Shown: positions 1 through 64,000 of the stretch, piece by piece
Layout of the letters: the number at the start of each line of letters is the position of its first letter
Numbering within the stretch: position 1 is the stretch's first letter
Origin: a virus
Lineage: Duplodnaviria > Heunggongvirae > Uroviricota > Caudoviricetes
Direction: 5' to 3' (one strand)
Virus record (IMG/VR): IMGVR_UViG_3300013126_000013
DNA: 64,000 nt
Program-made: the position numbers and the translations under genes
Notes under the pieces: generated by a model
Told to the model about the DNA's origin: nothing
The model's database searches: none
The model's input: only the letters and a program-made list of their open reading frames with translations

Positions 1-657
1 AAACCCATAGCAGCACCGGCATGGAATGCATCGATGTTTGCACCAAGGAACATGAAGCCCCAGTTCTTGCCTTCAGACTTTTCGACCATTGCTTTGATGT
101 CGTCGTTACGGAAGGTGCGAGACTGATTCTCTTCACCGTCGGTCAGAACAGTGATAATGACCGACTCGCGATCAGCTTTCTTCTTGTCAGCTAGAAGAAG
201 GTTGATCTTCATCATGACGCCACCCATAGCGTCAAGAAGGTTGGTGTCACCGCTTGGACGATAGCTGGATTTGTCGAGGGGTTGAACCTCAGCCACGTCT
301 TGACGATCAAAGATCGCCCGAACGTCGTAGCCGTTGAACTTGTAGAGAGAGACAAGAGTCTTGATGCCGGTCTTTTCAGCGTCTTCTTTCTGAGCCTTCA
401 GATATTCGTTGTAGCCAGAGATGGTTTGTTCCCAGCAGGACGACATCGAAGAGGACTCGTCAAGGACGAAGATGATGTGCGAGAGATTCGGATTCTTGCC
501 GGCACGCTTCGGTTTGAAAGCTTGGCCAAGATTTGCAGGTTGAGCGATTGCTTGAGTCGCGAATGAACTAGGAATTGCAGAAGTAGTAGGTTGAACGTAT
601 CCACCGATGTATGTTGGGATAACGGATTCTTGCGCAGTAATGCGACGTGAATTTGCC
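1..657 (-). CDS. von Willebrand factor A (vWA) domain protein, 5' part only (gene continues left of window)
   Basis: ATG at 657 with GAGG RBS; translation has MIDAS DxSxS (VLDESSSMSS), GDTNL and TDGEEN motifs; absent from ORF track because truncated. Confidence 0.6.
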
Positions 658-1039
658 ATGTAAATGCCTCATGTGTAAATGTGTGTTGTGTGTAAGCGGG
701 CCCGTTCTGTTTCTAGGTGGTGCCCATACCCACAGGATTATGCGGCTAGCGCGTAAGCCTTAGGAGCAAAGTTTTCGTTTGCAGTTATAATTTTCTTGCG
801 TTAACCGAGCTTGCGCCGGGTAGCTCCATCCTGCCTAGTCCGCCTGTCGATCCTATTTCGAGCCCATCAAAGATACACTCGGATAATCCTAATGTGCTGG
901 CAGGATTTTACAGGATAGCCAGCACCCTCTATTGGTATAGCCAAGTGAAACTTGGAACCCAACCGAGTGTATCTATGGTGGACCCGCTGGGTACCGCCCC
1001 CAGGTCCAGAACGTGTTCAGTGAACATCATCACTACAAG

Positions 1040-1075
1040 TCTATTTATATCATATTATTCGCGAATGTCAACTAA
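1040..1075 (-). promoter_or_regulatory. phage promoter (TTGACAT -35 + A/T-rich -10), minus strand
   Basis: revcomp GTTGACATTCGCG..TATGATATAAATAG; member of the 36-copy family. Confidence 0.55.
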
Positions 1076-1178
1076 ATAGTTTAGCCCTTTTCATATCGTC
1101 GTTGCTTCTCAAGGTATTCTTCGTGTCTAGGCGTGGATGGAGCTTCTTTTTGTTCTTCCTGTTTCTCCATTCATCACC

Positions 1179-1445
1179 TCAGATACTTGGGTGTTGATAG
1201 ATATGTGAAGCTCTTCCTTCCTTAAAGGCAGTACCAACGTAAATTGAGTGTTCTGGAACAGCTCCTCCGGTTGGTACTACAGTAAAGGTTACATCAATTG
1301 GCACTACAGGTTTTTCGAGCGTTTCGTACCATACAGTTGGAATACCATCTCGTTCATGTGCAGTAAGAACTTTGAAGGCCCCGGCAGATGTTCGGATAGT
1401 TGCACTATCACTGGTGATCTGTACTCTTTGTACGACTCGAGTCAT
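1179..1445 (-). CDS. hypothetical protein (88 aa)
   Basis: ORF with AAGGAG RBS 8 nt upstream of ATG. Confidence 0.5.
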   Translation of the reverse strand: MTRVVQRVQITSDSATIRTSAGAFKVLTAHERDGIPTVWYETLEKPVVPIDVTFTVVPTGGAVPEHSIYVGTAFKEGRASHIYQHPSI

Positions 1446-1455
1446 GCCTTACTCC

Positions 1456-1983
1456 TTAGCGATAAAAGATGTGATTTTCGATTTGAGTAGTCTCTTCAAA
1501 CGATTTGCGCCACTTCGGTTTTACAGAGTCGGCGTGGTACATAGTTGCACCCATCGTAGGGTCGAATGAAGCACCATACGTATTTATAACTACAGTGGCA
1601 ACCTGTAAAGCTTGTTCGTACGATTCTTGATTTTGAATTTCGTCTGATTTACCGTCACAATACCAAGAGAACTGACACTGATTGCGCTTAGGCTGACCAT
1701 CTTTGCCAAGACGAGCTTGCTTAACAACCCCACAGATATCGTCTGGATAGCGATCGTCTGCAGCTCTATTAAGAGTTACATATGCAACTGCTCTTTGACC
1801 AAGCTCGGATTCACCTTTTGCTTCGTGGTAGATGTTGAGAGCTAAGCACTCACGTTGTTCATTATAATCTTCAATCGCCGAAGTGTTGAAGTCTGGGTTA
1901 TACGACGATGCTACTGCATGCGGCAAAAGAGAGATTATGGCTGCAGCCGTGATGGCTGAGCTTACGTTTACTAGAAATTTCAC
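1456..1983 (-). CDS. SleB/CwlJ-like cell-wall hydrolase (endolysin candidate) with signal peptide
   Basis: Hydrolase_2-like motifs (VTLNRAADDRYPDDICGVV, QFSWYCDG); likely GTG start at 1983 (alt 2010) before signal peptide KFLVNVSSAITAAAIISLL. Confidence 0.6.
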   Translation of the reverse strand: MKFLVNVSSAITAAAIISLLPHAVASSYNPDFNTSAIEDYNEQRECLALNIYHEAKGESELGQRAVAYVTLNRAADDRYPDDICGVVKQARLGKDGQPKRNQCQFSWYCDGKSDEIQNQESYEQALQVATVVINTYGASFDPTMGATMYHADSVKPKWRKSFEETTQIENHIFYR

Positions 1984-2080
1984 GGGAAATACTACCTCTG
2001 TTGTTTCCACTTTGGTAAAAATATTTATTCCATAGAAGTCACTACATCAACATTTAATTCTACAACGAGCAGAATTCTGC

Positions 2081-2428
2081 TCATTCCTTGTCTTCAATTC
2101 CAATGATGTCGAATTTGACCAGAAGAGAAAGAATATTCGCAGAGCCTTGGATGATAAGCCATGGTAGAGCAACAAATGCAATATAGCTGTATGGGCTCAT
2201 GTATACGAGAGTTGCCATAGTGATATAAATCATGTACACCATCAACATATGCAAGACGTCAAAGTCAGTTGAAAGGGCAGCTTGAGACAAACCGGTAAAC
2301 AAGCGAACCGCTACAAAATAGAACATTGAAGCAAGTAAAGCAAGAAAGAAGGCAGTTACTTCAATCGCTCCTTCGATTCCATAAGTGGCAGCCAAAGCAG
2401 CTGCCACTCCAAGATACTTAATCATCAT
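2081..2428 (-). CDS. small 4-TM membrane protein (holin-like, next to hydrolase)
   Basis: 115 aa, hydrophobic segments throughout; position adjacent to cell-wall hydrolase. Confidence 0.45.
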   Translation of the reverse strand: MMIKYLGVAAALAATYGIEGAIEVTAFFLALLASMFYFVAVRLFTGLSQAALSTDFDVLHMLMVYMIYITMATLVYMSPYSYIAFVALPWLIIQGSANILSLLVKFDIIGIEDKE

Positions 2429-2433
2429 TTGCT

Positions 2434-3576
2434 TCAGAAAGGAGATTCGTTGCGGTAGTCGTCATCGGGGTTCGTCGTAATGTGCGACTTACCGCTCGGA
2501 GCCGATGCAAGAGCATCGATCTTAGTGTAGAGGTCGACAAAGGCTGCACGAGTATCTTCATCGAAGCGAGAGACGCAGAGGTCGATCGACTTCTTACGAT
2601 CCTTGAAGATCGCGAAGGTCTGAGCGATGTGGCACAGTCGACGAGTGGAGATGATCTCGTCAATGCCACCTTCATCAAAGGTCTTGCGAATGGCAGCCGA
2701 CCATTTCGTCAGGTTCTCAGCAAAGTCTTCGTCGACTTGGCCAAAGAGCTCCATGTGCTTGACGACGATCTTCTTCTCGACCTGAGCCGTCGGGTAGGGT
2801 TGCTCCATCGTGATGGTGAAGCGCTCAAGGAAAGCTTCGTCGATGATCGTAGCGGCGATGAAGCGGCCATCCTCGGAACCTTTACCTTTGGTGTTCGAGG
2901 TGGCGATGATGTTGAAGCCAGCAGCCGGAGTCACAAGCTCACCAGTCTTCTTGATGAGAACAGGCTTACCTTCGAGAACACCCTGAAGAGCCATCAGCTT
3001 GTTCGAACCACGGTCGATCTCGTCGACCAGCAGCATTGCGCCAGCTTCCATCGCTTTGATGACCGGACCTTTCGAGAAGATGGTCTCACCATTCACAAGG
3101 CGGAAGCCACCGATCAAGTCATCTTCGTCAGTCTCAGGAGTGATCTGAACCCGGATGTATTCGCGACCAGCTTCAGCGCAAGCCTGTTCGACCATCATAG
3201 TCTTGCCGTTACCCGACAAGCCGGTAAGATAAACAGGGTAGAACATGCGGGACTCAATGATGGTCGAGATGTCTTTGAAGTGACCCCACTTGACGTAGGT
3301 TTTCACGCGCTTGGGGATGTAGGTGCCTTCTTCCGAGAGGACGATCGTCGGCTGGGCGGTGGCAGTAGTGTTCAACGGAATAACTTTCGCAGAGAAGTCG
3401 ACCACTCCGCGCTTAACAGCAGGAACAGACTTGATCGCTTCCCAGACGGTTTTCGGACGAAAGCCATTTGCCTTTCCGAAGTCAAGAAGTTCTTTACGAG
3501 AGTAGGTTTCTTTACCGCCTTTAGCCGAGCGGATCGAGTCGATGAAAGTTTGGGCGTCAGACATAAGAGTCTCCAT
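2434..3576 (-). CDS. AAA+ ATPase, CobS/MoxR-like
   Basis: Walker A GLSGNGKT, Walker B LLVDEID, sensor ATSNTKG; 380 aa. Confidence 0.7.
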   Translation of the reverse strand: METLMSDAQTFIDSIRSAKGGKETYSRKELLDFGKANGFRPKTVWEAIKSVPAVKRGVVDFSAKVIPLNTTATAQPTIVLSEEGTYIPKRVKTYVKWGHFKDISTIIESRMFYPVYLTGLSGNGKTMMVEQACAEAGREYIRVQITPETDEDDLIGGFRLVNGETIFSKGPVIKAMEAGAMLLVDEIDRGSNKLMALQGVLEGKPVLIKKTGELVTPAAGFNIIATSNTKGKGSEDGRFIAATIIDEAFLERFTITMEQPYPTAQVEKKIVVKHMELFGQVDEDFAENLTKWSAAIRKTFDEGGIDEIISTRRLCHIAQTFAIFKDRKKSIDLCVSRFDEDTRAAFVDLYTKIDALASAPSGKSHITTNPDDDYRNESPF

Positions 3577-3589
3577 GATTTAGCCATTC

Positions 3590-3630
3590 ACTTATTCTAT
3601 ATAAGTCAGTTAAGGGGAAATGTCAACCCC
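3590..3630 (-). promoter_or_regulatory. phage promoter (TTGACAT family)
   Basis: revcomp GGGGTTGACATTTCCCCTTAACTGACTTATATAG. Confidence 0.6.
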
Positions 3631-5754
3631 TTAACTGATAATTTGTGCAAAATTTGCAGCGATCATTCGATCTTGCTTACGCTTGAAAGCCTTGTTAGTA
3701 AAGGCCGAAGCAATGTTACGAGTATCAGAATCAAGATCTTCGTCTTCATCTTCTTCGTCCTTAGTCGAAGAAGTGTTACCAAGAACAGTGAAGATCTGAC
3801 GGTCATATCCATCACGGTTATCCACCGCAATGCAACCATTCTTGTTAACCGTAGCAATAGCATCGGCTAGTTCTTGGCCATCAATGCCGAGGTAGCGCTT
3901 CAGCCCCGAAGTGCCGATCAGGTGGTAGTTCATAGTGCGAACACCCATAGCACGTAGGCCATTCAGGATGCAAGGAGTAGTCTTGCCATAGCCATAGCTG
4001 ACTTCGATCTTCTGGCCAAGGATCTCAATCACTCGCTTCCTGTAACCAGACTTATTGCCACCCAAATCGATGCCGTTTTCAATAAACAAGCCTTCGCCTG
4101 CGCCATCAGTCAACGTGATGAAGTTCATCTTTTGGACCTGATGTTTAGCCTTGAAGTCGGCGATGTGGTGGAACATGGCCAAGATCGAAGTGTCGAGAGG
4201 AGTGCCACCCATTTCTTCAAGTGCACCCTTCCATTGGCGACGGCCATTACCAGTCTGAGCAAAGAGAGCTTTGAAAGCTTCTTCATAGACCTTCTTCGGC
4301 ATTGACGAGTCGATCAGCTTGAAGAGGTGAGTGTTGCTCATGCCGACAGAGGTCAGATGATGCTTAGCAGCACGAACACGAACACCGAAGTCCGGACCAA
4401 CACCGTAGGGGTTGGTGAAGCCATAGACTTCAAACGGAATGTTCACACGCTTACAGAAGGTGGCAAGGATGAGAACCTGCTTGATCACTTTTGGCAGGAC
4501 AGTATCCATCGAGCAAGAGTAATCAATCAGCATCATCATACCGTGCGACTTGTCGTCGTCGAGATGAGTCACTTGTTTAAAGAGGTTGTCTTCGAACTTA
4601 TACTTGTGAAGCACGTTGACGTCAAGCGAACCTTTAGTCGATGTCCGTGCCCGAGCGAAGCGACGAGCAGTCTTACGCATCTCGAACTCTTTTACCATCA
4701 CGGTAACAGAGTCTTTGATATCAGAAAGAAAGCGAATATACTTTCTAGTAGGGAAGTCAGCCGAGTCGACTTTCTTCCAGCGACCTTTCTTCACAGCTTC
4801 GTAGGGAGAAGTGACAGCATTAGCCAATGCTTTGCTCGGCCCTTTGGCATAGAGAGTCGACCCACCGGCATTGATCGAGTCAACAAGCGAGCGAGCAATG
4901 GCTGAACGGAAGAGAGAGTCGGTCTCGACAACATCAGGGTTATCTTCAGTCGTGATGGTGATGGGAGCATCACCGTCTTCAGTCGACTTGTCTTCTTCGT
5001 TGAAGCTGTCGATGTCGACTTCAATCTCGACTTCGCCGCTGAGAATAGCTTCTTTCAGCTCTTCCGACATCGGCTCGGCTTCACCACCACCTTTGCCTTT
5101 CGTGATGATGATCTTTTCAGGGATCGGCTGAGGCATCTTGATGCCGGCTTCTTTAGCAGCTTTCTCAGCTTCTTCCTGAGCCTTGCGAGCAGCTTCGAGT
5201 TCTTCTTTCATGAACGCATAGAGTTCACTGCAGGAAGCCATAACATCTTCCCATGTTTCAACTGCCATGGCACGGTCAACGTAGGGTTGCTCTTTGCTGG
5301 AGAACCTGACGTTGACAAGGCCGCGGCTTTTCGCGAAGATGTTCAGACGGTTCATGAAAGAAAGACCGTTGACGTCTTCTTCTTTGATACCGAAGAAGTC
5401 GCGATCAAGAAGATCTTGATAGCCACGCATGAAAGAACCGAGAAGACCCGGAAACTCGCGAAGCACAAGCTTCTCGATGCGGATGTCTTCAACGATGTTG
5501 ATGTACGAGCGAGGGCAACCAGGAATTTGAGCAGTCGACTCGTGCCAACCTTCAGCCGGAGTGTGAAGGGCATGGCCAATTTCGTGGCCGACGAGCAGAT
5601 CGTAGAGGTCGTTCCCGACGTCTTTCCAATAAGGAAGACCAAGGATACGGCGTTCAACGTCAAAGAAAGCGGTGTGATGGTTAGTCTGTTCAACAGTGAT
5701 GTTCTCACGAGCGAGAAGACGAGCGAGGATAGACTTTTTTGCAAGTGCGGTCAT
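3631..5754 (-). CDS. CobT-like vWA-domain protein with HExxH metallopeptidase-like motif
   Basis: 707 aa; HEIGHALH; MIDAS DYSCSMD; paired with upstream CobS-like ATPase. Confidence 0.55.
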   Translation of the reverse strand: MTALAKKSILARLLARENITVEQTNHHTAFFDVERRILGLPYWKDVGNDLYDLLVGHEIGHALHTPAEGWHESTAQIPGCPRSYINIVEDIRIEKLVLREFPGLLGSFMRGYQDLLDRDFFGIKEEDVNGLSFMNRLNIFAKSRGLVNVRFSSKEQPYVDRAMAVETWEDVMASCSELYAFMKEELEAARKAQEEAEKAAKEAGIKMPQPIPEKIIITKGKGGGEAEPMSEELKEAILSGEVEIEVDIDSFNEEDKSTEDGDAPITITTEDNPDVVETDSLFRSAIARSLVDSINAGGSTLYAKGPSKALANAVTSPYEAVKKGRWKKVDSADFPTRKYIRFLSDIKDSVTVMVKEFEMRKTARRFARARTSTKGSLDVNVLHKYKFEDNLFKQVTHLDDDKSHGMMMLIDYSCSMDTVLPKVIKQVLILATFCKRVNIPFEVYGFTNPYGVGPDFGVRVRAAKHHLTSVGMSNTHLFKLIDSSMPKKVYEEAFKALFAQTGNGRRQWKGALEEMGGTPLDTSILAMFHHIADFKAKHQVQKMNFITLTDGAGEGLFIENGIDLGGNKSGYRKRVIEILGQKIEVSYGYGKTTPCILNGLRAMGVRTMNYHLIGTSGLKRYLGIDGQELADAIATVNKNGCIAVDNRDGYDRQIFTVLGNTSSTKDEEDEDEDLDSDTRNIASAFTNKAFKRKQDRMIAANFAQIIS

Positions 5755-5769
5755 GTCGGATTCCTTTCC

Positions 5770-5808
5770 TGAGACCAGTCTATACTATACACAAGTGAAT
5801 GTCAACAA
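5770..5808 (-). promoter_or_regulatory. phage promoter (TTGACAT family)
   Basis: GTGAATGTCAACAAAAAAG on plus; -10 TATAGTATAG on minus. Confidence 0.55.
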
Positions 5809-5819
5809 AAAAGTGCAGG

Positions 5820-6170
5820 TTATTTCACCTGCACGTAAGGTTTGCACCAGTCTCCTACAGAGAGCGAGAAGTAGTAGGCGGTATGAAAGTAGTCGACCAT
5901 CGAGTCTGAGTGATCGAACCAGTCTTGACTCTTGATGATGTCGAGCATTTTCGAGAACAGAGGTTCAAACTTACCCGACATGTAGAGGTGGTACTGGTTC
6001 ACTTGATGATGACCGTTGGTAGCGATCTCAGAGAAGTCGACCGGACCTTTCAGGATGTTAACGTCGACACTGGTGTGATGGCTCTTGCGTACCGAGAACT
6101 TGAAACCTGGAAACTCAGCTTTGAGACGATCGCGAATGTTCTTCACTTCTTCAGTCGAGATGTAGGCCAT
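5820..6170 (-). CDS. hypothetical protein (116 aa)
   Basis: ORF downstream of family promoter. Confidence 0.45.
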   Translation of the reverse strand: MAYISTEEVKNIRDRLKAEFPGFKFSVRKSHHTSVDVNILKGPVDFSEIATNGHHQVNQYHLYMSGKFEPLFSKMLDIIKSQDWFDHSDSMVDYFHTAYYFSLSVGDWCKPYVQVK

Positions 6171-6189
6171 GATGGCACCTTTCTGTTGT

Positions 6190-6232
6190 TTACTATATAG
6201 ATATAAACACTCACTTGCTAAATGTCAATAGC
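6190..6232 (-). promoter_or_regulatory. phage promoter (TTGACAT family)
   Basis: revcomp TATTGACATTTAGCAAGTGAGTGTTTATATCTATATAG. Confidence 0.55.
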
Positions 6233-6235
6233 TAA

Positions 6236-6580
6236 TCACACAAGTCCGTCGTATTTACCCATAGCGACCCAACCAAAATTGTCGCAGAAGTAGCAGACAC
6301 CATCCTTCACAGCGATATCACCGACAGAAGTACTCGACCCCGGGCGAACGCGAGTCACGAGATGATCGTTCCAGAGGTTCGTCGACTCGAAGGCTTGATC
6401 AAGATTATCAGTGTCGACTTCGTACACCTTCGAGAAGAACGGTACATACTCAGCTTTCCATCTATTAAAGCCAATCATCAGCGAAGTCTTTGCGTGCACG
6501 GCAGGAACTGCGCCGAACCCTTCAGCATTGGCTCGAGCGACGTCAGAGCCGTTCAGTAGAATTTGATAGATTGCGATCAT
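6236..6580 (-). CDS. hypothetical protein (114 aa)
   Basis: ORF. Confidence 0.45.
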   Translation of the reverse strand: MIAIYQILLNGSDVARANAEGFGAVPAVHAKTSLMIGFNRWKAEYVPFFSKVYEVDTDNLDQAFESTNLWNDHLVTRVRPGSSTSVGDIAVKDGVCYFCDNFGWVAMGKYDGLV

Positions 6581-6599
6581 GAGAAGCTCCTTTGCTTAC

Positions 6600-6637
6600 T
6601 ATTCAGATATAAGCACTCGCATTACAAATGTCAATAC
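6600..6637 (-). promoter_or_regulatory. phage promoter (TTGACAT family)
   Basis: CAAATGTCAATACC on plus; AT-rich -10 on minus. Confidence 0.5.
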
Positions 6638-6843
6638 CTTTCGATCAAAATTTGTACAATTTTTTGAATATCTTCCAGCGTACCAGACTCGATGAGCTTC
6701 ACCATCTCGGCTTTCTGTTTTTGACGGTAGATGTCCATGAAGTACTTCTTTGCTTCCATCATACTTACGCCGAACTGTTCGCGATACTGACGAACATCTT
6801 CGGCGCTGAAGCCATACTCATTTTTCACTTCACTGTAAACCAT
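6631..6843 (-). CDS. hypothetical protein (70 aa)
   Basis: ORF. Confidence 0.4.
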   Translation of the reverse strand: MVYSEVKNEYGFSAEDVRQYREQFGVSMMEAKKYFMDIYRQKQKAEMVKLIESGTLEDIQKIVQILIERY

Positions 6844-7424
6844 TCCGGCACCTCACGATTTGTCCAAGCCATCTTGAAACGTTCTTGTTTGGTTTGGTAG
6901 AACTCACGGTACGAACGAACAGGATCATTCGGATACATGCATTCAGGGTTCGACTTCATGGCAAGAGGCTGTTGAGTGAGAGGACCAACCTCGATGTTAC
7001 GAGGAAGCTGCTTCAGCTTCTCACGAAGAAGAGTATCAGTCGCATGCACCTTGCCATAGCGATAAGTGTATTCGTCACACAGAGCAGCAAAGTGAACCCA
7101 GTGCCAAGTGTAGTTGTTGTTTGACACCATCGTCCAGACTGTACACGGGTGGCCGACATGTACCGCTTTGTACAGCACATCTTCGCGATCATCTGGAAGA
7201 GTCCAGTGCTTCGACATAGTCTTGCCAGATTTAGAAGGTGCTCGCTTGAGTTTACCGTCGAGCATGCGATGCGCAGTTGATAGCATCTGAGCTGACTCGA
7301 CGATCATTTTTACTACATGTGCATTACATTGTAGTTGTGCTGCTTCAACTGGATCTTTCGAAAGTACGAAGATATTCATCAAGTTCATCCCAAAGTTTAG
7401 GGTCGTTGACCCCGTGTTCTTCAT
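6825..7424 (-). CDS. hypothetical protein (start uncertain, may be M13/M16)
   Basis: 199-aa ORF overlapping 3' end of upstream gene. Confidence 0.4.
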   Translation of the reverse strand: MKNTGSTTLNFGMNLMNIFVLSKDPVEAAQLQCNAHVVKMIVESAQMLSTAHRMLDGKLKRAPSKSGKTMSKHWTLPDDREDVLYKAVHVGHPCTVWTMVSNNNYTWHWVHFAALCDEYTYRYGKVHATDTLLREKLKQLPRNIEVGPLTQQPLAMKSNPECMYPNDPVRSYREFYQTKQERFKMAWTNREVPEWFTVK

Positions 7425-8040
7425 CTATGAAGACTATATCATAGCCTTGTTCGATTGTACATACCATTTTTGATATATTTAGATCTAGGTTTTGCTTCCA
7501 CGTCCAGTCGCTCTTGATTTCAACGATCAGATCGAGTTCAACAATGTAGAAGTCAGGGTAGTAGTGCCTTGACGTTCCTTCATGGGTGTATTCTATTCTA
7601 GACGGAACTTCTAAGGTGTACCCGCATTGTTCAGCAAAATCAACAAAAAGTTTTTCATAAGCAGACCTACACACAAATCCCTTGTATCTTTCTGCAACGG
7701 AATGTTTAGTTAAATATCCGTTTGAAACACCATATCGTTCAACCATTGTATCACGGCGCTTATCTATTAAGCTTTGCGGTTGAGTTCGCCCAGTCCAATA
7801 TGAGGTCGGTGCTATGTGATTAGATCTACACTTAGGTGAGCAATACTCGCGGTATCCTTCACCGAGATTACGAAACTTTTTAGCGGCACCACATTTGCAT
7901 ATCTGGCTAACCTCTTTTATGTATATATCGTAGTATTCTTTCTTTGAAATATTATGATTTCTAATGTGTTTGGCCAACCCATTCACATTATTGAATTCCT
8001 TTTTGCAAATATTACAAATAGCCATGCTAATCTCCTTCAT
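7345..8040 (-). CDS. Zn-finger + PD-(D/E)xK nuclease-like protein (homing-endonuclease-like)
   Basis: N-term CNICKKEF..HIRNH C2H2-like; C-term YYPDFYIVELDLIVEIK (PD..ExK); paralog of 58455..59117. Confidence 0.5.
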   Translation of the reverse strand: MKEISMAICNICKKEFNNVNGLAKHIRNHNISKKEYYDIYIKEVSQICKCGAAKKFRNLGEGYREYCSPKCRSNHIAPTSYWTGRTQPQSLIDKRRDTMVERYGVSNGYLTKHSVAERYKGFVCRSAYEKLFVDFAEQCGYTLEVPSRIEYTHEGTSRHYYPDFYIVELDLIVEIKSDWTWKQNLDLNISKMVCTIEQGYDIVFIDEEHGVNDPKLWDELDEYLRTFERSS

Positions 8041-8397
8041 GACTATTTATACAATTATGTATTTACAATGTGTTTGTCGAGGATGAAGAGGTTCATATTA
8101 TTTCCAGTACGTTTGACCGACGCCGAGAAGGCCTAGCTGTACAGATTTAATATGATAGCAGACATATGTCAACCGTTTTTTGCATGTGCAAGAAAAACCC
8201 TCATCATGCATGACAACCTCGCAGCCACGAAATGGCCAAGCTGTGCCAACAAGATGAGAGCCTTGAGTTAAGATTTTGTTATGCTGAAAGTATGTCATGA
8301 TAAGGCATAGACCATCATAAAGACTAGCACACCAAAACTAGCACCTAAAAAGATGCTGGCGATGAGTCCCCAGATAATTGCGTTGAGCAGGTCATCA

Positions 8398-8592
8398 TCA
8401 CTTAGTCGCATGGTAGTACGCGATCAGTTGTTTGTCTGCAGCCGTCAACTTCGAAAGCTCGCTCTTGTCTTTCAAGCGAGTCAGACGATCTGACAACGAG
8501 GCAAGAGCATTGCTGATCGTGTCGTTCTTGTGAGTAGCGGCCATGGCCGACATACCGTGCGAAAGTTCGAAGATGGTGCGTTCAAAAGTCAT
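8398..8592 (-). CDS. hypothetical protein (64 aa)
   Basis: ORF. Confidence 0.4.
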   Translation of the reverse strand: MTFERTIFELSHGMSAMAATHKNDTISNALASLSDRLTRLKDKSELSKLTAADKQLIAYYHATK

Positions 8593-8602
8593 ATCGTTCT
8601 CC

Positions 8603-8757
8603 TTAGAGGTCAGCCATGGTCATGATACGGTCAAGACGAAGTTCGAGGTTCTTGACCTTCATATTTGCAACATCTTTCTCGACGATAGTCGAGGCTTTCA
8701 TCAGGTCTTCTTTGGCTTTGATGAGGAGGTCGGTGAGGATCGTGACGATGTCAGACA
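8603..8757 (-). CDS. small hypothetical protein (50 aa)
   Basis: sub-threshold ORF; stop overlaps AAGGAG RBS of next gene. Confidence 0.3.
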
Positions 8758-8774
8758 TGTTCTACTCCATTGCT

Positions 8775-8815
8775 TACTAGTTAGATATAGTACTTGGCAA
8801 CGGAAATGTCAACCG
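8775..8815 (-). promoter_or_regulatory. phage promoter (extended consensus copy)
   Basis: CTTACTAGTTAGATATAGTACTTGGCAACGGAAATGTCAACC; near-identical to copies at 37575 and 61110. Confidence 0.6.
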
Positions 8816-8904
8816 GTAAAATGCACTTTTTGCAAATTATTTTCTTGTTGACAACTTTGGCAGGTTGTGTATAATACCTTTAAGGTCTTCAGAATACTTT
8901 GATA

Positions 8905-9249
8905 TTAGATTCCATTAATCTGCTGATACTTCTTCCGTAGATCCATAAACTGTGGTAGCCAGTTCAGTGGCTGTTCTACAAAGATCTGTGGTTGTTCATC
9001 ATCAACCATAACGAGAGTAACAATCTGTTTGATTGGAATACCAGTCAGCTCGTAGAACGCTGCAGCATAGAATGACTCTTGCATGAAGTAACCATTCGTA
9101 TAAATAGTACTGATCGCGGAGGTACCAGCTCCCATCAGCTCTAGAAAACAAAAGGAATTCCCAGCATGGCTATTTATTACACATACCTTATAGGTTGGTC
9201 GAAACTCAATAGATGGTATTATGGCGTTAGATATGCTAAAGATGCTCAT
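8905..9249 (-). pseudogene. truncated duplicate of the 3' end of nuclease gene 9802..10554
   Basis: last ~58 aa (AAFYELTGIPIKQIVTLVMVDDEQPQIF..RKKYQQINGI) parallel C-terminus of the 250-aa gene; N-terminal part unrelated. Confidence 0.55.
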
Positions 9250-9816
9250 CCAAATGAACTGTGGATGAGATATTTTACATCTTCTAAGGTTGTTAAGAAG
9301 TTTGTAGAGATCAATGGTGAACCAGACGTAATTGAAATTCGTAAAACCTTTGATTCGCCATCTAAAGCTCGTTTATGGGAATCTAGAGTTCTCACTAGAA
9401 TGAGAGTTTCTAGTGATAACAGATTTCTTAATATAACTACTAATGCTGCTCCAGTATCTCCTTCAGAATTACCTAAGGAAGTAGAAGATCTTAGACGATC
9501 AAAAATATCATCTTCGCATAAGATCGGAAATATACAATATCGATCACAAAAAGAATCATACCCAGATTCTGCTAAGTCAATTATTTCCCAAAAGACTAAA
9601 GATAGATGGGCCAAAACCGACAAAACCATTCTATCTGAAAAGATGAAACAGGGGTGGAAGAACATGACCCAAGAATCTGAAGAAATGAGAAAAGAATCTT
9701 GGAAGAAAGCGTACCACGCTAAACCATTGTTAGAGTGTCCACATTGCGGCAAAACTGGCAAAAACCGAAGCGCAATGAGTAGATGGCATTTCACAAACTG
9801 TTCATATACCCTTTAA
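9166..9816 (+). mobile_element. GIY-YIG homing endonuclease gene (216 aa)
   Basis: IYYTYLIGW..YYGVRY GIY-YIG motif; plus-strand insertion among minus genes; C-terminal CPHCGKTG Zn-finger-like. Confidence 0.75.
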
Positions 9817-10554
9817 TTCGAAGTATTTTCTACGCAAAGATATAAACTTTGGAAGCCATTCATATGTGTTAACAGTGAACACTTGCGGCAAATCATCGTC
9901 GACCATTACAAGAATTACGCCTTGTTTAATTGGGATTCCGGTTCTTTCATAAAAAGCTGCGGCGTAAAATGCTGTTTGTAGAAAATATCCTTCAATCCAC
10001 TCAGCCTTCTTTGGCTTACGAGATGTCTTAAAGTCAATGATGGATAGTTGACCATCAAACTCTGCAATCAAGTCGACTCGACCAGCAGTCTTGATCTTCC
10101 TTGAATACAACGGTGCTTCCTGAAAGTAGATGTTATCGACTCGAGCATCGAGCACTGGCTTGAGTGTGTTGAAAGTCATTACATTGATCGGCATGCGACC
10201 TTTGCCATAGTCGACTTCATTGTTCAGATAATTTTCAGCAATGAGGTGGACATCAGATCCACGATTCGCAGCCTGAACACTGATGCGCTTTGCTTCCTCT
10301 TCACCAACACGAGCTTTCCATGCTTCGAGTCCAGACTTGTCCTGCACGCTGAGCACAGTTGTAACTGAAGGAAACTTCTCGCCGGTTGGAGGAAAATAGA
10401 AACGCCCGGTTGGAGTAGTATCACAACCGAGCTGATCGAGTACAATTCCATGATTGACATGGTTAAACATTGGATTGGTTCTTTCGATATTTGGAAACAA
10501 GGAACTCAAGCGTATCTGGAATATGCTTGAAGAATCGTAGTCCTTCTTTTCCAT
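9802..10554 (-). CDS. PD-(D/E)xK-type nuclease (250 aa)
   Basis: IIDFKTSRK motif; full-length copy of gene whose 3' end is duplicated at 8905..9084. Confidence 0.45.
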   Translation of the reverse strand: MEKKDYDSSSIFQIRLSSLFPNIERTNPMFNHVNHGIVLDQLGCDTTPTGRFYFPPTGEKFPSVTTVLSVQDKSGLEAWKARVGEEEAKRISVQAANRGSDVHLIAENYLNNEVDYGKGRMPINVMTFNTLKPVLDARVDNIYFQEAPLYSRKIKTAGRVDLIAEFDGQLSIIDFKTSRKPKKAEWIEGYFLQTAFYAAAFYERTGIPIKQGVILVMVDDDLPQVFTVNTYEWLPKFISLRRKYFELKGI

Positions 10555-11158
10555 TCATTGCAAATGCTTCTTCACGAGTGACTTTTCGCCACTCATCAAA
10601 TGTTTTGGTCTGGCAATCAATACTTATATGATCGTCCATGATGGTTACATCGTAAGTAAAGCCAGTGAGCACGATGGGCTTCTGAGTCGTCTTACGAGTG
10701 ATGTTAGCATATCCATCAATTACAAAATCGCCATACACCCAAGCGTCATCATGCACCTTCGAGTGGCCTAAGATTTCAATCTTTCCGAATACTTGAGAAT
10801 TTCCATACACTGATGAAATACCATCAATAATAGCTTCATCATACACTAACGCGTTTTGAAAGACGTTTGTTTGACCAGTGACAAGAGCATCATCTGATAT
10901 CTTTGCGTTGCCATATACGTTCGCTTGATCTTTTACTTTTGCGTTTCGGTCGACTTGTGCTTTATCGTATACAAGTGCGCTGTCATATATCCAGCAATCG
11001 CCTTCATGTGAAAGGTTAGCTTCGCTTTCAACAAACCCACCGATATCACCAGCACTCACATCTGCAAAGTCTCGAAGTGCTTGAACAGCGTATAACCTCT
11101 TTTGACCAACTCGAATATCGATATCTCGATTCAGCTTGTACTTAGGTTGAAGCATCAT
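10463..11158 (-). CDS. hexapeptide-repeat (left-handed beta-helix) protein
   Basis: >12 tandem hexapeptides [LIVA]xxxxx (AKVKDQ ANVYGN AKISDD ALVTGQ TNVFQN ...). Confidence 0.55.
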   Translation of the reverse strand: MMLQPKYKLNRDIDIRVGQKRLYAVQALRDFADVSAGDIGGFVESEANLSHEGDCWIYDSALVYDKAQVDRNAKVKDQANVYGNAKISDDALVTGQTNVFQNALVYDEAIIDGISSVYGNSQVFGKIEILGHSKVHDDAWVYGDFVIDGYANITRKTTQKPIVLTGFTYDVTIMDDHISIDCQTKTFDEWRKVTREEAFAMNGKEGLRFFKHIPDTLEFLVSKYRKNQSNV

Positions 11159-11633
11159 CTACTTTAATTTCATTGAACGTTAATTCAAACGTTGGAAGTT
11201 TCACTTTGTTCATATCGGGCAAATCTTTCGAGTAGGATACAGACACATGTGGTTTATATTCAGGCCATGCATCTTTCATGTCATAGGTATCTTCATAGTA
11301 TTTTCTGAGTCTCGATATCGCTAGTGACTCTACCTTCAATACCGGTATGTCATTATTAGCTCCAAGCATCATAATGTCAACTACTTTTGCGCTGTTCGGA
11401 GGCGCAATTGTGTGTTTACGATTCGGTATATCATGCTTTGAAGTAGTGAAGAAGATCGTTGTATGAAAGTCGAAGTCTTCTTCGCCCTGCTTCGTACCAT
11501 CATACTTTGTGGTCAGATCAAAGCCGTTTTCTTTTGCCCACTTTCGAAGCTTACGTTGAGTTGCTTCATCATACTGTACAGCAACGTATTTTTCTACCGG
11601 AGCCTTTTCCATAAAATCTCTAAAACTAATCAT
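11142..11633 (-). CDS. hypothetical protein (163 aa)
   Basis: ORF. Confidence 0.45.
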   Translation of the reverse strand: MISFRDFMEKAPVEKYVAVQYDEATQRKLRKWAKENGFDLTTKYDGTKQGEEDFDFHTTIFFTTSKHDIPNRKHTIAPPNSAKVVDIMMLGANNDIPVLKVESLAISRLRKYYEDTYDMKDAWPEYKPHVSVSYSKDLPDMNKVKLPTFELTFNEIKVDDAST

Positions 11634-11637
11634 ATTG

Positions 11638-11937
11638 TTATCCTATGAATACGGATGATGCACCACTTGTTATGCTACCAGCATCACAACCATCACCAAC
11701 TTTTGCTGCTGATATTCCACCAATCTTTACACTTGACGTTGCACCGTTTATAAACTCTACATGCGGTACACAGTCATCGCCAACTAACACTGTATGCGAT
11801 ACTGTAGGGTCGCCTTGGCATGCCACAAGCTGACCCTCTACAAACACCGTCGATTGTGATGGTGTATTCAGCGTAGTCGACCCGGTACAGGCATGTCCAG
11901 TCGAAACAGAATCAGTTTTACGAGCGATCGCTGGCAT
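11638..11937 (-). CDS. PAAR-like protein (spike-tip type, cf. T4 gp5.4)
   Basis: MPAIARKTDSVSTGH.. and VKIGGISAAKVGD..GSITSGASSVFIG resemble PAAR repeats. Confidence 0.55.
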   Translation of the reverse strand: MPAIARKTDSVSTGHACTGSTTLNTPSQSTVFVEGQLVACQGDPTVSHTVLVGDDCVPHVEFINGATSSVKIGGISAAKVGDGCDAGSITSGASSVFIG

Positions 11938-12099
11938 CTTCTTTCTTTCTTATGATGGCCATGTTACCCATGATTTCCCATTCAAGAAGAGTTTGATCGT
12001 CCCAGCCCATTTGTTTCATGAGGGTAGCATTAAACTCTATGTAGGGCTCGCCATATTCATCTTCTTTTACTGTCGATACACCGATGATGTCTGCCATAT

Positions 12100-12846
12100 T
12101 TATAACCCCAATCTATCGCGTTCGATGATATAAGACTTGACTAATTTTGATCGAACAATGTCTTCTACTTGGAAGTCGACGAATTCAAACTCTTTCATTC
12201 GTTCAATGATTCTCATAAAGTCACGAAGGCCTGATAGTTCTTTCTTACGCTCAGACGTAAGGTCGTCTTGCTTCACGTCACCGCAAAAGATGATTCTGCA
12301 ATTTTCACCAACACGAGTCATGACTGTATGTAGTTCACCATCACCCATGTTTTGGACTTCGTCGACGAGAAGAATGCAATCGTCAAATGTCTCTCCGCGA
12401 AGATACGACGTCGTAATAAACTCTACGTAACCTTTACCCTTAAGTACTTCATACGCATCGCCTCTACCAAACAGCTTTGTCGCAATCGGCACATACGGAG
12501 CTTCAAAGACTTTCGCTTTGTCTTTCAATGATCCAGGTAAAAATCCTTGATCACGAGTTGATACTGTCGAACGAACAATGTAGACTTTTTTGTACGGCGA
12601 GTTTGCTTTCAATACTTCTTTGAGAGCAAAATGCAATCCAAGAAATGTTTTGCCGGTACCAGCGATACCGTGAAGCATCATATTGTATCCATCATCCCAA
12701 CGATCAAACGCAAGTCTTTGATTCTCTGTCATTGGTGATATATCAGACTTCATAGCAAACATCTTTGCTTCGCCTGATTCAACTGTTCCATCTTGCTTTA
12801 AGATTCTTTTTTGCCGCTTTGTTAGTCTTTGTTGTTGTAGAGGCAT
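12100..12846 (-). CDS. phoH: PhoH-like ATPase
   Basis: GIAGTGKTF Walker A, LLVDEVQN Walker B, PhoH-family length/organisation. Confidence 0.8.
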   Translation of the reverse strand: MPLQQQRLTKRQKRILKQDGTVESGEAKMFAMKSDISPMTENQRLAFDRWDDGYNMMLHGIAGTGKTFLGLHFALKEVLKANSPYKKVYIVRSTVSTRDQGFLPGSLKDKAKVFEAPYVPIATKLFGRGDAYEVLKGKGYVEFITTSYLRGETFDDCILLVDEVQNMGDGELHTVMTRVGENCRIIFCGDVKQDDLTSERKKELSGLRDFMRIIERMKEFEFVDFQVEDIVRSKLVKSYIIERDRLGL

Positions 12847-12860
12847 TATTGGTCCTTGTA

Positions 12861-13163
12861 TTAAAGTGTATCAATCGTAGAATACTTGTGCGCGGACTTA
12901 GCTTTGATAAGGACGTCGTTGAAGCTCTTGTCTATTTTGCGCACACCTAAGCGCACCGGGTCAGCAAAACCTGGAGTTGCTAGATTCTGTTTGATATGAG
13001 GATTGTTTGTAAGAAAATCATATCTTTCAGAGAGAGACATGATTTCGGTGAAAACTTCTTCAGTTTCAGTGTTTGTAAAGGTGTAGGTTGGCATAATAAC
13101 TCCGATAAAAGAAAAGGGTCCCATGATAGGGACCCATTCACTACCACGATAGTATTTATTCAA
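12861..13163 (-). CDS. hypothetical protein (100 aa)
   Basis: ORF. Confidence 0.45.
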   Translation of the reverse strand: MNKYYRGSEWVPIMGPFSFIGVIMPTYTFTNTETEEVFTEIMSLSERYDFLTNNPHIKQNLATPGFADPVRLGVRKIDKSFNDVLIKAKSAHKYSTIDTL

Positions 13164-13166
13164 TAC

Positions 13167-13748
13167 TCAGGTGATAAGTTCATAGATATGACGCCAATTT
13201 TGCACACGAGTGATATCGGCGTGGTGGTGACCTTTGTTGTGACCGTGATCGATCAGAAATGGAGTAAGACCGGCATTCAGCCCAGCAACTGCGTTTTCAA
13301 ACTTATCTTCAACCCAGATACAACCACTATCTTTGTACTCAGCAAGAGCTTCGTCTTTATCAGCGCCGGTATCAAGACACAAGATTTTTTCAAAAGCAGT
13401 CTCTCCGAACAACCGATGAATATTGCGTTTACGCAATTCACCAGCATATGGATCTTCACTGAGAGAAGTAATGCAATGGAACACATATCCATGTTCTTCG
13501 TGCAGTTTACGAACATACTTAATCGCATCTCTGAAAGGTGGAAGATATTCGATTCGAGCACTCTCATTGAAGTGTCGAGCGAGAGCTTTCGCTTTTTCCT
13601 TTGGGATATTAAACGACTTTTCGATTTGGTACTCGTCGTTTTGTACGATGGGATATCCGTGGAACTTCATCCATCCCGCAAAGGAATAGAACCAGTCAAG
13701 TAGAACCCCGTCAGCGTCGACAACGATAAGTTTTTCACTCAGTTTCAT
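13167..13748 (-). CDS. HAD-superfamily phosphatase (5'(3')-deoxyribonucleotidase / Pnk-phosphatase-like)
   Basis: N-terminal VVDADGVLLDW (DxDG(V/T)) motif. Confidence 0.5.
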   Translation of the reverse strand: MKLSEKLIVVDADGVLLDWFYSFAGWMKFHGYPIVQNDEYQIEKSFNIPKEKAKALARHFNESARIEYLPPFRDAIKYVRKLHEEHGYVFHCITSLSEDPYAGELRKRNIHRLFGETAFEKILCLDTGADKDEALAEYKDSGCIWVEDKFENAVAGLNAGLTPFLIDHGHNKGHHHADITRVQNWRHIYELIT

Positions 13749-13764
13749 GCTAAAGCCTTTCTTT

Positions 13765-13803
13765 ACATGACCAATATAATCACTTGCAGAAGAATGTCAA
13801 TGG
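13765..13803 (-). promoter_or_regulatory. phage promoter (TTGACAT family)
   Basis: GAAGAATGTCAATGG; -10 from CCAATATAATCAC. Confidence 0.5.
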
Positions 13804-14006
13804 CTATTATCACTATCAAAGAAACTATTTTTTCGGAGTGATTTTTGTTCGCGCTGTTGCTTCACGAATTCTTTTTTCGGATTATAGCGTTTACCATCTT
13901 TTTTAACATCGTCAGACGATCCCCATTCGTCGTCTTGCCAATCTTTAAACTTCTTCTGCTTTTTCGCCATTTTTTGGCTTTCGTCCTCTTTTAGGTTGTT
14001 AAGCAA
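13797..14006 (-). CDS. hypothetical basic protein (69 aa)
   Basis: ORF. Confidence 0.4.
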   Translation of the reverse strand: MLNNLKEDESQKMAKKQKKFKDWQDDEWGSSDDVKKDGKRYNPKKEFVKQQREQKSLRKNSFFDSDNSH

Positions 14007-14430
14007 TTACTGGTAGATTAAGACCAAGGCCTTCGTTGATTACGTCTGCGGTGAGTCCTTTTGGTGGTGTTTGTAGAAGAACGCGTTCCATAAGCTTAGC
14101 ATCTTCTTTATCAATACTTTCAAGTAACTCAATGAAGAGGAACTCTCTTCTGTACTGGTTAAGCCTGTCGCCGTCATATCCTTTGATGAAGTACCGAAGT
14201 TTACGAGTTTGACGATATAACATGCCTTGCGACTCAACATGTGGTGAAGGCTTGTAAGGTGGAACACTATCAGATGGAATATTCCATTTGAAGTTTTCCT
14301 TGTCAAACATTACCGTCATAAGAGTACGAAGAGACTGACTATTGTTTCTTTTCAGAAAGTCGACCTTCTCTTCTCGTGTCGGTAATGTTGCAGTTTTGTT
14401 CACGATCTCAGATAATGAAAGTGTTGCCAA
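13999..14430 (-). CDS. hypothetical protein (143 aa)
   Basis: ORF. Confidence 0.45.
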   Translation of the reverse strand: MATLSLSEIVNKTATLPTREEKVDFLKRNNSQSLRTLMTVMFDKENFKWNIPSDSVPPYKPSPHVESQGMLYRQTRKLRYFIKGYDGDRLNQYRREFLFIELLESIDKEDAKLMERVLLQTPPKGLTADVINEGLGLNLPVIA

Positions 14431-14452
14431 TATGGTTCTCCTTTGAGCTCAC

Positions 14453-15307
14453 TCAGAACTCATTCAAGGACTCCGTGAGCAGTTTAAGACGATTTTTGAT
14501 AAAGTAGTTGAGAAGCTGCGAACGATCTTTCGTGTTTTCTTTATTGTACTCATCAAGAATGCGCTCTTTAAGATGAGTGGGAACTTGAGAAAGATCAATA
14601 AGTGATTGATTACGAGCATAGTTTCGCTTAACTTCTGAACTCATTTTATTTATATCAATCCATTCTTCCAACCGCTTCTTCGTAACCGGCTTCTGACGGA
14701 TGTTCATGACAAAGGAATTGTCGACTGAGAGGATGTTCGGAATACCGTCCCCAGCATCACCTTTTACAATATGCTCATAAAGGTACTGCTCAGGATTTGA
14801 ATGTGTAACCCACTTCTTCATCACCGGGTTATACTGCTTCACATTTGCATACTTGTGAAGTTGGATGTAGTCCTTATCACCAGATAGGATAAGAAACTTC
14901 TCGCCAGTATTTAGCTCACGACCTTCTTGGTGGATGATAGTGCCAATGATGTCGTCGGCTTCACATGCGTCAATTTGAATTACTTTGTACGGAAAGATCG
15001 TCTTGAGCTCTTCACGAATCTTGTTCAGAGCATTGAAGATAGCAGTCCAGTCAAGTTCAGACTCTTCACGATTCTTACGACGAGATGCTTTGTAGTAGGG
15101 AAACTGCGTCCGCCGCCAGTAGTTTTTGTCGTCGGCACAGATGATGAGTTCGCCGAATTCATCTTTGAACTTCATACGATTAAAGCGAATTGAGTTGAGA
15201 ACCATGTGACGAATCATGTTCTCATCTACTTCTGCGTTGTGGTGATTGCCAATCTGCATCATAAGATTGGCAATCATTACCTGATTGAGGTCGACCAAGA
15301 TGGCCAT
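14453..15307 (-). CDS. rnh: RNase H / 5'-3' flap exonuclease (T4 rnh-like)
   Basis: FPYYKASRRK, ACEADDIIGT motifs of the T4 RNase H / FEN family; 284 aa. Confidence 0.7.
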   Translation of the reverse strand: MAILVDLNQVMIANLMMQIGNHHNAEVDENMIRHMVLNSIRFNRMKFKDEFGELIICADDKNYWRRTQFPYYKASRRKNREESELDWTAIFNALNKIREELKTIFPYKVIQIDACEADDIIGTIIHQEGRELNTGEKFLILSGDKDYIQLHKYANVKQYNPVMKKWVTHSNPEQYLYEHIVKGDAGDGIPNILSVDNSFVMNIRQKPVTKKRLEEWIDINKMSSEVKRNYARNQSLIDLSQVPTHLKERILDEYNKENTKDRSQLLNYFIKNRLKLLTESLNEF

Positions 15308-15324
15308 TGTATTTACTCCTATTC

Positions 15325-15366
15325 TAGACTATAAAATTATATATCAACTGCGGAGAATGTCAACGG
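15325..15366 (-). promoter_or_regulatory. phage promoter (TTGACAT family)
   Basis: GGAGAATGTCAACGG; upstream -10 in ATAAAATTATATATC. Confidence 0.55.
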
Positions 15367-16562
15367 TAAACTTTCAAAATAATTGTTTCCTCGTTGAGTC
15401 GACCATTTGCTTGTGCTGACTTTGTCTTCAGATCAAGGAAGATCTTTAGAGCCCGCGCCTTCGTTGCAGCGCCAATATCTTTCAGCACTTCTTCAGGCTT
15501 ACGCAAAGTCTTTTTCAAACAGGACTCTTCTCTCAAATTTGTGATCGTCGTACCCTTCACCGAGAAGCCATCCACAGAGGCTGCTACGAGCTGCACCAAT
15601 TGGCGATACTTAGTATTAAAGAGGTATACCTCAGACGCTCCTACAAGAGCTGCAGGATCAACTGAAGTCAGTTTATATTCAGCACTCTCTTTTTGATATT
15701 TTACTTTCACAACAAGCTTTTCAACCGGCACTTTCTTCTTTGCGCGTGGCTTGCGCACTGCTTGCACCTTCGCCGCAGTGGCAGCATTGATAAACTTTTG
15801 ACAGTCGTCGACGATGTTCTTAATGAAAGACAAATAATCTTTCTTATCTTTTGCTGTCTTTAGGTGCTTGTAGCCTTCAACCAGATCAGGAGTCTTTTGA
15901 GTAACAAGCTCTTCGATTTCGTCGTACAGCGGCTTGTAATAATCATACACCTTTTGTGCGAGTGGCTTAGGTGCGTTGATCTTCTTCAGTTCGTTGTATA
16001 CCGAATAGTTTTCACCATCAAGCCAGACCTTTGGATCATGATAAAGATCGATCACATGTTCAACTTCAGCGATAAAGTCACTTGTCTTTTCGGATAGAAT
16101 GTCTGCAGCAGTTTTTACGATTGTAGTTTTCGCTGAGTCATTCATAGCGCGATTCTTGCGGCCGGCATCGATAGCTTCTTGCAGCTTACCATTCAACCAA
16201 GCCATCCGCTTTTCGCTAAAGCGGGCACCCGCCGAAAGCATCTTGCATAGACCGCCAATTGCAGTATTCACTCGCCACTCTTCTGCTGCTTTAAAGTCGA
16301 CTAGATCTTGTGTGCGGTTCTTCTTGATCCAAGCTTCCGCCCACTTGTAAGCATCTTTGTAATCGTAGAAGTAGTTGTAATGCTTTAGGTTCTGGTATAA
16401 CACAACTTCAGCATCAGGAATATTCGTGAAGTTCGTAATCTCAGCACCAATATGTTTTTCTTCAAGAAGCTTCGAAGCGCCGGACTTCCGTTGAGGAACC
16501 GGCTTCAATTCGGGCTTTTTCTTTTTAGTAGTAAGCTTTTTCAGCGCAGCAGATTTTGCCAT
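15360..16562 (-). CDS. hypothetical protein (400 aa, Lys-rich N-terminus)
   Basis: ORF. Confidence 0.5.
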   Translation of the reverse strand: MAKSAALKKLTTKKKKPELKPVPQRKSGASKLLEEKHIGAEITNFTNIPDAEVVLYQNLKHYNYFYDYKDAYKWAEAWIKKNRTQDLVDFKAAEEWRVNTAIGGLCKMLSAGARFSEKRMAWLNGKLQEAIDAGRKNRAMNDSAKTTIVKTAADILSEKTSDFIAEVEHVIDLYHDPKVWLDGENYSVYNELKKINAPKPLAQKVYDYYKPLYDEIEELVTQKTPDLVEGYKHLKTAKDKKDYLSFIKNIVDDCQKFINAATAAKVQAVRKPRAKKKVPVEKLVVKVKYQKESAEYKLTSVDPAALVGASEVYLFNTKYRQLVQLVAASVDGFSVKGTTITNLREESCLKKTLRKPEEVLKDIGAATKARALKIFLDLKTKSAQANGRLNEETIILKVYR

Positions 16563-16574
16563 GAGAGGTCTCCT

Positions 16575-16614
16575 TTAAGGGCAGTATACACCATCACAGA
16601 AATGATGTCAACAG
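16575..16614 (-). promoter_or_regulatory. phage promoter (TTGACAT family)
   Basis: GAAATGATGTCAACAG. Confidence 0.5.
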
Positions 16615-17502
16615 TTCTTTCCACTGCCACCGCCTATTTTCCCACGAATATGTCTCGTTGAGAAAGTCGACTCGATCTTCCGACATCTCGTTGCCATCTA
16701 TTACGTCTTCGATAGCATCACGAAGATTCGCTTCAAACCGTGCCATATGGTGAGCATGATTCTCAGTATAACCATACATATAAGTGCATCCCATAGCAGT
16801 CTCTGGTAGGGCTGCGAGTGACGAATGAACACACACTAAACCTGCACACATAGCTTCAATCATCACTAGACAAGAGGTTTCCTGCCAGATCGACGGATAG
16901 GCGAGAATGTGCGAACGCTTGAGCTCTTCACGGATTACATCATTTGATACTGATTTCGAATAATTAATGCCAGGATGCGCTCTCAATTGTTCGAATAGCT
17001 TTTCATACGGTTTATCACGTACATCCCATCCATAAAGATCGAAAGATGAGTATACATTCAGTTCGATCTTATCACCGAATTCTTTGTATAGATTATCATA
17101 AACTGGATAAAGCAGCTCAAGCCCTCGATGAGGTGTTGAGAAGTACATAAGCCGGACTTTGTCCTGAGGCTTCGCGTGTTTCTCAATTGGCTTGATAGCA
17201 TTCTGTAGAACAATACCGGTGTCAAACGGAACACCTAGATAAGCGTTATACATCTGTTGTTGCCAATAGCTTACAAATACAAGCTTATCAAATCGTTTCC
17301 ACCCGCCATTCTTTAGGTGCTGTACTTCAGGATCACCTGGAAGATCGTGCAGCACAAGTATTTTGCGCTTAGTGGAATCAAGTTCACGCACTCGTGAATG
17401 AATGATTTGAAACGGCGAAAGCAACTCAGGCGGAAGGGAATTAATCCGATCCGCCATAAGTTCAGTTCCGCCTCGAGCGAAATTAGACAAAGACTGCTCC
17501 AT
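16594..17502 (-). CDS. glycosyltransferase-like protein (GT1/GT4-like C-terminal domain)
   Basis: weak similarity (..ILAYPSIWQETSCLVMIEAMCAGLVCV..). Confidence 0.35.
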   Translation of the reverse strand: MEQSLSNFARGGTELMADRINSLPPELLSPFQIIHSRVRELDSTKRKILVLHDLPGDPEVQHLKNGGWKRFDKLVFVSYWQQQMYNAYLGVPFDTGIVLQNAIKPIEKHAKPQDKVRLMYFSTPHRGLELLYPVYDNLYKEFGDKIELNVYSSFDLYGWDVRDKPYEKLFEQLRAHPGINYSKSVSNDVIREELKRSHILAYPSIWQETSCLVMIEAMCAGLVCVHSSLAALPETAMGCTYMYGYTENHAHHMARFEANLRDAIEDVIDGNEMSEDRVDFLNETYSWENRRWQWKELLTSFL

Positions 17503-17794
17503 TTACGCGTTTAAGACTATCCCAACGGAATGATCGCCAGCCTTGATTGATAATGTCAAAGACTGCAACCACATCCGGATTCGGAGTCTTCTTTTGCACA
17601 ACTTCTTCAAGGTCGACCTGCTTAGGAAGAGAATCTTCTTTGAGAGTGCAAGTCATAACTCGAATCGTCCCGTCTTTCTTTACGAATTCGACATCGACGA
17701 TTTCATTACGCAATAAAATAAGAACGTCAGATTTTTCCATCACCAAAACCTCCAGAGGTATTTTCAATTTCTGCAAGAAACGCGTCGTGGCCAC
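17483..17794 (-). CDS. hypothetical protein (103 aa)
   Basis: ORF. Confidence 0.4.
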   Translation of the reverse strand: MATTRFLQKLKIPLEVLVMEKSDVLILLRNEIVDVEFVKKDGTIRVMTCTLKEDSLPKQVDLEEVVQKKTPNPDVVAVFDIINQGWRSFRWDSLKRVNGAVFV

Positions 17795-17981
17795 CTATGT
17801 ATTGGTCATGCCAAAAAATTTGAGGGATTTTTGTAGTGCCCGACGGTACCTTCGACTTCATTTCTTCATACACAGCCAGATCTTCTACATCTTTCCAAAC
17901 GTGTTTCAGCCCACGGTCTTCTGCAAGCTTCTTTGCAGCTTTGCACCATTTGCACCACTCGGCGCCGTAGATGACGATCAT
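17727..17981 (-). CDS. glutaredoxin / NrdH-like redoxin
   Basis: MIVIYGAEWCKWCKAAK CxxC active site, 84 aa. Confidence 0.7.
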   Translation of the reverse strand: MIVIYGAEWCKWCKAAKKLAEDRGLKHVWKDVEDLAVYEEMKSKVPSGTTKIPQIFWHDQYIGGHDAFLAEIENTSGGFGDGKI

Positions 17982-18265
17982 TCGCCATCTGCCTTCTTTG
18001 CCGACTTATTCCAATCCTTCAGGCGAGCAACGTATTCACGACCGGACACTTTCACTTTGATGAAGCGCTTGTTCGTCTGCTCTTTGTTCGGATTTGCAAT
18101 AGTCATAACAACATCTTTACCTTGCTTCAAGGCGCGAAGCTGATTTGCAAGACGATCGCTCGATTGCAAGTATTCGGTACGCATTGCATTACGCACTTTC
18201 TTATCCACGTTCGAATGGATACCTTGCGAAATAAAGCCCTTCGACTTACCACCTTTTTTACCCAC
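17978..18265 (-). CDS. hypothetical basic protein (95 aa)
   Basis: ORF. Confidence 0.4.
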   Translation of the reverse strand: MGKKGGKSKGFISQGIHSNVDKKVRNAMRTEYLQSSDRLANQLRALKQGKDVVMTIANPNKEQTNKRFIKVKVSGREYVARLKDWNKSAKKADGE

Positions 18266-18515
18266 GGTCTTTCTCCTTCATTTCAAATTGAACGTCTTTA
18301 CGCAAGAACCAGTACAACCAACTGGTCATGCAATGATCTTTATCCCAGAAAAATATCTTGTCGAGAAGCCAAACTACATTCGGCTTTCTTGCTTTCTTTA
18401 AAGCGTAATTTCTTGCACTCAGTGTTTGATTACTTGATCCGCCAAGTATTACATTGAGCAGTACGGATATCGCTGTACCTACTCTTGAAAAATATCTTAT
18501 AACAAGATTTGTCAA
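18258..18515 (-). CDS. hypothetical protein (85 aa)
   Basis: ORF. Confidence 0.35.
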   Translation of the reverse strand: MTNLVIRYFSRVGTAISVLLNVILGGSSNQTLSARNYALKKARKPNVVWLLDKIFFWDKDHCMTSWLYWFLRKDVQFEMKEKDRG

Positions 18516-18525
18516 ATGTCAACTC
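18485..18525 (-). promoter_or_regulatory. phage promoter (tandem TGTCAA boxes)
   Basis: TTTGTCAAATGTCAACTCC. Confidence 0.5.
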
Positions 18526-18552
18526 CATAATGAAACCACTATAGAATATATA

Positions 18553-19125
18553 TCAAATCTCTTCGTCGATAGACCGTCTCATTTCTTCTAGAAGATCATC
18601 GTAAGATTCAACCATCTTGATACTGTATCGATCACATACCATCTTTACGTTTCCGTAGCGGTAGAACTCTTTCGGGCAACATACGATCACATTAAACGGT
18701 CCGGGTCCTAAACCTCGACCAAAGATACCAAGTTCAAGAAGCGTAATAGGAGCCTTTGATTCCGCAGCAAAGTAGTACACGAGCATGCTAGCATCTTCTT
18801 GTTGCTCGAGTTCCCAGTCGACTTGCTCATAGAACTGAGTGCCGGGTGTAGGGTCTTGAACCCAAGAAGAATCCCAATCATCACGGCGAGGATTTACAAG
18901 AATCAAATCATCGTTATAATCTGATAGATCTTTCGACAATCTATCCTGCCAATTCTCAGCAGCGCCCATGTCAATCGATCCGCCGAGAAAGACTGAGAAC
19001 TTTCCAGATGGAACCCAGTGTGGCGCCTTAATTACTTGAGTCAAAGGTTTTCTCCCAACAATCTCGAATCCACTCAATCTTCTTTTCAGTGGTCCAACCA
19101 GAAAGATAATCATTATCGCTGTCAA
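18553..19125 (-). CDS. hypothetical protein (possibly nucleoside 2-deoxyribosyltransferase-like Rossmann fold)
   Basis: weak pattern only. Confidence 0.35.
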   Translation of the reverse strand: MTAIMIIFLVGPLKRRLSGFEIVGRKPLTQVIKAPHWVPSGKFSVFLGGSIDMGAAENWQDRLSKDLSDYNDDLILVNPRRDDWDSSWVQDPTPGTQFYEQVDWELEQQEDASMLVYYFAAESKAPITLLELGIFGRGLGPGPFNVIVCCPKEFYRYGNVKMVCDRYSIKMVESYDDLLEEMRRSIDEEI

Positions 19126-19351
19126 AAAGATCGAGAACTTCTTTTTCGCTCATCGTGATTGTATCGGTGATATTTTCTCCAACATGTAATTGAGAAAATT
19201 CTTTTACCTCGTTACAAGTAACACAGTCATGAGCCCAAGTAGCATCTACTGTAGCGTCCGTATTTAGTTCTTGAAGTTTATCTTTTGGCATAACGTACCG
19301 ATGACGAAACGTTGAAACCGTCGTTACAACTATGTATTCATTATCACTCAT
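19028..19351 (-). CDS. hypothetical protein (107 aa)
   Basis: ORF. Confidence 0.4.
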   Translation of the reverse strand: MSDNEYIVVTTVSTFRHRYVMPKDKLQELNTDATVDATWAHDCVTCNEVKEFSQLHVGENITDTITMSEKEVLDLFDSDNDYLSGWTTEKKIEWIRDCWEKTFDSSN

Positions 19352-19372
19352 TTGATACCCATTTGTTAAGGT

Positions 19373-20638
19373 TCAGGCAGACTTAACCGCCTGAACACGT
19401 GCCTTAAACATACCGTCCTTGATCTTTGTCGTGTTCTTCTCGTCGTTTGGAAATACATCTGCAAACTTAACAGCACGAACACTATCGAAAACCCACCGCA
19501 CTTTCATCAGGTGCTCAGTCGGAGCATCCTCAGAACCCAGTCGGCCATTCTCATCACAAACACCAACAGCCCACAGCAGCAGTACAACCTCAGGATCACG
19601 AAAAGCATCCATGTCCTCGAACATGTGAACCCAAGTCTTCGGGTTCAGAGTGTCCAGCTTGTGCATATGCATATGGAACCGAGTAGTCTTCATCACTCGA
19701 TCTCGCATCTTTGCGGGAACAGTCAGACGATTACAGAAGTCACGAGCAACTGCAACACCAGTCACCTCATGCCCGTAGTGCTTAGGCAGCTGATCACGTG
19801 GTGTCAGACCCTTACCGAAGTCATGTACCAGACATGCCAGTCGAGTCTCCAGGTCAAAGTTGCTCTCAGCAGCTTGAGTCAGAACCAGCATAGTGTGCTC
19901 GTACGCATCGCCCTCAGGGTGCCAACGCCGAGCCTCCAGTGCAGTCTTCAGTCGATAGACCTCAGGAAACAGAACATGCAGAGCGTCGCACTCCAGCAGA
20001 GTATCGAAAAACAGTCGTGCATGATCCTCCATCAGAGCTCGACTCAGCTCCTTCCAAACGCGCTCAGCAGTCAGCTCGTTCAGAACACCCTTCTTTGCCA
20101 TCTGAGAAACCAGAGCAGCAGTCTCAGGAGCAACTGTCCAGTCAGAACCGAAGCGAGCCCGAAAACGTGCCAGCCGCAGAACCCGAACCGGATCCTCGAC
20201 AAAAGCATCAGAAGTGTGCCGCAGTACTTTGTTCTTCATATCTTCTTGACCACTGAAAGGGTCGACTATATTCATAATGCGAGTCTCAGCATCGTCAAAG
20301 AACTCTATCGCCATCGCGTTAATCGTCAGATCGCGACGAGACAGATCCTCTTCGATCGTAACCTCGGGTCCAAACTCAACATCGAAACCGTGATAGCCTT
20401 TGCCAGACTTACGCTCTCGCCGTGCGAGAGCCCACTCGTCACCTTGATCGCTCAGATACACCGGAAACTCAGCGCCGACTTTGGTAAACGACTTGATGTA
20501 AAACGGAGGGTTCGCCATCAGCTCAGCCTCAGTTGCACCGGTGACAACCCAGTCAACATCCTGAGAGCGTACACCCATCAGATAATCACGAACGTATCCG
20601 CCGACTTTGTAAAATCTCATGTTGTTCACCTTGTTCAT
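19373..20638 (-). CDS. cca: tRNA nucleotidyltransferase (CCA-adding enzyme) with HD domain
   Basis: GGYVRDYLMG..DVDW head motif; HD motif HPEGDAYEHT; 421 aa. Confidence 0.8.
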   Translation of the reverse strand: MNKVNNMRFYKVGGYVRDYLMGVRSQDVDWVVTGATEAELMANPPFYIKSFTKVGAEFPVYLSDQGDEWALARRERKSGKGYHGFDVEFGPEVTIEEDLSRRDLTINAMAIEFFDDAETRIMNIVDPFSGQEDMKNKVLRHTSDAFVEDPVRVLRLARFRARFGSDWTVAPETAALVSQMAKKGVLNELTAERVWKELSRALMEDHARLFFDTLLECDALHVLFPEVYRLKTALEARRWHPEGDAYEHTMLVLTQAAESNFDLETRLACLVHDFGKGLTPRDQLPKHYGHEVTGVAVARDFCNRLTVPAKMRDRVMKTTRFHMHMHKLDTLNPKTWVHMFEDMDAFRDPEVVLLLWAVGVCDENGRLGSEDAPTEHLMKVRWVFDSVRAVKFADVFPNDEKNTTKIKDGMFKARVQAVKSA

Positions 20639-20676
20639 AGATATAGTCTACACTACATGCAGATAGATGTCAACAA
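20635..20676 (-). promoter_or_regulatory. phage promoter (TTGACAT family)
   Basis: AGATAGATGTCAACAAC. Confidence 0.55.
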
Positions 20677-20679
20677 CTA

Positions 20680-20910
20680 TTATTCAAATTCACAATGAAG
20701 TTCTTCTTCATAATAGTAACAGTCGTCAACATATTCGGGGTCGTAACCGTGTTCGATTGCTTGCTGAACATGATATTGATGTCGTGCAAAATCGGCTTCA
20801 GCTTCAAGATGTGCTTGAAGTTCAGAATCTGCACAAGCCGACAAGAGTACGACCGAGATAAGAACGAGATATTTCATGTTGAGCTCCTTGCTATATAGAT
20901 AGCTTATCAT
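20680..20910 (-). CDS. small lipoprotein
   Basis: MKYLVLISVVLLSAC lipobox. Confidence 0.45.
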   Translation of the reverse strand: MISYLYSKELNMKYLVLISVVLLSACADSELQAHLEAEADFARHQYHVQQAIEHGYDPEYVDDCYYYEEELHCEFE

Positions 20911-20932
20911 GTGCTGAAACTGATGTCAACAG
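20890..20932 (-). promoter_or_regulatory. phage promoter (TTGACAT family)
   Basis: CTATATAGATAGC..CTGATGTCAACAG. Confidence 0.55.
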
Positions 20933-20935
20933 TTA

Positions 20936-21337
20936 TTATCGATGCAGGGACAATTTTTTGAGCTGCTCGAGGATTTCATCTGGAGTCAAGTCACAAGCAA
21001 AGACCCATGCACATGTTACTTCTGAAGTAAGAAACACCTTACCGTAGAAGTTACGCCACGGATACGTCGGGTCAACAGTAACACCGACAGGATGAGGTGT
21101 ACCCATTCCCATAGCTGCGATATCGCTGATCTGCTCAAGTGTAGCCTCAAGAACGAGAGTGCGTCCAAAAGAACGATCTTCTTTCCATTCTTCGATATAT
21201 GGCACATATTCATTCGGAGTTTTTGTGTTAACCCATTCATCGAAGTCTGCTTGAGCATGCATCGCTTGAGCCATACCTTTACCAGGATTCAAGTCTTGCA
21301 GGTCTTCTCGCATAAGGCAATAGAGAGTTGGTGTCAT
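20936..21337 (-). CDS. peptidyl-tRNA hydrolase, PTH2 family
   Basis: LYCLMREDLQDLNPGKGMAQAMHA resembles PTH2 core (..RTDLKMGKGKIAAQCSHA). Confidence 0.5.
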   Translation of the reverse strand: MTPTLYCLMREDLQDLNPGKGMAQAMHAQADFDEWVNTKTPNEYVPYIEEWKEDRSFGRTLVLEATLEQISDIAAMGMGTPHPVGVTVDPTYPWRNFYGKVFLTSEVTCAWVFACDLTPDEILEQLKKLSLHR

Positions 21338-21582
21338 TGTGTAAATGATCCTGTATTAGGTCTATGAGGGTGAGTAGAACTAGTTCTATTCGATTTCCAG
21401 TGTCCAAAGCCTGAGCTAGTAGTGCCATCATCCCAGGTTTCAACTGAATAGTATTTTTGTAACCATACAGTGTACCCGTCGTCAAGCTCAGTTGGGAGCA
21501 ATGCGAAATAAGTTACAATGCGCTGTTCACCAGATTTTGTTGTCTTCCATTTCATGATATATCTCTTTTTGCCGAATGTCAA
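21334..21582 (-). CDS. hypothetical protein (82 aa)
   Basis: ORF. Confidence 0.4.
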   Translation of the reverse strand: MTFGKKRYIMKWKTTKSGEQRIVTYFALLPTELDDGYTVWLQKYYSVETWDDGTTSSGFGHWKSNRTSSTHPHRPNTGSFTQ

Positions 21583-21585
21583 CAG
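21545..21585 (-). promoter_or_regulatory. phage promoter (TTGACAT family)
   Basis: GCCGAATGTCAACAG. Confidence 0.55.
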
Positions 21586-22257
21586 TTAATCCCAAAGAGA
21601 GAAATAATATTTTGCAAAGAGACGAAGGCCGTTTTGGATTCGATCATAGTGAGCCTTCTGCCCCACGCGATCAACCTTGAATGTGTGGTTAGGACCTTCG
21701 TTCATACGATAGAGTTCACTATCTTCTTCCTTATCGAACTTCAAGTCAACTTCACCGGAGTAAAACTGTTCATCGCCTTTATCATCTTTGGTGCACTGCT
21801 CAAAGGCCCAAATCATTTCATCGAGAACCCATGCCCAACGAGCATGTAGAGTATTATCGTGATCAGGATCGTCTGTAACAGGATGCCGAAGATGCTCTGG
21901 AACATCGGCATTATCGACGTATGGCGATCCATGTTTCTTTTCTTTTAGTTTCAAGAGAATAGGATGAACGACAAGTGCAATCGTATGATCTGCACCCCAT
22001 ACGTCATAATCATCAATGCGGATTTTGATTTTACGTTCATTCTTGTCAAGATACTTGTTAATGGTTTTGTTCAAAACATCCATCATAGCATCAGTGACTT
22101 TTGCGACTACGCGATCATACTGAGTGTAATCCGCCTCGCTGTAATCGTAGTTAAACTTACCGAAGCGCTTTGCAAAATACCAATCCTGGAGTTTCAAAGG
22201 CCAGGCGATTCGATCACGATAGGGTCCTATACGAGCTTTCATTCTTCTAGATTCCAT
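21586..22257 (-). CDS. hypothetical protein (223 aa)
   Basis: ORF. Confidence 0.45.
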   Translation of the reverse strand: MESRRMKARIGPYRDRIAWPLKLQDWYFAKRFGKFNYDYSEADYTQYDRVVAKVTDAMMDVLNKTINKYLDKNERKIKIRIDDYDVWGADHTIALVVHPILLKLKEKKHGSPYVDNADVPEHLRHPVTDDPDHDNTLHARWAWVLDEMIWAFEQCTKDDKGDEQFYSGEVDLKFDKEEDSELYRMNEGPNHTFKVDRVGQKAHYDRIQNGLRLFAKYYFSLWD

Positions 22258-22280
22258 ACAATTGTGTCACAGCCTATCAC

Positions 22281-22688
22281 TTAGCTGTAGTGAATGAGAT
22301 TTATCAGCTTTGGTTGTACACCTTCAAGTAGGTGAACGTGGTCTGGATACAGTCTTGCAAACTGTTCTTTGTAGTCGAACCACTTACCAAACAATCCAAC
22401 ATCCTCAATCTCTTGATAGTTGTTCATATCGTCGCAATAACGGAAGTCGCCAGAATCATATAGTATGAGTCCAAGAACCATATACTCACCCATCATAGCA
22501 TCCATGATTGTTTCGATCTGACGGTCAGCAGGTTGCGGTTTACCCCAGCCAAACTCATCAGTGAGTGCTTCTTCGATTTCTTCATATGCTTCATGAAAAG
22601 CATCATCCCAAGGAAGTTTCACACCATAGACGGTGTAGACATGCATGTTAATACCCATTATTTTATGATCCAATCCATATTCATCCAA
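22281..22688 (-). CDS. hypothetical protein (135 aa)
   Basis: ORF. Confidence 0.45.
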   Translation of the reverse strand: MDEYGLDHKIMGINMHVYTVYGVKLPWDDAFHEAYEEIEEALTDEFGWGKPQPADRQIETIMDAMMGEYMVLGLILYDSGDFRYCDDMNNYQEIEDVGLFGKWFDYKEQFARLYPDHVHLLEGVQPKLINLIHYS

Positions 22689-22981
22689 TCAGTATCTTCT
22701 GGCATCAGTTCAACGATATCACCATGTCGCTCTTGTAGCTGAGACCAAATATGTGCATTATTCATTCGAAGACAATATCCAGTCTTTCGGCACTCATAGC
22801 AAGATCCAGTTGAGCCATAGAACATAAACGCATGTTTAGTCTCTTCGACTCGAGTAATACCACTATTCATACGCCAAGAGTCACCGGTAGTGTAGCCACC
22901 AGACCAGCCAGCAAGAATGCGATAATGGGGATCGTCCCCTTTAATTTTGATTACGACCCAGTTATCAGGAGTGTATGTCAT
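22658..22981 (-). CDS. hypothetical protein (107 aa)
   Basis: ORF. Confidence 0.4.
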   Translation of the reverse strand: MTYTPDNWVVIKIKGDDPHYRILAGWSGGYTTGDSWRMNSGITRVEETKHAFMFYGSTGSCYECRKTGYCLRMNNAHIWSQLQERHGDIVELMPEDTDWMNMDWIIK

Positions 22982-23178
22982 AGCCCTAATGCCTTCCTCA
23001 TTTCATCTTGCGTGTCTTCTCGGCCAGCTCTGTATGCCATTCGGATCAACTCTGCAATTCTATTTGCAACACCTTCGTTTTGAGCCGGAAAGTTCCAATA
23101 CTTCGATCTAACTCCCCAGCCGGTTCCGTGTTCAGACACATATGCTTCACACTCTAAAAATGGACTACGTTCGTTCAT
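22978..23178 (-). CDS. hypothetical protein (66 aa)
   Basis: ORF, ATGA coupling. Confidence 0.35.
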   Translation of the reverse strand: MNERSPFLECEAYVSEHGTGWGVRSKYWNFPAQNEGVANRIAELIRMAYRAGREDTQDEMRKALGL

Positions 23179-23822
23179 AGTTCTACGTCCACATAGTCAT
23201 GAATACCCAAGCAATGGAACATTGTACGGCCGTGCTTGTACTGCATCGTGTTGTGCCAGTGGCCGAAGTACCACTCATCTGGTTGATGGATGTCGAGCAT
23301 TGTGCTGAACGCCATTGCAGTCCGTGTAGGAATAGTTTTAGCATTTCCTTTGAACAAAGCGAGCCCAGTTTGAATGAACATAGCAGTGCTCACCTCTTGC
23401 GGACAGTCATGGGTAATCATGACTCGAGGCTTGACCTGCTCATATATGTCGATCATACGATAAAACTCTTCCATCGAGAGCTCCTCATCAGCCCACCATG
23501 AAACACCTTCTGTACGAAGTGCATGATCGATCGACCAAGCACCACCGATAAACATCACATCATTCTCGATGAAGCCGTCTTTAATCCAGCCCGCCATTTT
23601 TGCACAGCGAGCAGGATCATCATGATTGCCACGAATGAAGCGATGAGTTCCATCCCAGTGGAACTCATCTGCACGGTCGTGCCAGTAAGGACCAGCGAAG
23701 CCTACGCCAAAGTCACCGACTTGAATCGTACGTTCGCATCCGCCAAAGTTGATTCCATCCATTGCGGTTTGGTGATAGAGTTCCCACTCGCCGTGGATGT
23801 CTCCAATGAGACGTGTTTTCAT
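23175..23822 (-). CDS. calcineurin-like metallophosphoesterase (ApaH/Ser-Thr phosphatase-like)
   Basis: GDIHG and GNHDD motifs. Confidence 0.6.
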   Translation of the reverse strand: MKTRLIGDIHGEWELYHQTAMDGINFGGCERTIQVGDFGVGFAGPYWHDRADEFHWDGTHRFIRGNHDDPARCAKMAGWIKDGFIENDVMFIGGAWSIDHALRTEGVSWWADEELSMEEFYRMIDIYEQVKPRVMITHDCPQEVSTAMFIQTGLALFKGNAKTIPTRTAMAFSTMLDIHQPDEWYFGHWHNTMQYKHGRTMFHCLGIHDYVDVEL

Positions 23823-24292
23823 TTGTCGAGTTCCTTCAGTTTGAAACTGATTTCAAGATAGAACCGATGATACTTCTCCATCCGAGCAATGTCCTTTTCT
23901 GAGACACCTTTCAGACGGCGTACATCGGTGTTATGGCGAAGGTCGGCCAACTTTACTTTCATCGCATCGACGTTAGCAAAGACACCTTCTTTGTATTCAT
24001 CGTAGGTCTGGCCTGGAACTTTCGTCAAAGCACGAATACCTTCGATGATGCGATCGGTCATACCGGCATCTCTTAGATCTTTGTACGTGACATCAGTATC
24101 TTCGATGACGTCATGGCCGAGTGCGATGCACTGTAGCTCTTCGTCTTCAGACTTGATGTAGTGCATCACTTTGATCGGATGCAGGATATAAGGATTACCG
24201 CCACGATCAAACTGCCCATGATGAGCGTTGGTCGCGATGTGAAGCATCTTGCTGAGGAGTTCACCTTTTTTCATACTATAGTCTCCTTCCAT
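23819..24292 (-). CDS. HD-domain (p)ppGpp hydrolase-like protein (small alarmone hydrolase type)
   Basis: HHGQFDRGGNPYILHP..ALGHDVIEDT matches RelA/SpoT HD hydrolase motif. Confidence 0.55.
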   Translation of the reverse strand: MEGDYSMKKGELLSKMLHIATNAHHGQFDRGGNPYILHPIKVMHYIKSEDEELQCIALGHDVIEDTDVTYKDLRDAGMTDRIIEGIRALTKVPGQTYDEYKEGVFANVDAMKVKLADLRHNTDVRRLKGVSEKDIARMEKYHRFYLEISFKLKELDK

Positions 24293-24331
24293 GGTTTTAC
24301 TCTATACCATGAAGTTATAAATGTCAATCAT
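24292..24331 (-). promoter_or_regulatory. phage promoter (TTGACAT family)
   Basis: TTATAAATGTCAATCA. Confidence 0.5.
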
Positions 24332-25082
24332 AAATATTCGACCAATGCTCAGGATTTACGACTCCTTCAGAGTCTTCATCGAGCTGTGGAAAGATATTAA
24401 GCCCCGTGAGTTCTTCTACTCGATTCACGGTGGTAAGATACTTAGGCATATCTTTGACTGGAAGTTCAGCGTTTGGCATAAGATATGCAATGGTCGAGTC
24501 TGTTGCCTTATCATATACGACCTTCCAGAGGTACGTAGGAACACCTACTTTACCATCACCAATGGTCTTATAACCTTCTTCGTAGATCGTGCCAGATACT
24601 ACATAGAGGTCACGATTCTCAAGCGCCCAGTTGCGCACCTTGAGTTCAAGCATCCGCCAGATACCACGATTGTTATTTGGAACTTGCGGTACCATGTTTG
24701 AGAGGAAGAAGCTCTCACTCATAACTTCTTGGCTAGCTTTATTATTCGCGCCTGCTGACAAGTGTCCACGATCATATGGCTCACCTGAGTAATCTTCAAG
24801 GCTTGCTGAGTGTTCTTTTGGAATTTGATAATCTGGCCGAAAATCGTCCCTGCGTTTAGCAACACCTGTAATATCTAAATTATCAAGATGTTCAACTACA
24901 TACTCAGCGGTCTTTGTGTCATAGCGGTAATGAATTGCGTAGTTAGTATGGCATACATACTGAGTGTTTTCAGTAATAGCCGAAATAGGAGCGCCGAAAA
25001 TCACGTGCTGAGAACAGTTCTCATCAATAGGATTTGCGAAAGTAACAGATGGTATAAGAGCAAGAAGATAAAGTAAGCGCAT
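24324..25082 (-). CDS. secreted DNA/RNA non-specific endonuclease (NucA/Serratia nuclease family)
   Basis: signal peptide; GYDRGHL active-site motif; NNNRG. Confidence 0.75.
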   Translation of the reverse strand: MRLLYLLALIPSVTFANPIDENCSQHVIFGAPISAITENTQYVCHTNYAIHYRYDTKTAEYVVEHLDNLDITGVAKRRDDFRPDYQIPKEHSASLEDYSGEPYDRGHLSAGANNKASQEVMSESFFLSNMVPQVPNNNRGIWRMLELKVRNWALENRDLYVVSGTIYEEGYKTIGDGKVGVPTYLWKVVYDKATDSTIAYLMPNAELPVKDMPKYLTTVNRVEELTGLNIFPQLDEDSEGVVNPEHWSNIYD

Positions 25083-25110
25083 GGATCCTCCATAATATTG
25101 TGCTTACTAT

Positions 25111-25440
25111 TTATTCCTCGCTCTTATAGAACAGATAGCTAGGATGCGTGCGGTTTTTCCACGCTTTATACTGTGAATCCATAAAATTCACTTTAGCCAC
25201 AATATAGCCATCGACGCATTCTTCTTTGTACCAGTCTCGAATGCGTCGATATTCGTCTGCAACTTGGTCAGCAGCCTCTTCAAGCGTGTTATCAACATGC
25301 CGACAGTCTCCGAGCACTCTGCAAAAATGCTGTTCAACAGTGATCTCGTCGTCTGGCCAGAAGGCAATATCCCAGCCTTTACCATTACACATTATGCTTC
25401 CTGCCCGAAAGGTAAGATTGCATTTCAAGAGTAAGTTCAC
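25111..25440 (-). CDS. hypothetical protein (109 aa)
   Basis: ORF. Confidence 0.4.
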   Translation of the reverse strand: MNLLLKCNLTFRAGSIMCNGKGWDIAFWPDDEITVEQHFCRVLGDCRHVDNTLEEAADQVADEYRRIRDWYKEECVDGYIVAKVNFMDSQYKAWKNRTHPSYLFYKSEE

Positions 25441-25576
25441 GAATTCTAGGTTTTACCGAAACATCGTTATCACGAATGAGCTTTTTCATAAGATTAGCTC
25501 GCTCTCTTCGCATATCTCCGATTTTTGATCCAACCCAGAGACCATTTACTACCTCATAGTTCTTTTCGTCGATCAT
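25385..25576 (-). CDS. hypothetical protein (63 aa)
   Basis: ORF. Confidence 0.3.
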   Translation of the reverse strand: MIDEKNYEVVNGLWVGSKIGDMRRERANLMKKLIRDNDVSVKPRIRELTLEMQSYLSGRKHNV

Positions 25577-25827
25577 GCAACCACCTTATCAAGAATTTTA
25601 CTCAAGTTCTCAAGTACCCACTCTTTTGCAACAATGAGTTGTGCAGCATCACCTTGTACTTCGGCATCTTTAAACTTTGCTGCAGTCAACACAATGTTAT
25701 AGTCGGTTGGTAGGCCCGCATCAACTTCGTATACAAAGAAGTCTGATTCTTTTGGCCTACAATATCTATATAGATAAGTGAAGGCCATAAAGTCTTCGAG
25801 GATATCAGTTATCACGCTTTCATCCAT
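25573..25827 (-). CDS. hypothetical protein (84 aa)
   Basis: ORF. Confidence 0.4.
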   Translation of the reverse strand: MDESVITDILEDFMAFTYLYRYCRPKESDFFVYEVDAGLPTDYNIVLTAAKFKDAEVQGDAAQLIVAKEWVLENLSKILDKVVA

Positions 25828-26312
25828 TCCATTAGAGCTTCATACTTCGGCGTCGAGCCGATGTTCTTCTTGCAGTGATCGAGGAGCAGGTCCCGAAGAA
25901 CACAACCGTCGATCAGCCGGAAGATGAAGCCGCCGTCGGCCTTGTTGATCAGGTTTGGCACCATCTCAAGCGCGATGCGCTTCTTGTCAGCACCATAAAT
26001 CGTCCGTGCCAGCAACTCTAGACCTTCCAGTCGACCTTCAGCATTGCGGAAAGCTTCCCAGAAAGCTGCTTCGACTGCATCAACACGAGCTAAGTCCGAC
26101 GGATCGAGCATAGCCCGAGTGTCGTCGATCGTTTCGTTCAGAACGAGCTCAACGATGTTACGATCAACTCGGACGATGTCCTTGGTCTTGTGGATCTGCA
26201 CATACTCATCGGCTTTGACCTTGAGCATGTGCCCGTCTGCAAACCGAATGATGATACCCTCTTCACCGCGAAGAGCCTTTACTTTTTCAAGAAGAGCTTC
26301 AATTTTCGTCAT
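25812..26312 (-). CDS. rnlA: RNA ligase (Rnl1-type), C-terminal segment (motifs IV-V)
   Basis: EGIIIRFADGHMLKVKADEYV = motif IV (EG..) + motif V (KxK); own RBS/promoter. Confidence 0.65.
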   Translation of the reverse strand: MTKIEALLEKVKALRGEEGIIIRFADGHMLKVKADEYVQIHKTKDIVRVDRNIVELVLNETIDDTRAMLDPSDLARVDAVEAAFWEAFRNAEGRLEGLELLARTIYGADKKRIALEMVPNLINKADGGFIFRLIDGCVLRDLLLDHCKKNIGSTPKYEALMEWMKA

Positions 26313-26339
26313 CGTTGTCTCTTTTCACATGGTCTCGAT

Positions 26340-26378
26340 ATAAATAGACTATACTGATCGTTGGAGGATGTCAACATG
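26340..26378 (-). promoter_or_regulatory. phage promoter serving the RNA-ligase C-terminal ORF
   Basis: revcomp GTTGACATCCTCCAACGATCAGTATAGTC; overlaps RBS/start of plus-strand HEG. Confidence 0.55.
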
Positions 26379-27089
26379 TTTTTGCTGTACAAGACAACAA
26401 ATTTGCTGAATGGTAAAGTGTACGTTGGTATTCATGAGTGTGGCGATACATGTCGACATCTTGTAGATTCTAAGTGTACGTACTTTGGGTCTGGCTCAGC
26501 CATTGGGCGGGCGCTGAAGAAGTACGGAAAGGAAAACTTTATACGAGAAACTTTAGCGGAATTTTCTACAGAGGCACAAGTTCTCGCAGAAGAAGCACGT
26601 ATCGTCGACAAAGCTTGGGTGAAGTCTTCTAATAACTACAACATGGCACTCGGAGGAGGTAAGCCGCCAAACCAATCTGGCTTTAAGATGTCACAGAAAG
26701 CTAAAGAGAAGATCAGTGAAGCATCTAAGCAAAGATCACAAAGTTTGTCATATACAGCCAAGAAGACTATGGATGCTAGGGTTTCAACGGGTGGTTGGAC
26801 TTCAGAAGAAATATCTAAAAGAGTCCAGACAAGAAGAACAACTGTTGGGTACTCGAGCGACATGACTGCATGTAACACCCAAGAATCTATAGCTAAACGT
26901 GTAGCTACTAAGAAGGCAAATGGTTACAAACAAGATGTATCTTACTTGCACTCAGAAGATGTTACTTTCCGCAAAACAAGAACCAGGATCATCAACCAGA
27001 TGAAGAAAGGCAAGACCTTCAATGAAGAGGTCTTGCTTAAGTACAACATTACTTCAGAAGATACTCAAGGTATTCTTCTACCGAGTTGA
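26376..27089 (+). mobile_element. GIY-YIG homing endonuclease gene inserted inside the RNA ligase gene
   Basis: MFLLYKTTNLLNGKVYVGIH GIY-YIG; GGAGG RBS; probable ATG 26376 (track gives 26361 TTG). Confidence 0.75.
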
Positions 27090-27705
27090 ATGTACGAACC
27101 AACTCAAAAGGTGCATCCCACTGACGCAAGCTACGGTACTCACCAGACACAGTCTCACGTATTGCAGTCAGGATCAACTTGGCTTCGGTATATTCGACAA
27201 CAATCTTGTTGGTCGGAGCAACATACTCGAAGATCGGTGTGAAGCCATCAATCATCATGTCCTCGAGCCAGTCATACTGGCCAGGATCAAGAAGCTTCTC
27301 GGCTTCCATCGCGATGTCGGTCACACCCATCTTCGTAGCAAGACGAACCATGCCGTGCATACGAACCGGGCGAATCATCGAACCGTCGAGCTTGTCCATC
27401 ACAATGTGAGCACGAGTCAAGTCCAGTCGATGCGACTGGGTTTCTTCTTTCTCGTTTATGTTGAAGAACTTGTGGAACGGACGAGACATGATGTTGCCTT
27501 CAGTGTCGAAGATCAGGCCGCGGCATTCACGACGAATGGCACCCATCACATCGTCAGGACCTTCCATCTTGAAAGTATCAGGCATAGCGACGAGATAGTT
27601 GATCACCGTACCAAACTCACGTTCAGCAACAACGAACTCATCACGACTAGCGATTGCCGGAAGAACGTCATTGATCGTACGAATTTCAGGGAACTGGTAG
27701 TGCAT
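27049..27705 (-). CDS. rnlA: RNA ligase (Rnl1-type), N-terminal segment (motifs I-IIIa)
   Basis: KLDGSM motif I at residue ~105 (T4 Rnl1 K99), FEYV motif III; ORF stops inside HEG region. Confidence 0.7.
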   Translation of the reverse strand: MHYQFPEIRTINDVLPAIASRDEFVVAEREFGTVINYLVAMPDTFKMEGPDDVMGAIRRECRGLIFDTEGNIMSRPFHKFFNINEKEETQSHRLDLTRAHIVMDKLDGSMIRPVRMHGMVRLATKMGVTDIAMEAEKLLDPGQYDWLEDMMIDGFTPIFEYVAPTNKIVVEYTEAKLILTAIRETVSGEYRSLRQWDAPFELVRTFNSVEEYLEYLLK

Positions 27706-27721
27706 AATGTACCTCTCTGTT

Positions 27722-27761
27722 ACTCGATAGATATAAGTAATCTACTCGGGAATGTCAACCA
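27722..27761 (-). promoter_or_regulatory. phage promoter (extended consensus copy)
   Basis: TTACTCGATAGATATAAGTAATCTACTCGGGAATGTCAACC. Confidence 0.6.
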
Positions 27762-27774
27762 GCAAAATGCAGAT

Positions 27775-27897
27775 TTATGCGTTATCTGCGTACCAGACGA
27801 TGAACTTCCACGAAGCAGCTTCGATCGCCTTGCCGAGGGCATAGAGCCCGCCGAACATGATGACGTTGGGGAGGACGTAGTAGATGATGGTTTCCAT
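27775..27897 (-). CDS. small hydrophobic protein (40 aa)
   Basis: sub-threshold ORF METIIYYVLPNVIMFGGLYALGKAIEAASWKFIVWYADNA; ATG overlaps upstream stop. Confidence 0.3.
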   Translation of the reverse strand: METIIYYVLPNVIMFGGLYALGKAIEAASWKFIVWYADNA

Positions 27898-27898
27898 A

Positions 27899-28066
27899 TC
27901 ACACCTGATAATCTTGGGGTTCAGAGTTTTTCATACGTTCGAGAAGAGGCTTGAGTTCAGCTCGACGAACTGCGTATTGCGCGATGCCGAGCTGATTACC
28001 TTCCGAGTCGAGCCACAGCGCAGTCCAGAGACGAAGGCTACGATCGTACCAGTGTTCGATTTTCAT
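27899..28066 (-). CDS. small hypothetical protein (55 aa)
   Basis: sub-threshold ORF with AGGAA RBS directly after promoter. Confidence 0.3.
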   Translation of the reverse strand: MKIEHWYDRSLRLWTALWLDSEGNQLGIAQYAVRRAELKPLLERMKNSEPQDYQV

Positions 28067-28082
28067 GCCGGATTCCTTCTCT

Positions 28083-28123
28083 TACTCGATAGATATAAGC
28101 AATCCGGCATGAAATGTCAACCA
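28083..28123 (-). promoter_or_regulatory. phage promoter (extended consensus copy)
   Basis: CTTACTCGATAGATATAAGCAATCCGGCATGAAATGTCAACC. Confidence 0.6.
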
Positions 28124-28187
28124 GCTAAACCAACAAAAATGATGCCCGCGGCTAAAATAATCACAAGAAGCGTAAAGGCATCCATGA

Positions 28188-29312
28188 TCAGTCTTCCCTC
28201 TTACCTTTGCCCCAGTCGATCACAACCGGGAACCGCGGAACACCATCCGGTGTCGGAGTGAAGTAACGCAGAGTGACCCAATCAGGCTTCTCTTGCTTTT
28301 TCCACATCACGGCGAGGGTATCCATATCACCACGAACACCAGCTTGGAAGGTCTTCTCAGAGTTGAGACGAAGAACGAAGTGCTTCACGCAACCCTGCCA
28401 GTTGCCTTGACCTTCGAGAACCTCGACGACTTCAAACTCGTCAGTCAAGAACTCCTTACGCTTGAGCAGGTTCTTCGTACGTTTGTTCTCGTACGGCTTG
28501 TCGATACGAACCATTTGGCCTTCGTATCCATGCTCAAGGTAGCCTTCATACAGAGAGTCAAGCCCCGTGCGAGTGGGCACGTGCACCGTGGGTACGATCC
28601 GCACGTACTCGAGAGGAGCTTCATAGCGAAGCAGCTCACGTTTGCTGAAAGGAAGATCGGGTTGATCGAGAACGATCACATCGTACACATGGTACTGAAC
28701 AAGTTCTTTCGACTTCACAAGATCTTCTGCTTTCGGCTTGGTCTTGCGGACCATAGAGGTGATCGAGTTGAAGTCATCTTTGAGCTCATGATTGTAGAGC
28801 TCACCGTCAAGGATCATGTTCGGATGCTTCTCAAAGAAAGGTTGTAGGGACTCCCAGATATGAGGCACCGCAACGATCTCTTTGCCGGACCGAGTCCACA
28901 ACCCATCTTTGCGAGCGATGCACCGGATGCCATCGAGCTTCGGCTGAGCATACACATTACCAGCGGCGAAGTTCACTTCAACATCTTCGAACTTCTCAGC
29001 CAGCATGGGCTTGAACTTGTCGAAGGTGTCAACGTTTTTCAAGTCAGAGAAGTATCCACGGTCTTTCTTCTTCTGCACTTCAGACTGCATCTCAGACGTT
29101 GCTTGCTCTTCCAAAGAAGTCTCATTCGAGCGACCGACGTTCTTTTGCTCGACGAAGGTCCATTCGGAAGTCACTTTCTTCCCGTCTTCGAGACCAGCGA
29201 TCGAACGAAGACCCCAGCGAGTCCCGTCAGTGCCAGTCTCAGCGTACCACACTCGAACCTTCCCTTTGGAATCGAGCTTGTAGAGGGTTTCACTAGTGAG
29301 TACAGTTTTCAT
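28188..29312 (-). CDS. ATP-dependent DNA ligase
   Basis: KLDGIR motif I, EGQMVR motif IV, LLKRK motif V; 374 aa. Confidence 0.8.
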   Translation of the reverse strand: MKTVLTSETLYKLDSKGKVRVWYAETGTDGTRWGLRSIAGLEDGKKVTSEWTFVEQKNVGRSNETSLEEQATSEMQSEVQKKKDRGYFSDLKNVDTFDKFKPMLAEKFEDVEVNFAAGNVYAQPKLDGIRCIARKDGLWTRSGKEIVAVPHIWESLQPFFEKHPNMILDGELYNHELKDDFNSITSMVRKTKPKAEDLVKSKELVQYHVYDVIVLDQPDLPFSKRELLRYEAPLEYVRIVPTVHVPTRTGLDSLYEGYLEHGYEGQMVRIDKPYENKRTKNLLKRKEFLTDEFEVVEVLEGQGNWQGCVKHFVLRLNSEKTFQAGVRGDMDTLAVMWKKQEKPDWVTLRYFTPTPDGVPRFPVVIDWGKGKRED

Positions 29313-29313
29313 A

Positions 29314-29847
29314 TTATCTCCAGAAGTTGATCAGTTTGGTCCAGAACGATTCTTTGATGCCACGAGCTTCCTTCCACTTCTTCATCATGGAGTAGGACAC
29401 TTCTCGAGCTTCGACTTCCCACGGGAAGTTTCTGTATTGGTTATAAGTCGGTTTAGTCAAGATGTCAACAGAATAGTGTACACCTCGATAGATTTCGCTT
29501 CCATCATGAAGACGCTGAAAGTCTCCACGTACTTCTTGCATCACATGAGTCATCTCATGAAAGATCACCTCGAGAATCTTGTTCATCGGAACACCGCGAG
29601 AAATTTTGATGACGAATCTCAAAGGCTTGAGTTTGCCACGATCATCGTAGAACTGAGTTTTACAGTAACCACTGGTGAGTCCGAATCCATTAACGGATTC
29701 AACTTCATATGGAAACTTGACATATACCGTGTAGTCGTACTTGTCAAGTTTGTGTTCCTTGATGTAGAACTCAAACGCTTCATGGATAGTAGTCCACGCT
29801 TCTTCAGCGAAGAAAATTTTTGCGCCAAGATGTAGACGCACTTTCAT
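29314..29847 (-). CDS. HExxH zinc-metallopeptidase-like protein (SprT/WLM-like)
   Basis: FHEMTHVMQE motif. Confidence 0.4.
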   Translation of the reverse strand: MKVRLHLGAKIFFAEEAWTTIHEAFEFYIKEHKLDKYDYTVYVKFPYEVESVNGFGLTSGYCKTQFYDDRGKLKPLRFVIKISRGVPMNKILEVIFHEMTHVMQEVRGDFQRLHDGSEIYRGVHYSVDILTKPTYNQYRNFPWEVEAREVSYSMMKKWKEARGIKESFWTKLINFWR

Positions 29848-30386
29848 GAGTAGTTCCTCACGAAATTAGTGACATATTCGTCAGAAGCTTCACCCATGTC
29901 CTTGCCGTCTTCCATCACGTGATGACTTGTACCACACTTAGCAAGCTTACGACCAGCACGGTCATTATCGCATACGGCCACAACAGGGCGAGTACGTCTC
30001 GCCAGCCAAAGCCATCGAGCAAGAGAATCATCAACGTCGTTGCTAAGGGTAGCGACAGCACTGTACCCAAGAGAAGTAAGTCGAGCAGCATCGAAGACAC
30101 CTTCCGTTACAAAGAGAGTGTTTGAGAAAGACCATGACTCGAGACCCCAGACGCCGACGACTTTAGCCTTGCGCCATGTGAAGTAACGAGAGTCACGAGG
30201 ATGATTGTCTCTCTTCTTGTCAGCAGCATGACGATACTGCTGAAAGCCGACCATTTGGCCAGAGAGATTCCAGAGAGGAAACGTTGCGACACCTTCGTCT
30301 TCGTCAACCCAAGCCGTGTGCACGCTCAGATCGAAGTGTCTGGACTTGAGATTTTCGAGGACGGTCATGGTATCACCTTTGCTCAC
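29844..30386 (-). CDS. Toprim-domain protein (primase-core-like)
   Basis: VAVCDNDRAGRK DxD motif. Confidence 0.4.
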   Translation of the reverse strand: MSKGDTMTVLENLKSRHFDLSVHTAWVDEDEGVATFPLWNLSGQMVGFQQYRHAADKKRDNHPRDSRYFTWRKAKVVGVWGLESWSFSNTLFVTEGVFDAARLTSLGYSAVATLSNDVDDSLARWLWLARRTRPVVAVCDNDRAGRKLAKCGTSHHVMEDGKDMGEASDEYVTNFVRNYS

Positions 30387-30424
30387 TGATCAGGTATAAG
30401 CAATCGACAAGAGAATGTCAACTG
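30385..30424 (-). promoter_or_regulatory. phage promoter (TTGACAT family)
   Basis: GGTATAAGCAATCGACAAGAGAATGTCAACTG. Confidence 0.55.
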
Positions 30425-30949
30425 TTATTCTGCAGCTTCCATCAGATCTTTCACTGGAACAAACTTACCTTCGCGGAAGATGTGAGTGATCTTGTTCAGG
30501 CCTTGCTCGGCCACTTGCCTAATGCTAGCAGACCACACTTTTTTGATGGTGCCATCCATCTGCTTCTCTTTGCGTTCAACCGCAACTCTTCCGAGGATGC
30601 CGCCGTAAGTAAACCCAGCGACCACTCGATACTTCCCGGCCCGGCTTCCCGTCACTTGAACAAGATCGCCGACCTTCAGCACTTGGGCCTTGTTGAGCCA
30701 CTCACCTGTCTTGTCGAGAAGTTGCTTACGGTCTTTGTAAGCAGCACGATTTCGAGCCTCATCTTCCAGCTCGAAGACTCGAAGCTTTGAAGTCAGATCT
30801 TTCATCGTCTCAGCGTGTCGCTTCTTCTCAGCGGCGATGGCGTCTTTGAGTTGCTGCTTGTTCATATCACTGTACCTCGCCGAACGGCACGTCAACAGGC
30901 CAAGGTTCCCAGCAATACGCCGGATAGCCATACTTCTGGTCCCACTCAC
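30425..30949 (-). CDS. hypothetical protein (start possibly M29 at 30865, GAGGT RBS)
   Basis: ORF. Confidence 0.45.
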   Translation of the reverse strand: MSGTRSMAIRRIAGNLGLLTCRSARYSDMNKQQLKDAIAAEKKRHAETMKDLTSKLRVFELEDEARNRAAYKDRKQLLDKTGEWLNKAQVLKVGDLVQVTGSRAGKYRVVAGFTYGGILGRVAVERKEKQMDGTIKKVWSASIRQVAEQGLNKITHIFREGKFVPVKDLMEAAE

Positions 30950-31027
30950 TCATGAGTTTACCGTGATCGGTATAAACGGCATGAAGTTCCCATTTACCGT
31001 TTACCATCTTAAAAACTGGAAAGCACA

Positions 31028-31282
31028 TCATTTCCTCGCAAGTGCTAGAGAAGATCCATCTTTGAAGAACATCTTGAGACCAGACATGGTCTGGAACTCA
31101 TCATCTCGCATGTCGTACTCGAACTTCCATTCGTTTATCAATGCTTCCCATGCACCAGAGAAGGGAAAGTCATGGAGTTTGAAATGAGTGAACTGCGCGA
31201 GTTCAGCAATTCCAACTTTATTGAGAGCATTGAGAGGCCGGGTTGTAGAGACTTTGAAGACTTCAGACAGACGAACTTTCAT
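31028..31282 (-). CDS. hypothetical protein (84 aa)
   Basis: GGAG RBS. Confidence 0.4.
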   Translation of the reverse strand: MKVRLSEVFKVSTTRPLNALNKVGIAELAQFTHFKLHDFPFSGAWEALINEWKFEYDMRDDEFQTMSGLKMFFKDGSSLALARK

Positions 31283-31292
31283 GATGAACTCC

Positions 31293-31421
31293 TTAGATCA
31301 GGCCAGTGACAACTTCGAGAACAACGCGGTTGATTGCCGCAGTCAGAGGATCGTAGATAGACGCAAGATGAGCGCAGTAGCACACGATGGCGGTGTTGAG
31401 GACGATCATGAAGGTTTTCAT
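31293..31421 (-). CDS. small membrane protein (42 aa)
   Basis: sub-threshold ORF MKTFMIVLNTAIVCYCAHLASIYDPLTAAINRVVLEVVTGLI, AGGTGA RBS. Confidence 0.3.
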   Translation of the reverse strand: MKTFMIVLNTAIVCYCAHLASIYDPLTAAINRVVLEVVTGLI

Positions 31422-31439
31422 TGTGTCACCTATTGTTGC

Positions 31440-31482
31440 CTTATAGATATGTTCTATACAGTTCTTCAGGTGATGTCAACAA
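31440..31482 (-). promoter_or_regulatory. phage promoter (TTGACAT family)
   Basis: TTATAGATATGTTCTATACAG..GTGATGTCAACAAAAAAAG. Confidence 0.55.
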
Positions 31483-31528
31483 AAAAAGAGCGCTTCGGCG
31501 CTCTTTTTCTGCACTTTTTTCATGTGCC

Positions 31529-32461
31529 TTACTTTTGTGCCATGTCCATGAATGGAACAGTCGAACCCGGGATCATAGTCGTCGGAAGCTTACCGTCCCA
31601 GCGCTCAGCTTGAGTCAGTGCGATCAGGCCGGCGTTGTCACGAAGAGCGTCAGCTTTTGCTCGGATCGCAGCAGCTTCAGCATCACCACGAAGACGAGTT
31701 GCTTCAGCCGCAGCTTTTGCCTGAGCCAGTTGAGCGTCAGCTTGCGCTTGTGCTTGAGTCACGACGATCTCAGCCTGAACCTTTTCACGCTCAGCGTTCT
31801 GACGAACCTTTGCGACTTCGACTTCAGCCTTCATACGATCAGCAACAGCCTCGACATAGTCTTCGGAGAACTTTGCGCCTTCGACCTGCACCGACTCGAT
31901 GATCACGGGACCAACGACACTCGACTGAAGAGCGGTTTGGATCTCAGCCGAGATACGTTCCCACTCGTTGATCGCAGTCGCAGCGGTGAACTTACCGAAG
32001 ACGTTCTTCGATGCTTCAAGCGCTTGACGATCGAGCAGTCGAGCCAAAAGGCCGTCTTCACCGCCGTACTCGCTATAGACTTTCTCGACCTGATCAGGCG
32101 GAAGACGATAGTTGACCGAGACAGTCAGGGTCGCTCGCTGTTGGTCTTTCGAGAACACGATCATGTCTTCATAGACGCGAGCGTTCGAACGAACCGAGAT
32201 CTCTTTGATCGAGTCGACGATCGGAAGCTTGAAGCCGAGCCCGGGTTCAGCCGTGCCAACGACTGCGCCGTTGCGCAGGATAACGCCGCGATCACCTGAG
32301 TCGATCGTATAGAAGGAACCACCAACGATGGTGAGAGCGAAGAGGCCGATGACAACTGCGGTGCTGCCGGCGATAATGGTACGTGCGTTCATGATCTTTT
32401 CCTTGGGTTTTTCAAAAGTAGAAGTACGTTGAGGGCGACGATCGAATGGTGACTTAATCAT
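31529..32461 (-). CDS. SPFH/band-7 (HflC/HflK/prohibitin-like) membrane protein
   Basis: N-terminal TM, SPFH core (RGVILRNGAVVGTAEPGLGFKLPIVDSIKEISVR), Ala-rich coiled coil. Confidence 0.7.
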   Translation of the reverse strand: MIKSPFDRRPQRTSTFEKPKEKIMNARTIIAGSTAVVIGLFALTIVGGSFYTIDSGDRGVILRNGAVVGTAEPGLGFKLPIVDSIKEISVRSNARVYEDMIVFSKDQQRATLTVSVNYRLPPDQVEKVYSEYGGEDGLLARLLDRQALEASKNVFGKFTAATAINEWERISAEIQTALQSSVVGPVIIESVQVEGAKFSEDYVEAVADRMKAEVEVAKVRQNAEREKVQAEIVVTQAQAQADAQLAQAKAAAEATRLRGDAEAAAIRAKADALRDNAGLIALTQAERWDGKLPTTMIPGSTVPFMDMAQK

Positions 32462-32597
32462 TTTCGTCGATCACCGTTTCATTACCGTCTTTGTCGACTT
32501 CATAGCGATAGCTACGAATCTTTACACGAGTCAGAAGGGCATAGACGCCCACGCCGATAAGCGCAGCGACAACACACATTCCGATAAAGGTTACCAT
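32454..32597 (-). CDS. small membrane protein (47 aa)
   Basis: sub-threshold ORF with GGAG RBS, ATGA overlap with SPFH gene. Confidence 0.3.
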   Translation of the reverse strand: MVTFIGMCVVAALIGVGVYALLTRVKIRSYRYEVDKDGNETVIDEND

Positions 32598-32599
32598 GT

Positions 32600-32872
32600 T
32601 CAACTCCAATCCATTTCGATTTCACGAGACTCTTGCCCGGATTTCAGCACTTCTCCGCTGAGACAAATGGAACCCGGGCCTTTCCACGTCCAGTTCATTC
32701 CGGTACGCCATGTGTTCTTCACAGCCATACCGTTATCACGAAAGTCGCCGATGCAGAGACCATATGCGTAGTAGCTTGCGTCGACGAGAGGAACGATGAC
32801 TCCGGCTTCCATGTCTTTGATGACAGAGTTGCGAAGGTTAACTCGTTCTTCCATCGTGAGAGTCTTGTTCAT
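32600..32872 (-). CDS. hypothetical protein (90 aa; ORF shortened to start after internal promoter)
   Basis: GGAAGAAGAGGA RBS before M40 of listed ORF. Confidence 0.4.
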   Translation of the reverse strand: MNKTLTMEERVNLRNSVIKDMEAGVIVPLVDASYYAYGLCIGDFRDNGMAVKNTWRTGMNWTWKGPGSICLSGEVLKSGQESREIEMDWS

Positions 32873-32889
32873 CTGTTCCTCTTCTTCCT

Positions 32890-32931
32890 TACAAGATAGA
32901 TATAATCTATCCTTCAGGAATGTCAACCACT
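32890..32931 (-). promoter_or_regulatory. phage promoter (TTGACAT family)
   Basis: CAAGATAGATATAATCTATCCTTCAGGAATGTCAACC. Confidence 0.6.
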
Positions 32932-33305
32932 TTTTTGTTGCGAAACGAAATTTTTCCTGCCCATGCTGCAGCGCAGTAGAACGTATCACCTACTTCGAGC
33001 TGGAACCCATTGAACTGAAACCGCTTGATCACACGATCTCCGTTCCAGCATGCGTACTCTGGAATGTCAATGTAGCCATGAGCTTTCAGCAATCGACGAA
33101 CTTCATCGAACGCAGGATGATCCTTGAAAGCAGCTATGGTGCCATAGTGACCTTCGAACTCGTAACGGATCAAGCAATCTGTTACGAGTTCATCGGGAAT
33201 CACCACTTTGGGATTCTCGATAGGCGGCTTTGGTGTGTGTTCAGAGAGGACGCGATCAGCGATCTCTTCTAACAGATGGGCTGGAAGTACGTTGTTCCAC
33301 GACAT
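32907..33305 (-). CDS. hypothetical protein (132 aa)
   Basis: ORF. Confidence 0.45.
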   Translation of the reverse strand: MSWNNVLPAHLLEEIADRVLSEHTPKPPIENPKVVIPDELVTDCLIRYEFEGHYGTIAAFKDHPAFDEVRRLLKAHGYIDIPEYACWNGDRVIKRFQFNGFQLEVGDTFYCAAAWAGKISFRNKKVVDIPEG

Positions 33306-33865
33306 CAGTCAGCGAACTCCTTGAGAAGTACCTTTGCCTGTGCGGTGATGTCCTCAAAGGCAATAGGTGTATAGTTGATCACCTCAACCGAGACGTTGAT
33401 GTAACGACCAACTGGTGTTGGGTTACCATGGATATGCCCATGGATGTTGCAGAAGAAGTTTTTGCTTCCCGGAGCACCGACCTCATGTTGCGAAGGATGA
33501 AGCGGGATATGAGAAATATGGATCTTTTCGTCACGGAACTTACGCTCAAGATACACTTCCTTGAAAAATCCACCGCTCGACAAATAGCGAATATCGTCGT
33601 GGTTACCAACAATCAATCGCTTACTACCGTTGAGCTTTGGCCACATCTTCGCAAAACGATCTTTGTCGCCAAACATGACGTCACCGAGATGATAAACCTT
33701 ATCACCGTTCTTTACAACAGAGTTCCAGTTCTCAACCATGCACTCGTCCATCTCATCAACATTTGCAAACCCTGGACGAACTTTGAGTCCAGTGCGAGAG
33801 TCGATAAAGTTCAAGATGTTTGCATGACCGAAGTGAGTGTCACTGATTAGCCAAATATTACTCAT
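33305..33865 (-). CDS. calcineurin-like metallophosphoesterase
   Basis: ISDTHFGH, GNHDD motifs; start set at MSNIW (AGGAA RBS). Confidence 0.6.
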   Translation of the reverse strand: MSNIWLISDTHFGHANILNFIDSRTGLKVRPGFANVDEMDECMVENWNSVVKNGDKVYHLGDVMFGDKDRFAKMWPKLNGSKRLIVGNHDDIRYLSSGGFFKEVYLERKFRDEKIHISHIPLHPSQHEVGAPGSKNFFCNIHGHIHGNPTPVGRYINVSVEVINYTPIAFEDITAQAKVLLKEFAD

Positions 33866-33905
33866 ATTATATTCCTTTGAGAAGAGGTGGAGCCGAAGCT
33901 CCACC

Positions 33906-34022
33906 TCATTTTTGTTTTAGACGATCGCAAAGTTCCAATTGTTTGCTCAACTGGTTTCGAAGATCGTTTGCTTTCCATACTGCAGCCATCCACTCTACAT
34001 ATTCTTTCGAGCGAGTATCCAT
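33906..34022 (-). CDS. small hypothetical protein (38 aa)
   Basis: sub-threshold ORF, AGGAAGGTG RBS, ATGA coupling to nadV stop. Confidence 0.3.
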   Translation of the reverse strand: MDTRSKEYVEWMAAVWKANDLRNQLSKQLELCDRLKQK

Positions 34023-35449
34023 CATACACCTTCCTTTGCACGTTCACGAATAGTTGCGAAGTCGTCTTCGATCAAAATAATACCGTTGTGGTATACTTTA
34101 CGAAGAAGGTTCTTTGCTGCGAACTCCCAGACGTAGTCTTCTGGTACAGTATGAATGTACGGGTTTACACCAAAGCCAGCCTCTTTCACGAGAGCCAAAC
34201 GACCCTCTTTCGACTTCTTACCGTGGTCAGTGATTGGATCTTTCGAGAATCCTTTCCATTCGCCGTTAGCGCCTTTGATCGCCGAAGCTTTCATAGCATA
34301 CTTAAGAGTATCACGGTTCCAAGCCTGCAGAAGACCACCACCCATACCGAATGCAATGTTATCGGCAGAAATGTTTTTCGCGATCATATTTTCCAGAATA
34401 ATGGGCAACGACTTCTCGTTAATACCATCACCCTGAATTACACGAATGTAAGGAGGAAGAACTTTGAAACCCTTACTGTTCACGGTGTAACCAAACTTCT
34501 CCATCAAGATCTCGATGATTTCGACTGGAACAGTCTCAGGGTCACCAGAGTCAGGGCGTACCACCAAGGTGCCGCCAGAAGCAATAATCTTATCTTTCAG
34601 AGCAGTACCCCAAAGATCTGAACATGCTTTGTAGATGTCGAAGCTGTCAGATACGCAAGCATAAAGTTTACCTTCACCTGCGAACTGATTAATCATGTTG
34701 TCGTAAGCTTTCACTTCGTCTTCTCGACCCCAAGAAGTGATCGTCGAGTGTTCAGAAGCAGGAATCGAAAAGCCAACGACTTCATCAGTGTTGTAGTATT
34801 CCATAACCCCGACAAGTGCTTCAGCCGTGTCAGTGCCCCAGAAGTTCACGAGGTGAGCCATACCACCAAGGATTGCGGTCTCACTTGAAGAAGCACCACG
34901 AGCACCGAAGTCATGCAACTTAAAGTTGATCTGAGCTTCTACCGGAACGTCAGACGTTTTCAATAGAGCAGCTTTGATGATCTTCTTCATCTTACGTGAC
35001 TTAGTCGCAACAGTCGAAGGGTACCAGACACCGCGCAGAAGTGCAGTCTCGAGGTATGAGGTCAGCCACCACAGGCGAGGATCAGTGTTCACCACCTGCA
35101 CCTGAACGTTGTGAGTCGGCATAACCGTACCTTCAGGAACAGCTTCGATTTCAACAGGAAGCATGCCATCATATTCGTTGACGATAACTTCCCAGCCTTC
35201 ACGGTTGAAAGGTAGACCGTGTGCAGTTACGATCTTCTCAGCACGGTCGACGTCCTCCATCGTGATAGGAGTCGTCATGTAGTCTTTCATGAAAGCCTGA
35301 AGACCGAAAAAGACCGATTCATCTTCGCCACCACGAGATTCGATGTACGAAGACACATGAGTCGTGCCGGCAGGATACTGCACCCACTGTGAAAATTTGT
35401 AGCTGTCAGTGCGGATAATTGCGGAGATTAGATTTAGTACGTTTTTCAT
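34022..35449 (-). CDS. nadV: nicotinamide phosphoribosyltransferase
   Basis: N-terminal IIRTDSYKFSQWVQYP hallmark of NAMPT; 475 aa. Confidence 0.8.
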   Translation of the reverse strand: MKNVLNLISAIIRTDSYKFSQWVQYPAGTTHVSSYIESRGGEDESVFFGLQAFMKDYMTTPITMEDVDRAEKIVTAHGLPFNREGWEVIVNEYDGMLPVEIEAVPEGTVMPTHNVQVQVVNTDPRLWWLTSYLETALLRGVWYPSTVATKSRKMKKIIKAALLKTSDVPVEAQINFKLHDFGARGASSSETAILGGMAHLVNFWGTDTAEALVGVMEYYNTDEVVGFSIPASEHSTITSWGREDEVKAYDNMINQFAGEGKLYACVSDSFDIYKACSDLWGTALKDKIIASGGTLVVRPDSGDPETVPVEIIEILMEKFGYTVNSKGFKVLPPYIRVIQGDGINEKSLPIILENMIAKNISADNIAFGMGGGLLQAWNRDTLKYAMKASAIKGANGEWKGFSKDPITDHGKKSKEGRLALVKEAGFGVNPYIHTVPEDYVWEFAAKNLLRKVYHNGIILIEDDFATIRERAKEGV

Positions 35450-35510
35450 AATAGAGCTCCTCTATTGTTAGGTTGATGCCAACTCTCTCTGAGCTGGGCT
35501 TTATCGGTTA

Positions 35511-36524
35511 TTAGCCGATATTGATAAAGTTGTCGATGATGTGGAAGTGATCCTCAAACATTTTTTCTTGTTTGACCTTGTTAAAGGGCACCCAGAACGC
35601 TTTAGCTGCATCATCAGAACCTTTCACTTTCGGCAGTTCGCCGACACCAAGATCGATCAAGAACGCTTGAGTGATAGTGCGGCCACGAGAAGAACGATTC
35701 GGAGCATCGAAGGTCTTAGACTCTTTGATAGAACCCTTCAGAACAGGAAGGGGAACCTTGATCTTGGTTTCTTCCTTGAGCTCACGGATAGCACCATCGA
35801 GCATTGTCTCTTCTTGGTTCAAGAACCCGCCCGGAAGAGCCCAAAGCCCTTTGCCCGGCATGTCACCGCGCTCGACAAGAAGGATGTGACCCGATTGTAC
35901 AACGACCGCGTCGACAGTCATGAACGTCGGAGGGAATGGCGCAGCTTTCCAAGCCTCCTTGTACTTCTTGACCATTTGGTATTCGTTGTACAGAGTATCC
36001 CAGTAGCCACCGATCTTTCCACCTGCGATGATGACTCTGTTCATTGCATCACGTGCAGCGTCAGGCATATTGTCAAGAGCCGCGAAGTCGCAGTTGCCGA
36101 ACAGGCAGTTACGAATGTCGGTCGCGTTGATACCACCAACGTCTGCGACTTCCACGTGGTTCTTCCAACGCGGGAAGATTTCCAAGTAGTAGCTGGTGCT
36201 ATCCTTCGAGTGACCGATCAGACCGATGTCTTCAGCATCAGGCACAGTGGATTCAACGATTCGCATAATCGCATTGATCCACTTGTTATCATCATACGGG
36301 TAGTCAGAGACTGGAACGACTTTTACACGATCAGTCGGGAACACCGCTTCGATCATCGCCTTGCGTTCTTGGAATGTAAAAGGATTTCGAATGTTGCGAG
36401 CTGCGAAACTGGAACCGACGACTACGACGACTTCCTTTGCTTGCTCAAGCGCGGCTTCGATAACCGCTTTGTGTCCATTGTGGAAGGGCTGGAACCGCCC
36501 GATAAAAACGAGTGCGTCACGCAT
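35511..36524 (-). CDS. natV: bifunctional NMN adenylyltransferase / Nudix hydrolase
   Basis: FIGRFQPFHNGH (H/T)xGH motif; Nudix box GGFLNQEETMLDGAIRELKEETKI; start at MRDALVFIG (AAGGAG RBS). Confidence 0.8.
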   Translation of the reverse strand: MRDALVFIGRFQPFHNGHKAVIEAALEQAKEVVVVVGSSFAARNIRNPFTFQERKAMIEAVFPTDRVKVVPVSDYPYDDNKWINAIMRIVESTVPDAEDIGLIGHSKDSTSYYLEIFPRWKNHVEVADVGGINATDIRNCLFGNCDFAALDNMPDAARDAMNRVIIAGGKIGGYWDTLYNEYQMVKKYKEAWKAAPFPPTFMTVDAVVVQSGHILLVERGDMPGKGLWALPGGFLNQEETMLDGAIRELKEETKIKVPLPVLKGSIKESKTFDAPNRSSRGRTITQAFLIDLGVGELPKVKGSDDAAKAFWVPFNKVKQEKMFEDHFHIIDNFINIG

Positions 36525-36564
36525 GCAAAAACTCCTTTTGCTACTATGTAGGAGCCTCACTGGC

Positions 36565-36606
36565 TCCTACTTCTATTTATATCACAAGTTAATCAGATGT
36601 CAACTT
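36565..36606 (-). promoter_or_regulatory. phage promoter (TTGACAT family)
   Basis: CTTCTATTTATATCACAAGTTAATCAGATGTCAACTT. Confidence 0.55.
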
Positions 36607-36761
36607 ATTTTTCATTCCGGCTCCATAACCAACATCATATGCAGCCTCTAGCCACCGAGTAATAATCTCAATGTTATCACCTTGGTAATCATTCAGATCT
36701 TCGTACAGCCGCTCGAGACGGCTGCTAAAGACTTCTGTCTCGTTTAACCACTCTTCAAAGG

Positions 36762-37288
36762 TCACTGCTTAATTCCCTTTTCGGCGATGGTATTACCAAA
36801 AAGATCGACGATGAGAATGTAGTCGAAGCCTTCATCAAGTTCAGGCTCAACATAAGAGTCAGCCATCGCTTTGATGATGTGATGAGGGATCGTCTTACCT
36901 TCGCGAAAAAGAAGACGAATTTCAAGTTCGGCCCACTCTTCAGGGGTGCGAGGAGGAGCGATGCATCGACAAGACTTGCGATACGCCTTTGGGAACTTTG
37001 ATAAGATGCCTCGCCGCTTCTTTGGCGACATGTTTGTCTGATCCCAGTAGACGTTAACACCAGCTGAAACAATCGCGTTCAGCACATCATTCATGTGCTT
37101 TGTAGCTGCTGCAATATTATCTTGAAACACATCGTTGTACGTAAGACCAAGTTCTTTAGCTTTGTCTTCGATGTAGTTATCAGTGCTGTAGACGAATACG
37201 TCACCGCCGAACTCAGGATCATCAACAAACGACAAGAAAGTCGACTTACCAGAACCCGGGAGTCCAACAAGAACTTCAACCTTAGACA
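36762..37288 (-). CDS. P-loop polynucleotide-kinase-like protein (T4 Pnk kinase-domain-like)
   Basis: MSKVEVLVGLPGSGKSTF Walker A at N-terminus (cf. T4 Pnk); start moved to M37. Confidence 0.5.
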
Positions 37289-37560
37289 TATTCATCTTCC
37301 ACTTCATCCTTGAAGACTTCGGTGAAGACCGCTTCGCCGTACTCACCAGTTGTGTACAGACCCAGTTCCCAGAACCGAGCCATAAGTTTCGCATCAGCTT
37401 CGTTCTTGATATACATCGTATTCACGAGTTCACCGTTCGGAAGACCCGAGACACTCGAGAAGAAGTCAACGACGTAGATCGTCTTGATGATAGAGCCGTC
37501 GAAGTCGCCGTAGCAAACATCGACATCAACTTCTTCAGGGGTCACGATCGCGATAGCCAT
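37282..37560 (-). CDS. hypothetical protein (92 aa)
   Basis: ORF. Confidence 0.4.
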   Translation of the reverse strand: MAIAIVTPEEVDVDVCYGDFDGSIIKTIYVVDFFSSVSGLPNGELVNTMYIKNEADAKLMARFWELGLYTTGEYGEAVFTEVFKDEVEDEYV

Positions 37561-37574
37561 GTTGTTCTCCGTTG

Positions 37575-37617
37575 CTTACTAGTTAGATATAAGCAACGGA
37601 GAAGCAAATGTCAACCT
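37575..37617 (-). promoter_or_regulatory. phage promoter (extended consensus copy)
   Basis: GTTGCTTACTAGTTAGATATAAGCAACGGAGAAGCAAATGTCAACC. Confidence 0.6.
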
Positions 37618-38303
37618 TTTTCTTGAGTTTCTTGCACTTTTTTTCGCGAAGATTTCTTTAGGCTTGTCATAACTACAGGTTCAGCTTCTTCGATATCGTT
37701 AGCTTCCTGCGCAGCTTTTTCTGCTTCCATCTTTGCTTTCTTTGCTTCAAGACGCTTGATTACTTCGTCGCCATCCATCCAAAGATCTTTGTTGTTCAAC
37801 ATAAGCCTGATTTCTTCTTCAGTCAAGAAGTCTTCATAGATGTCACGCAGAAGCTTCTCTGACCAAACACGCTCATGCTGCAATTGGTCAAGCATCTCGC
37901 CTCCTTTACCCATAACACCACCAGAATAGTTATGGAACATAAACATCGAGTGTTCAGATACTTCAAACTGATCAGCACAAAGGAAGATCATAGTTGCAGC
38001 AGACATACAAGCACCTTCAACTGATACTATCACGGTCGCATCGGTTTCAGAGAGTACTCGCATGAATTGAATCGCAGTGAACAGATCACCGCCATATGAG
38101 TTAATGAACAGACGAATTACGTCTGTTGCGCCCGAATGTCGAATCGTATCAAACCACTCAATATATTCATCGGCTGATTCGATGTTACCGCAAAGATAAA
38201 ATTCGTGGATATTAACAACAGCTCTCGATGTATAACGATCCTGCTGTTTGTTCTTTTGCTGGAACAAATCCATGATGTCGATCTGTTTCATTTTCTTTTG
38301 CAT
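37611..38303 (-). CDS. ClpP-family (S14) serine peptidase-like protein
   Basis: INSYGGDLFTA..GACMSAATMIFL resembles ClpP core; acidic coiled-coil C-terminus. Confidence 0.5.
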   Translation of the reverse strand: MQKKMKQIDIMDLFQQKNKQQDRYTSRAVVNIHEFYLCGNIESADEYIEWFDTIRHSGATDVIRLFINSYGGDLFTAIQFMRVLSETDATVIVSVEGACMSAATMIFLCADQFEVSEHSMFMFHNYSGGVMGKGGEMLDQLQHERVWSEKLLRDIYEDFLTEEEIRLMLNNKDLWMDGDEVIKRLEAKKAKMEAEKAAQEANDIEEAEPVVMTSLKKSSRKKVQETQEKG

Positions 38304-38320
38304 TATCGCTCCTTTTTTTG

Positions 38321-38349
38321 TTGACGTTCTTTGTAGTCTAAGTATAATA
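38321..38349 (+). promoter_or_regulatory. plus-strand sigma70-consensus promoter (TTGACG-17-TATAAT)
   Basis: TTGACGTTCTTTGTAGTCTAAGTATAAT; would produce transcript antisense to 38404..38757. Confidence 0.35.
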
Positions 38350-38403
38350 GCTTTAAGGCTATCAAATGTAATAGATTTGAGATTGAACCATTAATAGTTC
38401 AAT

Positions 38404-38757
38404 TTAGAGATTAAACCATTCCTTCGTAAACAGAACATTCGACGGTACGTCGAACTGCTTAAGCAGAGAGTAAATCTGCTCACGAGAGTATCCAGCCAAG
38501 CCGGTACCGATAGGAGTGAGCATGAAAATATCTTCAGGGTGTTCTTTTGCATAATCGATGAAGTCAGCTAAGTGCCGACCGATTGCATCGAGGGTAAGGA
38601 CGTTGAGAAGATAATCTTTGGTTGGAACTGCATACGAGTTCCCTTGGCGACCAATGCCTTCGCCATATTGCGCGCCATAGTGCGTTAACGCATGGAGTGC
38701 TGCACCTTTGCCGTGGCGGCCAGCAAGGTTACTCCCGAAGACGAAGACGTTCGCCAT
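38404..38757 (-). CDS. hypothetical protein (117 aa)
   Basis: ORF. Confidence 0.4.
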   Translation of the reverse strand: MANVFVFGSNLAGRHGKGAALHALTHYGAQYGEGIGRQGNSYAVPTKDYLLNVLTLDAIGRHLADFIDYAKEHPEDIFMLTPIGTGLAGYSREQIYSLLKQFDVPSNVLFTKEWFNL

Positions 38758-38971
38758 ATTCTTTCACTACCTCATCAGCAAATTCAATCACATCAAACGG
38801 CACCTTTATGCCAATCACTTGATGTTCCCAGAAGCCCACTGAGCCTCTCAATATGTATATCTTTGGCTTTTTAGAAAAGAAAAAACGACTCCACACTGAG
38901 ATTCTCTCCTCGATACGAAGAGTGAACTCATGAGAGCCGTGATAGGTCGTGTGAACTAATCTGTACTTCAT
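38729..38971 (-). CDS. hypothetical protein (80 aa)
   Basis: ORF. Confidence 0.3.
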   Translation of the reverse strand: MKYRLVHTTYHGSHEFTLRIEERISVWSRFFFSKKPKIYILRGSVGFWEHQVIGIKVPFDVIEFADEVVKEYGERLRLRE

Positions 38972-39011
38972 AGAGATATTTATATATCAGTTATGAAGGG
39001 ATGTCAACCCT
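38970..39011 (-). promoter_or_regulatory. phage promoter (TTGACAT family)
   Basis: TTATATATCAGTTATGAAGGGATGTCAACC. Confidence 0.55.
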
Positions 39012-39372
39012 GTTCGATACGGTCCATCTCTGCTTTGCGCTCCTCAAGCCAAGCGTCAGCCTCTTTTTCGTCGAGGAAGTAACCACTCCAATGATTGGCT
39101 TCATTAATGTTTCCTTCATCAATCATATTACCATCGTCAAGATAATACTCGTCGATATGATCTTCCATGCTTGGAACAAGACCTTCAACTACTTTTAGCA
39201 CGCGGCCGACGATCGTGTATTCAGTCTTTGTTTGAGCACGAAGCGGCTGATCATATCGAAACCACTCTATACCGTTTTGGTCTTTAAAGTAGATCTTCTT
39301 ACGATGAAAAGCATTGTTATCCTCTTCAACGTAATAAACTTTTGTACCGATTTCAAGCCGTTCATTAATCAT
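39004..39372 (-). CDS. hypothetical protein (122 aa)
   Basis: ORF. Confidence 0.4.
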   Translation of the reverse strand: MINERLEIGTKVYYVEEDNNAFHRKKIYFKDQNGIEWFRYDQPLRAQTKTEYTIVGRVLKVVEGLVPSMEDHIDEYYLDDGNMIDEGNINEANHWSGYFLDEKEADAWLEERKAEMDRIEQG

Positions 39373-39613
39373 CTGTTATCCTTATCCATTGTACATCGTC
39401 AAGGTAATCAAGATAGATGTTAGGATCATTCTCTTTTCCATACGCCATCACAATCGGCCCATCCATCGAGGGGCCAACAAAGATAGTATGAAAAATAAGA
39501 TCTTCTGCTTTCTCAAGGTCCTTGAATATGTATTCCAATTCAGGAAACACATACTCGAGTGTTTCTTCTACTTGAGGAGCACGATCAGACACCCAGACAA
39601 TCGGAAATTTCAT
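39365..39613 (-). CDS. hypothetical protein (82 aa)
   Basis: ORF. Confidence 0.4.
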   Translation of the reverse strand: MKFPIVWVSDRAPQVEETLEYVFPELEYIFKDLEKAEDLIFHTIFVGPSMDGPIVMAYGKENDPNIYLDYLDDVQWIRITDD

Positions 39614-39645
39614 ATCTCACCTATTTTTCTGTAGTTAGCCATTCA

Positions 39646-39801
39646 GGTACTATCTCTTTTTCCATCAAAAATTACTGAAGTACTTGGTCTAACAATACCA
39701 CAAGTTTTACAATATGTCAATATAACTTTGAAGCGAAAGTCGTCTTCAATGAAGAGTTCCTTCCGCTCCAGATCTACGTTATGACAACATCTTCCCGCCA
39801 T
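39646..39801 (-). CDS. small Zn-ribbon-like protein (51 aa)
   Basis: sub-threshold ORF MAGRCCHNV..CKTCG with AAGGAG RBS. Confidence 0.35.
39685..39723 (-). promoter_or_regulatory. phage promoter (TTGACAT family)
   Basis: revcomp ATTGACATATTGTAAAACTTGTGGTATTGT. Confidence 0.45.
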
Positions 39802-39868
39802 TAGAACTCCTTCGTCATAGGGTTCTGAATCACAGTGTAGTCCTTTGCAAGAAGCTGATTCGTGCTCA

Positions 39869-40150
39869 CTACATTACCTTTCCATCTTGATCGAGATGCT
39901 TTTCGATCTTGGGTCGACCAAGCCAAGTCTGCAGAGTTTCTTGGTACTCTTCATGAGACTTGATAGTTGCAATCATGCCATAGAAGTGGCCCACGCTCAG
40001 AACCTTTGAACCTTTGTAGACGAAGTGATTGCCGAAGCGATCCTCGAGGAAGTTCATGTGGGTGTATCCAAAGGTGTTCTGAAAGGTACGAGACTTCACG
40101 CACTTAACAAACACATACATACGTTCACCAATGGTTCCGACGTGTTTCAT
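39869..40150 (-). CDS. hypothetical protein (93 aa)
   Basis: ORF. Confidence 0.4.
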   Translation of the reverse strand: MKHVGTIGERMYVFVKCVKSRTFQNTFGYTHMNFLEDRFGNHFVYKGSKVLSVGHFYGMIATIKSHEEYQETLQTWLGRPKIEKHLDQDGKVM

Positions 40151-40164
40151 TTCGCATATCCGTT

Positions 40165-40208
40165 GCTTACCAGTTAGATATAAGTCATAGTCTCTCGAAT
40201 GTCAACCG
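40165..40208 (-). promoter_or_regulatory. phage promoter (extended consensus copy)
   Basis: GTTGCTTACCAGTTAGATATAAGTCATAGTCTCTCGAATGTCAACC. Confidence 0.6.
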
Positions 40209-40263
40209 GTAAAATGAAAAAAGTGCCCCGAAGGACACTTTTTCTTACATGGGTACTTTAAGA

Positions 40264-40761
40264 TTACGCGTGGTCCTTCAGACCACGACCGTGAGCAACA
40301 CCGTCTGCACCGAAGGATGCAGCCCAGCTCTCTGGCTTCAGCTTTGGTTCAATACCGGTCATACCGAGAACATAACCAGCGGCTTCGTTCGCAGCACAGT
40401 TTGAACCGAACTTTGGGTCGGTGTTAATATCGAGATGAATCTCTACATCGAACTCGTCGATGAAAGGTGCAAGCTGACTGTACAGCGCGCAGACCTTTGA
40501 AACCTCGTTCATCATACGCATCTTCGGACGATTCTTCTTCAAGTCGTAGTCAGGTTCGTGGTCGACGTGGCTGAAGATACGGCAGCCATTCTTACCGTTC
40601 ATATGAACAATAGCTACTGTTGCGTATCGAGCATGCCAGCGTTCGTCCTTGCGGTAACGAACAGAGTCACATCCGAGATAGATCTTTGTTTCTTGGCCCA
40701 ACGTGATGAGCAAGTTAACTATTTCTTCTACTTGTGATTGAGTAAACATTTCTAACTCCAT
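40264..40761 (-). CDS. hypothetical protein (165 aa; possibly RNase-H-fold)
   Basis: ORF. Confidence 0.45.
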   Translation of the reverse strand: MELEMFTQSQVEEIVNLLITLGQETKIYLGCDSVRYRKDERWHARYATVAIVHMNGKNGCRIFSHVDHEPDYDLKKNRPKMRMMNEVSKVCALYSQLAPFIDEFDVEIHLDINTDPKFGSNCAANEAAGYVLGMTGIEPKLKPESWAASFGADGVAHGRGLKDHA

Positions 40762-40769
40762 TATGTACC

Positions 40770-40809
40770 CATGCTTCCATTATATCTATATATCAGAAAA
40801 TGTCAACTG
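40770..40809 (-). promoter_or_regulatory. phage promoter (TTGACAT family); boundary with plus-strand block
   Basis: TATATCTATATATCAGAAAATGTCAACTG. Confidence 0.55.
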
Positions 40810-40840
40810 CTATAAATACTAAGTCAAAGAGGAGAGTGGT

Positions 40841-41119
40841 ATGGATTTTCTTAGCTTAGTATCTGATGTAGGATTTCCGATTGCGGCTTCTCTGGCTGGT
40901 GGGTTCTTTGTTTTTCTAACGCTTCGGTTTATTCTTGATGGCGTGTTAGGCAGCATCAAAACCCAACGCGGGTTTGTAATGGCTCTGAATAATCGCGTAA
41001 AGACTATGAACAACGAATTAGTTCGAATCGATGTTTTAATTTGTAATGCGTTCGGTGTAAGACCTGACCTTGATCGCATTGCTCGTGCAGATGGTCAGGC
41101 TGATGCAAGGAAAGACTGA
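40841..41119 (+). CDS. single-pass membrane protein (paralog of next gene)
   Basis: AGGAGAG RBS; GFPIAASLAGGFFVFL TM segment. Confidence 0.4.
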   Translation: MDFLSLVSDVGFPIAASLAGGFFVFLTLRFILDGVLGSIKTQRGFVMALNNRVKTMNNELVRIDVLICNAFGVRPDLDRIARADGQADARKD

Positions 41120-41421
41120 TGCAAGAAATAGCTAACGCGATTAATCAATACGGCTTTCCTATCATTGCTGCGTTTGGTTTAGGCTACTTCATTTACTATA
41201 TTTGGACATGGGTGACTGAACAAGTAGATCCTATCGTAAATGAATCCCATATGACTCTGATTGGTTTGATTGATCGTATTCGAATGCTAGACAATGATTT
41301 GATTCGTCTGCGGGCAAAGTTGGATATGATTCTACAGGAACAGGAAAGAGATAAACATGAGGCTGCTGCTACCAATAATACTAATGACGACAACTCCGGC
41401 AATCGCTCAGGAGGCGTATAA
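41119..41421 (+). CDS. single-pass membrane protein (paralog of previous gene)
   Basis: YGFPIIAAFGLGYFIYYIW TM + coiled coil; ATGA coupling. Confidence 0.4.
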   Translation: MQEIANAINQYGFPIIAAFGLGYFIYYIWTWVTEQVDPIVNESHMTLIGLIDRIRMLDNDLIRLRAKLDMILQEQERDKHEAAATNNTNDDNSGNRSGGV

Positions 41422-41794
41422 CTTCTCGAATCCTTCCTTTTCTGGACAAGGGTTTTCTCAGCATATTCTTACACTCGAACAGATGACTCAAAAGAATGAG
41501 CAGGCAATCGATGAACGTGAGAGAGCATTAGCTGAAGAAATTGAACGTGAGCTTCGAAACTCAAATCTAAATAAGTTCTTAAACAACGTCGAAGCAAGAA
41601 TTTACGCCGAGATGTCGAAGCAGCTTGTCGATGCTATCTTTGGAGACAATCCAAGCGCCTCTGGTACAATTGAACTTGGAGGCAATACTATAGAATACTA
41701 CAATGATGGTGTAGATGTTTATCTCACAATCACTGACCAGAATGGTAATTCAACAGAAATAGTTGTACCTTATGGAACGTTAGGAATCGGATGA
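41357..41794 (+). CDS. csgF: CsgF-like curli assembly protein
   Basis: signal peptide MRLLLPIILMTTTPAIAQ; YNFSNPSFSGQGF (cf. CsgF FQFRNPNFGG) and C-terminal LTITDQNGNSTEIVV (cf. NVTDRKTGQTSTIQV). Confidence 0.6.
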   Translation: MRLLLPIILMTTTPAIAQEAYNFSNPSFSGQGFSQHILTLEQMTQKNEQAIDERERALAEEIERELRNSNLNKFLNNVEARIYAEMSKQLVDAIFGDNPSASGTIELGGNTIEYYNDGVDVYLTITDQNGNSTEIVVPYGTLGIG

Positions 41795-42519
41795 TGAAAT
41801 ACCTTGTCATTCCACTTATGGTTGCTGGATGTGTAAATACGGCTGCAGTTCAAGAAGATCCTGAACTCGTAACGCCTACACAAAGCTACGAAGTGCCTGC
41901 ACCACGCAGTGGAAAGATTGTGGTTGGTGTATACGGCTTTGCTGATATGACTGGTCAGAGAACAGGTACAACTTTATCATCTGCTGTAACACAAGGCGCA
42001 GAGAACTATCTTATCACTGGACTCAAAGATTTCGATAATGGTGAATGGTTTCGTGTTGTTGATAGAAAAGCAATCGATAATTTAATCAAAGAGCGACAAA
42101 TCATTAAGTCAGCGAATCCTAGCTTCACCGACGCAGATATGCCAACAATGCTTTATGCCGGCATACTCATTGAAGGCGGAATTGTGGGGTATGACACAAA
42201 CGTTGTATCTGGTGGAGATGGTGTTCGGATATTTGGTATAGGAGCAAGCGGGAAATATTCGAAACATGTTGTTACGATATCGCTTAGAGCAGTATCAGTC
42301 GCAACAACAGAAGTTTTAGCGAGTGTATTAGTGCAAAAAACAATAGTGAGTAAATCGGAAAACACTACAGTTGTTGCATTCTTTGATCAAGACACTCAAA
42401 CCATTGAAATGGAATCGGGATCAAATTATAATGAACCCTCAAATTATGCTGTACAATCAGCGATTGAGAAGGGTATATATGAATTAGTTATAGAGGGAAA
42501 AAGGCAAAAAATCTGGTAA
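41791..42519 (+). CDS. csgG: CsgG-like curli secretion-channel lipoprotein
   Basis: lipobox MVAGC; IVVGVYGFADMTGQ and ILIEGGIVGYDTNVVSGGDGVRIFGIGA closely parallel E. coli CsgG core. Confidence 0.85.
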   Translation: MMKYLVIPLMVAGCVNTAAVQEDPELVTPTQSYEVPAPRSGKIVVGVYGFADMTGQRTGTTLSSAVTQGAENYLITGLKDFDNGEWFRVVDRKAIDNLIKERQIIKSANPSFTDADMPTMLYAGILIEGGIVGYDTNVVSGGDGVRIFGIGASGKYSKHVVTISLRAVSVATTEVLASVLVQKTIVSKSENTTVVAFFDQDTQTIEMESGSNYNEPSNYAVQSAIEKGIYELVIEGKRQKIW

Positions 42520-42528
42520 AGGAAAAAG

Positions 42529-43209
42529 ATGAAACATTTAGCTATTACAGCAGTGCTTGTAATGGTGCCTACTATAACATTTGCAGATCAGTCTGTGTAT
42601 ATTGACCAGGCAGGTGAAAATTTAAACGCTACTATTATCCAAAAATTGGGTGATAACAACACGATCGGTGATATCACTGCCACCGACAAATACTTCTATC
42701 TCGACGGTGATGACATGACACTCACCTTCGGAATGGAAGGTGATGCAAACAAATTAATCGGTTCGATCTCTGGTGATACCTTAGATTTTACTTTGTCACA
42801 AATTGGTGATAACAACCTATTTGAGATTTATGCTACGCTTTCATCAAGCAGTTCTTTGTTGTGGAATATTATTGGAAGCGCGAATGAAGTGTACCTCAAC
42901 ATGGGCCAAGTAGTAAGCGCTGAATATACAACGCTTGATTACAACATAACCGGCAATGACAATATCTTCAATATTGGTATTGATGCCGATGGGGCTACTC
43001 ATACTGTTGAGTTAACCGGTAATAGTAATGAATATACAATTACTCAAACTGGGTACGGGAGTTCATTAGAAGGTCACCTCATCACTGTCGATGCTACTGG
43101 CAACTTCAATAGTGTAACTATTCTGCAAGAAACTACAACTGCGCAATCGATCGTTAATATGGTGACCAATGGCTCGAATCAGGTTATTAGCATTACTCAG
43201 TCTGATTAA
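42529..43209 (+). CDS. secreted curlin-like repeat protein (putative amyloid subunit)
   Basis: signal peptide; imperfect repeats ..ITQ.G..N.. (TITQTGYGSS, ISITQSD, TIIQKLGDNN), Gln/Asn/Gly-rich. Confidence 0.5.
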   Translation: MKHLAITAVLVMVPTITFADQSVYIDQAGENLNATIIQKLGDNNTIGDITATDKYFYLDGDDMTLTFGMEGDANKLIGSISGDTLDFTLSQIGDNNLFEIYATLSSSSSLLWNIIGSANEVYLNMGQVVSAEYTTLDYNITGNDNIFNIGIDADGATHTVELTGNSNEYTITQTGYGSSLEGHLITVDATGNFNSVTILQETTTAQSIVNMVTNGSNQVISITQSD

Positions 43210-44215
43210 TCTGATTGCTGCACCATCGATAGCTGGCATTGGAGAAATAACTGAGTATAGTGGAACTGGGATGGTCGCGCGCTCTGAAGAAGAGATTAAC
43301 GCCGACCTCTCATTGCCTATTGAAATGAACGATTATATCCAGACTGCCAAAGGTGTTATTGGTATTACCTTTGATGATGAGACACAAATAAAAGTATCAG
43401 AACACTCTGAACTAACTATCGACGATTTTGTATATGACCCGAATACAAGTCAAGGGTCTCTTGGCCTCAAGGTTGCGATGGGTACCGTGAAATATGCTTC
43501 AGGAAATATTGCTCACTCGGATCCAGACAGCGTTGATATTGAAACTCCTTCAGCCACAATTGCTGTTCGTGGCACAGCATTCACTATGACGGTTGATGAA
43601 CTCGGTAAATCACTTATAATACTTGTTCCGAATATAGACGGATCTGTCGGTTCAATCGAAGTTTCAAACGATGTCGGGTTCGTTGTGCTAAACCGAGCAT
43701 TTGAATCTGTTCGTGTTAGCTCTCGAGATTCTGCTCCATCAAAACCAGTTATAGTTTCTATTGATGAAAGCAATATCGACAACTATATGATTATTAGTCC
43801 ACCGAAAGAAGTAAAGGATAAGATTATCAGAGAAGCAAAGAGTAGCAATCCTCTCGACGAAAACGAATTAGATGTTGACTTACTTAAAGCAGATTTTCTT
43901 GATACTCGAGATCTTGAATTTAACGAGCTCGATGTCACCTATCTCGATGAAGTTATCTTCGAAGACCTTTTAAGATCTACGGATGCATCTGCTACCGACG
44001 GCGTAGTTCCTGGCCAGAATTCAGTAACTGGTGTTATAACAATTAAACAAGATCCTTATGTTGAAGTAATAAGAATGAATTCAAAGGGTACATTTGGTAT
44101 TAAGTTTGTAGAAGAGACCGGTATAAACACGACTGCAACACAAGGCGAAATAACGATAAATATTATTACTCTCGATGGGCAATCAAGCAATTTTATAAGG
44201 TTAATACAACAATGA
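43169..44215 (+). CDS. FecR-domain-like secreted protein
   Basis: signal peptide; TPSATIAVRGTAFTM-type FecR motif. Confidence 0.45.
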   Translation: MARIRLLALLSLINLIAAPSIAGIGEITEYSGTGMVARSEEEINADLSLPIEMNDYIQTAKGVIGITFDDETQIKVSEHSELTIDDFVYDPNTSQGSLGLKVAMGTVKYASGNIAHSDPDSVDIETPSATIAVRGTAFTMTVDELGKSLIILVPNIDGSVGSIEVSNDVGFVVLNRAFESVRVSSRDSAPSKPVIVSIDESNIDNYMIISPPKEVKDKIIREAKSSNPLDENELDVDLLKADFLDTRDLEFNELDVTYLDEVIFEDLLRSTDASATDGVVPGQNSVTGVITIKQDPYVEVIRMNSKGTFGIKFVEETGINTTATQGEITINIITLDGQSSNFIRLIQQ

Positions 44216-46212
44216 AAATATTATTATCGCCGATGTGGGCAATCATTACAACCGCCGCTTTGACTTGGTTGACTCTATCAAATCCTACATTTCTACAAAA
44301 CGTCGAACTAAAACTCTTTGATCAGATGATTATTCAAGAGCCAATCAAAAACACCGACGCAGTTCTTGTCGATATATCAGAAAAGACACTTGACAAATAC
44401 GGGCAGTTTCCGTTCCCACGTGACACATACGCAGATATCATTACGCGATTAAGAGAATCAAACGCCGGTGTAATCGTACTTAACCTATCTTTCCCTGAAG
44501 AAGATAGAACTGGCAAAGATAGTAAATTCATCGAGGTACTTCCTCAGGGTGTAATACTTGCACACTTTCCATCTGAGAAGACTGAAGGAAGAGCTGCATA
44601 TGCTACGGGCATCGCAGAGGTCGGCGTTCCTGCTTCTAACTTTGTGCCTCGATATAAAGGCATAGCTGCGAACCTTCCACAATACGAATCAGCTGCTTCT
44701 GGCATCGGTATCGCAAACACTTTACCGGAAATAGACGGTGTTGTTCGTCGGCTTCCTATGATATCTGCAGTCGACGATAAACTATATCCTTCAATTGTTC
44801 TTGAAATATTTAAAGCTTACGCTGGTACTAACACGTATCAGATCAAGTCTTCTGATTTTGGTGTTGAGGCTGTTCGAGTAAAAGGATTTGATGCCATTAA
44901 AACTGACCAGTTATCTCGTATCTGGATCAATCCAAACTTTACGTTCCAACGATATGACGCTGCTGATAACTTTCCAGATCTTATGGGTGCTACAGTCTTT
45001 ATCGGTGTAACGGCTGAAGGTATATCCAATCCGGTTCCAACTGCAGCCGGAGCGTCATACGGTCATGATGTAGTAGCAAAAGCTTTTGCATCAGTAACAA
45101 GTGGTTACAACATTGTAACACCAATGGAAAGTGAACTATATAAGTTAGCTGCTATCATTGGTCTCGGGCTTGTGATCGTGTTAAGTAGTTATATAAGATT
45201 CGGCTGGGCACTTCCGATTATTCTTGTGATTGGTGCAATTGCCTATCCATTCTATCTGTTTGCTACTAGCTCGATTCTCATCAACACTGCAATTCCTGCA
45301 CTTATGTCGATTCTTGTCTTTGCTCATGTATACGGTGTAAAGTATGGCCAAGAATACTTCGCGAAGATGCAAATCAAGAAACAGTTTGGTACTTACCTAT
45401 CTCCAGCAATGGTTGAAAAACTACAAAAGAATCCTGATCTACTTAAGCTCGGTGGCGAGACTCGCGAACTCTCGATTATGTTTACAGACGTTCGTGGATT
45501 TACGACGATCTCTGAACATTACGGCGAAAACGTACAAGGGTTAACTCAAATCATGAATCGTTATATGACAGCCATGACTGCTAAGATTCTTGAGAATGAA
45601 GGTACTCTTGACAAATACATCGGCGACGCACAGATGGCGTTTTGGAATGCTCCACTTGACGACTCTCAACATGCAAAGAACGCAGTAAGAACTGCGCTTG
45701 CTATGCTCGAAGACTTGGAGAAGTTCAATGAAGAAATTGCTCAAGAAGGCGTGCCGGCTTTTGGAATGGGACTTGGGATTAATACTGCTCATGTGGTTGT
45801 GGGCAATATGGGTTCTTCTCAGCGTTTTGATTATACTTGCTTAGGCGACGGTGTTAACCTTGCTTCTCGTCTCGAAGGGCAGTCAAAACCATATGGCGTA
45901 AAGATGATTCTTGGTCCTGTGACTGCTGAACAGGTGAGAGACGAATTTGACGTATGCGAACTAGATTGTATAGCTGTGAAGGGTAAGACAGTTGGTGCAA
46001 AGATCTACACCATCCATAAGCAAACGGATGAACACAAAGCCTTCTTAAGAAGCTACTATGATGGCGATTGGGCTACTGCTATATATCGCTTAGAAAAGGC
46101 ACGAGCAATATCGCCGGGTCTTAGCACATATTACGATGCAATGTACGATCGTATTCAAAGCGGCAAAGCTCCAGCAAATTGGGATGGTACTTACCGCTCA
46201 AACTCAAAGTAA
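44212..46212 (+). CDS. CHASE2-sensor membrane adenylate/guanylate cyclase
   Basis: N-terminal TM + periplasmic CHASE2-like domain, TM bundle, class III cyclase core (SIMFTDVRGFTTISE..CLGDGVNLASRLEG). Confidence 0.75.
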   Translation: MKILLSPMWAIITTAALTWLTLSNPTFLQNVELKLFDQMIIQEPIKNTDAVLVDISEKTLDKYGQFPFPRDTYADIITRLRESNAGVIVLNLSFPEEDRTGKDSKFIEVLPQGVILAHFPSEKTEGRAAYATGIAEVGVPASNFVPRYKGIAANLPQYESAASGIGIANTLPEIDGVVRRLPMISAVDDKLYPSIVLEIFKAYAGTNTYQIKSSDFGVEAVRVKGFDAIKTDQLSRIWINPNFTFQRYDAADNFPDLMGATVFIGVTAEGISNPVPTAAGASYGHDVVAKAFASVTSGYNIVTPMESELYKLAAIIGLGLVIVLSSYIRFGWALPIILVIGAIAYPFYLFATSSILINTAIPALMSILVFAHVYGVKYGQEYFAKMQIKKQFGTYLSPAMVEKLQKNPDLLKLGGETRELSIMFTDVRGFTTISEHYGENVQGLTQIMNRYMTAMTAKILENEGTLDKYIGDAQMAFWNAPLDDSQHAKNAVRTALAMLEDLEKFNEEIAQEGVPAFGMGLGINTAHVVVGNMGSSQRFDYTCLGDGVNLASRLEGQSKPYGVKMILGPVTAEQVRDEFDVCELDCIAVKGKTVGAKIYTIHKQTDEHKAFLRSYYDGDWATAIYRLEKARAISPGLSTYYDAMYDRIQSGKAPANWDGTYRSNSK

Positions 46213-46222
46213 CGGAAACAAC

Positions 46223-46543
46223 ATGTCAGAAGATATAAAAATTGACGAATGCGAAGTGGTGGATGAAAAGTTGAATATGAAAGAAAAACAACTGAAAATT
46301 GAAAACGCTGACAAGAGAGAAGATGCTCAGCGCAGAATGGCTTGGTTTGCTCTTTTTGGGATGTTATTATATCCTATATCAGTTGTAATCGCAGCGTGCT
46401 ATGACCTAGATCACGCTGCTACAGTTCTAGGTGATATTGCTCCAACTTACTTCGTATCAGTCGCAGCGATCGTAGCAGCATTTTACGGTGCACAAGCGTA
46501 TAATACCGTTAAGGTGAATTCGAAGCCATCAGATGGTAATTAA
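46223..46543 (+). CDS. small membrane protein (106 aa)
   Basis: ORF shortened to MSEDIKIDE start after cyclase stop. Confidence 0.4.
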   Translation: MSEDIKIDECEVVDEKLNMKEKQLKIENADKREDAQRRMAWFALFGMLLYPISVVIAACYDLDHAATVLGDIAPTYFVSVAAIVAAFYGAQAYNTVKVNSKPSDGN

Positions 46544-46748
46544 GAACAAAGTTCTCTACTAACAATTTAGTTAATGCAGCAAGAGCTATAGTTTGGCGAT
46601 CAGCCGGATTATGGCTCTTCATCATTTCAATTACTTGCTCTGCCATCTTACGATATGCATCTTCTTCTTTAATAGGAATCATTCCCCAATCAATAGGATC
46701 ACCATTCTCTATTTCGTGCGCAAGCTCGACTAACTGATCAATATTCAT
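46509..46748 (-). CDS. hypothetical protein (79 aa)
   Basis: ORF. Confidence 0.4.
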   Translation of the reverse strand: MNIDQLVELAHEIENGDPIDWGMIPIKEEDAYRKMAEQVIEMMKSHNPADRQTIALAALTKLLVENFVLNYHLMASNSP

Positions 46749-46894
46749 GCTGTGTAATACGAAGTATGACCGGTTTTGTTCAACTCTTCAAATTTAACAA
46801 GCTTTCCGTCTTCATAGTATTCCCACAAATGTTCGATACCATCGACAAATGCTTCTTCTTTTTCCTCAAGCTTTTCTTTTACTTCTTCCGACAT
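46746..46894 (-). CDS. small acidic protein (49 aa)
   Basis: sub-threshold ORF, GAGGAA RBS, ATGA coupling. Confidence 0.35.
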
Positions 46895-46949
46895 GATTTC
46901 CTCTATTGAAACTACAAAGCGGCCAGAGACAAACTCTAGCCGCTACGAT

Positions 46950-47023
46950 TGGTGCTGAAGGAGAGAATCGAACTCTCATCGATGGGATACGAAGCCATTG
47001 TAATACCACTATACTACGTCAGC
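46950..47023 (-). tRNA. tRNA (probable Thr, anticodon CGU; one acceptor mismatch)
   Basis: T-arm GAGAGTTCGATTCTCTC, acceptor GCTGACG/CTTCAGC+A+CCA encoded. Confidence 0.45.
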
Positions 47024-47029
47024 ATGAAT

Positions 47030-47105
47030 TGGTGCTGCAAGAGGGAATCGAACCCCCGACCTGATGCTTACAAGGCAACTGCTCTACCGACTGAGCTACT
47101 ACAGC
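47030..47105 (-). tRNA. tRNA-Thr(UGU)
   Basis: cloverleaf: GCTGTAG..GCTCAGTCGGTAGAGC..loop CTTGTAA..GGGGGTTCGATTCCCTC..TTGCAGCACCA. Confidence 0.65.
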
Positions 47106-47112
47106 GTTATTT

Positions 47113-47185
47113 TGGAGCGGGTAGCCAGAATCGAACTGGTCTCCTACAGCTTGGAAGGCTGCCTGGCTACCATAGCCTTACCCGC
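47113..47185 (-). tRNA. tRNA-Gly(UCC)
   Basis: acceptor GCGGGTA/TACCCGC, anticodon loop CTTCCAA, T-loop TTCGATT, CCA encoded. Confidence 0.6.
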
Positions 47186-47263
47186 GTTATTCTTATTTAT
47201 ACTTCTCGCTCCGACCAGTCCATTTAGAGTTTGGACAAACTTGGGGCTAAAAAGCCACTCCAC

Positions 47264-47287
47264 CACCTGCTTTTACGAAAGCAGGAA
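47264..47287. other. perfect 8-bp hairpin (CCTGCTTT-TACG-AAAGCAGG)
   Basis: between HEG and tRNA-Gly; possible processing/termination structure. Confidence 0.3.
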
Positions 47288-47357
47288 AATTCGTCAGGAT
47301 CGTTTTGTCCGCTAAGACATCGAATATTATTTAGCGTTTTTGTTTGCTGAACCGATC

Positions 47358-47993
47358 CTATCTCTTACGACTTTTATACCATCCTTCTGGTATAATGTCA
47401 ACATCTTTTTTGATCTTCTTGTTCTCTTTACCGTCCGTTATCCACATCGTGCCGAACTGAGAATTTGAAGAACCAACATTCTTTGACTTACGCAACTTTT
47501 GTATCGTATCTTCTGAATGCTTCTTTCCTGTAAAGCCTCTACTGTTTTTGCCACCTAGAGAAGAATGAATTTTTCTTTTAGTTACAAAGTCATCATCTGT
47601 TTCCATAAGTCTTTTTATAACTCGTGCAGCTGCAGCAGATGCCTTTTTAGAAAAATTTGGATCTAACCTTCTTTGTTCATCTAAAGATACAGACTTTCCA
47701 CTCATGTTCAGATAACCAAATCCACCATTACCTCCTGGGCAAAGGTTGTAAGTGTCTTCTCTTAAGCAGAACTCTTCTGTTACCAACAGAGCTTCTTTAG
47801 CATTCATATCAGCTTCATTATCAAACTGGAAGAGAATTTCTTTCGTAAAGTTCTCGATTCCATGTTTGTTTTGAGCAGATTTTAGATGTTTACCAGAACC
47901 CATGTAACCATCATTCAAGTCTTTGGTCTGATGTTTTCCAATATAGATCTCGCCATTGATTAGGTTAGTGATCTTGTAGATTGTGTAGAACAT
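47358..47993 (-). mobile_element. GIY-YIG homing endonuclease gene (segB-like position in tRNA cluster)
   Basis: MFYTIYKITNLINGEIYIGKH GIY-YIG. Confidence 0.7.
47365..47404 (-). promoter_or_regulatory. phage promoter inside 3' end of HEG, driving tRNAs
   Basis: revcomp GTTGACATTATACCAGAAGGATGGTATAAA. Confidence 0.5.
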
Positions 47994-48048
47994 TGTTTGT
48001 ACTCATAGTTTTATGCCTTCGCTACTATTTATACAAACAATGTTCTCT

Positions 48049-48125
48049 GTGTCCGGATGGTGGGACTCGAACTCACGACCTACGGTACCCAAAACCGTCG
48101 CGCTACCAGACTGCGCTACACCCGG
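48049..48125 (-). tRNA. tRNA-Pro(UGG)
   Basis: CCGGGTG TA GCGC..loop TTTGGGT..TTCGAGT..CATCCGG A. Confidence 0.6.
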
Positions 48126-48243
48126 ATTATTCTTTGACGTACTCTCCCGTCTGAGTCACCTGGTGCCATCAGGTCAGAGTCAGTATAATCACCCAAACTA
48201 GTAATAGTCTTGCAGGGTTTTGGCGTATCTGACTACGCATATT

Positions 48244-48318
48244 TGGCAGGGGCCGTGGGAATTGAACCCACTTCTCAAGGTTTTGGAGACCTGCGGATTA
48301 CCACTTTCCTTGACCCCT
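48244..48318 (-). tRNA. tRNA-Trp(CCA)
   Basis: acceptor AGGGGTC/GGCCCCT, loop CTCCAAA, T-arm GTGGGTTCAATTCCCAC, CCA encoded. Confidence 0.55.
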
Positions 48319-48326
48319 ATAATCTT

Positions 48327-48402
48327 TGGCTCCCTGAGTAGGGCTTGAACCTACGACCCGCTGATTAACAGTCAGCTGCTCTACCAACTGAGCTATCAGG
48401 AA
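48327..48402 (-). tRNA. tRNA-Asn(GUU)
   Basis: GCTCAGTTGGTAGAGC D-arm, loop CTGTTAA, GTAGGTTCAAGCCCTAC. Confidence 0.65.
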
Positions 48403-48403
48403 T

Positions 48404-48800
48404 AAACTATTTGTCCATTGTACACCCGCAACGGACTAACGACTTGATAGGGTGACCCTCAGACTGAGTAGTTGAACTTCTGACATCTTTTAATGTTCAA
48501 CTTCTACGTGCCAACTCGTCTTCTCATGGTGTCGTCTTAACTTTATTCTCTGTTTTCAACGATACACCACCAAAGCGCTTGAAGCCCGAAGAGGTGGCAA
48601 CAGCTACTATGTCTACCCGCTTACATCTTTCGAATGGTGCACGTAGTGTATCTATGAAAACAGAGTACTCGTTATAACACTATTTATATTCGGGTCTTAC
48701 GGGTTTGTCCCTGCCCGATAATCAACTGGAACTTCTACCTTCATGATCTCGGATCGTCGTGGTTTTCTTGTTCCTTACTATTACAATCTATACTATTCTA
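48404..48800 (-). ncRNA. ~400-nt non-coding transcribed spacer (candidate small stable RNA(s))
   Basis: no ORF, no tRNA; lies between promoter at 48807 and tRNAs; near-repeats GTTGAACTTCT/GTTCAACTTCT. Confidence 0.3.
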
Positions 48801-48815
48801 CAGGAATGTCAACTA
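48775..48815 (-). promoter_or_regulatory. phage promoter (TTGACAT family) driving ncRNA/tRNA block
   Basis: CAATCTATACTATTCTACAGGAATGTCAACTAC. Confidence 0.6.
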
Positions 48816-49036
48816 CTATTTTTAGTTTTTCGCACTTTTTTCTTTTGATCTTGCATGAGGTGTAAATGCTTTTGATACAAGTGTTCTTCTTCTTGTTCTT
48901 CGCGAGTCTCGCGAATCGCTTTAATTGTTTTGATCAATTTACGATGCGCTCGAGCGACGAGTGATCGTTGGAATCGATCTTTACGAGAAGGTTTTTCGAA
49001 ATGGATTTCTACGTCTTCAGTAGTTACTTCAGTCAT
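48809..49036 (-). CDS. hypothetical Lys/Arg-rich protein (75 aa)
   Basis: GAGGTGAT RBS. Confidence 0.4.
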   Translation of the reverse strand: MTEVTTEDVEIHFEKPSRKDRFQRSLVARAHRKLIKTIKAIRETREEQEEEHLYQKHLHLMQDQKKKVRKTKNSS

Positions 49037-49059
49037 AACATCACCTCATTGTTGTTATA

Positions 49060-49147
49060 TGGCGGATGGAGGAGGAATCGAACCCCATAGGTTTCCCTAT
49101 GAACCGCTTTCCAGGCGGCCTCCCGCGCCAGCTAGGAGACTCCATCC
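49060..49147 (-). tRNA. tRNA-Ser(GGA), type II
   Basis: GGATGGA acceptor, loop CTGGAAA, long variable arm CATAGGGAAACCTATG, CCA encoded. Confidence 0.6.
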
Positions 49148-49171
49148 ATACTTTGAGGTTTGCTATATTTA

Positions 49172-49259
49172 TGGCAGAAGGTAGAAGCATCGAACTTCTG
49201 ACGAATTAACGTCACCCGGGCTTTCGAGACCCGTTGAGGAGCCAACCTCGGTACCTTCC
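49172..49259 (-). tRNA. tRNA-Ser(CGA), type II
   Basis: GGAAGGT/ACCTTCT acceptor, loop CTCGAAA, long variable arm, CCA encoded. Confidence 0.55.
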
Positions 49260-49263
49260 ATAT

Positions 49264-49353
49264 TGGCGGATACGGCAGGATTTGAACCTGCGGACCCCTT
49301 TCGGGATCGACGGTTTAGCAAACCGCTGGTTTAAGCCACTCACCCACGTATCC
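49264..49353 (-). tRNA. tRNA-Ser(GCU), type II
   Basis: GGATACG/CGTATCC acceptor, loop TTGCTAA, variable arm GATCCCGAAAGGGGTC, T-arm GCAGGTTCAAATCCTGC. Confidence 0.6.
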
Positions 49354-49357
49354 AATA

Positions 49358-49732
49358 TTATCCAGCAGATCGAGTAATGAAGTTCAATCTGATCTTTTCT
49401 GGGCTAAAGTACTTAGCGATAAGTTCTTCTGCAATCTTTACGTCAACAGTCTTGCACGAGAAGATGTCAATATATGCATCACCATTTGAGTCAACAAGAT
49501 GCCCAGAGATATTGCTTGTCTCGATCATCTGAATAAAGCTGATACCAGCCTTGTCAGGTGCATGTGTAGCAAAATGCTCGATCATTGGTTCGCCATATGC
49601 AATCATATCGATCGCTGGCACCAACTCTTTAATGAAGTTGTAAACGTTTTCTTTGCTTGTAATTTTGTCAATGTCACATGCGGCGCAGTCGAACATTGCG
49701 TGATAGCCCCAATAAGCCATAGTATCCTCCAT
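49358..49732 (-). CDS. speD: S-adenosylmethionine decarboxylase-like (SpeD class 1b, pyruvoyl-dependent) protein
   Basis: GYHAMFDCAACD and GISFIQMIETSNISGHL..IDIFSC parallel SpeH (HLVAEFYECD..VVVISESHLTIHTWPE..IDLFTCG). Confidence 0.5.
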   Translation of the reverse strand: MEDTMAYWGYHAMFDCAACDIDKITSKENVYNFIKELVPAIDMIAYGEPMIEHFATHAPDKAGISFIQMIETSNISGHLVDSNGDAYIDIFSCKTVDVKIAEELIAKYFSPEKIRLNFITRSAG

Positions 49733-49738
49733 TATTGT

Positions 49739-49815
49739 TGGTGCCCTTGGTGAGACTCGAACTCACACTTTCCGGAGTTTGAAGCCGGTGACTCTACCAA
49801 TTGGCCTACAAGGGC
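49739..49815 (-). tRNA. tRNA, type-I body with anticodon CAA (Leu codon UUG) - atypical
   Basis: acceptor GCCCTTG/CAAGGGC A CCA; D-arm GGCCAATTGGTAGAGTC; stem CCGGC/TCCGG, loop TTCAAAC; no long variable arm. Confidence 0.45.
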
Positions 49816-49816
49816 G

Positions 49817-50092
49817 TTATCTACGATTGTCTTTCAGTTGCTCGAGAACTCGTTTCGCCTTTTCACGAAACGCTGCATCAGTAACGGTATCAGAGTCAAC
49901 GTCATTGCGAAGAGTGTACTTGATGCCTTCGTACCGATACAGCGCTTCTTCCATCGCCGAAGCATGAAACTGAATCCGCTCAACTGTTGCTTTGAGCATC
50001 GAGAAATCGTACGTTTCTAACATCTTTCGAATAGTATCAAGTTCGGAACAAATGTAACGGTTCACATCAATTGTGTACGGTACTTTCGACAT
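49817..50092 (-). CDS. hypothetical protein (91 aa; start moved downstream of tRNA)
   Basis: GAGGATGAG RBS before MSKVPY. Confidence 0.4.
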   Translation of the reverse strand: MSKVPYTIDVNRYICSELDTIRKMLETYDFSMLKATVERIQFHASAMEEALYRYEGIKYTLRNDVDSDTVTDAAFREKAKRVLEQLKDNRR

Positions 50093-50117
50093 CTCATCCT
50101 CATTTTGATTTTGAATT

Positions 50118-50193
50118 GGTGCGGATAGAGGGACTCGAACCCCCAACATGCGCGTTCTAAGCGCGCCGACTCTACCAATTGGCCTATATCCGC
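50118..50193 (-). tRNA. tRNA, type-I body with anticodon UAG (Leu codon CUA) - atypical
   Basis: acceptor GCGGATA/TATCCGC A CCA; same D-arm as 49739..49815; perfect stem GCGCG/CGCGC, loop CTTAGAA. Confidence 0.5.
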
Positions 50194-50298
50194 GATATCT
50201 GGTCGGTTTTAAGTTATCCGAAAACTATCAACCCATACTATGCCCAAGCAGCTTGGAAGCCGGCTATCTATTCTCTGGTTGTCCGAACATTCGATCTT

Positions 50299-50374
50299 TG
50301 GTGCGGAATGAGAGGGTCGAACTCCCGACATCTTCGGTGTAAACGAAGCGCTACTACCACTGAGCTAATTCCGC
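50299..50374 (-). tRNA. tRNA-Val(UAC)
   Basis: GCGGAAT..loop TTTACAC..GGGAGTTCGACCCTCTC..ATTCCGC A CCA. Confidence 0.6.
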
Positions 50375-50538
50375 TTAAGTTTATTCCTCAAGTCATTCAG
50401 ACTTGTTTCTCTTTGCTGTGCTTCTACGTTAACCTTTGGTTCTTCGACATCATTATGAATGACTGCATTACCTTCAATTCGGCTTCGCAACTCAGCAATT
50501 CGTTTACGTAAAGAAGCAATTTCAGTTTGAAAATCCAT
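50365..50538 (-). CDS. small coiled-coil protein (57 aa)
   Basis: sub-threshold ORF, GGAGATG RBS; stop lies in tRNA-Val 5' end. Confidence 0.3.
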   Translation of the reverse strand: MDFQTEIASLRKRIAELRSRIEGNAVIHNDVEEPKVNVEAQQRETSLNDLRNKLKRN

Positions 50539-50552
50539 TGCATCTCCAATTT

Positions 50553-50626
50553 TGGCGACCTATGAGGGACTCGAACCCTCTTCACCCGGTGGACAGCCGA
50601 GCGTAATACCCATATACGAATAGGCC
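50553..50626 (-). tRNA. tRNA-Asp(GUC)
   Basis: GGCCTAT/ATAGGTC, loop CTGTCCA, GAGGGTTCGAGTCCCTC, CCA encoded. Confidence 0.55.
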
Positions 50627-50629
50627 AAT

Positions 50630-50669
50630 TCTTGTTTAATCTATACTATCTACTTGGTAGTGTCAACTA
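50630..50669 (-). promoter_or_regulatory. phage promoter (TTGACAT family)
   Basis: CTATACTATCTACTTGGTAGTGTCAACTAC. Confidence 0.5.
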
Positions 50670-50910
50670 CTTTTTTCAAGTAGTCGTAAGTTTCTTCATA
50701 AGTCTTAAAGACCTTCGTTCCATGCTTGCTCATGACTCTCACTGACGATCCAAAGCATTGAACACGTCCAAAACCTGGGTACCTACCGTTGCCAAGGAAT
50801 CGAGAGTTCCATCGGGTACGGCGACGTACAGGATCATGAAACAGATGAGGTATGCTAAGAATAGTGCTGCAATTTGCATAGAACTCTTCTTTCTCTTGAA
50901 TTGTTTTCAT
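50650..50910 (-). CDS. hypothetical protein (86 aa; start after tRNA)
   Basis: ORF; listed 110-aa ORF overlaps tRNA-Gly. Confidence 0.4.
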   Translation of the reverse strand: MKTIQEKEEFYANCSTILSIPHLFHDPVRRRTRWNSRFLGNGRYPGFGRVQCFGSSVRVMSKHGTKVFKTYEETYDYLKKVVDTTK

Positions 50911-50921
50911 ATTATACTTTC

Positions 50922-50996
50922 TGGAGCGGAGAATGGGGATCGAACCCACGACCATCTCGTTGGCAACGAGAAGCTCTACCACTGAGCTACCTCCGC
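50922..50996 (-). tRNA. tRNA-Gly(GCC)
   Basis: GCGGAGG TA GCTCAGTGGTAGAGC, loop TTGCCAA, GTGGGTTCGATCCCCAT, CCA encoded. Confidence 0.65.
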
Positions 50997-51002
50997 GTTA
51001 TT

Positions 51003-51041
51003 TGGTGGACCCTAGCGGGATCGAACCGCTAACTCCTAATT
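51003..51041 (-). pseudogene. tRNA 3' half (positions ~37-76 of a split tRNA-Ala-like gene)
   Basis: AATTAGGAGTTAGCGGTTCGATCCCGCTAGGGTCCACCA; acceptor 3' strand pairs with 5' half at 51668..51698 incl. G3:U70. Confidence 0.55.
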
Positions 51042-51617
51042 TATGGTGGAGGATAAGGGAGTCGAACCCTTGACTCTGCCTTGCAAGGGCAGCGTGTTCC
51101 CACTAGCACCAATCCCCCATTTGTCTTTTACTAATTCCTCAATCAAAGGAACTACTTCATTTGACCATTTACTATGAACCATTTCGTGATGATTTGGACA
51201 TAAGGGTATCAAATTTTTTGGTTCATTATTGTAATGATTTTCATCAATGTGATGAACCGCAACTACTTTATCAAATCCACAAATTGCACATTCACATTTC
51301 CAATTTTGAAATGCTATAGTTCTGTAGTGTGTAGCATTATCCTTCCACCATTCTTGCCTATTGTTTGCGCAAGACCTAGAGCAATAATACTTATCTTTCT
51401 GAGGATGAAGTTTTTCTCGTTCTGTTACTAAAAACTTATTAGAACAACATAAACATTCAACTTCAAATTCCTTTAATTCACCAAACTGACTAATAGTTCC
51501 TTGCGCTTTATTCCAATTATCCCTTTTAGGATTATGTTCACACCAACGACTATGATTAGCCTTTTCCGAAGTAGTTGAGAAATTAAACTCTATTTTGCAA
51601 TGTTTGCATTTCCACAT
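51036..51617 (-). mobile_element. HNH homing endonuclease gene with N-terminal Zn-finger
   Basis: CECAICGFDKVVAVHHIDENHYNNEPKNLIPLCPNHHEMVH; ORF 3' end reads through tRNA-Ala. Confidence 0.65.
51044..51118 (-). tRNA. tRNA-Ala(UGC) (intact; G3:U70)
   Basis: GGGGGAT..loop CTTGCAA..AAGGGTTCGACTCCCTT..ATCCTCC A CCA. Confidence 0.65.
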
Positions 51618-51667
51618 TCGAATTACCTCCTATTATGGAGTATTTATAATTCGCATATTTTCAGCAA

Positions 51668-51698
51668 ATCAGGCGCTCTCCCAACTGAGCTAAGAGCC
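51668..51698 (-). pseudogene. tRNA 5' half (acceptor + canonical D-arm + 5' anticodon stem) of split tRNA-Ala-like gene
   Basis: GGGCTCT TA GCTCAGTTGGGAGAGC G CCTGA TTTGC..; near-identical to E. coli tRNA-Ala(UGC) 5' half. Confidence 0.55.
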
Positions 51699-51702
51699 CG
51701 AA

Positions 51703-51725
51703 ACTATCTAGAGGGGACCTATTCC
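51703..51725. other. perfect 7-bp hairpin CTAGAGG-9nt-CCTCTAG beside split tRNA half
   Basis: inverted repeat in sequence. Confidence 0.3.
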
Positions 51726-51812
51726 TCTAGCAGGTAGATGATGCGTGATCGCCTCAACGAGTCAGGTCGAGAACTCTCAGCAGTGATCAGTGGGATCATC
51801 TACAATATTGGC

Positions 51813-51900
51813 AGAGAGCGGGTGGTATCGAACCCCAACCGGGTACTAGCCGGTCCACTAGTTTTCAAGACTAGGCTGCAGACCTCTGCAGATCACTCTC
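51813..51900 (-). tRNA. tRNA-Ser(UGA), type II (weak T-stem)
   Basis: GAGAGTG, D-stem CTGC/GCAG, perfect stem CTAGT/ACTAG loop CTTGAAA, long variable arm; CCA not encoded. Confidence 0.45.
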
Positions 51901-51908
51901 CATGGAAT

Positions 51909-51983
51909 TGGCACCAGTGGAAGGAATCGAACCCTCTACGCGCGGTTTTGGAGACCGCCGCTCTACCACTGAGCTACACCGAT
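51909..51983 (-). tRNA. tRNA-Trp(CCA), second copy
   Basis: ATCGGTG TA GCTCAGTGGTAGAGC, stem GCGGT/ACCGC loop CTCCAAA, GAGGGTTCGATTCCTTC, CCA encoded. Confidence 0.55.
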
Positions 51984-52051
51984 ATAAAATTTCAGCCGGT
52001 GAATTCTTTTGTACGTGCGGCCGGATCCGTCACAATTTCTGACTAAAGACA

Positions 52052-52124
52052 AAACTGTAATAGGGATCGAACCCATATCTCCCCGCCGTTCCGCAAGGCG
52101 TGCTATCCATTGCACCATACAGTC
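52052..52124 (-). tRNA. tRNA-like gene, anticodon arm non-canonical (8-nt loop or 6-bp stem); anticodon unresolved
   Basis: acceptor GACTGTA/TACAGTT, D-arm GTGCAATGGATAGCAC, T-arm ATGGGTTCGATCCCTAT. Confidence 0.35.
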
Positions 52125-52338
52125 TACTAGTTCGCTTTCTCGGCAAAGACTGCTACTGTAGTTCTCTAGTCAAGGCAATTGCCGCTGCCTATATAAATTC
52201 CTGGGCATCTCGCAATTGGGACTCTTACCCCTGCATCCAAGCTATGACTCAGACCGTGTTTCCCGATACGCCGAGTAGCCCTGTGGCGTATGTAGTGTTC
52301 TCATTGTAGTAGATGTCGACCTCTTCTACAACGTTTTA
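52125..52338 (-). ncRNA. ~210-nt non-coding spacer within tRNA cluster (candidate stable RNA)
   Basis: no ORF/tRNA; GGCAATTGCC palindrome. Confidence 0.25.
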
Positions 52339-52412
52339 TTGGTGCTCCTGGAATGAGTCGAACATTCGTAAGCAGGCTTCGTAGACCCGCCACCGGATCC
52401 GCCGGCAGAAGC
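52339..52412 (-). tRNA. tRNA-Arg(ACG)-like with compact D-region
   Basis: acceptor GCTTCTG/CAGGAGC A CCA, loop CTACGAA, perfect T-arm GAATGTTCGACTCATTC; D region CCGGCGGATCCGG. Confidence 0.45.
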
Positions 52413-52413
52413 G

Positions 52414-52719
52414 TTATGGCATATAAAGACCTTCGATCTGTGGATCAACAATCATTTCAGGCATGTCATCAATCCAAACATCGATATTAATCTTGTGAAC
52501 GTGAAGCATAAAGTCTCGTTTAGGGCGTAGGCCTGTTCCGAAGCAATTCTCAGCACCGATGATACGACCAATAGTATACTTGGGATCATCCATGTGTTGA
52601 ATGCCACGAGCAGATACACAGTAAACTTTATGTCCACGGTCAAGAGCTTGTTGTGCGAACCAATTCCACAACAGTGGATCTTTGGTGTAGGTGTCATCGT
52701 AGTCAATCGAGATATTCAT
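52414..52719 (-). CDS. hypothetical protein (101 aa; start after internal promoter)
   Basis: GAGGAG RBS before MNISIDYDD. Confidence 0.45.
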   Translation of the reverse strand: MNISIDYDDTYTKDPLLWNWFAQQALDRGHKVYCVSARGIQHMDDPKYTIGRIIGAENCFGTGLRPKRDFMLHVHKINIDVWIDDMPEMIVDPQIEGLYMP

Positions 52720-52724
52720 CTTTT

Positions 52725-52769
52725 TCTCCTCTACACCATCATAATCTAAACTGTTCCACATGTCAACCT
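52725..52769 (-). promoter_or_regulatory. phage promoter (TTGACA-17-TATGAT)
   Basis: revcomp GTTGACATGTGGAACAGTTTAGATTATGAT. Confidence 0.6.
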
Positions 52770-52774
52770 CTAAA

Positions 52775-52848
52775 TGGTGCTGCTAGAAAGAATCGAACTT
52801 TCTTCTCATCCGTACCAAGGACGTATAATACCAGTATACTATAGCAGC
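52775..52848 (-). tRNA. tRNA-Thr(GGU)
   Basis: GCTGCTA/TAGCAGC, loop TTGGTAC, AAAGTTCGATTCTTTC, CCA encoded. Confidence 0.6.
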
Positions 52849-52853
52849 GTTAT

Positions 52854-52927
52854 TGGTGTTCCCACCAGGAATCGAGCCTGGGCCTTCTCCGTGTCGAGGA
52901 GATGAGCTTCCATTACACCATGGGAAC
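52854..52927 (-). tRNA. tRNA (anticodon GAC, Val?) with irregular D-stem
   Basis: GTTCCCA/TGGGAAC A CCA, stem TCTCC/GGAGA loop TCGACAC, T-arm CCAGGCTCGATTCCTGG. Confidence 0.4.
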
Positions 52928-52932
52928 ATTGT

Positions 52933-53010
52933 TGGTGCGGCCACCGGGAATCGAACCCGGTTCTCAAGCTTGAGAGGCCGGCGACCATCGCCAAGTAGTC
53001 CTACGCGAGT
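52933..53010 (-). pseudogene. tRNA-like 3' fragment containing perfect palindrome TCTCAAGCTTGAGA
   Basis: good T-arm CCGGGTTCGATTCCCGG + TGGCCGC A CCA, but no complementary 5' acceptor strand. Confidence 0.4.
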
Positions 53011-53088
53011 TGGTACAGCGTACGGGTATCGAACCCGTCATCTCCGAATTGAAAGTACGGCGACCACCCCATCTAGTCCGACGCTGCA
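53011..53088 (-). tRNA. tRNA-Glu(UUC)
   Basis: GCAGCGT/ACGCTGT A CCA, loop CTTTCAA, ACGGGTTCGATACCCGT. Confidence 0.55.
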
Positions 53089-53146
53089 TAAATTTCAGGG
53101 GCATGATTGCTTTGAAATGCCGAAGCCCAGCGGCATTGGGGTTTAT

Positions 53147-53234
53147 TGGTGGGAGTGAAGGGAATCGAACCCAACATGCGTTACCGCGACAGATTTACAG
53201 TCTGCTGCCTCACCTTGAGGCGTCACTCCCAAAC
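53147..53234 (-). tRNA. tRNA-Tyr(GUA), type II
   Basis: GGGAGTG/CACTCCC A CCA, loop CTGTAAA, variable arm CGCGGTAACGCA. Confidence 0.55.
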
Positions 53235-53239
53235 TTGGT

Positions 53240-53310
53240 AGCGCCAGATGGACTCGAACCATCCCTACGGGCTTATGAGACCCATGTCAGCACCTGCTGT
53301 GTCGCCATAA
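53240..53310 (-). tRNA. tRNA-Met(CAU), initiator-like (GGG:CCC anticodon stem, acceptor mismatch)
   Basis: stem TGGGT/GCCCG, loop CTCATAA, GATGGTTCGAGTCCATC, TGGCGCT A CCA. Confidence 0.5.
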
Positions 53311-53316
53311 TTTGGT

Positions 53317-53390
53317 GTTCCTACAAGGTAACGATCCTTGGTCTCTCGCTTATCAGGCGAACGCTCTACCTTTGAGCTATAGGAACATGT
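53317..53390 (-). tRNA. tRNA-Ile(GAU)
   Basis: GTTCCTA TA GCTCAAAGGTAGAGC, loop CTGATAA, T-loop ATCGTTA, TAGGAAC A CCA. Confidence 0.6.
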
Positions 53391-53392
53391 TA

Positions 53393-53433
53393 ATCTAACA
53401 CTATACTAATTGAAGACGAATGTCAACAACTAT
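53393..53433 (-). promoter_or_regulatory. phage promoter (TTGACAT family)
   Basis: CACTATACTAATTGAAGACGAATGTCAACAAC. Confidence 0.55.
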
Positions 53434-53454
53434 TTTCATAGTACTTAATTTGGT

Positions 53455-53530
53455 GCACTTGGAGAGAATCGAACTCCCGACACCAGGATCTTCAATCCCG
53501 TGCTCTACCGTCTGAGCTACAAGTGCGTTA
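53455..53530 (-). tRNA. tRNA-Phe(GAA)
   Basis: GCACTTG TA GCTCAGACGGTAGAGC A CGGGA TTGAAGA TCCTG..GGGAGTTCGATTCTCTC CAAGTGC A CCA. Confidence 0.7.
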
Positions 53531-53535
53531 TTGGT

Positions 53536-53605
53536 CAGGATGGCGGGAATCGAACCCACGCCGGAAGCTTCCAAGGCCGCCACGCTACCACTACGCTACA
53601 TCCTG
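53536..53605 (-). pseudogene. tRNA-like gene with anticodon arm replaced by palindrome GGAAGCTTCC
   Basis: perfect acceptor CAGGATG/CATCCTG A CCA, D-arm and T-arm present; no 5-7-5 anticodon stem-loop can be drawn. Confidence 0.4.
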
Positions 53606-53680
53606 TTTATGAGTTTGGCTCTACCTCCTCGTAGGCGACTTAGCTACACTTCAAGTTTGCAGTACCGTGAATGTGTTTTG

Positions 53681-53760
53681 CTCGGTCGGCTGGGATCGAA
53701 CCAGCGCCATATTGGGTCTCCGGTTAACAGCCGGGCGCATTACCACTCTGCCACGACCGA
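53681..53760 (-). tRNA. tRNA (anticodon GUU?, extended variable region)
   Basis: perfect acceptor TCGGTCG/CGACCGA, loop CTGTTAA in CCGG stem, T-arm GCTGGTTCGATCCCAGC; CCA not encoded. Confidence 0.4.
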
Positions 53761-53777
53761 GCAAAACACACTTTATT

Positions 53778-53853
53778 TGGCTGCCCCTCGTGGACTCGAA
53801 CCACGGTTTCCTGTTTCAGAGACAGGCGTCCTACCGGCATAGACGAAGGGGCA
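53778..53853 (-). tRNA. tRNA-Gln(CUG)
   Basis: TGCCCCT/AGGGGCA G CCA, perfect stem CCTGT/ACAGG loop CTCTGAA, CGTGGTTCGAGTCCACG. Confidence 0.65.
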
Positions 53854-53860
53854 AAAGTAT

Positions 53861-53935
53861 TGGCTGGGAAGGGTGGATTCGAACCACCGGCCTGCTGATT
53901 CAAAGTCAGTTATTCTACCACTGAACTACTTCCCA
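53861..53935 (-). tRNA. tRNA-Gln(UUG)
   Basis: TGGGAAG/CTTCCCA G CCA, loop CTTTGAA, GGTGGTTCGAATCCACC. Confidence 0.65.
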
Positions 53936-53941
53936 ACATTT

Positions 53942-54016
53942 TGGTCCTGACGGTTGGTTACGATCCAACTCTACCGAGTCCACAGCTCAGCGTGCTACCA
54001 TTATCACTACATCAGG
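53942..54016 (-). tRNA. tRNA-His(GUG)
   Basis: CCTGATG/CGTCAGG A CCA, loop CTGTGGA, GTTGGATCGTAACCAAC. Confidence 0.55.
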
Positions 54017-54022
54017 ATATTC

Positions 54023-54097
54023 TGGTGTACCGGGTGGGGATCGAACCCACGACTTACGGATTAAGAGTCCGCCGTTCTACCGCTGAACTACCGGTGC
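54023..54097 (-). tRNA. tRNA-Lys(CUU)
   Basis: GTTCAGCGGTAGAAC D-arm, stem GCGGA/TCCGT loop CTCTTAA, GTGGGTTCGATCCCCAC, CCA encoded. Confidence 0.6.
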
Positions 54098-54201
54098 ATT
54101 ACTTAGAAGATACACTACAACGGATTCGCACCGTCTCCCCTTTCATTCCGCAGAAACCGCCTACTGACGCTTGGGTGCCTACTAGTGTATCATCAAAGTA
54201 A

Positions 54202-54240
54202 TGGTGAATCCGGTCAGACTCGAACTGACGTATTCCGATT
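54202..54240 (-). pseudogene. tRNA 3' half (T-arm + acceptor 3' strand + CCA) of a split tRNA
   Basis: TCGGA ATAC GTCAGTTCGAGTCTGAC CGGATTC A CCA; pairs 7/7 with 5' half at 55051..55088. Confidence 0.5.
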
Positions 54241-54245
54241 AATCT

Positions 54246-54329
54246 TGGTGAACGGGGTGAGATTCGAACTCACGAAGCTAGTGCGACTGATTAAAAGTCA
54301 GTTCCCTTTGTCCACTTGGGTACCCGTCC
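54246..54329 (-). tRNA. tRNA-Lys(UUU) (12-nt variable region)
   Basis: GGACGGG/CCCGTTC A CCA, perfect stem ACTGA/TCAGT loop CTTTTAA, GTGAGTTCGAATCTCAC. Confidence 0.55.
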
Positions 54330-55017
54330 GTATATCTTCCATTACAGAATCAATATAAGCTTTTCTATCTTGTTTGTCAACTAATTTTTTGTAGTCAGAC
54401 CATTTTATCCGTATTATTTTCCACCCAAGATTTTCAAGATATTGATTTCTTCTTTTGTCACTCTCTATAATGCGGTCATCTAAGTAATGTTGATCACCAT
54501 CTATTTCAATGTCAATCTTTTTTTCAACTAAAGCAAAGTCAAGTTGATAGGTGTGTATTTGATATTGCTCAACATAGTTTAAACTTACTTTATCAAAAAT
54601 TTTCTTCCAGTATCTTTCTGGATATGATAGGCCTTTGCTATAATGATTTAGTTTATATGGTACCATATCTGGGTTTTCAGAAAGAAATTTTCTCCTAGAA
54701 TTGGAAATTTTGTTTTTAGTTTCTTGGGTATGCTTTCGTCCGACATTAGCGTTACGCAATTTAATTATTGTTTGTTCAGATCTAATAGGTTTTGGTAAGC
54801 CTAATTTATTAGCTTTTGTATATTGGTTTTCACCCTTATATCCAGGTTTCCTACCAGATTTCGATTTAGGCTTAGGAAAGGGATTGCTTACACAACGATT
54901 TTCATGTGCTTTATTTGCACCAGGATTAGTAGTTTCTCTGCCACAAAATTGGCAAATAAATAGTTTCATGCTGGAAATCTCCGTTTGTGTTTCTAGAGTA
55001 GGTAGATGTTGGCGCAT
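54298..55017 (-). mobile_element. homing-endonuclease-like gene: N-terminal Zn-finger + C-terminal Vsr/DUF559-like (PD-(D/E)xK) nuclease domain
   Basis: CQFCGRETTNPGANKAHENRC; ..DFALVEKKIDIEIDGDQHYL..; 3' end overlaps tRNA-Lys(UUU). Confidence 0.5.
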
Positions 55018-55050
55018 CGTGACCTACATTATTATTTATACAAACAAAGA

Positions 55051-55088
55051 TTTTAGTCGGGTGCTAAAACCACCTCAGCTACGGATCC
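55051..55088 (-). pseudogene. tRNA 5' half of the split tRNA whose 3' half is 54202..54240
   Basis: GGATCCG TA GCTGAGGTGGTTTTAGC A CCCGA CTAAAA.. Confidence 0.5.
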
Positions 55089-55218
55089 ACTCTTTGCGAA
55101 GCGCCATCTTATCGTTACGGCGTTCCACTTTCTTAGTCTTTCCATGCGCACCAGAAGGACGTTTGGAAAGATGAAGGACGAAAGGATTTCGTGCCTTCGG
55201 GAGTTCCTTATGTTTCAT
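55078..55218 (-). CDS. small basic peptide (46 aa) directly after promoter; stop inside tRNA 5' half
   Basis: AGGAAAGGGAA RBS; MKHKELPKARNPFVLHLSKRPSGAHGKTKKVERR.. Confidence 0.3.
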
Positions 55219-55232
55219 TTCCCTTTCCTCGT

Positions 55233-55273
55233 TACTTACTCAGTTATAAACAGTCTTTTCAGAATGTCAACAA
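55233..55273 (-). promoter_or_regulatory. phage promoter (TTGACAT family)
   Basis: TTATAAACAGTCTTTTCAGAATGTCAACAAC. Confidence 0.55.
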
Positions 55274-55300
55274 CTATTTTCGTTTTCCATAAATATTTTT

Positions 55301-55789
55301 ATGAAATATCTTATTCTCATATTCGCCCTTGCCGGCTGTTCGAACAATATGTTCTTGAGCCGTGTCATACCACCAGTTGAGCCGGTAGATACTGCTGCAT
55401 CTATGATTGGCCTACATGAAAAAACCTCAAGAAAAGAGATTCGCAAATTCATAGGTCTCGACCCAGTTAGGTATCAATGGTGTGCAGCATTTGTCAACTC
55501 GGTACTTCACTATCATGATATTCCTGGGTCTGAAACCGTAAGCCGCCATCCGCTTCTTGCAAGAAGCTTTTTGAAGTGGGGTGAGCCGGTTCAAGAGCCA
55601 GAGTTCGGAGATATCGTAATATTTACTCGAAACAACAATAACTGGCAAGGTCACGTTGGTTTCTATATAGAGTCTGCTATCGTAGATGGTGTCCCAAGCT
55701 ACATTGTGTTAGGTGGAAACCAAGACGATGAGATTAAGTACAAAGCGTACCCAACATCAAGATTGCTTGGAATCCGAAGAATACCTTGA
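55301..55789 (+). CDS. NlpC/P60-like (TIGR02594-type) cysteine peptidase lipoprotein
   Basis: lipobox LAGC; YQWCAAFVNSVLH..GDIVIFTR..GHVGFY Cys/His motifs. Confidence 0.45.
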   Translation: MKYLILIFALAGCSNNMFLSRVIPPVEPVDTAASMIGLHEKTSRKEIRKFIGLDPVRYQWCAAFVNSVLHYHDIPGSETVSRHPLLARSFLKWGEPVQEPEFGDIVIFTRNNNNWQGHVGFYIESAIVDGVPSYIVLGGNQDDEIKYKAYPTSRLLGIRRIP

Positions 55790-55802
55790 TTCTGTTTTCA
55801 AC

Positions 55803-55882
55803 TGCACAATCACGAATCGAACGTGTTTTCTTGTCACTGACTATATAGTCCACTACCCAGTAGCTACAATGGGTTATTGTGC
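55803..55882 (-). pseudogene. tRNA-like gene with anticodon arm replaced by palindrome GACTATATAGTC
   Basis: perfect acceptor GCACAAT/ATTGTGC, D-stem CCCA/TGGG, T-arm CACGTTCGATTCGTG. Confidence 0.4.
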
Positions 55883-55991
55883 ATGTGAAAACAGAATCGC
55901 TTCTGTTTCCAGTTCCATCATCGGGCCTCCCCTAGGAACAAAGCTTAAATTTTCAATGAGCTGGGATGATTGATACGATCTCTTCGATCCC

Positions 55992-56031
55992 GAGTTTTTC
56001 TTCTATATTAGATCGACACGAATGTCAACCG
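55992..56031 (-). promoter_or_regulatory. phage promoter (TTGACAT family)
   Basis: TTCTATATTAGATCGACACGAATGTCAACCG. Confidence 0.55.
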
Positions 56032-56036
56032 TTATT

Positions 56037-56118
56037 TTGGAGGTGAGTGTCAGAATCGAACTGACTACTTGCGTGCTTCGGATTTGCAATCCGACCCCTT
56101 ACCATCCGGGCCACTCAC
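56037..56118 (-). tRNA. tRNA-Cys(GCA) (13-nt variable region)
   Basis: GGTGAGT/ACTCACC T CCA, perfect stem TCGGA/TCCGA loop TTGCAAA, GTCAGTTCGATTCTGAC. Confidence 0.55.
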
Positions 56119-56121
56119 CGA

Positions 56122-56165
56122 ATAAGAAACCCCTCCAGACCTTTCGATCGGAGGGGTTGGTTTTC
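56122..56165. terminator. GC-rich 9-bp hairpin with T-runs on both strands (bidirectional terminator-like)
   Basis: AACCCCTCC-13nt-GGAGGGGTTGGTTTTCTT. Confidence 0.4.
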
Positions 56166-56350
56166 TTGAACCATGTACTCTAGCTTGTTAGCTGTTGTAC
56201 CCCCTCATGTTCATAATATTAAGTTCTTCACAACGCACGGTAAAGCGATAGCCAGGCTGTGCCTGCATATGCTTTGAGACTGATGCGATAGTGGGTTTCA
56301 TTGAAGGATAGTTCCTGTTAGTTTGTTTCTTATACTATTTATACACTGAT
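56166..56350 (-). ncRNA. ~190-nt non-coding segment between promoter and hairpin (candidate small RNA)
   Basis: no ORF/tRNA; bounded by promoter 56360 and hairpin 56165. Confidence 0.3.
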
Positions 56351-56368
56351 TCTTGATGATGTCAACAA
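56328..56368 (-). promoter_or_regulatory. phage promoter (TTGACAT family)
   Basis: TTATACTATTTATACACTGATTCTTGATGATGTCAACAAAAAAG. Confidence 0.55.
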
Positions 56369-56393
56369 AAAAGTGTAAGTTTTTGAAAATAAT

Positions 56394-56834
56394 TTAGATG
56401 AAAGCTTTGAGCATCCAGCGGTGCTTTTCATGAGCAGCGATACGATCCTCGATGAAGTTCACAACACCTGCTTGTTCGAGTTGGTCTGCAATTGTACGAA
56501 CTTCATATAGCGTCGTAATGACTACATCATTATCGCGAGCAAGGCGAGCAAACATAAGAGGAGGTTCTGGAATCATAAGCTCATCTTCGATTCGGCTCAG
56601 CTCCTTGAAGCGAGACAACGAACCTGGAGCAAACGATCCTGCAATACGAATCATTTCTGCGATGTCGTCAATAGAACCGTCAACCTCTTCGTAGAAGTCA
56701 CCGAAGAACTCGTGGTACTGGGCAAAGTTTGGCCCAGTCACGTTCCAATGATAGTTCTGGGCTTTGATCGAAAGCCCATACACTGTTCCAAGTAGAACCT
56801 TCAATGCTTCTGCAATTTGATCCATGATACTCAT
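56394..56834 (-). CDS. dps: Dps-like ferritin-fold protein
   Basis: HWNVTGPNFAQYHEFFGDFYEEV..IAEMI ferroxidase-centre pattern. Confidence 0.7.
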   Translation of the reverse strand: MSIMDQIAEALKVLLGTVYGLSIKAQNYHWNVTGPNFAQYHEFFGDFYEEVDGSIDDIAEMIRIAGSFAPGSLSRFKELSRIEDELMIPEPPLMFARLARDNDVVITTLYEVRTIADQLEQAGVVNFIEDRIAAHEKHRWMLKAFI

Positions 56835-56865
56835 CCTTTGTTATTGTTCTTGAGTATTTATACTA

Positions 56866-56904
56866 TGGTGCTCCCGCAGGGATTCGAACCTACGATCAAG
56901 ACGG
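56866..56904 (-). pseudogene. tRNA 3' half (degenerate T-stem) of a split Cys(GCA)-like tRNA
   Basis: CGTCT TGATC GTAGGTTCGAATCCCTG CGGGAGC A CCA; pairs with 5' half 57547..57584. Confidence 0.5.
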
Positions 56905-56977
56905 TAGTTCCCCAGAGACTCGAACTCTGACCTGAAGCGTTATGAGCGCTTAGTGCTGACCTTTACACCAGAGAACC
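56905..56977 (-). tRNA. tRNA-Met(CAU) (elongator or Ile-lysidine type)
   Basis: GGTTCTC/GGGAACT A, perfect stem AAGCG/CGCTT loop CTCATAA, perfect T-arm CAGAGTTCGAGTCTCTG. Confidence 0.6.
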
Positions 56978-57490
56978 ACTTTTTTGTTTCTTCTTTCTCC
57001 AAATTTCGCGAAGATGCTCTTTACGTTCTTCTGAAAGTGGAGCACGTTTTTGGCCTTTGTTTGCCAACCCACCTTTGCGACCAACTTCTTTAGCAGATTC
57101 ACTGTTCCACACTTTTCCGGCTTTTACTGCACCAGCACCACCTGCCAATGAGCGTTTGTGCTGACCGTTTATATAACCTTTGTGTGCAGCTTCTTTGCTG
57201 AAACCACCGTGACCAGTTTCTTCTCGAAAGTTGGCCCACTCTTTAGATTCAACGATGTTGAAAAGTTTGCTAAAGAATATAGCAGTTTCTTTGAACTCGG
57301 CTTCATCTTCAGTAGCCAAAAGAATCTGAGTATCTAGGTTTAAGCCGTGTTCTTTCAGATGTCTTTTCCAATATAGACCTGATCCATTATAGCACATTGG
57401 GTCTCTTATGGTTTTGCCGAGATACTTTAATCCTGTCGTACGATGGGTTTTAACGTACAAATAAATAGTCATGCTGGAATTCCCTTTCAT
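56963..57490 (-). mobile_element. GIY-YIG homing endonuclease gene
   Basis: MTIYLYVKTHRTTGLKYLGKT GIY-YIG; 3' end overlaps tRNA-Met. Confidence 0.7.
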
Positions 57491-57546
57491 TCTAGAGTTA
57501 GTGGACGTTGGCCCGGCGCGACTAACACTATTTATATGATCAAGAA

Positions 57547-57584
57547 TTTGCAGCGCCCAGCTCTAACCGCTGAGCTACAGGAGC
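57547..57584 (-). pseudogene. tRNA 5' half (acceptor, canonical D-arm, anticodon stem + loop CTGCAAA) of split tRNA
   Basis: GCTCCTG TA GCTCAGCGGTTAGAGC T GGGCG CTGCAAA. Confidence 0.5.
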
Positions 57585-57684
57585 AGATTGGTAGAAGTGC
57601 TGGGTTACGCTCCCAGTCGAGAACAGTCATCTACTGCTGAAGGGTTTATAAGGCCCTCTTGCGTCTAACGCCCACTTCCATAAT

Positions 57685-57729
57685 TGGTGTCCCCGGTCGG
57701 ACTCGAACCGACACTGAGATGTAAAATTA
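57685..57729 (-). pseudogene. tRNA 3' fragment (T-arm + acceptor 3' strand + CCA)
   Basis: GTCGGTTCGAGTCCGAC CGGGGAC A CCA with no local 5' strand; possible partner 5' half at 59189..59226. Confidence 0.4.
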
Positions 57730-57737
57730 TATAAATA

Positions 57738-57820
57738 GTGGTAGGCATGGTCGGACTCGAACCGACACGGATTAACCAGCGAATTTTAAGTCCGCCGCGG
57801 CTACCATTTCGCCACACGCC
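57738..57820 (-). tRNA. tRNA-Leu(UAA), type II
   Basis: GGGCGTG/CATGCCT A CCA, stem GCGGA/TTCGC loop CTTAAAA, variable arm TGGTTAATCCG, GTCGGTTCGAGTCCGAC. Confidence 0.55.
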
Positions 57821-57835
57821 CATGGAGATATTTAT

Positions 57836-58429
57836 ATGATTCCTAAGAAAATACTAACACAGTTCAAACTAACTGTCAACTATAATTGTTCAAAATGTAA
57901 TATTTCTTCTTGGTTAGAAAATAAGATTACATTAGAAGTTGACCACATTGATGGTGACAACACTAATCATAGCTTATCAAATCTAAGATATCTTTGCCCG
58001 AATTGTCACAGCCAGACAGATACGTGGAGAGGTCGAAACAAAAATACTGGAAAGGTAAAAGTTTCGGATGAAGAACTATTGAGTGCTATTCATGAAACTG
58101 CAAATATAAGACAGGCTCTCATTAAAGTAGGATTGTCTCCTAGAGGACCAAACTATAACAGAGTTTCAAAGTTGTTAAATACATATGAAATAGACTTCAA
58201 AAATTCTCAATATAATACTGTTTGGATAAATGATGGAACACTCAACAAAAAAGTTAAACATGAAGTATTAAATGAATATTTAGCTACTGGATATAAGATT
58301 GGTAGAATTGGAATTACTCAACCATCAGTTAAAGGAAAGGTATGGGTAACTAATGGAATTATTAATAAAATGTGCAACCCAGACTCTATTCCAGATGGAT
58401 TTTGGAGAGGAAAATTCCACAGAAATTAA
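57836..58429 (+). mobile_element. HNH homing endonuclease gene
   Basis: LEVDHIDGDNTNHSLSNLRYLCPNCHSQTD HNH motif; plus strand. Confidence 0.65.
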
Positions 58430-58454
58430 GTGTCCTGCCTTTGGCCTACGAGGA

Positions 58455-59117
58455 CTATATCGTAAAATTTTCACATTTTTTTAACGTGTCTATTATCTCG
58501 ATATTTTTATATTGTTTAAGTAATATTTTTAATTTTTTATCTTGTACTTTGGCCGCATGTGGATTTTTAGGATCAATATATCTATTATACTTTGGAAGGT
58601 AAAAATCTGGAAAGTAATTATGAATTATTCCATTTTCATCAATCCATGGTAAGGGATCGGGCCTAATCCACTCTATATTTAACTCATCTAATCTTTTAGC
58701 TAAAGCTAATTCCCAAGACGAATCTAATAAAATTCCTTTGTACTCAACAACACCTTTTCTCAATCTTCTATGGGTAGATGCTAAAGCTTTCTCTTTTATT
58801 AGGAGTTTACTTTTTTCAGTATGCCTTTTACCAGTCGATGCGACTCTTTGTTTTTCTCTTGTTGCTTCAGATACAATAGCACCATAAGTGAATTGATTAT
58901 TAAAATTCCTTTTTGCTGATCTAGCTTTAATTAGATCTTTGTTATAAGAATCTTTTTTTGGGTTTTCTGAACACCATCTACTATGATTCGCCATCCATCC
59001 CTTAGATTTATCGGATATATCGAATTCTTTCTGACAGTGTTTACATATTCCCTTATTCACTAAAATACTCCTATATGGAAGCCCCTGGAGGAATCGAACC
59101 TCGTACCGTCCATCCAC
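58455..59117 (-). mobile_element. Zn-finger + PD-(D/E)xK homing-endonuclease-like gene (paralog of 7345..8040)
   Basis: CKHCQKEF..ANHSRWC Zn-finger shared with 51036 HNH; NYFPDFYLPKYN PD motif. Confidence 0.5.
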
Positions 59118-59159
59118 CTTTAAGGACTCGTTTAGAAGACGAGGAGTGGGGCAGGAGCC
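59076..59159 (-). tRNA. tRNA-like gene, anticodon UCU (Arg) candidate, atypical (no room for D-arm, long variable region)
   Basis: GGCTCCT/AGGGGCT T CCA, perfect stem CTCGT/ACGAG loop CTTCTAA, T-arm CGAGGTTCGATTCCTCC. Confidence 0.35.
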
Positions 59160-59188
59160 TTGATATAAAAGTATTTATAGTTTTGTAA

Positions 59189-59226
59189 ATTTAGGCAGTT
59201 GCTCTATCCAACTGAGCTACGGAAGC
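59189..59226 (-). pseudogene. tRNA 5' half (acceptor + canonical D-arm + 5' anticodon stem)
   Basis: GCTTCCG TA GCTCAGTTGGATAGAGC A ACTGC CTAAATT; no adjacent 3' half. Confidence 0.45.
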
Positions 59227-59233
59227 GTTATCT

Positions 59234-59641
59234 TTATTTGTAGAAGTCAAACGAATAGGTTTGACCATTCTGTTTGAAAGTAATGGTACTGTGTGAATAC
59301 ACTTGTGTGCTTTCGTATCGGTATGTTGTTTCTTCCCAACACTTTTTACCGCCTTTATCAGCACCAATTACGCCTCCAATGACGGCACCGGCGGCGGCGC
59401 CTTTATCGTCACCAGTAACACCTTTGCCGATAATACCACCGATAATCATCCCAGCCAGAGCGTCACCACCTGCCGAACCATTGCGGCAAAATGTTTGAGT
59501 GATGGGAACACTGACTTCTTGCCATATGTAATGATCTTTAACCGTAGCCCGAACCGTATCGGCTGATGCTGATGTCGTAATGAGAGTTACTGCAATTGCT
59601 AGTACGATTTTCATTGACCGAGCCTTTCGTCCCAAAAGCAA
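59234..59641 (-). CDS. secreted glycine-zipper protein
   Basis: signal peptide; GMIIGGIIGKGVTGDDKGAAAGAVIGGVIG. Confidence 0.5.
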   Translation of the reverse strand: MLLGRKARSMKIVLAIAVTLITTSASADTVRATVKDHYIWQEVSVPITQTFCRNGSAGGDALAGMIIGGIIGKGVTGDDKGAAAGAVIGGVIGADKGGKKCWEETTYRYESTQVYSHSTITFKQNGQTYSFDFYK

Positions 59642-59661
59642 TATTTTTATTTATAGACGTT

Positions 59662-59862
59662 TCACTTTTTTCGAATATCAATAGCGATCAAGATACCGGC
59701 AACAAAAATGACAAATAGCCAGGTAATCCAAATCGGCGAAAGAACCCACCACCAAGACCACGTAATATAGTTTGTAAGCTTGAGTGTGATGAACACAATA
59801 GTAAGAAGACCAATGAAGCCAATGCCACTCGAAGACGAGCTACTATTCGTGTTGTTTGCCAT
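59662..59862 (-). CDS. small 2-TM membrane protein
   Basis: ORF. Confidence 0.4.
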   Translation of the reverse strand: MANNTNSSSSSSGIGFIGLLTIVFITLKLTNYITWSWWWVLSPIWITWLFVIFVAGILIAIDIRKK

Positions 59863-59863
59863 A

Positions 59864-60079
59864 TTAGTTCAGCCTTTCGTTCCAGAAAGCAGTATACATT
59901 TCTTTGTCAGTTTTCCAGCGAGGACGTACCGACACTGGAGAATCGTAAAGACCTACACGTTCGATAAACGCAGCGACTTCTTTATCAATTGCTAGCTCAA
60001 ATTCAGATTTAACTGGCTTAGCATTTACTCGACGCATTTCGTCGACGACTGGGTTATATTCGGTATTCATACGATCCAT
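59864..60079 (-). CDS. hypothetical protein (71 aa)
   Basis: ORF. Confidence 0.4.
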   Translation of the reverse strand: MDRMNTEYNPVVDEMRRVNAKPVKSEFELAIDKEVAAFIERVGLYDSPVSVRPRWKTDKEMYTAFWNERLN

Positions 60080-60270
60080 TCACGTTTTTCTTTCATTGCA
60101 TCGTGGGCGCAATCAACATAGTCTTTGTCTTCGTCTGTCATATGCGCCCAATACTTAGACAAAGACTCAATCAATTCAGCGACAGCATTAGGTGTTTCGA
60201 TGTGCATTTGAGCATTCATCAAATGCTCTAGAGCCTGCATCTTTCGTTCGACTTTTTCAGCGATACTCAT
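60067..60270 (-). CDS. hypothetical protein (67 aa)
   Basis: ORF. Confidence 0.4.
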   Translation of the reverse strand: MSIAEKVERKMQALEHLMNAQMHIETPNAVAELIESLSKYWAHMTDEDKDYVDCAHDAMKEKREWIV

Positions 60271-60443
60271 GCTGCCATACTCTTAATCATTTTCTCTTCT
60301 TCAAGACTTTGTTCAAGCTGAAGATCTTCTACGAAGAATTCAATCCGCATCATAAGATCTTCTTTCGTGTGGCCATAAGTTTTGGCGCGACGAACGATGT
60401 CTTTCAGGCGGATGATCACGGTGTCGTAGTCTTGCATCTGCAT
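60267..60443 (-). CDS. small hypothetical protein (59 aa)
   Basis: sub-threshold ORF, ATGA coupling. Confidence 0.3.
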   Translation of the reverse strand: MQMQDYDTVIIRLKDIVRRAKTYGHTKEDLMMRIEFFVEDLQLEQSLEEEKMIKSMAA

Positions 60444-60457
60444 CTTTTTTCTCCGGT

Positions 60458-60499
60458 TTACTTATATAGAGTATACTAAACTCTGCCATATGTCAACAG
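60458..60499 (-). promoter_or_regulatory. phage promoter (TTGACAT family)
   Basis: TATATAGAGTATACTAAACTCTGCCATATGTCAACAGG. Confidence 0.55.
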
Positions 60500-60514
60500 G
60501 AAAAATCACTAAGT

Positions 60515-60772
60515 TCACGCATTCTTTTTACCCTTCTTGTTTTTCTTGTCTTCAACAATACGAGCTGCAAGTGCTTTGCTCTTGTCCCACATTTCTTGGA
60601 CGTCTTTGTACCGCTGAGTCGTAATCCACTCGCCGGTCATAAAGCCCCAAGACTGAATTGCGCGGGTCTTCGTTCGATGACTTTGGATAAGACGAGACTT
60701 CATACAAACCGGTTCTTTAATCTCGTCAATCACGTCGAATTGTACGCCGAAGTCGATGTTTTTCGTATTCAT
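60515..60772 (-). CDS. hypothetical protein (85 aa)
   Basis: ORF. Confidence 0.4.
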   Translation of the reverse strand: MNTKNIDFGVQFDVIDEIKEPVCMKSRLIQSHRTKTRAIQSWGFMTGEWITTQRYKDVQEMWDKSKALAARIVEDKKNKKGKKNA

Positions 60773-60780
60773 CTTTTACC

Positions 60781-61089
60781 TCAAAAGTTGTAGTCATAGA
60801 AGCGCTTGGGCTTGTCGGACAGACGATGTTCGCCGTGGATCGACTTCCACTTTCCGCTTTTCTGCAGGCGAGCACGAACAACGGGCGAACCTTCGCGGGG
60901 GCTGTAGGTGTACTCTTGAGTGCTGTTGTTTACACAGTGAGCGCTAAAGCCGCCGGCGATCATCTCGGGTTTCCACCCGTCGACGAGCTTGGCATTCATC
61001 TCACGGATTTCGATGGTTTTGTCAGAAACAACACGAACAACTTCATAGGGGACGATGTCAGAGTAACCGATCAGATTCGCGAATTTCAT
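60781..61089 (-). CDS. hypothetical protein (102 aa)
   Basis: ORF. Confidence 0.45.
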   Translation of the reverse strand: MKFANLIGYSDIVPYEVVRVVSDKTIEIREMNAKLVDGWKPEMIAGGFSAHCVNNSTQEYTYSPREGSPVVRARLQKSGKWKSIHGEHRLSDKPKRFYDYNF

Positions 61090-61109
61090 GGTGTAGCCTT
61101 TCGTTGCCT

Positions 61110-61151
61110 TACTAGTTAAATATAGTACTTAGCTACGGAAATGTCAACCAG
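61110..61151 (-). promoter_or_regulatory. phage promoter (extended consensus copy)
   Basis: CTTACTAGTTAAATATAGTACTTAGCTACGGAAATGTCAACC. Confidence 0.6.
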
Positions 61152-61421
61152 TTATTTTCGATTTTCGTTAATTTTTTTCGCTTGTCTTGCTGCCCATGCA
61201 GCTTCAAATCCAATCTCATGTACAACATTCTCGTGGTTGCCCCAGATCCTCTGGATGTATGAGTGATACGTATCCTCAATATCTTTTTCAGACCATGACT
61301 CGGGAATGAGCTGACCCTTAACAATCCAGTAAAATCGATTCGCTTCTTTAATTTGAAACAATGTCATAACGTTTCCTACAAATGTGTTCCGGAAAGAAAA
61401 ATATAGTTGTCGTGTGCCCAC
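61152..61421 (-). CDS. hypothetical protein (89 aa)
   Basis: ORF. Confidence 0.4.
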   Translation of the reverse strand: MGTRQLYFSFRNTFVGNVMTLFQIKEANRFYWIVKGQLIPESWSEKDIEDTYHSYIQRIWGNHENVVHEIGFEAAWAARQAKKINENRK

Positions 61422-61494
61422 ACTGCAAGAAAACAGGAGGTGCCGGTGTCATGCAGCGTTGGCACTTCGACAGGTGCAGATCACTTAACGATTA
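61396..61494 (+). pseudogene. remnant of a HEG C-terminal Zn-finger module
   Basis: plus frame ..CPHCKKTGGAGVMQRWHFDRC.. parallels C-terminus CPHCGKTGKNRSAMSRWHFTNC of the 9166 GIY-YIG gene; preceded by in-frame stop. Confidence 0.35.
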
Positions 61495-61903
61495 AGTGTT
61501 TTAAGTGGCTCCTATTAATGCGGCCACCAATAAAGGCGTTATAGTATTCATCCGGTTTGAGTAGAACATCATTTACTACTTGTTCACGGAGTTCATAGTA
61601 ACTCATTTCGGCAGTAGTCTTACATAGACGTAAGATTTTTCTTTGAAACCGATCAGGGCCAAACTCTTCTATAAGCGACCTTACTTCCTCGCTTGAGCCG
61701 TAGTAATCCATCCAATCAGATTCAGAAACAACCTTGCGTTTCCGTTTTTGACCCTTCAGAGGTTTCAACGTACGAGTTGAACTGAGTTTTTTCTTTCCGA
61801 CATATTTTTTACCATTCAACGTATCGGTTATTTCATAGACGAAACCAGCATGTCCATTAATATCTTCCGAAGAGAATGGCTTCCCTTCGTACGTCCAGCT
61901 CAT
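61481..61903 (-). mobile_element. GIY-YIG homing endonuclease gene
   Basis: GFVYEITDTLNGKKYVGKK GIY-YIG. Confidence 0.65.
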
Positions 61904-62058
61904 TCTTCGTCTAGCTCTTCATCCCTCTCTTCTTCGTCGTCATCGTCATGAAAAAGAGATTCTCCACAAAATGGGCAGAAACAAATCTCACCGTCTTCAT
62001 AATGTTCAATCGAAAATTCTGAGTCGCAAACTTCGCAGACTAAATCTTCTTTGTTCAT
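61900..62058 (-). CDS. small Zn-ribbon acidic protein (52 aa)
   Basis: sub-threshold ORF, GAAGGAG RBS, CEVCD..CPFCGE, ATGA coupling. Confidence 0.35.
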   Translation of the reverse strand: MNKEDLVCEVCDSEFSIEHYEDGEICFCPFCGESLFHDDDDEEERDEELDEE

Positions 62059-62119
62059 GATAGTCTCCTTCAAATAAAATGGGCAGGATTTGCTCCTGCC
62101 CTATTTATCTTTCCGGATA

Positions 62120-63769
62120 TTAGGCTTCACACGCCTGGCAATTCATAATATCACGCACAAGCTGCTGTGCCGGATTTGTCGATCGCTGATAGTAGAAAGT
62201 CTTTACACCAAGTCTCCAACCTTCGATAATAAGAGCATTCACATCCTTTGGTGATACATCAGGAGCAATCAACAAGTTCAATGACTGTGCTTGGTCGACA
62301 TACTTTTGACGAGCTGCTGCTTGCTGAACGATGCTAATAGGTGCAATCTCAGAGAAAGTCTTGAATACATCCTTTTCAGTCTGAGTAAGGAACTCGAGGT
62401 GTTGCACTGATCCACCATGCTGAAGAACAGACATCCAAGTTTCATCGTCATTCTTGCCATGCGCTTCAAGAACATATACGAGGTAAGGATTCTTGTAGGT
62501 GAACTTACCTTTTGCAAGGTCCTTCGTAAAATAATTCGAAGCAAGCGGTTCGATAGAAGGTGATACCTGACCAAGAATAAAACTAGATGAGGTTGTAGGA
62601 GCAATTGCGCAACGAGTAAGATTGCGTACACCATATCCAAGTAATCCTTCTGGTTCGCCATACTCTTCTGCAAGCTCTTTCGAAGCAGAAAGAGAACGGT
62701 CGTCAATGAACTTGGAGATCTTAATCGAAAGCATGTGAGCGTCAAATGATTCAAACGGAATCATCTTTGATTGAAGATATGAATGCCAACCAAGCTGGCC
62801 AAGACCAAGCGCTCTCCAGTGGCGAGCAAAGTTATTTGATGCTTCCATATACTTTACGCCATCGGTCTTTTCGATGTATTCTTCCATAACGGCGTCAAGG
62901 AACCAGATCATGACCTCGACTGCGTCGGTATTCACCCATTCGTCGAAAGTAAGAATATTCATTGAAGCAAGATTACAAACAAACGACCAATCTTTCGATG
63001 AAGGAAGCGCAATCTCCGAGCAAAGATTTGAAGCCCAGATCGGAATATTCTTATCTTTCAAGGCTTGTGGTTTGTTGTTGTTCACAGTATCGGTAAAGAA
63101 CAGGTAAGGATAGCCGGTCTCTTTACGCTTACGAAGAACACGAGCCCATACGGTGCGCTTTTCTGCATCGCCAGCAATCATTTCTTCCATCCACTTGTCA
63201 GTGATGGTTACACCCATCGAGACATTCTGAATAGGACTGCCAACTTCACGAATATCAAGAAACTCCATAATGTCCGGATGTTCGATCGGAAGATATGCCG
63301 CGAACGAGCCACGACGAGTCGACCCTTGGCTGATGACGTCAACACCTGTATCCCAGAGTGCGAGGTAGTAGGCAGGACCGTTTGCCTTACCATTTGCTCC
63401 ACCTTTGATGTCAGTACCGCGAGGGCGAATAGCACCAAGGTAACCTGAAGTACCAGCGCCGAGTTTGCTCTGTGTACAAACTTCACCAAACTTATCGAGG
63501 AAGCTTTCAACCGAGTCTTCGATGAATACTCCATTACAAGAGATAGGAAGACCCTTCTTCGTACCAAAGTTTGACCAGACCGGTGAGGAGAGGGAATAGA
63601 ACCCTCTGCTCATATAGTCATAGAACTTATCAGCGAAACCTTCTTTATCGAGAATACGTTCAGCTGCTTTTGCAATCTCGCGAACTCTCTCTTCAACCGT
63701 CATATTACCGTCAATATATCCACGCGAAAGAAATGTACGTGAATCTTCATTTGCCCATGCAAATCCCAT
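62120..63769 (-). CDS. nrdA: ribonucleotide reductase class I alpha subunit, C-terminal ~550-aa segment
   Basis: ISCNGVFIEDS, NLCSEIALPS catalytic region, KTFYYQRS, C-terminal CQACEA redox tail. Confidence 0.8.
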   Translation of the reverse strand: MGFAWANEDSRTFLSRGYIDGNMTVEERVREIAKAAERILDKEGFADKFYDYMSRGFYSLSSPVWSNFGTKKGLPISCNGVFIEDSVESFLDKFGEVCTQSKLGAGTSGYLGAIRPRGTDIKGGANGKANGPAYYLALWDTGVDVISQGSTRRGSFAAYLPIEHPDIMEFLDIREVGSPIQNVSMGVTITDKWMEEMIAGDAEKRTVWARVLRKRKETGYPYLFFTDTVNNNKPQALKDKNIPIWASNLCSEIALPSSKDWSFVCNLASMNILTFDEWVNTDAVEVMIWFLDAVMEEYIEKTDGVKYMEASNNFARHWRALGLGQLGWHSYLQSKMIPFESFDAHMLSIKISKFIDDRSLSASKELAEEYGEPEGLLGYGVRNLTRCAIAPTTSSSFILGQVSPSIEPLASNYFTKDLAKGKFTYKNPYLVYVLEAHGKNDDETWMSVLQHGGSVQHLEFLTQTEKDVFKTFSEIAPISIVQQAAARQKYVDQAQSLNLLIAPDVSPKDVNALIIEGWRLGVKTFYYQRSTNPAQQLVRDIMNCQACEA

Positions 63770-63779
63770 TTTATTCTCC

Positions 63780-64000
63780 TTAGAATAGATCTTCAGCTGT
63801 AATTGCTTTGCCCTTCGAATATTCGACCGGTCTCTTTTGGAAGAAGTCAGTCATATTCGCGCCGTAGAGTTCTTCATCGAACCAATGCGTTTTCTTTACG
63901 AGTTCAGCATCATATACAATCGCAGAGCTGTCAAAACCGATTTGATCGATAGACTCTTTCATGCGCTTAGCGATAAAGGCTTTCAAAATGCTTGCATCAA
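63780..64000 (-). CDS. nrdA: ribonucleotide reductase alpha, N-terminal segment (partial; ORF continues beyond window)
   Basis: no in-frame stop to window edge; stop TAA sits in AAGGAGAA RBS of downstream segment. Confidence 0.5.
   Translation of the reverse strand, partial: DASILKAFIAKRMKESIDQIGFDSSAIVYDAELVKKTHWFDEELYGANMTDFFQKRPVEYSKGKAITAEDLF

Follow-up and report, generated by a model that had tools for sequence, protein, structure and literature searches.

A probable HNH endonuclease–tRNA cassette in the anticodon loop of a phage tRNA-Ala(UGC) gene

The tRNA gene clusters of phages are known to harbor free-standing homing endonucleases, such as the GIY-YIG enzyme SegB of T4 and F-TflI/II/IV of T5 (PMC2330249). 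SegB is the product of a homing endonuclease gene (HEG) and recognizes tRNA genes, and it has been proposed that tRNA processing limits its expression (PMC2330249). Some bacterial tRNA group I introns also carry HEGs, of the HNH type in the tRNA-Asn of Patescibacteria, where the intron lies at 35/36, and of the LAGLIDADG type in tRNA-Arg(CCU) from cyanobacteria, where it lies at 36/37 (PMC13011429). Free-standing HEGs can also split the genes in which they settle, and the term fractured genes has been used for these (PMC2677866). The evidence gathered here supports the view that the locus described below is a variant of the free-standing homing endonucleases of phage tRNA clusters, the new feature being that the cassette brings its own tRNA.

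The window analyzed is a 64,000-nt stretch of viral DNA assigned to the Caudoviricetes (IMG/VR record IMGVR_UViG_3300013126_000013). Five elements had been outlined in a preliminary description of it, and the presence of all five on the minus strand was confirmed. The orphan 5' half of a resident tRNA-Ala(UGC), GGGCTCTTAGCTCAGTTGGGAGAGCGCCTGATTTGC, occupies 51699-51664 and comprises tRNA positions 1-36, through the anticodon UGC, with a canonical D arm; the limits first given for it, 51698-51668, were wrong, as the half starts one base higher. The orphan 3' half (51041-51003) comprises positions 37-76, with the CCA encoded, and lies 2 nt past the inner tRNA, as had been described. The insert between the halves (51663-51042) measures 622 nt, and not the ~625 bp initially estimated; that it is nearly filled by the HEG ORF and the inner tRNA holds true, its non-coding share being only a leader of 46 nt and 2 further nt. 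The leader (51663-51618) harbors the promoter-like motif TATAAATA at 51648-51641, which we take to be the T4-type late-promoter consensus, and an AGGAGG ribosome-binding site at 51631-51626. The motif precedes all five HEG-like ORFs of the tRNA cluster of the window, and in alignment the leader is almost the same in the window and in another carrier of the cassette, L001. A scan for sigma-70 promoters and terminators gave nothing over the shuffled background. The leader is followed by the HEG ORF (51617-51036), whose 3' end contains the complete inner tRNA-Ala(UGC) (51118-51044). A spacer of 2 nt, TA (51043-51042), which is the same in L001, separates the CCA of the inner tRNA from the outer 3' half.

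When the outer halves are joined in silico at 36/37, a check proposed from the outset, ARAGORN reads a tRNA-Ala(tgc) of 75 nt with a perfect cloverleaf, in which the D stem (4/4) and the T stem (5/5) are fully paired, as are the acceptor stem (7/7, including G3:U70) and the anticodon stem (5/5, with one G-U), both of which had been predicted to pair. The junction falls between positions 36 and 37, within the anticodon loop. Confirmation of the split relies on this explicit joining because ARAGORN in intron mode missed the split Ala gene when given the whole window; the sole call in this mode was an odd 'tRNA-Val with 60-nt intron' at 59226-59080.

The same tRNA-Ala gene stands uninterrupted in four IMG/VR contigs (L109, L110, L111 and L112), which were found with the T arm and acceptor as the query. 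L110 and L111 share 35 of the 36 bases of the 5' half, L109 and L112 are identical to it over positions 1-26, and the last 28 bases of the 3' half, which form the T arm, the acceptor strand and the CCA, are exact in all four. Comparison with the tRNA clusters of HEG-less relatives had been suggested as a further check, and in L109 and L112 the uninterrupted gene is found at a syntenic locus, in the order tRNA-Ala, tRNA-Gly(GCC) and an ORF 62-63% identical to that at 50913-50677 of the window; each of these two contigs has a single tRNA-Ala, of the outer type. An exact pattern across the rejoined anticodon loop had 0 matches in IMG/VR, which is accounted for by the donor origin of the first bases of the 3' half, explained below. 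Megablast of the region against the INPHARED phages gave generic tRNA-Ala matches only, without a close relative.

The ORF between the halves encodes 193 aa and, in agreement with its first description, is assigned to the HNH (His-Me finger) homing endonucleases by its matches to PHROG HNH endonuclease families (E 5e-15 and 3e-10); the Pfam HNH models reach scores below their cutoffs only. A PDB sequence search returned only weak matches of the HNH core, to IscB and a group II maturase. In addition to this core, the protein has a CxxC...HxxxC zinc-finger-like motif at its N-terminus. A total of 329 homologues were found, and in an alignment of 35 sequences the core residues H122, H123, N135, H144 and H148, together with the Cys ligands, are invariant. 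The comparison with L001 (dN/dS 0.09, dS 0.24) shows an ORF evolving as expected under purifying selection. Over its last ~27 codons the ORF reads through the inner tRNA, and its stop codon, TAG (51038-51036), falls within the outer 3' half.

The inner tRNA-Ala(UGC), previously placed at these same coordinates, is recognized by ARAGORN and by the Rfam tRNA model (55.7 bits), and it is the sole tRNA-Ala predicted in the window. Its D arm, GTGC TAGTGGGAA CAC, is non-canonical. Between the window and L001 there are 0 substitutions in the 84 nt of the inner tRNA, against 27 in the 498 nt of the remaining ORF. Of 17 pairs in the homologous tRNAs linked to HEGs, 13 show compensatory changes, and neither G3:U70 nor the UGC loop varies in any of 18 tRNAs. 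At the level of sequence, these comparisons show that the inner gene is conserved and covaries like a real tRNA, with a covarying cloverleaf, G3:U70 and a UGC anticodon.

The mobility of this arrangement is suggested by its presence in other genomic surroundings. The leader, the HEG, the inner tRNA and the initial 9 nt of the 3' half make up a block that L001-L004 share at 95-100% identity and with the same junctions; there it stands in an unrelated tRNA cluster, and identity collapses beyond it. Between the window and L001 the shared block has sharp limits, from the D loop of the 5' fragment to ...CCACCATAAATTAGGAG, and its flanks are tRNA-Pro and tRNA-Ile in L001 versus a tRNA-Ser-like gene and tRNA-Gly in the window. 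The 3' half of the window opens with ~9 nt, AATTAGGAG, of the L001 (donor) type and its remainder is of the resident type, the uninterrupted relatives having ATTCAGGAGGTC where the window and L001 have AATTAGGAG. Judging from this pattern, these nucleotides are donor-derived through co-conversion; on the 5' side of the insertion, no co-conversion tract was detectable.

The pieces that flank the insert vary among the carriers. L001 has a truncated 5' piece and anticodon stems unable to pair; L016 still shows 7/7 pairing of its acceptor strands, with G3:U70, but lacks the anticodon arm and carries a mismatch in the T stem; and in L005 the 5' piece is only 23 nt long. Since the flanks are truncated or unable to pair in L001, L016 and L005, a spliced outer tRNA is not required. 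Sequence decay of the outer halves is thereby shown in other carriers, and we infer that those of the window are non-functional remnants of a recent event. The halves of the window are still near-perfect, which leaves a small probability that a rejoined tRNA functions here. In L050, it is the HEG that is reduced, to ~40 codons, with the tRNA retained. The inner tRNA of L005 is a mix of resident-type acceptor strands with a D arm and a T arm of the cassette type, which a simple cassette model leaves unexplained.

Linkage to a tRNA extends across the endonuclease family. The ~165 distinct HEG matches include at least 22 with Ala(UGC) as the tRNA at their 3' end, at least 17 with His(GUG) and at least 16 with Pro(UGG), figures that are lower bounds drawn from scans of genome collections and metagenomes, which are not an unbiased sample. 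The ORF of close relatives nearly always ends within tRNA-Ala, and those of distant relatives end at tRNA-Pro or, in bacterial genomes, at tRNA-His; the linkage to tRNA-Ala, with the ORF overlap, is kept down to ~41% protein identity. Cognate orphan halves are present in L125 (Ala-GGC), in L103 and L162 (His), and in L029 and L135 (Pro), and many members merely stand free upstream of a tRNA, for example those of L007 and phage nt-1. By its recurrence, the arrangement is a trait of the family and not a one-off, and HEG-plus-tRNA mobile units apparently form a widespread and seemingly undescribed group. The canonical D-arm motif occurs in none of 17 HEG-linked tRNA-Ala genes; the HEG-linked tRNAs of Vibrio phage nt-1 and of L103 have near-canonical D arms, which makes a recoded D arm less plausible as a universal determinant of immunity.

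The window contains a second split tRNA gene, at 57584-56866, in which the halves of a tRNA-Cys surround a different endonuclease (ORF at 57490-56963) and a tRNA-Met. The IMG/VR relatives of this second endonuclease are only 36-47% identical and are not linked to tRNAs, and a search for an uninterrupted form of the split Cys gene found none. Here a tRNA-Cys gene is split by a HEG with a non-cognate tRNA-Met, which shows that the tRNA carried inside need not be of the same kind as the one it interrupts, and that replacing the function of the target is no general rule.

It is very probable that a cassette made of a HEG and a tRNA, free of any ribozyme, was inserted in the anticodon loop of the phage's own tRNA-Ala(UGC) gene. 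A cassette dropped into the anticodon-loop region had already been suggested by the preliminary description, and the empty sites, the shared block, the absence of an intron and the decayed flanks all support it. Several other explanations have to be weighed against it. It could be argued that there was no cassette, and that only a HEG entered or rearranged one member of a tandem pair of tRNA-Ala genes, so that the inner tRNA is a resident paralogue. Phage clusters do duplicate isoacceptors, and in the window Trp, Pro, Asn and Met are each present twice. Such an origin is improbable, as in the unrelated cluster of L001-L004 the inner tRNA forms one continuous stretch with the HEG and shows 100% identity, their overlapping linkage persists across the divergent homologues described above, and the syntenic L109 and L112 have one outer-type tRNA-Ala only.

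The insert could also be a true intron, of group I or another self-splicing kind, that bears a HEG, in which case the outer tRNA would be functional and the inner tRNA-like part would be intronic. The 36/37 site is in the anticodon loop, where the known bacterial tRNA group I introns sit, some of them with HEGs of the same HNH type, and in the window the two exon halves are intact and pair. What the insert lacks is the intron itself: neither Intron_gpI nor any other ribozyme of Rfam matched at E<=1 across 50500-52300, no intron family reached its gathering score in the whole window, and the 46 + 2 nt outside the ORF leave no room for a ribozyme, which bears out the earlier remark that a group I intron core does not fit. 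Moreover, the synonymous sites of the ORF diverge freely, as reflected in its dS, which argues against an overlapping conserved RNA core, and the covariation of the inner element marks it as a genuine tRNA. Functional exons are not found in all carriers, given that L001 and L016 have the same insert between truncated or non-pairing pieces, and the many family members that stand free upstream of a tRNA also speak against an intron, which makes this explanation quite improbable.

A third proposal is that of a functional split tRNA, whose halves would be released by processing of the inner tRNA, through RNase P and 3' trimming, and would then pair non-covalently or be ligated. The perfect pairing of the acceptor (7 bp) and anticodon (5 bp) stems is consistent with it, the 3' end of the inner tRNA, only 2 nt before the 3' half, puts a processing site at hand, and T4-like phages can encode tRNA repair enzymes. 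Against this, no nuclease is known to free the 5' half by cutting precisely behind C36. The ends of the insert, TGAAAATATGCG after the 5' half and TCCTCCACCATA before the 3' half, are not complementary to each other, so that the halves have no guide sequences beside them, and the variable loop of the outer 3' half is 1 nt shorter than in all intact relatives. The 20 large ORFs scanned in the window, which is only part of the genome, include no RNA ligase or polynucleotide kinase, and no tRNA splicing endonuclease. With the halves decayed in L001, L016 and L005 as well, a functional split tRNA is very unlikely. Finally, an assembly artefact or a chance complementarity between unrelated sequences is hardly credible, in spite of the repeats in which tRNA clusters are rich and the probably metagenomic origin of the window, since the same nested structure and junctions recur in four independent assemblies (ENA, Logan), an analogous nesting exists in L016 and elsewhere, and the halves match intact genes in 35/36 and 28/28 bases, contrary to the possibility, considered at first, of unrelated halves pairing by chance.

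The insertion of a HEG-plus-tRNA cassette can be accommodated in a model in which a free-standing HNH HEG travels as a compact unit, composed of TATAAATA, the ribosome-binding site, the ORF and the overlapping tRNA-Ala(UGC), and would have been copied into the resident tRNA-Ala(UGC), between positions 36 and 37. The endonuclease presumably cuts HEG-less tRNA-Ala genes somewhere in the region from the D arm to the anticodon arm; this is its presumed cleavage specificity, and the insertion junctions in that region lie at positions 23, 26 and 36-38. During co-infection, the break would be repaired from the HEG-carrying genome, with the tRNA halves serving as homology arms, and the repair would co-convert a few flanking bases. 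The insertion would destroy the target, and the tRNA of the cassette would maintain the supply of tRNA-Ala(UGC). In the close clade, the diverged D arm and anticodon stem of the cassette tRNA would probably make it uncuttable. Because the ORF runs through the tRNA, the RNase P that matures the tRNA would sever the HEG mRNA ahead of its stop codon, and this cut probably limits the expression of the endonuclease, as in the proposal made for T4 segB and tRNA-Arg.

The resemblance to SegB and the F-Tfl enzymes lies in a free-standing HEG within a phage tRNA cluster that is missing from the homologous clusters of relatives, and in the co-conversion of flanking sequence; the intact nuclease fold, the empty site and the unrelated contexts at high identity are likewise those of a free-standing HEG. 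As in SegB, the target would be within tRNA genes, which was shown for SegB, and the end of the ORF abuts the 5' end of the next tRNA, whose maturation may limit expression. Unlike them, the present endonuclease has an HNH fold, its ORF runs through the entire downstream tRNA, and the HEG and the tRNA move as one unit, which sits inside a resident tRNA gene and leaves two matching halves. SegB recognizes a generic T-arm motif, whereas the present family keeps to specific tRNA identities (Ala, Pro and His).

With tRNA group I introns the locus shares a HEG ORF inserted in the anticodon loop, between halves that act as 'exons' or homology arms; it differs from them in having no ribozyme, in that the exon halves are free to decay, and in that function is kept, if at all, by a second complete tRNA and not by RNA splicing. 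Intronless homing with a linked resistant allele has reportedly been described for T4 SegF and gene 56 and for SegG and gene 32, and mobE of phage Aeh1 is said to be a free-standing HEG that splits nrdA. As in these cases, the HEG stands beside a presumably uncut copy of the target, and its insertion can split a host gene. However, the protein halves of mobE-type and fractured genes stay functional, by subunit assembly or split inteins, whereas here an RNA is split with no known rejoining and it is the cargo that supplies the function. In integrative elements directed at tRNA genes, attP includes a tRNA segment that serves as a replacement, and they also combine insertion in a tRNA gene with a sequence that keeps an intact tRNA available. 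These elements use an integrase, enter the gene at its 3' end and rebuild that gene through an exact duplication, in contrast to the present cassette, which has no integrase, lies in the anticodon loop and carries a whole separate tRNA. The split tRNAs of Nanoarchaeum equitans and the BHB introns resemble the locus in having their halves parted at the anticodon loop and in their pairing acceptor and anticodon stems. The archaeal halves are flanked by a leader and a trailer that complement each other, which is not the case here, and they need a splicing endonuclease, which is not among the 20 large ORFs scanned; in addition, the halves of the relatives decay.

HEGs invade conserved genes harmlessly when they lie within self-splicing introns or inteins, or when they settle between genes. 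The locus would represent another solution, in which the target tRNA gene is broken and a substitute is brought along. This would explain why some phage endonuclease ORFs run straight into tRNA genes, as well as the orphan tRNA halves of phage tRNA clusters, which may be mis-annotated as pseudo-tRNAs or intron-containing tRNAs, and it offers one concrete mechanism for the movement of tRNA genes between phages and the remodelling of their arrays. Because of its apparent specificity for single tRNA genes, the family might also be a place to look for new sequence-specific nucleases. A broader and tentative proposal, which we consider possible though rather doubtful, is that obligate HEG-tRNA pairs are a distinct and widespread class of elements, with the anticodon-arm region of a tRNA-Ala, tRNA-Pro or tRNA-His gene as the target in phages and CPR/Omnitrophota, a recoded, uncuttable tRNA in place of an intron or intein, and an RNase P throttle imposed by the overlap of ORF and tRNA. 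If true, it would add a third HEG strategy to introns and inteins for colonizing conserved essential genes, and such pairs would be a major driver of tRNA gain, replacement and turnover in phage tRNA arrays. Phage tRNAs reportedly counter tRNA-cleaving bacterial defences such as PARIS, and for that reason the spread of tRNA genes driven by endonucleases could bear directly on the arms race between phages and bacteria.

The broken gene is a tRNA-Ala(UGC) read on the minus strand. Its 5' half, comprising positions 1-36, lies at 51699-51664 (GGGCTCT TA GCTC AGTTGGGA GAGC G CCTGA TT TGC), has a canonical D arm and is followed directly by an insert of 622 nt (51663-51042), which opens with a 46-nt leader carrying TATAAATA at 51648-51641 and AGGAGG at 51631-51626. 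The insert then holds a homing-endonuclease (HEG) ORF of 193 codons (51617-51036), matching PHROG HNH families at E 5e-15 and Pfam HNH models only with scores below their cutoffs, and within its last ~27 codons lies a complete inner tRNA-Ala(UGC) (51118-51044), detected by both ARAGORN and Rfam and the sole tRNA-Ala predicted in the window's 33-tRNA cluster. A 2-nt spacer, TA, separates this tRNA from the outer 3' half, positions 37-76 (51041-51003; AA TTAGG AGTT AGCGG TTCGATC CCGCT AGGGTCC A CCA), inside which the TAG stop of the ORF (51038-51036) is found. ARAGORN reads the outer pieces, joined in silico at 36/37, as a tRNA-Ala(tgc) of 75 nt in which all stems are paired, including G3:U70. 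The endonuclease ORF, the inner tRNA, the matching 3' half 2 nt beyond it and the pairing of the acceptor and anticodon stems had all been recognized in the preliminary description, and they hold; the 5' half, which it placed at 51698-51668, is present too, its start having been set one base too low.

The comparison with HEG-less relatives that the same description had proposed was made by searching IMG/VR for the exact pattern of the outer T arm and acceptor strand, and it retrieved an uninterrupted tRNA-Ala(UGC) in four contigs (L109-L112). The last 28 bases of the outer tRNA are identical in all four, and the window's 5' half matches L110 and L111 at 35 of 36 bases, CCTGA anticodon stem included. 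In L109 and L112 the tRNA-Ala is followed, after a 6-7 nt spacer, by tRNA-Gly(GCC), in the same order as in the window, and then by an ORF with 62-63% identity to window 50913-50677. The uninterrupted genes of L109-L112 are HEG-less alleles of the window's tRNA-Ala locus, and the outer halves are a disrupted resident gene, not a chance resemblance. Upstream of the tRNA-Ala in L109 (5419-6260) and L112 (10580-11420), ~850 nt look non-coding, are rich in GNRA-type tetraloop motifs (CGAAAG, CGCAAG) and enclose an odd tRNA-like element; they resemble a large structured RNA beside the tRNA array.

The HNH ORF has 329 homologues in a large protein database, the closest of which, 95% identical, is encoded by four independent assemblies (L001-L004). 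Aligned with each other, the window and L001 are 95-100% identical over a block with sharp edges, which begins in the D loop of the 5' fragment, takes in the leader, the ORF and the inner tRNA, and ends at ...CCACCATAAATTAGGAG; beyond it the two are unrelated, L001 being flanked by tRNA-Pro upstream and tRNA-Ile downstream. The junctions of TGC with TGAAAATATGCG and of CCACCATA with AATTAGGAG are common to both. In L001 the 5' piece does not begin until the D loop and, in the anticodon stem, cannot pair with TTAGG; the 3' piece differs in T arm and acceptor strand, and this outer tRNA is clearly dead. The window's 3' half is a mosaic, its first ~9 nt being of L001 type and the remainder of resident type, and a 1-nt deletion at the switch leaves a variable loop of 4 nt versus 5 nt in relatives. 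Homing with co-conversion would produce a mosaic of this kind. The empty-site alleles and the shared block with identical junctions bear out the proposal of a HEG-plus-tRNA cassette in the anticodon loop of a resident tRNA-Ala, and at the level of sequence the insert is shown to be a mobile unit that carries cargo under selection, lies inside a once-intact gene and has a co-converted flank.

The ORF ahead of the tRNA, 498 nt, differs by 27 substitutions between the window and L001 (dN/dS 0.09, dS 0.24), and the 84 nt overlapping the tRNA differ by none, ~4.6 being expected. G3:U70 and the UGC loop are kept in 18/18 HEG-linked tRNA-Ala genes from different loci, and compensatory double changes are seen at 13 of their 17 stem pairs. 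Both cargo genes, HEG and inner tRNA, are under selection, and the outer halves are not. The C-terminal 'tail' of the HEG, KWGxxAxGNTxPLxG...GSxPLxST, is translated tRNA; since early stops shorten it in many relatives, the enzyme probably does not depend on it.

That the halves belong to a split tRNA of the Nanoarchaeum type is unlikely, because the sequences adjoining them are not complementary; among 20 large ORFs of the window, no RNA ligase or kinase was found. An intron is rejected. Its nearest known counterparts in position are group I introns that carry a HEG and interrupt bacterial tRNAs at 35/36 and 36/37 (PMC13011429), but the ribozyme defining those introns is absent from the insert, Rfam giving no group I or other intron family at E<=1 at the locus or at gathering score in the whole window. 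Non-coding sequence makes up only 48 nt of the insert, the ORF varies freely at synonymous sites and the 'exons' are dispensable in relatives, in line with the earlier remark that a group I core does not fit.

The mobile unit belongs to a family whose genomic context was taken for ~165 distinct matches listed from IMG/VR, GTDB genomes and metagenomes, the counts being lower bounds. Close relatives of the window HEG nearly always end within tRNA-Ala(UGC) (at least 22 cases), more remote phage relatives overlap or abut tRNA-Pro(UGG) (at least 16), and those of Patescibacteria and Omnitrophota lie 5-10 nt upstream of tRNA-His(GUG) (at least 17). The basic unit also occurs in a cultured phage, the T4-like Vibrio phage nt-1, where the HNH ORF, as annotated, extends 42 nt into tRNA-Ala(UGC). 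Orphan tRNA pieces recur beside the unit: L016, whose HEG has the family's short N-terminal form, retains 26 nt as a 5' piece, together with a 3' piece, their acceptor strands pairing 7/7, G3:U70 included, the anticodon arm being absent and one T-stem pair mismatched; L005 has a mosaic inner tRNA and, as sole outer piece, a 23-nt 5' fragment immediately ahead of the ATG; L125 combines a tRNA-Ala(GGC) 5' half, a window-like leader and an inner tRNA-Ala(GGC); L103 and L162 carry tRNA-His 5' halves, through the anticodon loop, upstream of HEG and full tRNA-His; and L029 and L135 have truncated 3' pieces downstream of tRNA-Pro. L050 and L052 still have the tRNA-Ala, but decay has left only ~40 codons of the HEG. 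Junctions concentrate at the anticodon loop (positions 36-38), which is common to different endonuclease families, or at the D arm/anticodon stem boundary (23-26). L050 (IMGVR_UViG_3300027757_000397, 342 kb) also holds a tRNA-like gene (2289-2406) whose anticodon loop contains an insertion of ~38 nt with a hairpin and, just upstream (2001-2220), a 5' tRNA fragment (GCCCTTATAGCTCAGTTGGTAGAGCA) fused to a small, different HNH ORF; both are further cases, in this jumbo phage, of disrupted tRNA genes close to endonuclease genes. In the jumbo Serratia phage BF (NC_041917.1, 310225-311046), two tRNA-Pro genes, the second labelled 'tRNA-Pseudo' by RefSeq, lie upstream of a family homologue annotated as a 'hypothetical protein'; the same process may have left this trace in the annotation.

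The window's tRNA cluster contains at least five endonuclease-like ORFs, and a second nested split tRNA, also on the minus strand. A tRNA-Cys(GCA)-like 5' half (57584-57547) is followed by TATAAATA at 57536, a Seg-like homing-endonuclease ORF (57490-56963, phrog_314) whose 3' end overlaps a complete tRNA-Met(CAU) (56977-56903), and the matching tRNA-Cys 3' part (about 56903-56866). The tRNA-Cys halves pair 7/7 in the acceptor and, joined, give tRNA-Cys(gca) in ARAGORN; one extra C in the T arm of the 3' part points to decay, and, as the cargo tRNA-Met is not cognate to the broken gene, 'replacement' is not obligatory. Three more endonuclease-like ORFs of the cluster, all on the minus strand, have TATAAATA upstream. 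One, of DUF559/MTES_1575 type with NUMOD3 (54298-55017), extends 32 nt into an 84-nt tRNA-Lys(UUU) and has a tRNA-like 5' fragment upstream, at about 55090-55050; another (47358-47993) is GIY-YIG/SegE-like, also with NUMOD3; the last (58455-59060) has the same N-terminal zinc-finger motif as the Ala HEG, with 58% identity over 36 aa. Just upstream of the last, 59226-59080 (minus strand) holds a 5' tRNA fragment (GCTTCCGTAGCTCAGTTGGATAGAGCAACTGCCT), 60 nt with TATAAATA and a T arm/acceptor-like piece, called 'tRNA-Val(aac) with a 60-nt intron' in the intron mode of ARAGORN and probably another scrambled remnant.

The window comes from a large phage, whose TATAAATA motifs and Seg-like endonucleases recall those of T4-like phages, and encodes a tRNA nucleotidyltransferase, NAMPT, ribonucleotide reductase, DNA ligase and a permuted, two-piece tmRNA of alphaproteobacterial type (695-1075, minus strand; Rfam tmRNA_permuted 104 bits, alpha_tmRNA 101 bits), an unusual phage cargo that hints at the host lineage. 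A tRNA not called by ARAGORN (51902-51812, minus strand; Rfam tRNA-Sec model 50.6 bits, threshold 47) has a 6-bp D stem, a long variable arm and the anticodon UGA, reading a serine codon, not UCA; the equivalent position in L005 is occupied by a tRNA-Ser(tga). The tRNA at 52125-52051 (minus strand; Rfam tRNA 41.2 bits), to which ARAGORN assigns an 8-nt anticodon loop with a four-base anticodon (gaac), could be frameshift-suppressor-like or degenerate.

Free-standing HEGs that cut tRNA genes in phage tRNA clusters are known, as SegB and the T5 F-Tfl enzymes (PMC2330249), and so are HEG-containing tRNA introns (PMC13011429). A targeted full-text search of the literature found no description of a ribozyme-free cassette with a whole tRNA nested in a split tRNA gene, nor of the association of this HNH clade with particular tRNAs across the family.

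Expression probably starts at TATAAATA, which corresponds to the T4 late-promoter consensus and which lies upstream of 5/5 HEG-like ORFs in the cluster. The HEG ORF continues through the tRNA, and its stop codon would therefore be lost on RNase P processing. Such a mechanism, in which tRNA processing would limit the HEG, has been proposed for T4 segB and tRNA-Arg (PMC2330249). In the close clade the D arm of the linked tRNA is diverged (GTGC TAGTGGGAA CAC), and the strict AGCTCAGYTGGGAGAGC motif is found in 0/17 HEG-linked genes; the canonical AGCTCAGYTGGGAGAGC is kept in the empty-site genes and in the orphan 5' fragments with an intact D arm (window, L016, L125), the truncated fragment of L005 being one base off. 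The diverged D arm is a candidate immunity determinant, to which phage nt-1 and L103 are exceptions. HEGs linked to a resistant target allele are already known. The model proposes that the endonuclease would cut HEG-less tRNA-Ala genes in the region from D arm to anticodon arm, and that recombinational repair would copy the unit, the tRNA halves serving as homology arms. The insertion would destroy the target site, and the carried tRNA would supply tRNA-Ala(UGC).

What the first reader, a model, noticed from the sequence alone, without database searches (positions are those of the whole stretch)
52933..55882. Three tRNA-like genes whose anticodon arm is a loop-less perfect palindrome
Three elements have intact acceptor, D- and T-arms but no 5-7-5 anticodon stem-loop: 52933..53010 (TCTCAAGCTTGAGA), 53536..53605 (GGAAGCTTCC) and 55803..55882 (GACTATATAGTC). 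In its place is a perfect palindrome; two of the three are centred on AAGCTT.
The first also lacks a 5' acceptor strand. They may be scars of excision or insertion at the anticodon loop, consistent with the HEG-targeting theme. They could also be deliberately non-decoding tRNA-like RNAs, perhaps processing signals or decoys.
Basis: seen in the sequence. Interest (0 to 1): 0.6.

Follow-up and report, generated by a model that had tools for sequence, protein, structure and literature searches.

The report
Three unrelated tRNA look-alikes, one novel
The three "loop-less tRNA-like genes" are three different things: a normal proline tRNA, a glutamate tRNA broken by recombination, and one member of an apparently undescribed family of hairpin-framed tRNA-like RNAs in aquatic phages that resembles bacterial Y RNAs, and only this last one is of real interest.

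Summary
The three palindromes are in the sequence, but they do not define a class.

- **Element 2 (53532-53605, minus strand)** is a conventional tRNA-Pro(UGG). ARAGORN calls it and Rfam tRNA scores 58.5 bits. Related phages keep it, one with a compensatory T-stem change.
- **Element 1 (52933-53009, minus)** is a chimeric pseudo-tRNA. Nucleotides 1-49 are tRNA-Glu(CUC), which is intact in three relatives. Nucleotides 50-73 were replaced in register by another tRNA's T arm and acceptor strand, leaving 3 of 7 acceptor pairs. The intact orthologue already carries 6 of the 7 palindrome pairs.
- **Element 3 (55803-55883, minus)** really lacks an anticodon arm. Its "acceptor stem" is the inner stem of a conserved frame: invariant outer stem UCUGUUUUCA/UGAAAACAGA, a 2x2 internal loop, and a covarying inner stem.
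  - I found 53 distinct framed modules in phage tRNA arrays. All 40 orientable ones are co-oriented with the tRNAs, and a second one lies in this window (48548-48665).
  - Cores vary. 23 of 53 carry a T loop, some in YrlA order.
  - In related phages the modules lie downstream of a DUF2828/DUF7788 protein whose model best matches Ro60.

Neither an excision nor an insertion scar is supported. Real endonuclease insertions in anticodon loops exist nearby and look different.

The parts
53532..53605 (-). Element 2: conventional tRNA-Pro(UGG) with encoded CCA. Anticodon arm GCGGC|CUUGGAA|GCUUC with a conserved C28.U42 mismatch. The palindrome at 53563-53572 is G35 G36 A37 A38 plus the 3' strand of the anticodon stem.
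   Evidence: ARAGORN. Rfam tRNA 58.5 bits. Identical body in L003 and L091. L092 has a compensatory T-stem change, GUGGG/CCCGC to GGAGG/CCUCC.
52961..53009 (-). Element 1, nt 1-49: the 5' part of tRNA-Glu(CUC), comprising the acceptor 5' strand CUCGCGU, D arm, anticodon arm with CUC and variable loop AGAA.
   Evidence: The first 42 nt are 100% identical to the intact tRNA-Glu(ctc) of L003 6408-6449. In-register alignment with L003, L091 and L092.
52933..52960 (-). Element 1, nt 50-77: a foreign T arm CCGGG-UUCGAUU-CCCGG plus acceptor 3' strand UGGCCGC, followed by ACCA (the ACCA end is the same in the orthologues). The T stem is still perfectly paired. The acceptor now forms only 3 of 7 pairs.
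   Evidence: Orthologues have ACGAG-UUCGAAA-CUCGU-ACGCGGG. The exact 24-mer occurs in tRNA-Gly genes of unrelated phage contigs L086-L088 and matches 24 of 27 nt of the L092 tRNA-Glu(ttc) 3' part.
55788..55898 (-). Element 3 as a whole framed module. Outer stem 55788-55800 pairs with 55886-55898. The 2x2 internal loop is CA/GU. The core is 55811-55875.
   Evidence: Fold z-score -5.4. Frame shared by 18 and then 53 distinct modules. On the 18 modules, 97.8% of cells pair and 7 inner-stem pairs show changes on both sides; 0 of 500 shuffles reach this.
55811..55825 (-). T-arm-like hairpin of element 3, CACG-UUCGAUU-CGUG, abutting the 3' strand of the inner stem.
   Evidence: Read from the sequence. 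Identical in L003 and L172. The same placement of a T arm is seen in other modules: L092, L170, L169a and others.
55839..55850 (-). Palindrome GACUAUAUAGUC of element 3. As RNA it can form at most a 3-4 bp hairpin with a 4-6 nt loop. It occupies the anticodon-arm position.
   Evidence: In the L172/L174 homologue only ACUAUAUAGU (10 nt) remains.
55856..55873 (-). D-arm-like hairpin of element 3, CCCA-UUGUAGCUAC-UGGG. The loop has no GG.
55899..56028 (-). Promoter-like TTGACA (56023-56028) with TATAGA (56002-56007), then a leader of about 100 nt. The leader has a covarying P1 hairpin, an invariant UCGAAG, and a small hairpin GGAAACAGAAGCGAUUCUGUUUUC whose 3' half is also the 5' arm of the outer stem.
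   Evidence: 98-100% identical to L003 against a 60-80% background. Alignments A1 and A3. Consensus fold with compensatory changes in P1. No Rfam hit.
48548..48665 (-). Second framed module in the window: outer stem CUCUGUUUUCA/UGAAAACAGAG, loop UA/GU, inner stem GAUACAC/GUGUAUC, and a core of about 78 nt without a T arm. It has a homologue in L174.

Best explanation
The three elements have three separate explanations.

(1) Element 2 is a working tRNA-Pro(UGG). Its palindrome is simply anticodon GG, A37 A38 and the 3' strand of the stem.

(2) Element 1 is a dead, chimeric tRNA. An in-register recombination or gene conversion between tRNA genes replaced the T arm and the acceptor 3' strand of tRNA-Glu(CUC) with those of another tRNA. 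The two acceptor strands no longer match. One further substitution (G42 to U) completes a palindrome that the intact gene already has in 6 of 7 pairs.

(3) Element 3 is not a decayed or scarred tRNA gene. It is one member of a family of 'framed' small RNAs carried in the tRNA arrays of a clade of uncultivated aquatic phages. Each member has an invariant 10-13 bp outer stem, a 2x2 internal loop, a covarying inner stem and an interchangeable head that is often tRNA-like.

Inferred, not shown: the invariant stem is a protein docking site and the head is an effector or mimic domain, so the RNA works like a bacterial or phage Y RNA. Element 3 has the Yrn1-like order (D-like hairpin, short hairpin, T arm). 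Other members have the YrlA order. The candidate protein partner is the Ro60-like DUF2828/DUF7788 protein that lies next to such modules in related phages.
For: **Element 2.** ARAGORN calls tRNA-Pro(tgg). Rfam tRNA scores 58.5 bits. The sequence is identical in L003 and L091, and L092 has a compensatory T-stem change.

**Element 1.**
- It is 77 nt, in register with the intact tRNA-Glu(CUC) of L003, L091 and L092.
- The first 42 nt are 100% identical to L003.
- Nt 50-73 differ at 11 of 24 positions, yet the T stem stays fully paired. This marks a swap from a functional tRNA rather than drift.
- The 24-mer is found in tRNA-Gly genes elsewhere.
- The acceptor forms 3 of 7 pairs. Rfam tRNA gives only 20 bits.
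- L091 has UCUCAAGCUGGAGA, which is 6 of 7 palindrome pairs, in an intact tRNA.

**Element 3.**
- The frame is found in 53 distinct modules. All 40 orientable ones are co-oriented with the tRNAs.
- The inner stem covaries.
- The module is 100% identical in L003, against a 60-80% background.
- It is 96.3% identical in L172, where the upstream 130 nt are 66% identical and the downstream sequence is unrelated.
- Closer relatives L001/L002 keep the frame but carry a different core.
- 23 of 53 cores have a T loop.
- Two permuted members give full-length YrlA alignments of 27.1 and 25.8 bits.
- A DUF2828/DUF7788 gene lies 200-900 nt upstream of a module on the same strand in 11 of 11 loci where that DNA is held. 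The same holds in 7 of 10 close relatives found from the protein side.
- Chen et al. 2014 (PMC4201824) describe YrlA and Yrn1 as a long Ro-binding stem plus a tRNA-like domain, encoded within 4 kb of Ro60 on the same strand, also in phages.
Against: **Element 1.** The donor tRNA was not found in any relative. No second genome with the same chimera was available, so its age and any residual function are unknown. An alternative 3-arm fold exists (mascRNA model, 27 bits).

**Element 3 and the Y RNA reading.**
- No Ro60-like gene lies in the 64-kb window (tblastn). At 47290-47358 only a degenerate copy remains of the stem element that follows that gene in relatives.
- The Rfam YrlA gathering score of 69 bits is not reached by any member. 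Element 3 itself gives no YrlA hit.
- Pfam finds no TROVE domain in the protein. PDB sequence and profile searches find nothing.
- The structure model is only moderate: pLDDT 71.6, pTM 0.55.
- The CGAA / GNCGAAN0-1G motif is not enriched in the cores: 18 observed against 14.3 +/- 3.2 expected.
- Adjacency among close relatives may reflect synteny only. Modules with this stem sequence are absent next to DUF2828 homologues below 60% identity, 0 of 53.
- Cores on their own do not fold better than shuffled sequences.
- The D loop of element 3 lacks GG.
- No expression data exist.
Confidence: 0.65

Rival explanations
1. The frame of element 3 is an RNA-processing or stabilising stalk, independent of any Ro60-like protein. 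A stem of about 21 bp with an internal loop resembles an RNase III-type substrate. It would release or protect a small cargo RNA from the polycistronic tRNA transcript.
For: - The long, near-perfect stem has a conserved 2x2 internal loop.
- Modules sit inside tRNA operons. In several loci a tRNA 5' end follows the 3' arm within 5-10 nt.
- The window has two modules but no Ro60-like gene.
- Established knowledge: RNase III stems flank rRNAs and the phage T7 early RNAs.
Against: - RNase III does not require an invariant sequence. Here the outer 10 bp never covary across 53 modules, while the inner stem covaries freely. This points to sequence-specific recognition.
- It does not explain the tRNA-like heads or the YrlA-order members.
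Confidence: 0.2
2. All three elements are decaying tRNA pseudogenes without function. Element 3 is a dead tRNA that happens to sit in the loop of a conserved inter-operon hairpin.
For: - Phage tRNA arrays turn over quickly, and this window holds several tRNA fragments.
- Cores do not fold better than shuffles: z from -0.7 to +1.3.
- Cores of close relatives are unalignable.
- There are no Rfam hits.
Against: - Element 2 is clearly intact.
- The type-1 module is 96-100% conserved where flanks are 50-66% identical.
- L093 and L094 share an identical core centre with a covarying inner stem.
- Orientation is strictly co-directional with the tRNAs, 40 of 40.
- T arms appear in 23 of 53 cores, in two defined topologies.
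Confidence: 0.1
3. The palindromes are scars of homing-endonuclease cassettes that were inserted into, and later excised from, the anticodon loops.
For: The cluster is rich in endonuclease ORFs: GIY-YIG, HNH and DUF559/REase. True insertions into anticodon loops occur here.
Against: - True events leave the two halves of the resident tRNA 700-850 nt apart, with a replacement tRNA and an endonuclease ORF between them. They leave no palindrome.
- The element 2 sequence is identical in relatives.
- The intact tRNA-Glu(CUC) orthologues of element 1 carry the near-palindrome already (6 of 7 pairs in L091), and the swap begins 3' of the anticodon arm.
- Element 3 is conserved as a unit.
Confidence: 0.03
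4. Element 1 is a functional three-arm tRNA-like minihelix rather than a dead gene. It would have acceptor GUCGCCG/UGGCCGC, a hairpin UCUCA-AGCU-UGAGA, a T arm and a CCA end.
For: The minimum-free-energy fold uses exactly this pairing: -33.9 kcal/mol, z -2.4. The Rfam mascRNA-menRNA model aligns full length at 27.1 bits. CCA is encoded.
Against: The score is below the gathering score of 42.5. No homologue with this arrangement was found in any locus or collection scan. The pairing rests on 7 bp with a C.C mismatch and two G.U pairs.
Confidence: 0.05

Closest known systems
Bacterial and phage Y RNAs: YrlA (Rfam RF02553) and D. radiodurans Yrn1 (Chen et al. 2014, PMC4201824); Yrl1 and Yrl2 of Thermus phage phiLo (PMC12135203)
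   Same: - A long stem is formed by the two ends, and it carries a variable or tRNA-like domain.
- Both D..T order (Yrn1; its 'anticodon arm' has a 6-nt loop and there is no V arm) and permuted T / closed acceptor / D order (YrlA) occur.
- There is no free CCA end.
- They are encoded near, and on the same strand as, a Ro60-type protein (helical repeats plus vWA).
- Several copies can occur per genome.
   Different: - The outer-stem sequence UCUGUUUUCA/UGAAAACAGA is unrelated to the GNCGAAN0-1G / CGAA Ro-binding motif.
- The Rfam YrlA score is at most 27 bits on true modules, against a gathering score of 69.
- The neighbouring protein is Pfam DUF2828/DUF7788, not TROVE.
- Many heads are not tRNA-like at all.
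- The modules are embedded in tRNA operons.
- The window itself has no Ro60-like gene.
tRNA pseudogenes and hybrid tRNA genes produced by recombination within tRNA arrays
   Same: Element 1 keeps tRNA length and register, has an intact T arm and anticodon arm, and sits in a tandem array with 1-5 nt spacers.
   Different: The swap is a short patch of 24-28 nt whose donor is not present in any relative examined. The result is an acceptor stem with 3 of 7 pairs.
Intron-less homing of endonuclease genes in phage tRNA regions (T4 SegB, PMC2330249)
   Same: The window has GIY-YIG, HNH and REase-like ORFs between tRNA genes. Resident tRNA-Lys and tRNA-Met are split in the anticodon loop by an endonuclease plus a replacement tRNA.
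   Different: None of the three flagged elements shows this signature. Nothing is inserted or deleted at the palindrome centres.
Stable RNAs C and D (species 1 and 2) of the phage T4 tRNA cluster (from my own knowledge, not checked here)
   Same: They are small stable non-tRNA RNAs, co-transcribed and processed with phage tRNAs, with partial tRNA-like features and unknown function.
   Different: No conserved framing stem is known to me for the T4 RNAs.

Membership tests
tRNA (element 2) | Cloverleaf with a 5-7-5 anticodon arm, U33, a T loop, and a score above the Rfam gathering score | tested here: met
   ARAGORN calls tRNA-Pro(tgg). Rfam RF00005 gives 58.5 bits against a gathering score of 29. 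There is one C28.U42 mismatch, conserved in L003, L091 and L092.
tRNA (element 2) | Conservation with compensatory changes in orthologues | tested here: met
   The L092 T stem is GGAGG/CCUCC where the window has GUGGG/CCCGC. The rest is identical.
tRNA (element 1) | A 7-bp acceptor stem formed by the 5' and 3' ends | tested here: not met
   CUCGCGU against UGGCCGC gives 3 of 7 pairs. ARAGORN at default settings is silent. Rfam tRNA gives 20 bits, below 29.
tRNA (element 1) | Orthology to a functional tRNA gene | tested here: met
   Nt 1-49 align in register with the intact tRNA-Glu(CUC) of L003, L091 and L092. The first 42 nt are 100% identical to L003.
tRNA (element 3) | Anticodon arm, D loop with G18 G19, and the Rfam or ARAGORN threshold | tested here: not met
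   No Rfam tRNA hit at E<=10. ARAGORN finds it only at the relaxed setting (-ps80), with a 3-bp stem. The D loop UUGUAGCUAC has no GG. No CCA is encoded.
Y RNA / YrlA | A long stem formed by the 5' and 3' parts, enclosing a large variable or tRNA-like domain | tested here: met
   The frame is supported on 18 modules: 97.8% of cells pair and 7 pairs covary. A T arm is present in element 3 and in 23 of 53 modules.
Y RNA / YrlA | A match to Rfam RF02553 at its gathering score of 69 bits | tested here: not met
   Element 3 gives no hit. The best true modules score 27.1 bits (L188 953-1056) and 25.8 bits (L195 158-276), both full length.
Y RNA / YrlA | The GNCGAAN0-1G / CGAA motif at the Ro60-binding site | tested here: not met
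   The motif is absent from the frame and core of element 3. It is not enriched in the cores: 18 observed against 14.3 +/- 3.2 expected. An invariant UCGAAG exists only in the upstream leader.
Y RNA / YrlA | Encoded within about 4 kb of a Ro60 (TROVE + vWA) gene on the same strand | tested here: inconclusive
Y RNA / YrlA | Physical binding to Ro60 | not testable with these tools
   This needs RNA immunoprecipitation or a gel-shift assay.
Homing-endonuclease insertion or excision scar in a tRNA gene | The two halves of a resident tRNA separated at the anticodon loop by foreign DNA, or an indel there relative to intact orthologues | tested here: not met
   This is met by tRNA-Lys(UUU) (54202-54232 / 55061-88) and tRNA-Met (56866-90 / 57563-84). 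It is not met by elements 1-3.

The most novel reading that the evidence does not exclude
The UCUGUUUUCA-framed modules are a new class of phage Y-RNA-like RNAs. They would dock on a divergent Ro60-like protein (DUF2828/DUF7788) through the invariant stem and present interchangeable, often tRNA-mimicking heads. Possible roles for the heads are decoys for host tRNA-targeting defence nucleases or adaptors that recruit host RNases. Their cassette-like exchange between phages would then reflect an arms race.
Probability: 0.3. Interest if true: 0.8.

Novelty: new variant of a known kind. Interest (0 to 1): 0.55.

Why it matters
As written, the finding would mislead. Two of the three "odd tRNAs" are ordinary: a working tRNA-Pro and a recombination-damaged tRNA-Glu.

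The third leads to something useful. A recurrent framed RNA module was found in 53 variants across dozens of uncultivated aquatic phage contigs, with two copies in this window. It is missed by tRNA finders and by Rfam.

If these modules are Y-RNA-like partners of the very abundant DUF2828/DUF7788 protein, three things follow:
- that protein family would gain a function, as a Ro60 analogue;
- Ro/Y RNA biology would extend to a large group of environmental phages;
- there would be a concrete, testable case of tRNA mimicry encoded inside phage tRNA arrays.

This touches the old question of what phage tRNA clusters are for (compare PMC10264068, PMC11464382 and PMC11555353 on tRNA-based evasion of host defence).

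Tried and rejected
- **Known phages.** A near-identity search of the region in GenBank phages found only short tRNA matches. A protein search places the phage only distantly, about 30% identity, near T4-like cyanophages.
- **tmRNA.** ARAGORN in tmRNA mode finds nothing on elements 1 and 3.
- **Small ORF in the leader.** The ORF MMELETEAILFSHAQ is rejected as coding. Frame and Shine-Dalgarno sequence are not conserved in L091 or L013/L015.
- **Intrinsic terminator.** The long hairpin is rejected as a terminator. No U-tract follows it in the window, and tRNAs follow directly in other loci.
- **MITE or transposon with inverted ends.** Rejected. Each copy has a different cargo, there is no target-site duplication, and orientation relative to the tRNAs is fixed.
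- **Cores derived from a specific tRNA.** Local alignments to 330 distinct tRNAs score at shuffle level apart from the T loop.
- **Stability of the cores alone.** They do not fold better than shuffles.
- **Donor of element 1's 3' part.** It is not in the window or the loci. Collection hits are tRNA-Gly genes of unrelated phages with a different discriminator base.
- **CGAA motif.** Not enriched in the cores.
- **Sub-threshold YrlA hit at L184 7965-8076.** This overlaps two adjacent tRNAs and is the tRNA-dimer artefact that Chen et al. warn about. I discarded it.
- **Literature search for DUF2828.** It returned nothing relevant.

Full report
**Setting.**
The window carries a phage tRNA array. 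ARAGORN finds 33 tRNAs, all on the minus strand, between 46950 and 57821. GIY-YIG, HNH and REase/DUF559 endonuclease ORFs are interspersed among them. GenBank phages hold no close relative. A large protein is only about 30% identical to proteins of T4-like cyanophages. Relatives came from IMG/VR and from metagenomes through the CHAP-domain lipoprotein gene at 55301-55789:
- L089, 100% identical, probably the same phage;
- L001/L002/L090, 92-94%;
- L003/L091/L092/L093, 64-69%;
- more distant loci.

**Observation.**
The palindromes are real: 52962-52975, 53563-53572 and 55839-55850. They are not statistically remarkable. The window has 92 palindromes of at least 10 nt against 66 expected, 24 of at least 12 nt against 17, and 8 of at least 14 nt against 4.2. 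AAGCTT is over-represented throughout, 38 sites against about 22 expected.

**Element 2 (53532-53605, minus strand).**
ARAGORN calls tRNA-Pro(tgg), and Rfam's tRNA model scores 58.5 bits against a gathering score of 29. The arm is GCGGC|CUUGGAA|GCUUC, with one C28.U42 mismatch and one G.U pair. The palindrome GGAAGCUUCC is G35 G36 A37 A38 plus the 3' strand of the stem. The same sequence occurs at the same place, between tRNA-Phe and tRNA-Asn (or tRNA-Gln in L092), in L003, L091 and L092. L092 has a compensatory T-stem change. RNAfold on its own prefers a hairpin with an AGCU tetraloop. That is a thermodynamic alternative and not evidence against the cloverleaf.

**Element 1 (52933-53009, minus strand).**
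It is 77 nt long and aligns without gaps to the intact tRNA-Glu(CUC) of L003 (6373-6449), L091 (3656-3732) and L092 (917-993). Nucleotides 1-42 are identical to L003. The anticodon arm CCGGC|CUCUCAA|GCUUG differs from L091's GCUGG by one base.

From nt 50 onward the orthologues read ACGAG-UUCGAAA-CUCGU-ACGCGGG. The window reads CCGGG-UUCGAUU-CCCGG-UGGCCGC. The T stem is still perfect, so the patch came from a functional tRNA. The acceptor strands now form only 3 of 7 pairs. The 24-mer is identical to part of tRNA-Gly genes in three unrelated phage contigs, and it is closest, among relatives, to L092's tRNA-Glu(UUC). The donor itself was not found.

L091's intact tRNA already reads UCUCAAGCUGGAGA. 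The "loop-less palindrome" is therefore an intrinsic near-palindrome of this tRNA, completed by G42 to U. Rfam scores fall to 20 bits for tRNA and 27 bits for mascRNA. I read element 1 as a recombinant pseudo-tRNA. The recombination itself is inferred from the in-register patch.

**What real endonuclease events look like here.**
Comparing the relatives' tRNAs with the window shows four disrupted resident tRNAs.
- tRNA-Lys(UUU) is split between U33 and U35. The 5' half is at 55061-55088 and the 3' half at 54202-54232. A second tRNA-Lys(UUU) (54246-54329) and a DUF559/REase ORF (54298-55017) lie between them.
- tRNA-Met is split in the same way, by tRNA-Met at 56903-56977 and a GIY-YIG-like ORF.
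- Only the 3' part of a resident tRNA-Leu(UAA) remains.
- Only the 5' part of a resident tRNA-Arg(UCU) remains.

None of the three flagged elements resembles these.

**Element 3.**
There is no Rfam hit of any kind. Its "acceptor" is the inner stem of a long hairpin (z -5.4). The 245 nt from 55790 to 56035 are 98-100% identical to L003, while the neighbouring genes are 60-80% identical. The closer relatives L001/L002 keep the flanks but carry an unrelated core. L091, L092 and L093 carry three further cores.

Searching for the arms gave first 18 and then 53 distinct modules in many IMG/VR contigs. One is a second module in this window at 48548-48665.

All modules share these features:
- an invariant outer stem UCUGUUUUCA/UGAAAACAGA;
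- a 2x2 internal loop, YA on the 5' side and GY on the 3' side;
- an inner stem that covaries: 97.8% of cells pair, 7 pairs show double changes, and 0 of 500 shuffles reach this.

The asymmetric loop fixes an orientation. In 40 of 40 orientable cases this is the orientation of the tRNA genes, which argues for an RNA-level element. Core types are conserved as units:
- type 1 (element 3) is 96.3% identical in L172/L174, where the upstream 130 nt are 66% identical and the downstream sequence is unrelated;
- L093 and L094 share an identical core centre.

In L172 the 12-nt palindrome is reduced to 10 nt, so the palindrome itself is not the conserved feature.

23 of 53 cores contain a T loop. They fall into two arrangements.
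- In the first, the T arm abuts the 3' inner strand. This is element 3, with a D-like hairpin and a tiny hairpin where the anticodon arm would be.
- In the second, the order is permuted: T arm, closed acceptor hairpin, canonical D arm.

Two of the permuted modules align full length to Rfam YrlA at 27.1 and 25.8 bits, below the gathering score of 69.

**Link to Ro60.**
Chen et al. 2014 (PMC4201824) describe bacterial and phage Y RNAs as a long Ro60-binding stem plus a tRNA-like domain. YrlA has the permuted order. Yrn1 has the D..T order, with a 6-nt "anticodon loop" and no V arm. Both are encoded within 4 kb of Ro60 on the same strand.

In the related loci a protein of about 475 aa with Pfam DUF2828 + DUF7788 lies 200-900 nt upstream of a framed module, on the same strand, in 11 of 11 loci where the DNA is held. 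Starting from the protein instead, 7 of 10 close relatives show a module, 2 of 12 at 60-80% identity, and 0 of 53 below 60%.

A GGAUCG...CGAUCC-closed tRNA-like element follows the stop codon of that gene directly.

The window itself has no such gene. It has only a degenerate GGAUCG element at 47290-47358, next to a GIY-YIG ORF. The CGAA motif is not enriched in the cores.

The Y-RNA-like mechanism is therefore an inference with real but incomplete support. Membership in YrlA is not claimed.

**Verdict.**
The grouping by palindrome is an artefact of reading. Element 2 is ordinary. Element 1 is a recombinant pseudogene. Element 3 belongs to a conserved framed RNA family that, to my knowledge and by Rfam 15, is undescribed. 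That family is the part worth following up.

Noticed in passing
window 54202-54232 and 55061-55088 (minus), with 54246-54329 and 54298-55017 between them: The resident tRNA-Lys(UUU) is split in its anticodon loop between U33 and U35. The insert is a cassette holding a second, different tRNA-Lys(UUU) and an ORF with the REase_MTES_1575/DUF559/RAP fold. The intact gene is seen in L001, L003 and L091.
   Followed up: yes
window 56866-56890 / 57563-57584; 57685-57715; 59199-59226 (minus): More tRNA fragments. tRNA-Met is split by a new tRNA-Met (56903-56977) and a GIY-YIG-like ORF (56963-57490). Only the 3' part of a resident tRNA-Leu(UAA) remains, next to a new tRNA-Leu(UAA). Only the 5' part of tRNA-Arg(UCU) remains, ending at the anticodon loop beside two HNH-like ORFs. 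ARAGORN finds no intact tRNA-Arg in the window.
   Followed up: partly
window 48548-48665 (minus): A second framed module with the same outer stem and a different core, preceded by its own promoter-like site near 48800. It has a homologue in L174 directly downstream of the Ro60-like gene.
   Followed up: partly
window 55899-56000 (minus); also L001, L003, L091-L093, L013/L015/L018/L019, L172: A conserved leader RNA with a covarying hairpin (GGGAU/AUCCC changing to CGGUU/AACCG), an invariant UCGAAG, and GCUCAUUGAAAAUUUA. It has no Rfam hit. More distant phages that lack the framed module still have it. Its function is unknown.
   Followed up: partly
L090 216-300, L181 799-880, L184 3745-3830, L003 about 2330-2440 (minus); degenerate copy at window 47290-47358: A tRNA-like element sits directly after the stop codon of the DUF2828/DUF7788 gene. 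It has a D arm, an anticodon arm and a T arm, is closed by a GGAUCG...CGAUCC stem instead of an acceptor stem, and its 'anticodon' varies (CUU, UCU, UCC). Rfam tRNA scores it at 43-56 bits, and ARAGORN is silent. It is a candidate primary Y-RNA-like partner.
   Followed up: partly
window 52051-52125 (minus): A tRNA with an 8-nt anticodon loop, which ARAGORN reports as tRNA-??? with anticodon 'gaac'. It could be a frameshift-suppressor-like tRNA or a degenerate one.
   Followed up: no
L004 2503-2590, L014 4487-4572, L025 (minus): In more distant phages the position right after the lipoprotein gene holds another unrecognised tRNA-like RNA. It has a T arm, encoded CCA, and a 5-bp stem that covaries (CGACU/AGUCG in one phage, GAUAC/GUAUC in another) around a 9-10 nt loop containing AGGCGUC.
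   Followed up: partly
window 19373-20638 (minus): A phage-encoded CCA-adding enzyme (PolyA_pol head, RNA-binding domain and HD domain). It is relevant to tRNA-like RNAs that lack an encoded CCA.
   Followed up: no
window 43169-46212 (plus): A FecR-like protein is followed by a 666-aa protein that looks like a membrane sensor (CHASE2-like) fused to an adenylate/guanylate cyclase. The cyclase assignment is from reading the translation and was not checked by Pfam. This is unusual cargo for a phage.
   Followed up: no
window 2434-5754 (minus); 31529-32461; 34022-36560: A MoxR-type AAA+ ATPase sits next to a 707-aa protein annotated as 'peptidase' in cyanophages. Also present are a Band-7/SPFH protein and NAD-salvage genes (NAMPT and NMNAT-Nudix). 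This set is typical of T4-like aquatic jumbo-type phages.
   Followed up: no
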